Notes: a model not told the origin generated them from the letters alone. Shown: positions 1-24,273, counted from the first letter of the stretch. The stretch: 24,273 nucleotides of DNA from an uncultured Acidobacteriota bacterium (GCA_963809485.1 CAWEJX010000003.1:1-24273); one strand, 5' to 3'. A program made the numbers and translations.

Positions 1-262
1 ATCGCTGTTTTGCCTGTTTGTGTCTTCGAGTCCTGGAGGTTTTGGTGTATACTGCAGCGCCGCGTTTAGCGGCGAATCTGCGGGCGAAGTTTAGGTTTAC
101 GGATCGCCGGGCTCATTAAGGAAGGGGATTGCTGAGCAAAAGGAGCAACGGGCGGCCGAAGTGGCGAAGAAGCCCGGCCGGGTAGTTAAATAGGTATGGG
201 ATAAATAATGATATCGGGTTTGATTTCCAAGTTCCTTTTTCCTGCAATCTATCAGCATTATT

Positions 263-296
263 AGTTTTATAAGTTTTATAGAGTTAACAGCCAGTT
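263..296. promoter_or_regulatory. Tandem direct repeat AGTTTTATA x2 plus roughly phased AGTT motifs; possible transcription-factor site upstream of the hdr operon
   Basis: AGTTTTATA at 263-271 and 272-280; AGTT recurs at 263, 272, 282 and 293 in an AT-rich stretch just upstream of a candidate promoter. Confidence 0.3.
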
Positions 297-297
297 C

Positions 298-325
298 TTC
301 ATATTCGTCATAAATATGGTATCAT
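298..325 (+). promoter_or_regulatory. Candidate sigma70 promoter (extended -10) for the hdrCBA-mvhD-metVF operon
   Basis: TG-g-TATCAT at 317-325; weak -35 TTCATA at 298-303; about 95 nt upstream of the hdrC ATG. Confidence 0.4.
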
Positions 326-419
326 TTTAAGGGATACGGTGCTGCCGGAAGAGGACGTTTTCAGTGTCTCGACCGGTTAAGGGATGGGCTAATTTGCCCT
401 GCCGGGAAATGGAGTAGCG

Positions 420-977
420 ATGGACCAAAGCGCGCAGGCAATCAAAACGAATCAATCTCTCCTGAATGAAATTTATAAGGTCAGCGGAGAAAAGATTCAA
501 AACTGTTATCAGTGCCAGAAGTGTTCAGCAGGGTGTCCCGTTAATTTTGCCATGGACATCCTCCCCAACCAGATGTTCCGTCACATTCAATACAACAACC
601 GGGACAAGGTGCTTTCATCGAAAACCATTTGGCTGTGCGCTTCCTGCCACACCTGCAGCGTCCGGTGCCCCAACAGCATCGACATCGCCAAAGTTATGGA
701 TACCTTGAGAGAGATATCCGCCCGATCCGGCATGGCTCCAGGAGAAAAGAAGATCTCGCTGTTCCACAAGTTCTTTCTGGGGCTCACGAAATACACGGGC
801 CGCACCTGGGAACCCGGCATGGGGATTTACGTCATGCAGACCGGAGGTTTGGGCGGGATGATGGGATGGACGATGAAAATGTTTTTAAAGGGTAAAATCA
901 GTCTTTTGCCGACATTCAAAGGCGGAAGGCAATTCAGAAAGCTGTTCAGCACTGTGGGAAAAGGAGGCGATCAATGA
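420..977 (+). CDS. hdrC: Heterodisulfide reductase-like subunit C (2x[4Fe-4S])
   Basis: CYQCQKCSAGCP and WLCASCHTCSVRCP motifs typical of HdrC; GGAG RBS at 411-414; ATGA overlap with hdrB. Confidence 0.93.
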   Translation: MDQSAQAIKTNQSLLNEIYKVSGEKIQNCYQCQKCSAGCPVNFAMDILPNQMFRHIQYNNRDKVLSSKTIWLCASCHTCSVRCPNSIDIAKVMDTLREISARSGMAPGEKKISLFHKFFLGLTKYTGRTWEPGMGIYVMQTGGLGGMMGWTMKMFLKGKISLLPTFKGGRQFRKLFSTVGKGGDQ

Positions 978-1825
978 AAGAATTCTCCTATTTCCCCGGC
1001 TGTTCGCTTCACGGCACATCCAGGGAGTTTGACGAGTCCATCCGAGGCGTTCTGGACCTCCTCGATATAAAGATTCACGAACTGGAAGACTGGACATGCT
1101 GCGGCGCCACTTCCGCCCATTCGCTGGACGAAAAACTGGCTACCGAAATGCCTGCCCGGAATCTGGCAATCGCTGAAAAAAGCGACCGCGAACTGTTGGT
1201 GCCCTGCGCAAGCTGTTACAGCCGCTTCAAGACAGCCGAATACGAAGTGAAAGAGCACGGCAAGAAGGTAAGCTTCCCTTATCAGGGAAAGGTGCCCATC
1301 CGGTTCGCCCTGGATTACCTGTGCGACAAGCCGATCCTGGAAGAGCTGAAGAAAAAGATGGTGAAGCCGCTCGCGGGTCTCAAGGCTGTTTGTTACTACG
1401 GATGTCTTCCTGTCCGGCCTCCAAAAATCACCGGGATCAAGGATTATGAAAATCCCATGCACATGGACAAGCTTCTGAAGCAGCTGGGCATCGAGCCGAT
1501 TCAATGGTCCTACAAAACCGACTGTTGCGGAGCCAGCCTGATGGTTACGCGCATCGATATTTTCAAACAAATGACCGGCAAGATCCTTGCAAAAGCGAAA
1601 GAAACCGGGGCGGACTGCGTGGTTGTCGGCTGCTCCATGTGCCAGATGAATCTGGACACTCGCCAGGAAGACATCGAGAAGGATCTGGGAAAGAAATTCG
1701 ATCTCCCTATTCTCTACTATACCGAACTGATGGGACTGGCCATGGGCCACCGGGAGACCGGCAAATGGTTCAAACGCCATTTCAAGGATCCCATCCCGAT
1801 GTTGAGCGCAAAAGGATTGATGTAA
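974..1825 (+). CDS. hdrB: Heterodisulfide reductase-like subunit B (two CCG domains)
   Basis: YFPGCS, WTCCGA, PCASC, YYGC, DCCGAS and GCSMCQMNLD motifs; AAGGAGG RBS at 961-967. Confidence 0.95.
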   Translation: MKEFSYFPGCSLHGTSREFDESIRGVLDLLDIKIHELEDWTCCGATSAHSLDEKLATEMPARNLAIAEKSDRELLVPCASCYSRFKTAEYEVKEHGKKVSFPYQGKVPIRFALDYLCDKPILEELKKKMVKPLAGLKAVCYYGCLPVRPPKITGIKDYENPMHMDKLLKQLGIEPIQWSYKTDCCGASLMVTRIDIFKQMTGKILAKAKETGADCVVVGCSMCQMNLDTRQEDIEKDLGKKFDLPILYYTELMGLAMGHRETGKWFKRHFKDPIPMLSAKGLM

Positions 1826-1827
1826 TC

Positions 1828-1908
1828 AGAGTTCCGAGTTTCCAGTTCCCAGTTTCCAGTTAAAAGGCCAAAGGCAAAACTGGGAACTGGAAACTGAGAA
1901 CTCGGAAC
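1828..1908. repeat. Intergenic palindrome of heptamer tandem units (AGTTYCC family), copy 1
   Basis: Left arm AGTTCCG-AGTTTCC-AGTTCCC-AGTTTCC-AGTT (1830-1861); right arm AAACT-GGGAACT-GGAAACT-GAGAACT-CGGAAC (1877-1908); 19-bp perfect complement 1837-1855/1877-1895. Confidence 0.9.
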
Positions 1909-1919
1909 GGAGGGGTAGT

Positions 1920-4900
1920 ATGGCTGATAAGGTTGGGGCCGTAATGGTTATTGGCGGCGGGATTGCAGGGATCCAGTCATCGCTGGATTTGGCGGAATCC
2001 GGCTATTACGTCTATATGGTGGAGACATCTCCCGCCATCGGCGGAGTGATGGCGCAGCTTGACAAGACCTTCCCTACCAATGATTGCGCCATGTGCATAG
2101 TCTCGCCGAAACTGGTGGAAGCGGGCTGCAATCTGAACATTAACATATTGACGGCCTCTGACGTGGAAAGCGTTTCGGGTGAGCCGGGGAATTTCACCGT
2201 TCGCGTCCGCAAACGCGCCCGTTTTGTGGACCTCCAGAAATGTACGGCTTGCGGCGATTGCGCCACCGTTTGCCCTATCGCGCGCCCCAATGAATTCAAT
2301 GCCCTGCTCAACACCCGCAAGGCCATTTATAAGAGATATCCGCAGGCAATACCCAACGCATACGCCATTGAAAAGCGCGGCGAAGCTCCCTGCCGGAACG
2401 CATGCCCCATCGAGCAGCGGGCGATGGGTTATATAGCGCTGATTCGCGAGAAGCGTTTCGCGGATGCCTACCGGACCATTAAGGAAGACAATCCCTTCCC
2501 CTCTGTTTGCGGCCGTGTCTGCAATCATAAATGCGAGGAAGCCTGCACCCGCGGCGAAAACGGGCACGAGGCCGTTAACATCATGCACCTGAAGCGCTTC
2601 GTGACCGATTGGGCATTTGCCCATCCCGAAGAGGTTCAGAAAGCCTATGCGGCAGGCATTCAAAAATCCCCGGACGCCACAGGACTGGGCAAGAGGGTGG
2701 CCATTATCGGCGCCGGGCCGGCGGGCATGACGGCAGCCAACGACCTGATCGCCAAAAACTTCGAAGTAACCGTATTCGAAGCCTTGCCGGTACCCGGCGG
2801 GATGATGCGGGTAGGCATTCCGGAGTACCGGATGCCTTACGATCTGGTTCAGAAGGAAATCGATGAAATAACCGCCAGCGGTGTCGAGCTGAAGCTCAAT
2901 ACCCGGGTGGACGATGCCGTTGGGTTGCTCGGCGAGTATCAGGCAGTTTTTGTGGCAACCGGCGCTCATGTCGGCATCAAAACAGGCATCCCCGGAAATG
3001 ACCTTCCGGATGTCCATGTCGCAACCGACTTCCTTCGGGCCGTGAGTCTCAGGAACGGGGATGTCAGACCGCCCGATGTCAAGGGCAAGCGCGTCCTGGT
3101 TCTGGGCGGAGGCAATGTCGCGGTAGATGCAGCCATGTCCTCGGTCAGGCTGGGAGCAAGCTGGGTGGGAATGACCTGCCTCGAGGGCGAGGGAAAAATG
3201 CTCGCCCATGACTGGGAGGTCCGCGATTGCCGCGAAGAGGGGATCGACGTAATGCCCGGCAGGAACTTCCTGGAAATCACAAACAAGGACGGGAAGGTAA
3301 CCGGGGTTAAAACCGTGAATGTGAATTTCCGCGGTTTCGCCGACGGGAAACTGGACATGGACGTTCTTAAAGGAACCGAGACCGTCATTCCCTGCGATCT
3401 CGTGATTTACGCCATCAGTCAACGGCCGGATACAGCCCCTTTGAAGGACAAGGTCGAGACGGCGCGGGGCAGGATTGCGGTGGACAAAAACACGCTCGCG
3501 ACCAACGTTCCGGGCATTTTTGCCGGCGGCGATGCCGTAACCGGCACAACATGGGTAGTCGAAGCCATCGAGGCGGGACACAGGGCAGCCGGATCGATCG
3601 CGGCGTTTTTAAAGGAAGAAACAACGAAAGCATGGCCTCCGGTAGTGCCGGTTCTTGAGAGATTGCCCGAATCAAAAATTGATCCCGAACAGAAGGAACA
3701 ACTGGTGGAAGTCTCGTCGCAGGCTTCCCGTTTTGAGCCTTCGAAACGTTCGGCTTCGGAGCGCAAGCACGACTTCAACGAAGTTGAAGCAGCGCTCACC
3801 GAAGAGGAAGTGGTCGAAGCAGCCAAGCGGTGCCTTGAATGCGGAATCTGCTCGGAATGCAACCAGTGCGTGTATGCGTGCCGCGCAGGCGCGGTGAATC
3901 ACGACGACCGCGACGAGGTGGTGGACCTGAAAGTCGGCGCCGTCCTGCTTACCCCGGGCTTCAAGACCGTGGATGGCAACGTCCGGCCGGAACTGGGCTA
4001 CGGACAGTACCCCAACGTTGTCACCAGCCTCGAATTCGAACGAATCCTGAGCGCCAGCGGTCCCTACGGGGGCACCGTCCAGCGCATATCCGACGGCAAG
4101 CATCCGAAAAAGATCGCCTTTATTCAGTGCGTGGGAAGCCGGGACACTTCCTGCGGCAACGACTACTGCTCTTCCGTCTGCTGCATGTACGCCACCAAGG
4201 AAGCCGTCATCGCGCGCGAGCACGACAACAGCATCGAGCCCACGATCTTCTACATGGACATCCGGGCTTTCGGCAAAAATTTCGAAACCTATTATGAACG
4301 GGCCAAATCCGAATCCGGTGTGCGTTATGTGAAGTGCGCCGTTTCGAAGGTTCGCGAAGACTTCAGCACCAAGAACCTGGTGATTACGTATATCGACGAG
4401 GCCGGAAAGATCGTCGAAGAAGAATTCGATATGGTCGTTCTCTCCGTCGGTCTCGAGCCGGCCAAACAGACGGTTGAGATGGCCAAGCGGCTCGGCGTCG
4501 ATGTGGACAAGTACGGGTTCGCAAAAACGGCAAGCTTTGAGCCGCATGCGACTTCGAGGGACGGCGTCTATGTCTGCGGCGTCTACCAGGGCCCGAAGGA
4601 TATCCCCGAAACGGTGGCCCAGGCCAGCGGAGCAGCCGCCGATGCCATGGCACCTCTCGCCATGGCGCGCGGAACGATGACCGTGAAAAAGGAATACCCG
4701 CCCGAAGTCGACGTCAAGGACCAGGAACCCCGCATCGGCGTATTCGTCTGCAACTGCGGCATCAATATCGGCGGCGTCGTCAATGTTCCGAAGGTTAGAG
4801 ATTACGCGAGAACGCTCAGGAATGTCGTTCACGTCGAAGACAACCTTTACACTTGTTCCCAGGACACTCAAGCAAAAATGCGCGAGGGGATCAAGGAGCA

Positions 4901-6419
4901 TAACCTCAACAGAGTTATCGTGGCCTCCTGCTCCCCCAGGACGCACGAACCGTTGTTCCGGGAGACCGTGCGGCAGGCCGGCCTGAACAAGTACCTGTTC
5001 GAAATGGCGAACATCCGCGATCAGTGCTCGTGGGTTCACATGAAGCAGAAGACGGAAGCAACGGAAAAGGCGGAAGACCTCGTCCGCATGGCGGTAGCCA
5101 ATGCGCGAATGATCCAGCCGCTGGGGGAACACGAGGTGGCTGTCACCCAAAAAGCGATCGTCATCGGGGGCGGCATCGCCGGAATGACGTCCGCTTTGAA
5201 GATCGCCGACCAGGGGTATGAAGTGTATCTGCTTGAAAAAGAAGACCGGCTCGGCGGCAACCTTTGGAACCTCCACTACACTCTTGACGGACAGGACGTC
5301 CGGGCGTTGCTCCAGAGCACCATCGAGCGGGTCAAAAATCATCCGCTGATCCGCGTCCTGTTCAACGCCAGCGTCGTCGATTCGGGCGGGGCCAAGGGCA
5401 ACTTCACGACCGGCGTAAAGTCCGGACCGAACGGCGAGTATCAGAAAATCGATCACGGCGTCGTCGTGGTGGCTACCGGGGCGCAGGAAGCCAGGCCGAC
5501 CGAATTTCTCTACGGCGAGGATCCGCGCATCGTCACCCAGCTCGAACTGGAAAACAAGATCGTCGGCAAGTCGGATGTCGTCGCGAAAGCGAAAAAGGTC
5601 GTGATGATTCAGTGCGTGGGCTCCAGAAACGCGGAGCGGCCGAACTGCAGCCGAACCTGCTGCGCCACGGCCGTCAAAAACGCGCTGAAGCTCAAGGAGC
5701 TCAATCCTGAAACGGAAATTACGGTTCTCTACAGGGATGTGCGGACATACGGGCTGGCGGAACCCTATTATGCCAAGGCGCGGGAAAAGGGAGTTTTGTT
5801 TGTCCGCTATGAGCCCGAAGAGAAGCCGGAAGTGAAGAAGGATGGCCAAAAGCTGACGGTTTCTTTTCAGGACAAGATCATCCGGGAGCGGATAGAAATC
5901 GCGCCGGATCTGCTCGTCCTTTCCGCCGCAACCCATGCGCGGAATAACGACGAAGTCGCTTCAGTTCTCAAGATTCAGCGAACGCTGGAGGGCTTCTTCC
6001 TGGAAGCGCACATGAAACTACGGCCAGTGGATCTGGCTACGGACGGCATGTATCTTGCGGGCGGCGCGCATGGCCCGAAACTGATCACCGAAACGATTTC
6101 CCAGGCAAGCGCTGCGGCAGCCCGCGCCTGCACCATCCTTTCGAAAGAAAAGATGATGGTCGGCGGAGTCATAGCGGTGGTGGACGGAGAAAACTGCGCA
6201 GCCTGCCTGACGTGTGTTCGAGTGTGCCCCTACGATGTGCCCGTGATCAACATCAAGGGTGAAGCGGAAATCGATCCGGCGAAGTGTCATGGCTGCGGCA
6301 GCTGCTCCGCCGAATGCCCGGCCATGGCCATCGAGCTCATGCACTTCAGGGAGCCTCAACTCTGGGCAAAGGCTGGCGCCTTGACCCATGAAGCCGCCCC
6401 GACGAATGCAGTGATGTGA
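1920..6419 (+). CDS. hdrA: Large HdrA/HdrL-type flavoprotein: HdrA module with an inserted GltD-like Fe-S/FAD/NAD(P) oxidoreductase, a second HdrA module and a C-terminal ferredoxin domain
   Basis: Two GGGIAG FAD motifs; two QCVGSR...CSxxCC HdrA motifs; GltD-like CRNACP...CGRVCNHKC, GAGPAG and GGGNVA; CNCG/SCSPRTH segment; C-terminal CAACLTCVRVC and CHGCGSCSAEC; RBS GGAGGGG at 1909-1915. Confidence 0.92.
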   Translation: MADKVGAVMVIGGGIAGIQSSLDLAESGYYVYMVETSPAIGGVMAQLDKTFPTNDCAMCIVSPKLVEAGCNLNINILTASDVESVSGEPGNFTVRVRKRARFVDLQKCTACGDCATVCPIARPNEFNALLNTRKAIYKRYPQAIPNAYAIEKRGEAPCRNACPIEQRAMGYIALIREKRFADAYRTIKEDNPFPSVCGRVCNHKCEEACTRGENGHEAVNIMHLKRFVTDWAFAHPEEVQKAYAAGIQKSPDATGLGKRVAIIGAGPAGMTAANDLIAKNFEVTVFEALPVPGGMMRVGIPEYRMPYDLVQKEIDEITASGVELKLNTRVDDAVGLLGEYQAVFVATGAHVGIKTGIPGNDLPDVHVATDFLRAVSLRNGDVRPPDVKGKRVLVLGGGNVAVDAAMSSVRLGASWVGMTCLEGEGKMLAHDWEVRDCREEGIDVMPGRNFLEITNKDGKVTGVKTVNVNFRGFADGKLDMDVLKGTETVIPCDLVIYAISQRPDTAPLKDKVETARGRIAVDKNTLATNVPGIFAGGDAVTGTTWVVEAIEAGHRAAGSIAAFLKEETTKAWPPVVPVLERLPESKIDPEQKEQLVEVSSQASRFEPSKRSASERKHDFNEVEAALTEEEVVEAAKRCLECGICSECNQCVYACRAGAVNHDDRDEVVDLKVGAVLLTPGFKTVDGNVRPELGYGQYPNVVTSLEFERILSASGPYGGTVQRISDGKHPKKIAFIQCVGSRDTSCGNDYCSSVCCMYATKEAVIAREHDNSIEPTIFYMDIRAFGKNFETYYERAKSESGVRYVKCAVSKVREDFSTKNLVITYIDEAGKIVEEEFDMVVLSVGLEPAKQTVEMAKRLGVDVDKYGFAKTASFEPHATSRDGVYVCGVYQGPKDIPETVAQASGAAADAMAPLAMARGTMTVKKEYPPEVDVKDQEPRIGVFVCNCGINIGGVVNVPKVRDYARTLRNVVHVEDNLYTCSQDTQAKMREGIKEHNLNRVIVASCSPRTHEPLFRETVRQAGLNKYLFEMANIRDQCSWVHMKQKTEATEKAEDLVRMAVANARMIQPLGEHEVAVTQKAIVIGGGIAGMTSALKIADQGYEVYLLEKEDRLGGNLWNLHYTLDGQDVRALLQSTIERVKNHPLIRVLFNASVVDSGGAKGNFTTGVKSGPNGEYQKIDHGVVVVATGAQEARPTEFLYGEDPRIVTQLELENKIVGKSDVVAKAKKVVMIQCVGSRNAERPNCSRTCCATAVKNALKLKELNPETEITVLYRDVRTYGLAEPYYAKAREKGVLFVRYEPEEKPEVKKDGQKLTVSFQDKIIRERIEIAPDLLVLSAATHARNNDEVASVLKIQRTLEGFFLEAHMKLRPVDLATDGMYLAGGAHGPKLITETISQASAAAARACTILSKEKMMVGGVIAVVDGENCAACLTCVRVCPYDVPVINIKGEAEIDPAKCHGCGSCSAECPAMAIELMHFREPQLWAKAGALTHEAAPTNAVM

Positions 6420-6422
6420 AAT

Positions 6423-6469
6423 TGGGAGTGCCGGTCTTTTTCCATACGCTGACGGGCCGGCGTTTCCCA
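6423..6469 (+). other. Non-periodic stem-loop between hdrA and mvhD
   Basis: TGGGA (6423-6427) pairs with TCCCA (6465-6469) and GCCGGTC (6430-6436) with GGCCGGC (6455-6461); ends just before the mvhD RBS. Confidence 0.45.
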
Positions 6470-6483
6470 TGAAGGAGATTGGG

Positions 6484-6954
6484 ATGGAAGCGACACAACA
6501 GTCGGTGCAGGAAAATGTTCAACCGGCCGGTTTCGAACCGGAAATTCTGGCTTTCTGCTGCGAGTTCTGAGCTTACAGCGCTGCGGACCTGGCAGGTTCG
6601 ATGAGGCTCAATTACCCGACATTCATCAAAATCATAAAGGTGCCCTGCACGGGAAGAGTGGACGTACTGACCCTCCTCAAGGCTTTTGAATCCGGCGTCG
6701 ACGGAGTCTATGTCGCGGGATGCATGGAGGGAGAGTGCCATTTCCTTAAGGGCAATCTCCGGGCCAGAAGGAGAGTGAACTACGCCAAAACGCTCCTCAA
6801 GGAAGTGGGGATAGAACCGGAGCGGCTGGAAATGTACAACCTGAGTGCCGCCCAGGGCCAGAAGTTCGCGGCCATCGCCAACGAAATGGCGGACAAGATC
6901 CGCGCCCTGGGCCCCAGCCCGGTAAAAAAAGCAAAGGACGCATTCAAGGCATGA
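6484..6954 (+). CDS. mvhD: MvhD-family [2Fe-2S] subunit, selenoprotein (Sec29 at TGA 6568-6570), 156 aa
   Basis: ATG 6484 follows AAGGAG (6472-6477) and is in frame with the 6601 ORF. It reads MEATQQ...FEPEILAFCCEF-TGA-AYSAADLAGSMRLNYP, matching the MvhD pattern FxCxxCxYxxADLAG with TGA at the Cys position. VPCTGRVD and AGCMEGECH follow. Confidence 0.92.
6568..6610 (+). promoter_or_regulatory. Bacterial SECIS-like hairpin
   Basis: Upper stem CGGACCT (6584-6590)/AGGTTCG (6594-6600) with a G-first loop GGC about 20 nt after the UGA; lower stem TGAGCTT (6568-6574)/AGGCTCA (6604-6610). Confidence 0.7.
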
Positions 6955-6957
6955 AAT

Positions 6958-7035
6958 AGAGTTCCCAGTTTCCAGTTCCCAGTTTCCAGTTGAACGATTC
7001 CAAACTGGGAACTGGAAACTCGGAACTGGAAACTC
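6958..7035. repeat. Intergenic palindrome of heptamer tandem units (AGTTYCC family), copy 2
   Basis: Left arm (AGTTCCC-AGTTTCC)x2-AGTT at 6960-6991; spacer GAACGATTCC; right arm AAACT-GGGAACT-GGAAACT-CGGAACT-GGAAACT at 7002-7034. Positions 6958-6991 match 1828-1861 at 33 of 34 nt. Confidence 0.9.
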
Positions 7036-7055
7036 GATGGATTTTGGAGGAAGCA

Positions 7056-7727
7056 ATGATAGTAGGAAACAGGAAGTCGCTGGAAGAGATCCTGCAAATG
7101 GTAAAACCCTATAAGAAGATTTTGCTTCTGGGCTGCAGAGAATGCATTACCGTCTGCGCGGCAGGAGGAGAGCGGGAAGTTGCGGTATTGGCTTCGGAAC
7201 TGAATATGTCCCGGGCGAAAGACGGCCAGGAAATCGATATCAAGGAATTCACCCTGGAACGCCAGTGTGATTTCGAGTATATCGATCAGATCAAGCCGTT
7301 TGTGGACGAATATGAGGCGATCGTTTCCATGGCGTGCGGGGCGGGAATCCAGTATACGGCCGAACGGTTTCCGAAAAAGATCGTTCTTCCCGCGATCAAC
7401 ACCACTTTTCTCGGCGTGACGCTGGAGCAGGGATTGTGGAGCGAACGGTGCCAGGGCTGCGGCGAGTGCATCCTGCATCTGACCGGGGGAGTGTGCCCGG
7501 TGGCGCGTTGCGCGAAGAGCCTTTTCAACGGTCCCTGCGGCGGATCCGCGAACGGCAAGTGCGAAGTGAACAAGGACACCAACTGCGCCTGGCAGCTGAT
7601 CATCGACCGGCTGAAAGAACTGGGCCAACTGGACCGCTACGAGGAAGTGATTCCTGTAAAAGACTGGTCGACATCGAGGGATGGCGGACCGCGCACTAGA
7701 GTTAGAGAGGATCTGAAGTTATCCTAG
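7056..7727 (+). CDS. metV: Methylene-THF reductase accessory Fe-S subunit MetV, 223 aa
   Basis: GCRECITVC, RQCD, ACGAG and the Cys-rich CQGCGEC...CPVARCAKSLFNGPCGG...KCEV...CAW; start set at ATG 7056 after GGAGG (7046-7050); adjacent to metF. Confidence 0.9.
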   Translation: MIVGNRKSLEEILQMVKPYKKILLLGCRECITVCAAGGEREVAVLASELNMSRAKDGQEIDIKEFTLERQCDFEYIDQIKPFVDEYEAIVSMACGAGIQYTAERFPKKIVLPAINTTFLGVTLEQGLWSERCQGCGECILHLTGGVCPVARCAKSLFNGPCGGSANGKCEVNKDTNCAWQLIIDRLKELGQLDRYEEVIPVKDWSTSRDGGPRTRVREDLKLS

Positions 7728-7743
7728 GAAGACAGCACTTATG

Positions 7744-7804
7744 GATTGACGATTGACGATGTGGCATGTTTTCAATCGTCAATCGTAAATCGTCAATCGT
7801 AAAT
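7744..7804. repeat. Intergenic palindrome of heptamer units (GATTGAC / AATCGTM family)
   Basis: GATTGAC-GATTGAC-GAT at 7744-7760; AATCGTC-AATCGTA-AATCGTC-AATCGTA at 7774-7801; 13-bp perfect complement 7744-7756/7772-7784. Confidence 0.85.
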
Positions 7805-7825
7805 TGTTAAGGGGGATTTGAGGCG

Positions 7826-8749
7826 GTGAAGACGAAATCGAATATTGAGCGTCTCTTGGAACAAGGGAAATTTGTGGTGACATCCGAATGCGGCCCGCCG
7901 AGAGGGGCGGATCCTGAAGCCATTCGCAAGAAAGGGAGTTTGCTCAAGGATGTGGTGGATGCGGTCAACGTCACCGACAATCAGACCTCCATCGTGAGGA
8001 TGAGTTCGCTCTCCTCTTGTCTGATTCTCAAGGAGATGGGATTTGACCCCATATGGCAGCTGGTATGCCGGGACCGCAACCGTATAGCGATTCAGAGCGA
8101 CATCCTGGGCGCGGCGGCGCTGGGAATCAACAATATCCTGTGCCTGTCGGGAGACCATCAAAGCTTCGGCGACAATCCCAAAGCAAAGAACGTATACGAC
8201 ATTGATTCCATTCAGCTGATCCAGACGGTCAAAATGCTGCGTGATGACGGCAAGTTTCTCGGCGGAGAGGAAGTTAAGGGGAAGCCTAACCTCTTCATCG
8301 GCGCCGCGGAGAATCCCTTTGGCGATCCCTTTGAAATCCGGGCCATGCGGCTGGGCAAGAAGGTGAAGTCGGGTTGTGACTTCATTCAGACCCAGGGCAT
8401 TTACAACCTCGAGAAGTTCGGCAAGTGGATGGAGATGGTGCGGGAGCGCGGGTTGCATGAAAAATGCGCGATTCTGGCAGGGGTGATTCCGTTGAAGTCC
8501 GCTGGCATGGCCAACCACATGAAAAAGAATGTGCCCGGCATGGATGTTCCGGATTCGCTGATTGAGCGGCTCAAGGGCGTGCCCAAGGAAAAGCAGGCGG
8601 AAGAAGGCATCAAAATCTGCGTGGAAATGATCCAGCAGATTAAAGAGATCCCCGGCGTCCGCGGCGTGCACATCATGGCCATCGAATGGGAGCAGAAGGT
8701 GGCCGAGATCGCGAAGGCCGCCGGCCTTCTGCCCAGGCCCCAGCTGTAA
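7826..8749 (+). CDS. metF: 5,10-methylenetetrahydrofolate reductase
   Basis: TSECGPPRG, NVTDN, CRDRNRIAIQSDILGA, LCLSGD, FIQTQ and GVHIMA MetF motifs; GTG start. Confidence 0.95.
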   Translation: MKTKSNIERLLEQGKFVVTSECGPPRGADPEAIRKKGSLLKDVVDAVNVTDNQTSIVRMSSLSSCLILKEMGFDPIWQLVCRDRNRIAIQSDILGAAALGINNILCLSGDHQSFGDNPKAKNVYDIDSIQLIQTVKMLRDDGKFLGGEEVKGKPNLFIGAAENPFGDPFEIRAMRLGKKVKSGCDFIQTQGIYNLEKFGKWMEMVRERGLHEKCAILAGVIPLKSAGMANHMKKNVPGMDVPDSLIERLKGVPKEKQAEEGIKICVEMIQQIKEIPGVRGVHIMAIEWEQKVAEIAKAAGLLPRPQL

Positions 8750-8765
8750 AAACCGATCAAATCCG

Positions 8766-8834
8766 AACCACGAAATACACGAAGAACACGAAATAATATT
8801 TCGTGTTTTTGGTGTATTTCGTGGTTGTTTTTTT
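8766..8834 (+). terminator. 30-bp near-perfect palindrome of 9-mer units (CACGAAATA) followed by T7; probable operon terminator and repeat element
   Basis: AACCACGAAATACACGAAGAACACGAAATA (8766-8795) pairs with TATTTCGTGTTTTTGGTGTATTTCGTGGTT (8797-8826), with one mismatch and one G-U pair; then GTTTTTTT (8827-8834). Confidence 0.75.
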
Positions 8835-9206
8835 ATGCCGCGTGTACTTGTAATCGACGACGATCCGCAGATGAGAAACATATGCGGGCGTGTTCTCGCC
8901 AAAGCGGGCTGGTCGGTCGCTTGCGCCGCGGACGGCGAAGACGGGCTGAGGCAGCTTGAAGAAAGCCCGGAAGCCTTCGAAGTAATTCTGCTCGATCAGC
9001 TGATGCCTGGCATGGACGGCATGGATGTATTGGCCCGGATACAATCCATAGATCCCGGCATGCCTGTCATTCTCATAACCGGTTCCGCCACAGAAGAATA
9101 CCGGGCCGAAGCCTTGAAAAAAGGCGCCTTTGATTGCCTTCCCAAACCCTTCACCCCAGAACAACTCCGCGCCGCAACCACAAATGCCGCGCGAAGCTAT
9201 AGGTAA
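8835..9206 (+). CDS. Single-domain response regulator (CheY-like receiver)
   Basis: VLVIDDD, LLDQLMPGMDG (phospho-Asp), ITG and LPKPF motifs; no output domain. Confidence 0.9.
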   Translation: MPRVLVIDDDPQMRNICGRVLAKAGWSVACAADGEDGLRQLEESPEAFEVILLDQLMPGMDGMDVLARIQSIDPGMPVILITGSATEEYRAEALKKGAFDCLPKPFTPEQLRAATTNAARSYR

Positions 9207-9243
9207 TGCGTCCGCCGGGCGAGAAACCGAAGGCGGCGTATTA
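9204..9243 (+). terminator. Stem-loop after the response regulator
   Basis: TAATGCG-t-CCGCC (9204-9216) pairs with GGCGG-CGTATTA (9232-9243); no clear U-tract. Confidence 0.35.
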
Positions 9244-9550
9244 TCCCGATAGAATTGGGAAATTTTATCAACTATCCCCTATAGCGTGCTAGAATTCAAA
9301 AATAGCATCAAATCTTTTGGATGGGGCTTTTATGCGCAAGCCATCGTTCCATGCATGGACCCGTCTTCTGCCGCCCTGCCGCGAGTGCCGACAGAGAGTG
9401 CGGGGAGGTTTCGCTCCGACAGTCCACAATGAACCCCCGTGGCCAACACGCGCCCGCACACGCACGGATATTTATTTTGGGGTAACAGGATAGGAAACTC
9501 CTGAATTCCGGTTGTTGCAGACTCGGTAAACACTGGCTGCTCAAAATGCC

Positions 9551-12500
9551 ATGAATTCTGCACGATGGAAGGATGTGGAGAGAATCTTCGACGCCGCAAT
9601 GGAACACGAACCGGCGCGGCGAGCGGAGTTCCTTGCCGAGGCCTGCGCGGGCGACGACTCGCTGCGGCGTGAAGTGGAGTCGCTGCTGGCGCAGGGCGAC
9701 AAGGGGGGCAGCTTCATCGAGGCCCCGGCAATGGAGAAGATTGCTCAGGATCTCGCTCCTGGTCCTGAACCGATGCGGGCCGTGGACGAGGCGTTGCGCA
9801 AACGCGCGCCGTGGTGGATGTATGCCGTAGCCGCTGTTTTCCTGATTTGTGCAGCGGTTCGCTATTGCGGATGGTATGTCCAACCGGAGGATCCAGGCAT
9901 TCAGTACGTGCCCCTTGCGGACAAGAACGGCAGGATTACGCGGATAGCGATCAGAACCGTGATGCCCGGTTCCGCGGCCGCACGAGCCGGTCTGCAACCG
10001 GGGGATGTTATATCGATTTCCAGCGCGGGCGGTTTCTTCCCATCTTTGTCTGAATGGGGTATGGGATGGTACACCCTGCAAACCGGCCGGACCTATCAAT
10101 TCGAGATCAGGCGAAAGGAGGAAATCAGGAGCATTTCGCTAACCCTGGGCCGCGATTGGTTGAGCAATTGGTGGCACAGTCCGCTAGGAAAAGGAAACCT
10201 CATAAGTGCTCTGATGTCACCCTTGCTATTAATAGTTGCATCAATCGTTGCCTTCGCCCGGCCTTACGACAGTTCCGCTCGATGGGGTGCGCTTCTCATG
10301 GCTGGTACTGCCATCATCGCTGCCTATAATCTCAATCCCTGGGGCTGGTTTAACACAATTCTCAGCTTCCCGCGCGTCATCGGCTGGTTGACCGCTGTCC
10401 TGCCGATTACGTGTCTTGCATGCAGCGGGTCGGTCCCCATCTCATTTGCTGCAGTTTTCCCCCGCTTGATTTGGCGTCAGCCCTGGATCTGGGCTTTGAT
10501 CTGGCTGCCGGCCGCGATCATCCTGCCCTCGCATATCATTTCGGATCATCCTCCCATTTATTCCTTTCCTTCCTGGATGCCCGGCTGGTACGACCTTTTG
10601 GTCCGAATTCTCCGTTTCATCGGCGCTCCTTTGGCAGGGTTAGTTTTGGCGCTGAATTATAGCCGGCTTCGAGATCTCAATGAAAGGCGGCGGGTTCGCA
10701 TTGCAGTATTGGGGCTTGTGATCACTTTGGCTGCATCCTTGCCCTCCACGCTGGTTGTCATAGTCAGCTACAAATACATTCGTTATCTCCAATGGTACGG
10801 AACTCTCAGGCCCCTTATATTCGCTCTGGTATGGGCATTTCCCATCTCTATAGCCTATGCCATCCTGCGCCACCGGCTCTTTGACATCCGCGTGATGATC
10901 CGGTTGGGAGTGAAGTACGCTGCCGCCCGCGGCGTGCTGCTCTCTCTCGTCCCCATCATTGGAGCCGTGTTTGTGGGCGATCTGTTCCTCCACCGCGCCC
11001 AGCCGCTCGCTGACATCATGAGCCGGCGCGTCTGGCTTTATGCGCTGCTGGCCGCCGGAGCATTCCTGTTGCATTATCGCCAACGGATGTGGCTCGATGC
11101 TCTCGACCGCCGCTTCTTCCGCGAGCATTACGACGCCCAGCGCATCCTGCGCGCCGTGGTCGACGAGATCCGCCAATCCCCCGACTTCGAGAAAGTCGCC
11201 CCGCGCGTGGTCTCGCAAGTCGAAAGCGCCCTCCATCCCGAGTTCGCAGCCCTCCTTATGCGTCCACCCGGAGAGCCCAAATATCGGGTTCTCTCTTCCA
11301 GCGGAAACGCCCCTCCTTCCATTCCGGCCGACAGCAAACTGATAGGAATGGCTCGCCTCCTCGGGAAGCCCCTCGAGGTCTCGCCCAGCCAGTCCGGATG
11401 GCTCCGCCAATTGCCCCAGCAGGAAATCCGGTTGTTGCAGCAGGCGCGCGTTGAATGGCTGTTCCCTGTCTCCCTGGTTGAAGGCCAGACCGAGGCTCTG
11501 CTCGTGATGGGACCCAAAAAGTCCGAAGAACCCTACTCCTGGGAAGACCAGGAACTATTGCAGGCAATCACAGGCAGCCTTGGCCTGCTGCTCGAACAAA
11601 CCTCGTCCAAAGGTTTCGAAGTGTGTCCGGAATGCGGAACCTGCTACGACACCGGGTCCGGCAAGTGCAGGAAAGAAGGAGCGGATCTCACACCGCTCTC
11701 CTTCCCGCGGTTACTGGCCCATCGCTATCGATTCGAAAAACGCCTGGGCGAGGGCGGCATGGGAATGGTATATGAGTCACTCGACACTCAGCTCGGACGC
11801 CATGTCGCCGTCAAACTCATCCGCCCCGACCTGATATCGAGCCCCGAAGCCGTCACGCGATTCAGGCGGGAAGCCAGGATAGCCGCAAGCCTTACCCACC
11901 CGAACGTCGTCACCGTTCATGATTTCGGCGTCGCCGACGACCAGCGCGCCTACCTGGTCATGGAATTGCTGCAAGGGTTGACCGTGCGGCAAGAACTGAA
12001 CCGCCGGGGACGCCTGCAGCCTTCCCGGGCCTCGGAGATCTTCAACGGCGTTTGCGCTGCCGTCGACGCCGCCCATCGCCTCCGGCTGTTGCACCGGGAC
12101 CTCAAGCCCGAAAACATCTTTCTCTCAAACTCTGAAACAACCGAGGCCGTAAAGATCCTCGATTTTGGAGTCGCGAAACCTCTTGCTGCAACGGATTCAA
12201 CCCGTTCAAATCCAACCGGACCCGGAATGCTGGTGGGCACGTTGAAATACATGTCGCCGGAGGAACTGCGCGGCGGCAAGCCGGCCGAAAGCTGGGATGT
12301 GTGGGCACTGTCAGTAGTGGCCTACGAAATGCTAACGGGCATCCATCCCTTTGACGGCTCCAGCTCACTGGACATAAGCAACCGGATATTGGCGGGACAA
12401 GTGACGCCTTTGCGGACCCATTTCCCTGAAGCCCCGCCAAGCTGGCAGCATTTTTTCGACCGGGCTCTCGCTGTCGAGGTTGAAGTGCGTCCGGCATCGG

Positions 12501-12574
12501 CGCTGGGACTTTGTTCCGAATTTGCAGACAGCTTGAAGAACCTCAGGACTGAGCCAGCTGGCATGGAGGTGTGA
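9551..12574 (+). CDS. Membrane Hanks-type Ser/Thr kinase 1: N-terminal helical domain, TM, PDZ, about 9 more TM helices, GAF-like region, Cys cluster, C-terminal kinase
   Basis: N-terminal RWKDVERIFDAA...FLAEACAGDDSLRREVESLL; PDZ-like VMPGSAAARAGLQPGDVI; PISIAYAILRHRLFDI; CPECGTC; kinase motifs GEGGMGMVY, VAVK, HRDLKPEN, DFG and YMSPE. Confidence 0.92.
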   Translation: MNSARWKDVERIFDAAMEHEPARRAEFLAEACAGDDSLRREVESLLAQGDKGGSFIEAPAMEKIAQDLAPGPEPMRAVDEALRKRAPWWMYAVAAVFLICAAVRYCGWYVQPEDPGIQYVPLADKNGRITRIAIRTVMPGSAAARAGLQPGDVISISSAGGFFPSLSEWGMGWYTLQTGRTYQFEIRRKEEIRSISLTLGRDWLSNWWHSPLGKGNLISALMSPLLLIVASIVAFARPYDSSARWGALLMAGTAIIAAYNLNPWGWFNTILSFPRVIGWLTAVLPITCLACSGSVPISFAAVFPRLIWRQPWIWALIWLPAAIILPSHIISDHPPIYSFPSWMPGWYDLLVRILRFIGAPLAGLVLALNYSRLRDLNERRRVRIAVLGLVITLAASLPSTLVVIVSYKYIRYLQWYGTLRPLIFALVWAFPISIAYAILRHRLFDIRVMIRLGVKYAAARGVLLSLVPIIGAVFVGDLFLHRAQPLADIMSRRVWLYALLAAGAFLLHYRQRMWLDALDRRFFREHYDAQRILRAVVDEIRQSPDFEKVAPRVVSQVESALHPEFAALLMRPPGEPKYRVLSSSGNAPPSIPADSKLIGMARLLGKPLEVSPSQSGWLRQLPQQEIRLLQQARVEWLFPVSLVEGQTEALLVMGPKKSEEPYSWEDQELLQAITGSLGLLLEQTSSKGFEVCPECGTCYDTGSGKCRKEGADLTPLSFPRLLAHRYRFEKRLGEGGMGMVYESLDTQLGRHVAVKLIRPDLISSPEAVTRFRREARIAASLTHPNVVTVHDFGVADDQRAYLVMELLQGLTVRQELNRRGRLQPSRASEIFNGVCAAVDAAHRLRLLHRDLKPENIFLSNSETTEAVKILDFGVAKPLAATDSTRSNPTGPGMLVGTLKYMSPEELRGGKPAESWDVWALSVVAYEMLTGIHPFDGSSSLDISNRILAGQVTPLRTHFPEAPPSWQHFFDRALAVEVEVRPASALGLCSEFADSLKNLRTEPAGMEV
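10834..12472 (+). repeat. Near-identical duplicated block (copy 1; copy 2 at 17116-18754)
   Basis: Constant offset of 6282 nt at the start and end of the block, with long identical runs visible by eye. Confidence 0.9.
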
Positions 12575-12576
12575 CC

Positions 12577-15500
12577 ATGAGATTGTATCGATCACAGTCT
12601 TTGCATGACGCTTCTGTCGGATTGCTCGTGATGTTAATGCTTGCCTGCCCTGTGTGCGCCCAAACCAGCCGGGGCACAGTTTCCGGGACGGTTTTGGACA
12701 GTTCGGGATTGGTCCTTTTTGACAGCAGCATAGAACTCACGAATATCGACACCAATGTCGTGAGAACAGCAACGACCAATAACGCCGGGATCTATCGTTT
12801 CGATGCCGTAGACCTGGGCAGGTACACAATCAAGATCAACATTCAGGGGTTCAAAGCATTCATTCAAGAGTCGTTTCCCGTGGAAGCCAACCGGGCCGTC
12901 ACCATTGATGCCACGCTGCAGCCTGGAGGAATGGACGCAATCGTGGAAGTAGTGGATACCGCCGGAACGCTGCTGGCAAAGGACGCTCCATTGCGAGGAG
13001 GCAGCATGGCCGGCAATGAGCTGGTCCGGCTGCCACTGGCCTGGTGGGAACCTTACTACGCGGGTTCGTTTCCGGGAGTCATCTGGCCGATCGGGAGCGT
13101 CAATTTCACGACCGGTACAGGCGTGTCGGTCAACGGTCAGCGACCTCGAGGCAACAACTGGATGCTGGACGGAACGGATAACAACGATGTTGGTTTTGCA
13201 GGCACAGCGCAGCTATTCCGGATCGTCGATGCGGTCCAGGAATCTTCCACTCAAACCGGTAACTTCGGCTCGGAATTCGGCAGGGCGGGAGGCGGTGTGT
13301 TCAACTTGATCACAAAATCCGGCACCAACCGGTACCACGGCACACTAAACTGGCGGCTGCTTTCTCAAGCCCTGGACTCAATGGAGAATACCCACAAGCT
13401 GGACACTCCACAGGGGCAGGAGCCCAAAAAGCCGGTCTATACAGAGAACATCTACGGCTTCACACTGGGCGGGCCCATCATCAAGGATAGGACCTTCTTT
13501 TTCGGCGGATTCCAGCAGGACAGCAACCGTTCAACAAACAGTTTTAAATCGGTTATCCCGACGGAAGACGCGGTGACAAGGCTCAAGGCTCTCTTTCCCG
13601 ACAATCCACGCCTCAATCTGTACCTCAACGCGATCGGGAATGACCGCGGGCTTGCAGACCCGATCGACATTATTTTGGGCCAGGATCCGGCAACCGGCGC
13701 AGAAAGGGGCGTGGTGCAGTTTGCATCCAAATATTTTTCGCTGCCGGGAGGAACCGATTGGCCCCAATGGATTGTCCGGTTAGACCATAATCTGTCGGAC
13801 ATCCATCGCCTTTCCTTCCGCCATATTTCGGAATCCTATACCAATGATGGAGGTTTCTGGTTCCCGGGCTACTACTCCAATTACAAAAGGCGCTATCAAA
13901 ACTTCCTTTTTGCCGACAACTACACCTTCAGTTCAACGCTGACGAATGAATTCCGTTTTTCCTATGGCCGCATAGGCTGGAATAACGGAATCAGCTCCAA
14001 TTCGGTCCCCGAAGCGTACACTCTGCCGTACTTCAAGATCGAAAACGTGGACGCTCCCGGCGTAGGGTACGTCATTCCGCAATTCCAATATGTCAACAAG
14101 TGGCTCTTTCAGGAAACGCAATCCAAGCTTTTGGGCCGCCACACTCTTCGATACGGTTTCGAGATTCTCAGCCAGCTTTCCAAGGAGCGTCCGCCATTCA
14201 ACGAACGGGGCGCTCTCAAATATCAGAATTCTACCAGCCCTCTCTATTCAGCATTTGCCAACTATCTTGATGACTACAGTGGCCCCTCGGGAGGCTCCGG
14301 CAGAAACTTCGGGAATGCCGTGATTTATCCAAATCAGTTCCGTCAATCCTATTTCCTACAGGACACATGGAAGGTGAACCCTTCGTTGACGCTCACTCTG
14401 GGACTTCGCTATGAGAACTACGGATCGCCCGCCAACGTCTTAGAGTATCCGGCCTTCACTGGTTTTGATCCGTCCAGGTTCCTGGAACCCAACAAGGTGA
14501 ATCCGGATAACAACAACCTTGGGCCGTCCTTGGGTTTCGCGTGGTCTCCGCAGTTCAAATCGGGACTGCTCGGAAAGCTCCTTGGGGAAGGAAAGACTGT
14601 ATGGCGCGGGGGCTTTCAGATCAGCTACGATGCTTACTTCGACTTCATGCTCGCCAACATCCAGGCGGATGCTCCGAACAGCGTGGCCACGGTCTTTGCC
14701 GGCGCAGGCACGAGCCGCGGAACAGGCAATTTTATTGCCACATTGCCCACCTCTCCCCGGCCTGTGACCCTCATGGACCCGCAGATAAGCGTTTTTGATC
14801 CGAACCTTCGCAATCCTTACACGGAACGCTGGTCCTTCGGCTTGCAGCGTCAGTTGCCGCAGGGCTTTATCCTGGATCTGTCGTACGTCGGCTCGGCAAG
14901 CCACAAGCTCTTCACAAGCGAAGACGTGAATCCCCGTCAACTCGATGGCATCCGGCTGCATCCGGATTTTGGGATCCGGCAGATACGCACAAACAGCGGC
15001 AATTCCAGCTACCACGCAATGCAGTTGCGCCTGGAACGCCGTTTTGCGAAAAGCTTCTTTCTCACTGGATCCTACACATGGAGCCGGATGATTGACAGCA
15101 CGAGTGAGATTTATCAATCCTGGAATACCTATGGGACAATGATAAATGTCGCCAATTTTCAGCCCGCAGTGACCTCCGTACCGGCAGGACAAGGGGGTAT
15201 GGGCCTCGACCGCGCGGTGAGCGATTACCATCGCAGTCACGTTTTCTCGGTGACCTATTCATGGGACCTGCCAGGGCCCAAGGGGGGACTGTTAGGCCAG
15301 TTGGGCGGAGGTTGGACGCTTGCAGGCATAACGGCCATCACGAGCGGCGCGCCTTACACGGTTCTGAACGGCGCCGATCGAAACAACGATGGGGTCCTGG
15401 CCGATCGGCCGGACATCGGGAATCCGAATGCGCCGCTGAACACTCGAGCTATCATTTCCAGCACATGCTCTACCGGATGGCTCAATCCTGATACGAACGG

Positions 15501-15831
15501 ATGCGTCACTCCCAATGATGTGCACTTCATCCAGGGAATAGGGCTTCCCAATAGCAGAACCCTCGGGAGAAACACGCTGACGGTGGAAGGCGGTGGTATG
15601 CAGACCTGGCTGTCTATTCTCAAGGCATTCGTGATCAAAGAAACGAGAAAGCTGGAGTTCGGAGCCGAGTTCATCAACCTGTTCAACAGTCCCGGCTATG
15701 CCTATATCCCGAGCGCCAGTGTTGTGGGTTCACCCGGGCCGTCAGGGGATATGCCTTCCCGCTTCCTGAATAAAGACTACACTATGAGCTACACCCGCAG
15801 AATCATTATGCGCGTGAAGCTTATTTTTTGA
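12577..15831 (+). CDS. TonB-dependent receptor-like outer-membrane protein with N-terminal carboxypeptidase-regulatory-like domain (Oar-like, Acidobacteria style)
   Basis: Signal peptide ending VCA-QTSRGTVSGTV; SVNGQR...LDGTDN; SEFGRAGGGVFNLITKSGTN; LQDTWKV...TLGLRYE; terminal Phe; GGAGGT RBS at 12565-12570 favours ATG 12577. Confidence 0.9.
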   Translation: MRLYRSQSLHDASVGLLVMLMLACPVCAQTSRGTVSGTVLDSSGLVLFDSSIELTNIDTNVVRTATTNNAGIYRFDAVDLGRYTIKINIQGFKAFIQESFPVEANRAVTIDATLQPGGMDAIVEVVDTAGTLLAKDAPLRGGSMAGNELVRLPLAWWEPYYAGSFPGVIWPIGSVNFTTGTGVSVNGQRPRGNNWMLDGTDNNDVGFAGTAQLFRIVDAVQESSTQTGNFGSEFGRAGGGVFNLITKSGTNRYHGTLNWRLLSQALDSMENTHKLDTPQGQEPKKPVYTENIYGFTLGGPIIKDRTFFFGGFQQDSNRSTNSFKSVIPTEDAVTRLKALFPDNPRLNLYLNAIGNDRGLADPIDIILGQDPATGAERGVVQFASKYFSLPGGTDWPQWIVRLDHNLSDIHRLSFRHISESYTNDGGFWFPGYYSNYKRRYQNFLFADNYTFSSTLTNEFRFSYGRIGWNNGISSNSVPEAYTLPYFKIENVDAPGVGYVIPQFQYVNKWLFQETQSKLLGRHTLRYGFEILSQLSKERPPFNERGALKYQNSTSPLYSAFANYLDDYSGPSGGSGRNFGNAVIYPNQFRQSYFLQDTWKVNPSLTLTLGLRYENYGSPANVLEYPAFTGFDPSRFLEPNKVNPDNNNLGPSLGFAWSPQFKSGLLGKLLGEGKTVWRGGFQISYDAYFDFMLANIQADAPNSVATVFAGAGTSRGTGNFIATLPTSPRPVTLMDPQISVFDPNLRNPYTERWSFGLQRQLPQGFILDLSYVGSASHKLFTSEDVNPRQLDGIRLHPDFGIRQIRTNSGNSSYHAMQLRLERRFAKSFFLTGSYTWSRMIDSTSEIYQSWNTYGTMINVANFQPAVTSVPAGQGGMGLDRAVSDYHRSHVFSVTYSWDLPGPKGGLLGQLGGGWTLAGITAITSGAPYTVLNGADRNNDGVLADRPDIGNPNAPLNTRAIISSTCSTGWLNPDTNGCVTPNDVHFIQGIGLPNSRTLGRNTLTVEGGGMQTWLSILKAFVIKETRKLEFGAEFINLFNSPGYAYIPSASVVGSPGPSGDMPSRFLNKDYTMSYTRRIIMRVKLIF

Positions 15832-15841
15832 TCGCAATCCT

Positions 15842-18800
15842 ATGAAGCCGGAGCGCTGGGAGCAAATCGAGAAGCTCTATAACGCGGCCATGGAACACGA
15901 ACCGGCGCGGCGAGCGGAGTTCCTTGCCGAAGCCTGCGCCGGCAATGCCTCGCTGCGCCGCGAGGTGGAGTCGCTGCTGGAGCAGGGCGACAAGGAAGGC
16001 AGCTTCATCGAAGTCCCGGCGATGGAGAAGGTCGCCCGGGATCTCGCTCCCGGTCCCGAACCGGTGCAGGGCGTGGACGAGGCGTTGCGCAGACGTGCTC
16101 CCTGGTGGATATATGCCCTCGGTGTTGTCTTCCTTGTTATCGCTGCCGTGCGCTATTACGCCTATCTCATGGCGCCTGAAGAACCGGGCACCGCGATTCA
16201 GCCAATTTTGGATAGGGGCGGCAAAGCTACGGGCCTACGGCTTGTATCGGTACAACCCAATTCTCCGGCGAAGAAAGCCGGGCTCAAGGCCGGGGATATC
16301 ATCCTGGACTCAAGCGGTTTTTGGAATATATCCAATCAGGACAAATCCGGTGTCCCTTACTGGCAAACAGGCCACGCCTACCGCATCGACGTCGAGCGCG
16401 AGGGTCAGAGGAAAACGGTTTTCCTGACGCTGGGCAGAAGTCATTCCCTCAATTGGGCTACCGCACACAGTTTTGTAGTTCATCATGGCCTCGCCCTCGT
16501 CCTGGTTTTAGCAATCATTGTCGTATGGATTAGGCCCTTTGATCTTACAGCAAGATGGGGTGCACTTCTTCTCTCGACCATTTCATTTGCCTGGCCCATT
16601 ATGGCTATACCAGGCGCGGGCATTACTCTCCAGAAATTTCCTCTGATGGTTCAGTGGATGACGGTGCTCATTCCCTGGATACTCAGAGGACTAACCGTGT
16701 ATGCGGCTTTAACCTTTGTATGTCTTTTTCCGCGCCGCCTGTTTCACCGGTTCTGGGTTTGGGGGCTGATCTGGATTCCAGCTTTGGTTGTGATGGCGCT
16801 CGTTGTTTTTGGTGATCTACCCCCCCTCTACTCGTTTCTCAAATGGTGGCCGGACTGGTATATCAACCTTGTCCTTGTTCTCCTCTTTCTTAGTTATTGC
16901 AGTATTGCAGCTGTAATAGTCGTGAACTATTGGCGCCTCAAGGAGATCAACGAGCGTCGGCGCGTCCGTATCGTTTTAGCAGGTCTTGCCATCGCCGGCA
17001 TTGGCGTACTGCCCGCCGCCACCGTAACATTTCTAGGCAGCATAGCGCCCAGGCTGGCTCAGTTTCATTACGGAGTGCCTGTTTATATACGATTTCCGCT
17101 TGCTTGGCTTGGTCTGGCATTTCCTATCTCGATAGCATATGCCATCCTGCGCCACCGGCTCTTTGACATCCGCGTGATGATCCGGCTGGGAGTGAAGTAC
17201 GCTGCCGCCCGCGGCGTGCTGCTCTCACTTGTTCCTGTCATTGGCGCCTTGTTCGTGGGCGATCTGTTCCTCCACCGCGCCCAGCCGCTCGCTGACATCA
17301 TGAGCCGGCGCGTCTGGCTTTATGCGCTGCTGGCCGCCGGAGCATTCCTGTTGCATTATCGCCAACGGATGTGGCTCGATGCTCTCGACCGCCGCTTCTT
17401 CCGCGAGCATTACGACGCCCAGCGTATCCTGCGTGCCGTAGTCGACGAGATCTGCCAATCCCCCGACTTCGAGAAAGTCGCCCCGCGCGTGGTCACGAAA
17501 GTCGAAAGCGCCCTCCATCCCGAGTTCGCAGCCCTTCTCATGCGTCCACCCGGAGAGCCCAAATATCGGGTTCTCTCTTCCAGCGGAAACGCCCCTCCCT
17601 CCATTCCGGCCGACAGCAAACTGATAGGGATGGCTCGCCTCCTCGGGAAGCCCCTCGAGGTCTCGCCCAGCCAGTCCGGCTGGCTCCGCCAATTGCCCCA
17701 GCAGGAAATCCGTCTGTTGCAGCAGGCGCGCGTTGAATGGCTGTTCCCTGTCTCCCTGTCTGAAGGCCAGACCGAGGCTCTGCTCGTGATGGGACCCAAA
17801 AAGTCCGAAGAGCCTTACTCCTGGGAAGACCAGGAACTATTGCAGGGGATCACCGGCAGTCTTGCCCTCCTGCTGGAACAAACTTCACTTAGAGGCTTCG
17901 AAGTGTGTCCGGAATGCGGAACCTGCTACGACACCGGATCCGGCAAGTGCCGCAAAGAAGGAGCGGATCTCACACCGCTCTCCTTCCCGCGGTTACTGGC
18001 CCATCGCTATCGATTCGAAAAACGCCTGGGCGAGGGCGGCATGGGAATGGTCTATGAGTCACTCGACACTCAGCTCGGACGCCATGTCGCCGTTAAACTC
18101 ATCCGGCCCGACCTGACATCGAGCACCGAAGCCGTCACGCGATTCAGGCGGGAAGCAAAGACGGTCGCAAGCTTTTCCCACCCGAACGTCGTCACCGTCT
18201 ATGATTTCGGCGTCGCCGACGACCAGCGCGCCTACCTAGTCATGGAACTGCTGCAAGGCTCGACTCTGCGGCAGGAATTGAACCGGCATGGCCACCTGCC
18301 GCCTTCTCGGGCCTCGGAGATCTTCAACGGCGTATGTGCTGCCGTCGACGCCGCCCATCGCCTCCGGCTGTTACACCGGGACCTCAAGCCTGAAAACATC
18401 TTTCTCTCAAACTCTGAAACAACCGAGATCGTGAAGATCCTCGATTTTGGAGTCGCGAAACCTCTTGCTGCAACGGATTCAACCCGTTCAAGTCAGACCG
18501 GAGCTGGAATACTGCTGGGCACCTTGAAATACATGTCGCCGGAGGAACTGCGCGGAGGCAAGCCGGCCGAAAGCTGGGATGTTTGGGCACTGGCAGTCGT
18601 GGCTTACGAAATGCTGACGGGCATCCATCCCTTTGACGGCTCCACATCACTGGACATAAGCAACCGGATATTGGCGAGACAAGTGATGCCTTTGCGGACC
18701 CATTTCCCTGAAGCCCCGCCAAGCTGGCAGAGCTTTTTTGACAGGGCTCTCGCCGCAAACGTCGATATACGGCCCGTGTCCGCACCCCAGCTTTATTCGG

Positions 18801-18844
18801 AATTCCGGGAAAGCGTCGAAAACATTACGATAGCACTCCAATAA
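15842..18844 (+). CDS. Membrane Hanks-type Ser/Thr kinase 2, paralogue of kinase 1
   Basis: Same architecture: MKPERWEQIEKLY..., PDZ-like VQPNSPAKKAGLKAGDII, multiple TM helices, CPECGTC, and intact kinase motifs. Confidence 0.92.
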   Translation: MKPERWEQIEKLYNAAMEHEPARRAEFLAEACAGNASLRREVESLLEQGDKEGSFIEVPAMEKVARDLAPGPEPVQGVDEALRRRAPWWIYALGVVFLVIAAVRYYAYLMAPEEPGTAIQPILDRGGKATGLRLVSVQPNSPAKKAGLKAGDIILDSSGFWNISNQDKSGVPYWQTGHAYRIDVEREGQRKTVFLTLGRSHSLNWATAHSFVVHHGLALVLVLAIIVVWIRPFDLTARWGALLLSTISFAWPIMAIPGAGITLQKFPLMVQWMTVLIPWILRGLTVYAALTFVCLFPRRLFHRFWVWGLIWIPALVVMALVVFGDLPPLYSFLKWWPDWYINLVLVLLFLSYCSIAAVIVVNYWRLKEINERRRVRIVLAGLAIAGIGVLPAATVTFLGSIAPRLAQFHYGVPVYIRFPLAWLGLAFPISIAYAILRHRLFDIRVMIRLGVKYAAARGVLLSLVPVIGALFVGDLFLHRAQPLADIMSRRVWLYALLAAGAFLLHYRQRMWLDALDRRFFREHYDAQRILRAVVDEICQSPDFEKVAPRVVTKVESALHPEFAALLMRPPGEPKYRVLSSSGNAPPSIPADSKLIGMARLLGKPLEVSPSQSGWLRQLPQQEIRLLQQARVEWLFPVSLSEGQTEALLVMGPKKSEEPYSWEDQELLQGITGSLALLLEQTSLRGFEVCPECGTCYDTGSGKCRKEGADLTPLSFPRLLAHRYRFEKRLGEGGMGMVYESLDTQLGRHVAVKLIRPDLTSSTEAVTRFRREAKTVASFSHPNVVTVYDFGVADDQRAYLVMELLQGSTLRQELNRHGHLPPSRASEIFNGVCAAVDAAHRLRLLHRDLKPENIFLSNSETTEIVKILDFGVAKPLAATDSTRSSQTGAGILLGTLKYMSPEELRGGKPAESWDVWALAVVAYEMLTGIHPFDGSTSLDISNRILARQVMPLRTHFPEAPPSWQSFFDRALAANVDIRPVSAPQLYSEFRESVENITIALQ
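17116..18754 (+). repeat. Near-identical duplicated block (copy 2 of 10834-12472)
   Basis: Same sequence as copy 1 with scattered substitutions at offset 6282. Confidence 0.9.
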
Positions 18845-18856
18845 TGGGGTGGGCTT

Positions 18857-19175
18857 ATGAGAGCGAACCCGTCAAATACTGGGTTTCGTGTCCCTCTCGG
18901 ATTGCTCCGCGATAGTGCTTCTTTCTCCCGTTGCGCACGCACAGACCAGCCGCGGCACGGTATCCGGCACAGTGTCGGACATCTCAGGCGCGGTCATTTT
19001 TGGCATCGCCATCGAGCTCTCCAATGTCAACACCGGCATCGTGAGAACCACCGTGACCAATCCTTCGAAGATATACCGGCTCCATGCAGTAGACCTTGGC
19101 ACATACAGGATAAAGATCAGCATGCAGGGCCTTAAGGGATTGCCTTTACTGTCGTTACCATCGAATAGCCAGTGC
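18857..19175 (+). pseudogene. Truncated, frameshifted 5' fragment of a second TonB-dependent receptor
   Basis: AQTSRGTVSGTVSDISG...IYRLHAVDLGTYRIKISMQGLK aligns with the N-terminus of the 12577 receptor. ATG 18857 is one base out of frame (extra C near 18908). Similarity is lost by about 19175. Confidence 0.8.
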
Positions 19176-19181
19176 AGCAAG

Positions 19182-19274
19182 TGCTTCTTTGACCGGGCCC
19201 TTGCCCTCAATATTGAGTCGCTTCCCGCATCCCCGCTCGAACTCTATGTCAAATTGCGGGCCAGCGCGGGATAA
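19182..19274 (+). pseudogene. 3' remnant of a third kinase paralogue
   Basis: CFFDRALALNIESLPASPLELYVKLRASAG* aligns without gaps to the C-termini of kinase 1 (HFFDRALAVEVEVRPASALGL) and kinase 2 (SFFDRALAANVDIRPVSAPQLY), with 14 of 30 identities to each by hand count. Confidence 0.8.
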
Positions 19275-19382
19275 ATATCAGGGTTGGTCAGCGCTTTTTC
19301 GGCCTGTGTCAGCGTTCTGTGATCCTGGAGCTGTCAAACTCTGTGAGTCCCCTAACAGAGCTGGGGATCACCTATTTAATTA

Positions 19383-19961
19383 TCAGGATTTTGCGCTTCC
19401 CTTGATTTCCCGCATCAAAAAGGCTCTGGCCAGCCTCCAGTCGCGCATAACGCTCTGAGGGGAGATCTTCAAAACATCCGCAGTCTCTTCCACGCTCAAC
19501 CCGCCGAAGAAGCGCAATTCGATGACCTGTGCCTTTCGGGGATCCACTTTCGATAAAACCTTCAACGCCTCATCAATAGAGACCAGTTCATGAGCCCGCT
19601 CTGAGGAAATTTCGGGAACGTCGTCGAGGTTGACTCGAGGCGAGCGGGCGCCGCGCTTGACGGAGGTGCGCGCCCGGGCTGCGTCTACCAAAATCCGCCG
19701 CATCATCTGTGCCGAGATGGCGAAAAAATGGGCCCGGTCATGCCAATCCACCCGGGTCACATCCACCAGTCGCATATAGGCCTCATGAACCAGGGCCGTG
19801 GTCTGGAGTGTCTGGCCCGGGCGTTCGCGCCGCATATACCCCCTGGCCATGCGGCGAAGCTCTGCGTAGACCAGGGGCGTGAGCTGATCCAGCGCGGATT
19901 GATCTCCGCCGGCCCAAGCCCGCAGCAGACCCGTGATTTCGGCTGACGGCAGGGGATGCAT
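19383..19961 (-). CDS. ECF sigma factor of the kinase-associated ECF43/TIGR02999 type
   Basis: ITGLLRAWAGGD...VYAELRRMA...TLQTTALVHEAYMRL, DRAHFFAI, ELRFFGGLSVEETA...RDWRLARAFL; GGAG RBS at 19971-19968. Confidence 0.93.
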   Translation of the reverse strand: MHPLPSAEITGLLRAWAGGDQSALDQLTPLVYAELRRMARGYMRRERPGQTLQTTALVHEAYMRLVDVTRVDWHDRAHFFAISAQMMRRILVDAARARTSVKRGARSPRVNLDDVPEISSERAHELVSIDEALKVLSKVDPRKAQVIELRFFGGLSVEETADVLKISPQSVMRDWRLARAFLMREIKGSAKS

Positions 19962-19981
19962 ATGCTGCTCCAGGTCAGAAG

Positions 19982-19987
19982 ATTATA
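19982..19987 (-). promoter_or_regulatory. Candidate -10 box (TATAAT) for the ECF sigma gene
   Basis: Perfect TATAAT on the minus strand about 20 nt upstream of the start codon; no convincing -35. Confidence 0.35.
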
Positions 19988-20079
19988 TACCCCAAAGATA
20001 ATACAAAAAACATCTGCAGGCCGTTGTAGTTCCGTCCCGCCACTTCCGCTTACCGAAGCAGAGGCAGCGGGAGGGAGCA

Positions 20080-20694
20080 ATGAAGATCAACAAGATGATA
20101 GCAATGGCGGTATTGGCAGGAACCTTCGCCCGTGCGGAGGATAAAATGGGAATCGCGGAGCGCGGGGTGACAATCTGTGTTGAAACCCGGGCAACACCGG
20201 AAGCCGGTCTCGCTCAGGTAATCGCCGAAAAAATGTTCTTAAATATAGGCATAAAAACTATTTGGAAGGATGGGCGTGCTTGTCCGGCAACCGCCGACGG
20301 CATGGTTCACATCACCCTGGTAACGAAAAGAAGCAAAACTCACTATCGTCCAGGCGTGCTTGCTTTTGCCCTTCCCTTCGAAGGAGTCCATATCCATGTG
20401 TTTGTCGACCGCCTGCGGAAGATGGTTGATCCCAATAATATGCCATCCTTTCTGGCGCATGTCCTGGCTCATGAAATCACTCACATTCTGCAGGGAACCA
20501 ACGGGCACTCCGAGGAGGGTGTCATGAAGGCAAACTGGAGCGCGAAGGACCTGGTGGATATGAGGTTCAAGCCCCTCGACTTTACAGTGCAGGATGTTTC
20601 CATGATTCTCTCAGGCCTGGAGGCATGGGCATTGCGCTCAGCAAGACCAAATCCACAGATGGCTCTTCAACAAAATTCCCAAGACGGCAATTGA
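20080..20694 (+). CDS. Secreted hypothetical protein with a zinc-metallopeptidase-like motif
   Basis: Signal peptide (MKINKMIAMAVLAGTFARA); LAHEITHILQGTNGH...GVM (HExxH, third His, possible Met-turn); GGGAG RBS. Confidence 0.75.
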   Translation: MKINKMIAMAVLAGTFARAEDKMGIAERGVTICVETRATPEAGLAQVIAEKMFLNIGIKTIWKDGRACPATADGMVHITLVTKRSKTHYRPGVLAFALPFEGVHIHVFVDRLRKMVDPNNMPSFLAHVLAHEITHILQGTNGHSEEGVMKANWSAKDLVDMRFKPLDFTVQDVSMILSGLEAWALRSARPNPQMALQQNSQDGN

Positions 20695-20970
20695 TAGCGG
20701 TCCGTGTCCCAATCCGCTCGTGGATGAAAACTGGTCACCGCGGAAGCACCGCGATCTAGGCGATGCGTGGAGAACATAAATCGTATTGGTCCCTGTATAC
20801 TCCGCTCCCCAATCAAGCTATTGCGTCCCCGACAACAAAAATGCAGCCCATAATGAGAGATCTCATGCAGATCCCGAATTCGGCATCCAGGCATTTCGCA
20901 GCTGTCTTCGCTTTTTTTTATTGCCTGATCCTCAAGTTGTATTAGTCTTGTTGCCCGGGATGGAGGTTCG

Positions 20971-22740
20971 ATGGCGGCTCTGCTGAGACTTTTCCGATTC
21001 CTGCAAAACTCCACAGGCGCGCTCGTTGTCTCATTCATCCTTCTTATGGCCTCTACGGGCCTTGGGCTGGTTCAGCCCCGGCTGATCGAGTACGCCATCG
21101 ATAACGGCATCAAGCCCGGAATTGTTTCCGCCGTCGTCTGGGGCGCATCGGGCATCATCCTCACGGCCCTGCTTGCGGCTGCCCTCAACATGGCTTCCGG
21201 CTACACGCTGATCAAGTCCTCTCAATCCATGGGCTACGAAATGCGCAACGCCCTGTATCGCAAGGTCATGAGCTTCTCTTTCGAGAACCTGGACCGCTGG
21301 CGAACCGGGGAGTTGATGGTGCGCCTGAATTCCGATGTCAATACCATCCGTATGTTTGTACGCATGGGTGTCTTCAGCATCGTGCAGTCCGTCATCATGA
21401 TCATCGGGGCTGTCATCGCCATGTACCTGACAGATCCGGGACTGGCGCATATCATGGCAGCCTTTATGCCCCTGACCCTGGTCCTGTTCTTCGCCGTGGC
21501 CGCCCTCATACGCCCCCTTTTCATGAAAACCAGGACTGCTCTCGATGAGTTGAACAATACCCTCCAGGAAAACCTCGCAGGCGCCAAGATCGTCCGCGCC
21601 TTCGCGCGCCAGGCTCAGGAACAGGAGAAGTTCGGCCTCCGCAACAGGAATTTCTTCGATATCAGCCTGAACGTAGGCTATAAGCTGTCCCTGTTCTTCC
21701 CCTTATTTTTTCTGATTGCACAGCTCGCAACGCTTATTGTCCTGTGGTCGGGCGGGACGACGATCATCGAGGATGCAGTCGGCGGCGCGGCCGGGAACCT
21801 TACGCTGGGCAAGCTGGTCGCTTTCAACAACTATGCCACCATGGCCATGTTCCCCCTCCTGATGTTGGGGATGGTGCTGAATTTCATCAGCATGGCGATG
21901 GCATCGGCTGTCCGTCTGGACGGCTTGTTCCGTGAAAAGCCGAGCGTCGAGGAAAGACAGGGCGCACGCAGCCTTTCCTCCCTGAAAGGAAAGATTGAAT
22001 TCCGGAACGTATCTTTCCGCTACGGAGAGGGAGAAAAAGCCCTTAGCAATATCAACCTCCTCATAAAGCCCGGAGAGAAGCTGGGAATCATCGGCACGAC
22101 GGGCGCCGGCAAATCCAGCCTGGTTAGTTTGATACCCCGTTTCTATGATCCCGAGGAAGGAAGCGTCCTGCTCGACGATGTGGACGTGAGGGATTTGACT
22201 TTCGATACCCTGCGCACACGGGTGGCGATGGTCCTGCAGGAGACGGTGCTTTTCAGCGGAACGATACGGGAAAACCTGGCGTTCAGTGCACCCCAGGCAA
22301 GCCGGTTCGAACTGGAAAGAGCCGCCATGATCGCCTGTGCCACGGAAATTATCCAGGAAAAGCCCGAGGGATGGGAGGCATCCGTAGGAGAACGCGGCGC
22401 CGGGCTTTCCGGAGGCCAGCGGCAGCGCGTCGCGATCGCCCGGGCCATAGCAGCCAAGCCGGATATAATCATACTGGACGACGTTACCTCATCCCTGGAT
22501 ATCACCACCGAACAAAGAATTGTGGAAGGGCTTTATCGCGAATTTGGGGACAGGACTGCCATCATCATCAGCCAGAAGATCACAACGATTTGCTTCGCCG
22601 ACCGGATCATAGTGATGGAAGACGGCCGAATCGTGGCAACGGGGACTCATGAGGAGCTCCTGCAATCCGATCGGACTTACCGGACAATTTTTGAGACCCA
22701 GACAGGTTCTGCGGTTGTACAAGGAGGGATCCCCGCATGA
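20971..22740 (+). CDS. ABC exporter half-transporter (TMD+NBD), degenerate-site subunit of a heterodimer (TM287-like)
   Basis: TM domain; Walker A GTTGAGKS; LSGGQ signature; Walker B ends LDD instead of LDE; switch ISQK has Q instead of H; GGAGG RBS. Confidence 0.92.
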   Translation: MAALLRLFRFLQNSTGALVVSFILLMASTGLGLVQPRLIEYAIDNGIKPGIVSAVVWGASGIILTALLAAALNMASGYTLIKSSQSMGYEMRNALYRKVMSFSFENLDRWRTGELMVRLNSDVNTIRMFVRMGVFSIVQSVIMIIGAVIAMYLTDPGLAHIMAAFMPLTLVLFFAVAALIRPLFMKTRTALDELNNTLQENLAGAKIVRAFARQAQEQEKFGLRNRNFFDISLNVGYKLSLFFPLFFLIAQLATLIVLWSGGTTIIEDAVGGAAGNLTLGKLVAFNNYATMAMFPLLMLGMVLNFISMAMASAVRLDGLFREKPSVEERQGARSLSSLKGKIEFRNVSFRYGEGEKALSNINLLIKPGEKLGIIGTTGAGKSSLVSLIPRFYDPEEGSVLLDDVDVRDLTFDTLRTRVAMVLQETVLFSGTIRENLAFSAPQASRFELERAAMIACATEIIQEKPEGWEASVGERGAGLSGGQRQRVAIARAIAAKPDIIILDDVTSSLDITTEQRIVEGLYREFGDRTAIIISQKITTICFADRIIVMEDGRIVATGTHEELLQSDRTYRTIFETQTGSAVVQGGIPA

Positions 22741-24273
22741 GCGCTTCTCAGGCCCCAGCCAGGATGCCGCCACCTCCGGCCGGACCCGGACCCGGCGGGC
22801 CGGGCCGCCCTCGCGGCCCCATGATGATGGGCCTGCGCATCGAAGCGCCGAGGGACTACCGCAGAACCCTTCAGCGCCTGCTGCGCTACTTCGGGGGCAA
22901 CAAGCCGCTGATCATCGCTTCCACAATATTCATCGCAGCCGGCACCCTGCTGCGGACGCTCGGCCCCGCTCTCATCGGCAACGCCATTAAATACGACCTG
23001 GAATTGTCCCAGAACCTGCCCGACTTCATCTACCGCATGAAAATCGTTCTGGCGACGATTTTGGGCGCTTGGATTACTGAGGCGGGCTCAGGCATTCTGA
23101 TGACCCGCCTCTCCAACAATATCGTCTACCGGATGCGTGCGGATTCCTTCGATCATATCCAGACGCTTTCCATGGCATCGTTCGACAAGCGCGGGATCGG
23201 GGATTTCATCAGCCGGATGACGAACGACATCGAGATGGTTTTTAACGCCATGAACAACGGCTTCTCCAGCCTGATAGGAGGGCTGCTGTCCATGATCACC
23301 GTCCTGGTTGCCATGTTCGTTCTTTCCATCCCGCTCTCCTTCGTGGTTTTGGCCGTTGTTCCCATAATGGCCGTGATCACGGGCATCATCGGGAAAAAGA
23401 TACCGCGGCGCCTTTCGCAAAAACCAGGAGTGGGTCGGCCGTTTGACTGCCAACATCGAAGAATCGGTTTCAGGAGTCAAGGTGATCAAAACCTTCCGGC
23501 GCGAAGAAGCCGAGTTCGCCAAATTCGAAAAAGTCAACGACGGAAGCCAGCGGGCGGGAGTGGAGGCGGAACTGATCTCCTACGCCTTCATGCCCCTGAT
23601 GAACGTCATGACCTCGCTAACACTGGGCCTCATCGTCGGGATCGGCGGCTACCTGGCAATCAACGGCGCCGGCGCGCAGGTTTCCGGCATCGGCAATGCC
23701 GCTGCCGGCGGCGTTTCCATCGGCCTCCTGACCGCCTTTATCCTGTATTCCCAGCGCTTCTTCGAACCGCTGCGCCAAATCACGCAGGTTTACAGCATGC
23801 TCCAGTCAGCCCTGGCAGGCGCGGAGCGACTGTTCGAGATGATGGATACGAAACCGGAGGTCGTCGAAAAGCCCGATGCCCTTCCCCGGAACGAACATCC
23901 GCGGCTCCGTCGAATTTCACGGCGTGTGCTTCGGCTATGAAGAAGGCAAGACAGTCGTCGAGGATATCAATTTCCGCACGCAGCCCGGCCAGGTTGTCGC
24001 AATCGTCGGTCCCACAGGGGCGGGAAAAACGACGATTATCAACCTGCTCAGCCGCTTTTACGATGTCCGGACCGGTCACATCACCATTGACGGTTACGAT
24101 ATAAGATCCATCAGGCTGGACGACCTGCGCACGAGCATGGGCGTGGTCCTGCAGGGCCTTTTTCTTTGCCACAACCATCCGTGAGAATCTGCTCTATGCC
24201 CGGCCGAATGCAACGGAAGAACAGATGATCTCCGCGGCCAGGACACGCCAACGCCCACTATTTCGTGTCGCGC
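22737..24273 (+). CDS. Partner ABC exporter half-transporter (TM288-like), frameshifted as sequenced and truncated by the window end
   Basis: ATGA overlap and AAGGAGG RBS. One protein can be rebuilt across frames: ...GKKI / RGAFRKNQ...NIEESVSG / NIRGSVEF...GPTGAGKT...VVLQ / FATTIRENL... Shifts occur near 23403, 23890, 24160 and 24246. Confidence 0.85.

Follow-up and report, generated by a model that had tools for sequence, protein, structure and literature searches.

Sigma factors of group ECF43 have the consensus QTTA (PMC13147305); they are described as intrinsically inactive without phosphorylation, and the second threonine of the motif is the phospho-acceptor (PMC8999054). The described system closest to the locus studied here is EcfK/PknS of Xanthomonas citri (PMC13147305; PDB code 9EED), in which the sigma gene lies near that of the Hanks kinase PknS and no anti-sigma factor was seen. 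PknS begins with an 83-residue extension directly before the kinase domain, followed by one transmembrane (TM) helix and periplasmic TPRs. The paper assigns this extension no function, and the crystal did not show it; PknS(1–364), extension included, was active in vitro. EcfP/PknT of Vibrio parahaemolyticus, as presented in PMC8999054, also combines a QTTA sigma factor with a nearby Hanks kinase. Other systems share single elements with our locus. FecI-FecR-FecA, as outlined in PMC11658791, unites a TonB-dependent transporter, an inner-membrane protein and an ECF sigma factor in one cluster, and PahS/PahP/PahK/PahR of Cycloclasticus combines a TonB-dependent receptor gene with an inner-membrane kinase and relays its signal without an anti-sigma factor (PMC10570129). 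The transporter Oar of Myxococcus xanthus, which secretes PopC, carries an N-terminal PF13620 extension distinct from the signalling domain (PMC6434023), and the Bacillus histidine kinase ComP was modelled with ten TM helices, both ends inside and a PDZ domain between TM1 and TM2, as a proposed peptide sensor (PMC9620489).

The window analysed here, a 24,273-nt stretch of DNA from an uncultured Acidobacteriota bacterium, carries two Hanks kinase genes (K1 and K2), a TonB-dependent receptor gene (T1), a receptor remnant and a sigma gene, all of which were recovered where a first-pass annotation had placed them (Table 1). The annotation had let this array abut the sigma gene. The two are indeed adjacent, but the sigma gene lies on the minus strand, 539 nt separate its stop from the end of K2, and a dispersed repeat of about 100 bp lies between; being convergent, it is not co-transcribed with the array. 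An inversion, or a relic sigma gene upstream of K1, was considered and rejected: six-frame searches with the sigma HMM matched nothing in this region or in the related loci L134 and L137, and no copy of the junction repeat occurs upstream of K1. Pfam/NCBIfam searches revealed no anti-sigma factor among seven proteins (K1, T1, K2, the remnant, the sigma factor, the product of the gene divergent from it and a response regulator), the other ORFs of the window being inspected by eye. A scan for sigma-70 promoters and terminators gave signals at the level of shuffled sequence.

Table 1. Features of the kinase–receptor array and its surroundings, with positions counted from the first nucleotide of the window.
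Feature	Position	Strand	Remarks
Conserved region upstream of array, likely promoter/leader	9283-9550	+	DNA identity to relatives
K1 kinase gene	9551-12574	+	1007 aa
N-terminal tag of K1	9551-9754	+	three confident helices, residues 3-51; putative sigma-docking module
Predicted ComP-like sensor of K1	9800-11128	+	ten TM helices, PDZ between TM1 and TM2, periplasm-facing (model)
T1 receptor gene	12577-15831	+	1084 aa; start 2 nt past K1 stop
K2 kinase gene	15842-18844	+	1000 aa; begins 10 nt past T1 stop
T2 receptor 5' remnant	18857-19165	+	frameshifted near its start; PF13620 E 5e-11
Third kinase (K3) 3' remnant	19180-19255	+	blastp E 6e-5 to K2 C-terminus; 68-71% DNA identity to kinase ends
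Dispersed ~100-bp repeat, array/sigma junction	19277-19385		matches on at least 11 contigs
ECF43-type sigma, QTTA	19383-19961	-	192 aa; TIGR02999 230.5 bits
Weak match to element conserved before genes divergent from ECF43 sigmas	20041-20054	+	score 6.7
Secreted HExxH protein, divergent from sigma, likely direct target	20080-20694	+	no Pfam match

The sigma factor exceeds the TIGR02999 cut-off of 126.15 bits and matches PF07638 with 191 bits. Its region 2.2 reads Q53-T54-T55-A56 in place of DxxD, which agrees with the first-pass annotation. Family match, motif and a Hanks kinase gene nearby are thus all present for an ECF43-type factor, and T55 is expected, by analogy with described members, to be the phospho-acceptor. 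A literature search on TIGR02999 found nothing.

K1 and K2 belong to a family of 1070 homologs with PDZ, multi-TM and GAF regions, and matched the Pfam models for Pkinase, PDZ and, weakly, GAF. The order in K1 is an N-terminal helical tag, TM1, PDZ, nine more TM helices, a GAF-like domain, a CxxCxxC knuckle and, behind the ten predicted TM helices, the Hanks kinase domain (residues 726–982), in which the motifs GxGGMG, VAxK, HRDxKxxN, DFG and SPE are all present and whose fold matches PknB (Foldseek E 2e-18). The AlphaFold2 model of K1 built from 106 sequences reached a mean pLDDT of 86.2, and the positive-inside bias over 106 sequences agrees with its predicted topology; folding the sensor from one sequence alone gave a mean pLDDT of 46, and that model was set aside. 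The PDZ domain, of the DegP/RseP type, is predicted to be periplasmic, and tag and kinase domain are both predicted to be cytoplasmic. This arrangement resembles ComP in predicted topology, but the output consists of a Ser/Thr Pkinase domain and a sigma factor rather than HisKA/HATPase and a response regulator, and the host is diderm. No ComP model matched the sensor in the Pfam/NCBIfam scans, and a comparison of the K1 sensor region with plasmids gave no match. The layout of PknS, with an N-terminal kinase domain, a single TM helix and a periplasmic C-terminal sensor, is absent from both proteins. K2 is a paralog of K1 with a sensor only 35% identical and a cytoplasmic part 89–97% identical; such fast-diverging sensors on nearly identical outputs suggest that several inputs may converge on one sigma factor.

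The link to the described kinases is provided by the N-terminal tag. In a profile search the first ~65 residues of the kinases matched residues 6–67 of 9EED (E 8.2e-08; next match E 0.17), and on this sequence evidence the tag is homologous to the PknS extension. In K1 and K2, however, ~650 residues with ten predicted TM helices, the PDZ domain and the GAF-like domain separate it from the C-terminal kinase domain. Conserved residues of the tag include R24, L38, E41 and L45. Pfam scans assigned the tag to no family, its ESM Atlas neighbours at 0.90 were unnamed clusters only, and it matches 65,439 protein clusters. In a literature search that stopped short of most subscription papers and of the supplements of PMC7826278 and PMC13147305, none of the titles listed dealt with the PDZ/multi-TM/GAF kinase layout or with docking by the PknS extension. 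Rather than docking the sigma factor, the tag might act as an anti-sigma-like clamp or as an autoinhibitory element, sigma factor or kinase staying inactive until the sensor fires. The small helical bundle on a flexible linker in the K1 model, with its counterpart invisible in the PknS crystal, would suit this role, and the strict co-occurrence of tag and sigma gene fits clamp and docking alike. Yet each of the 29 long proteins with a tag that were scanned is a kinase, and PknS is active with its extension; as ECF43 sigma factors are inactive without phosphorylation, a clamp would moreover be unnecessary. We therefore regard such a role as very unlikely.

Within the family, 27 of 36 tagged kinases have a sigma gene immediately upstream, as against none of the 73 untagged ones, although these counts reflect few independent events: tag and sigma gene change only four and three times on the family tree, giving two independent pairs (sign test p 1). 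Viewed from the sigma side, 62 of 65 loci have a tag no more than 5 kb away, and in 55 it comes directly downstream. Tagged kinases without an adjacent sigma gene number eight, namely K1 and K2 and those in L134, L137, L121, L144 (twice) and L151. In 71 sigma–tag–kinase triples the sigma factor correlates more strongly with the tag (partial r 0.49) than with the kinase domain (0.24); the correlation with the tag could arise from gene adjacency alone. Compared with canonical ECF43 systems, the kinase domains of the family are only 37% identical, the sigma factors 56%. As the tag is common to the sigma-activating kinase PknS, K1 and K2 likely activate the neighbouring sigma factor by phosphorylation, and judging from sequence they probably phosphorylate it. 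The corresponding proposal of the first-pass annotation thus gained indirect support; of the genomic linkages it had suggested looking for, that between the tag and TIGR02999 sigma genes was found, and that with receptors was weak, a receptor directly following 3 of 25 tagged kinases, all in one clade.

The convergent window sigma factor could nevertheless serve another kinase. The array might have lost its own sigma gene and represent a decaying duplication beside an unrelated one, with receptor and sigma factor functionally untied from K1 and K2, a scenario consistent with the repeat at the junction, with deletions here and in L137, with the existence of tagged kinases lacking a sigma gene and with HExxH gene homologs also found beside canonical kinases. 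K1, T1, K2 and the sigma gene are all intact, however, and a 23,566-bp JGI contig appears to hold three family kinases together with the nearest homolog of T1 and a sigma factor 80% identical to that of the window (records matched by equal bp size). The source genome (95.7% complete) carries the tag at 5 of 35 kinase loci and four distinct ECF43 sigma genes; three pairs are adjacent, and the only unpaired partners are the window sigma gene and K1/K2. These observations render the scenario quite improbable. On balance we favour a variant of the ECF43 phospho-switch, in which K1 and K2, with a ComP-like sensor and a portable tag, recruit the QTTA sigma factor and phosphorylate T55, T1 being an output or an optional importer. 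As has been proposed for ComP, the ligand of the PDZ/TM part would be a peptide or the exposed C-terminus of a protein; the tag would hold the sigma factor at the membrane near the kinase domain; and phospho-T55 would contribute the negative charge that the sigma factor lacks for binding RNA polymerase, as shown for EcfP and EcfK. If so, the family is a natural domain-shuffling experiment, in which the extension was relocated to the opposite end of a membrane protein with ten helices and the sigma gene followed it. It offers a direct and cheap way to examine how an ECF43 kinase locates its sigma factor, for a domain without a Pfam model, and adds PDZ/multi-TM/GAF as a sensor type for sigma phosphorylation.

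The activated sigma factor may transcribe the divergent gene for the secreted HExxH protein, along with other envelope genes of this kind. A homolog of the HExxH gene is also divergent from a sigma gene in L271 and L275; the Atlas neighbours of the protein are unnamed, the nearest named cluster being 14% Peptidase_M10. The comparison of loci yielded a candidate promoter element, which recurred in new loci (28/67 versus 5/67 and 4/67). Since ~0.2% of window positions reach a score of 6, the match upstream of the HExxH gene is not significant by itself. On the plus strand upstream of K1 no element was found (best score 5.5; −3.5 with the long matrix), so that T1 as a sigma target lacks support here. 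A genome-wide scan gave 292 sites above 13 bits, none of them upstream of K1, and was rejected as unusable for defining a regulon. Elsewhere, some receptors near ECF43 sigma genes do lie behind the element (L293, 16.0; L335, 12.1; L277, 13.7).

T1 is a TonB-dependent transporter of the Oar subclass with a signal peptide, a CarboxypepD_reg extension (PF13620, E 6e-16) and a barrel (PF25183, OMP_b-brl_4, E 1e-125); it has 1325 homologs at E<=1e-50 and no PDB relative by sequence. Its likeness to Oar is one of domain content and includes the lack of STN, for which Pfam gave no match (PF07660, E<=0.01). The first-pass annotation had proposed that the receptor imports or relays a ligand to the periplasmic PDZ/TM sensor, which would be cell-surface signalling with the kinase in place of the anti-sigma factor. 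A receptor gene is indeed part of the cluster, but a conserved receptor–transducer–sigma linkage was not found: relative to the Fec system as outlined in PMC11658791, the locus has no STN domain, no FecR-like anti-sigma match among the cluster genes (Pfam/NCBIfam), a sigma factor of another group and a receptor that is not a conserved partner. None of 68 untagged family kinases has a receptor directly downstream. T1 orthologs in four other genomes with visible upstream DNA have no kinase there, and the 20 other genomes of the class with the kinase do not overlap with the three that have a T1 ortholog. A FecA-like relay is therefore not supported.

In a broader version, the periplasmic PDZ/TM sensor would be offered a peptide imported by T1, or the N-terminal extension or C-terminus of T1 itself, and the kinase would replace the anti-sigma factor of FecIRA by phosphorylating the sigma factor; should the receptor prove to act upstream of the kinase, cell-surface signalling would have gained a new route. 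The tight K1-T1-K2 spacing and the duplication of the kinase–receptor unit speak for it, as do the precedent of the Pah system, an unrelated Oar receptor behind a family kinase in L099 and behind canonical tagged kinases in L295 and L304, and the apparent presence of T1 homologs and family kinases on one contig twice where 0.6 is expected (records matched by equal bp size). Oar receptors also occur near 10 of 48 sigma loci versus 2 of 45 controls (background 6.8%). Set against the lineage-restricted distribution and missing STN domain, and against receptors that are 71–85% alike where the sensors are 35% alike, these points leave the idea unlikely; the 23,566-bp contig, besides, appears to have one T1 homolog for three kinases, and a 24,868-bp contig two kinases and none. 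Binding of the T1 C-terminus by the PDZ domain was considered as well, but the ends look like ordinary barrel termini. Oar-type receptors near ECF43-type sigma genes are mostly in the target-gene slot, 6 of 11 being divergent from the sigma gene. The tight coupling of T1 to K1 and its retention in relatives (L137, the 23,566-bp and a 13,750-bp contig) would not be explained by a pure passenger. T1 is probably an output specific to this lineage, or an optional importer, rather than a signal relay. One may speculate about peptide sensing in diderms, an Oar-type transporter bringing in a peptide that an array of ComP-like PDZ/10-TM Hanks kinases, their sensors diverging rapidly, reads while the tag docks the ECF43 sigma factor; this would be a route from surface to sigma factor without anti-sigma or STN, and grafting the tag would be enough to make a sigma activator of any membrane kinase. 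We consider this picture doubtful.

The annotation had noted that each kinase gene is followed by a receptor gene, which holds for K1-T1 and for K2-T2 but reflects one duplicated unit and not two independent observations. Its receptor remnant proved to be only partly receptor. In the alignment the ATG at 18857 falls on the start of T1, and the receptor-like frame corresponds to ORF 18888–19274, but receptor likeness stops near 19165 and the segment beyond looks like the 3' end of a kinase gene, its DNA being 68% identical to the end of K1. The receptor part is 82% identical over 327 nt to the intact receptor gene behind the K2 ortholog in L137, and 65% to T1. By these alignments the remnant is the start of the second receptor gene joined by a deletion to the end of a third kinase gene, and the array thus formerly held three kinases or more. 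The same remnant junction occurs on the overlapping contig C6, which belongs to the same assembly as the window. Among the public sequencing-run matches listed there was no RNA run, DNA runs shared at most 0.13 of words, and none of the pieces listed crossed the remnant or sigma junction. In L137 the orthologous K2-T2 unit is intact, and deletions are present there as well. As to the history of the array, a sigma-independent PDZ-TM-GAF kinase may have acquired the tag from a canonical ECF43 kinase; P0046, P0059 and P0080 are double-kinase intermediates. In one clade, the kinase–receptor unit would then have been duplicated and partly deleted, and the sigma gene would have come to its convergent position. 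The region directly upstream of the array shows 66% DNA identity with L137 over 312 nt and a mean column identity of 73% in a three-way alignment with L134.

Among tagged family kinases whose flank reaches at least 250 nt, 27 of 36 have a TIGR02999-like sigma factor gene directly upstream, against 0/73 untagged ones, a count not to be over-read because in a tree of 72 rows the tag has changed only 4 times and the sigma gene 3 times (2 independent pairs, p 1). Here, the tag is the N-terminal helical segment shared by K1 and K2, the two membrane Ser/Thr kinases of the window, and the family comprises their PDZ/multi-TM/GAF homologs (1070 of 7999 candidates at E ≤ 1e-20). Removing near-duplicates from the pooled kinase-side loci, which were anchored on the TM1-PDZ profile, cut 136 units to 120. 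The count in tagged kinases becomes 28 if L138 is included, where the end of the sigma gene is visible; L051 and L096, both with tag and sigma, and L075 and L099, whose 5′ part is missing, lacked the anchor and stayed outside it. Viewed from the sigma side, the tag was located within 5 kb at 62 of 65 loci and directly downstream at 55, this set consisting of 60 regions from 114 rows, longer contigs being favoured, plus 5 others, with many from the same genomes.

Within the 6.0 Mb genome itself, the tag is present at 5 of 35 kinase loci, three of them behind their own sigma gene; this leaves K1/K2 and the window sigma. A JGI contig of 23,566 bp holds three family kinases, the closest homolog (74%) of T1, the Oar-type TonB-dependent receptor between K1 and K2, and a sigma at 80% identity, their co-location being read from matching contig size. 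Across 71 triples of sigma, tag and kinase, the distances between sigmas correlate more closely with those between tags (r 0.53, partial r 0.49) than with those between kinases (r 0.34, partial r 0.24), a correlation that gene adjacency alone could yield. In locus L056, two complete family sigma-kinase operons stand face to face, and a secreted gene lies divergent to each. Acidobacteriota were the source of nearly all homologs and GTDB loci.

Features of the array and its surroundings in contig C3, which is the entire window
Feature	Position	Strand	Remarks
K1	9551-12574	+	matches Pkinase, PDZ, GAF weakly
T1	12577-15831	+	2 nt after K1; matches PF13620 and PF25183
K2	15842-18844	+	10 nt after T1; matches Pkinase, PDZ, GAF weakly
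Dispersed repeat, ~100 bp	19277-19385		between array and sigma; multicopy, on at least 11 contigs
Sigma	19383-19961	-	convergent to K1-T1-K2; TIGR02999 score 230.5 (cut-off 126.15)
Secreted HExxH gene			divergent from sigma

A profile built from 39 tags revealed a single PDB match, residues 6–67 of 9EED (E 8e-8), which is a PknS construct. The 83-residue extension of PknS is described as conserved, predicted helical, not visible in the crystal and possibly having a role (PMC13147305). The tag matched 65,439 clusters; the 29 long matches scanned, out of 150 listed, were all kinases, and no Pfam counterpart of the tag was found in those scanned. Several tag stretches occur in the kinases P0364 (10), P0376 (3) and P0373 (2), and P0380 carries a C-terminal piece of a sigma ahead of the tag. 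At L274:9565-10558, where transposase-like genes adjoin, and at L277:5092-5875, a sigma gene is followed by a short tag-only ORF, probably a truncated kinase in both cases.

The AlphaFold2 model of K1 (106 sequences, mean pLDDT 86.2, pTM 0.58) predicts, from N- to C-terminus, three helices, a low-confidence linker, TM1, PDZ, nine further TM helices, a GAF-like domain, a Cys knuckle and the kinase, whose catalytic motifs are intact and whose fold matches PknB. The Lys/Arg bias over the family fits an N-in/C-in topology with PDZ outside, so both tag and kinase domain would be cytoplasmic. K1 and K2 share 35% identity in PDZ and TM2-8 and 89–97% from the last helices to the kinase, which suggests diverging inputs to a single output. 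Ten TM helices with PDZ after TM1 are likewise predicted for the peptide sensor ComP (PMC9620489), a likeness of predicted layout. In L009, L037, L040, L094 and L149 the same PDZ-TM-GAF sensor occurs with an N-terminal kinase and without tag or sigma; three proteins combining tag, kinase, sensor and second kinase are plausible intermediates.

The QTTA motif reported by the first-pass annotation was confirmed at sigma residues 53–56. The window system would work like the known systems EcfK/PknS and EcfP/PknT (PMC8999054, PMC7826278), and the window sigma shows the testable ECF43 features; the layout of PknS, however, is not shared by the window kinases. Among the papers listed in searches of mostly freely accessible literature, none dealt with the K1/K2 architecture or a docking role for the PknS-type extension. 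Taken jointly, the data are best explained, by a modest preference, if the tag recruits the QTTA sigma, K1 and K2 phosphorylate it and T1 serves as an output or optional importer.

Of 48 sigma loci with complete flanks, 10 have an Oar receptor nearby, versus 2/45 controls and an own-genome rate of 6.8%; 6 of 11 receptors near ECF43 sigmas are divergent from sigma. This divergent slot usually holds a gene for a secreted protein, and a TTCCCGC.TTA-like element points into it. The element replicates at new loci, 28 of 67 reaching a score of at least 9 as against 5 for the opposite strand and 4 after shuffling, and precedes some of the divergent receptors. For these reasons, Oar receptors recur beside ECF43 loci, and to read them as outputs is simplest; T1 itself is a candidate for this role. 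In the window, a weak element (score 6.7) precedes the HExxH gene, and none was found on the + strand before K1.

Alternatively, T1 might supply the PDZ/TM sensor so that the kinase then phosphorylates sigma, which we consider rather improbable. The enrichment near sigma would also suit such receptor-fed signalling, as would unrelated Oar receptors 3′ of kinases in L099, L295 and L304, a second contig size, 13,750, at which a kinase and a T1 homolog coincide (2 such sizes in all, 0.6 expected), and the precedent for a TBDR-to-kinase path in PahS/PahP/PahK (PMC10570129). Against it, an Oar-type gene, the only TBDT class covered by our receptor profiles, directly follows just 3 of 25 tagged kinases (K1, K2, L137; 0/68 untagged). 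These three form one supported clade with kinases of the 23,566- and 24,868-bp contigs (quick tree, 60 rows), among kin with sigma and without receptor. The tagged kinases showed no conserved linkage to Oar receptors. With 2–5 candidates scored in each genome, T1 orthologs (E ≤ 1e-200) were detected in 3 of 136 other genomes of the class and in 5 of 400 of the phylum. None of the 20 kinase-carrying class genomes is among them, and in all 4 genomes with visible upstream DNA the ortholog has no kinase in front of it; one genome carries two distant family matches, located on other contigs. Moreover, the domain scan found no STN domain in T1. The Oar-type PF13620 extension is described as distinct from STN, the domain found in signalling receptors (PMC6434023), and STN as needed for FecA regulation (PMC11658791). 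The window cluster also lacks the hallmarks of FecIRA, and a FecA-type relay as initially suggested is not supported.

The T1 ortholog at L243:360-7542 follows an ECF-like sigma gene and one that by eye resembles an anti-sigma with Cys/His residues, a regulator of another kind for this receptor subfamily. L144:2281-12298 contains two tagged family kinases in tandem and an Oar-type receptor divergent from them, but no sigma; it is a second lineage pairing loss of adjacent sigma with a receptor neighbour.

The annotation had placed a receptor after each kinase; T1 is intact, and the T2 receptor remnant behind K2 is real, though fused to a kinase 3′ end. The remnant is a fusion of receptor and kinase pieces: positions 18844-19165 share 82% identity with the intact receptor 3′ of the K2 ortholog in the metagenome locus L137 and 65% with T1, and 19180-19255 match 3′ ends of kinases. 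Together with the mirror event in L137, where the 5′ remains of K1 run into the 3′ remains of T1, this points to an ancestral array of at least K1-T1-K2-T2-K3, K3 being a third kinase.

As the window ends (8-5287, 17230-24273) overlap contigs C17 and C6 at 98.7–98.8% with many indels, the second sigma copy on C6 is a redundancy of the assembly and no paralog. K2 as found on C6, frameshifted and with clustered substitutions, is probably a K1/K2 mosaic; errors could account for frameshifts in this assembly. An ABC-transporter-like ORF (22737-24184) is split in the window and 643 aa long in C6, and its upstream partner is intact in the window and split in C6. A second short repeat, with three matches on contig C19, and a 61-bp inverted repeat lie at 6959-7035 and 8766-8826. 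The ORFs at 420-8749 resemble heterodisulfide-reductase, MvhD and MetV/MetF-type genes, and this left flank also precedes a family kinase in L134.
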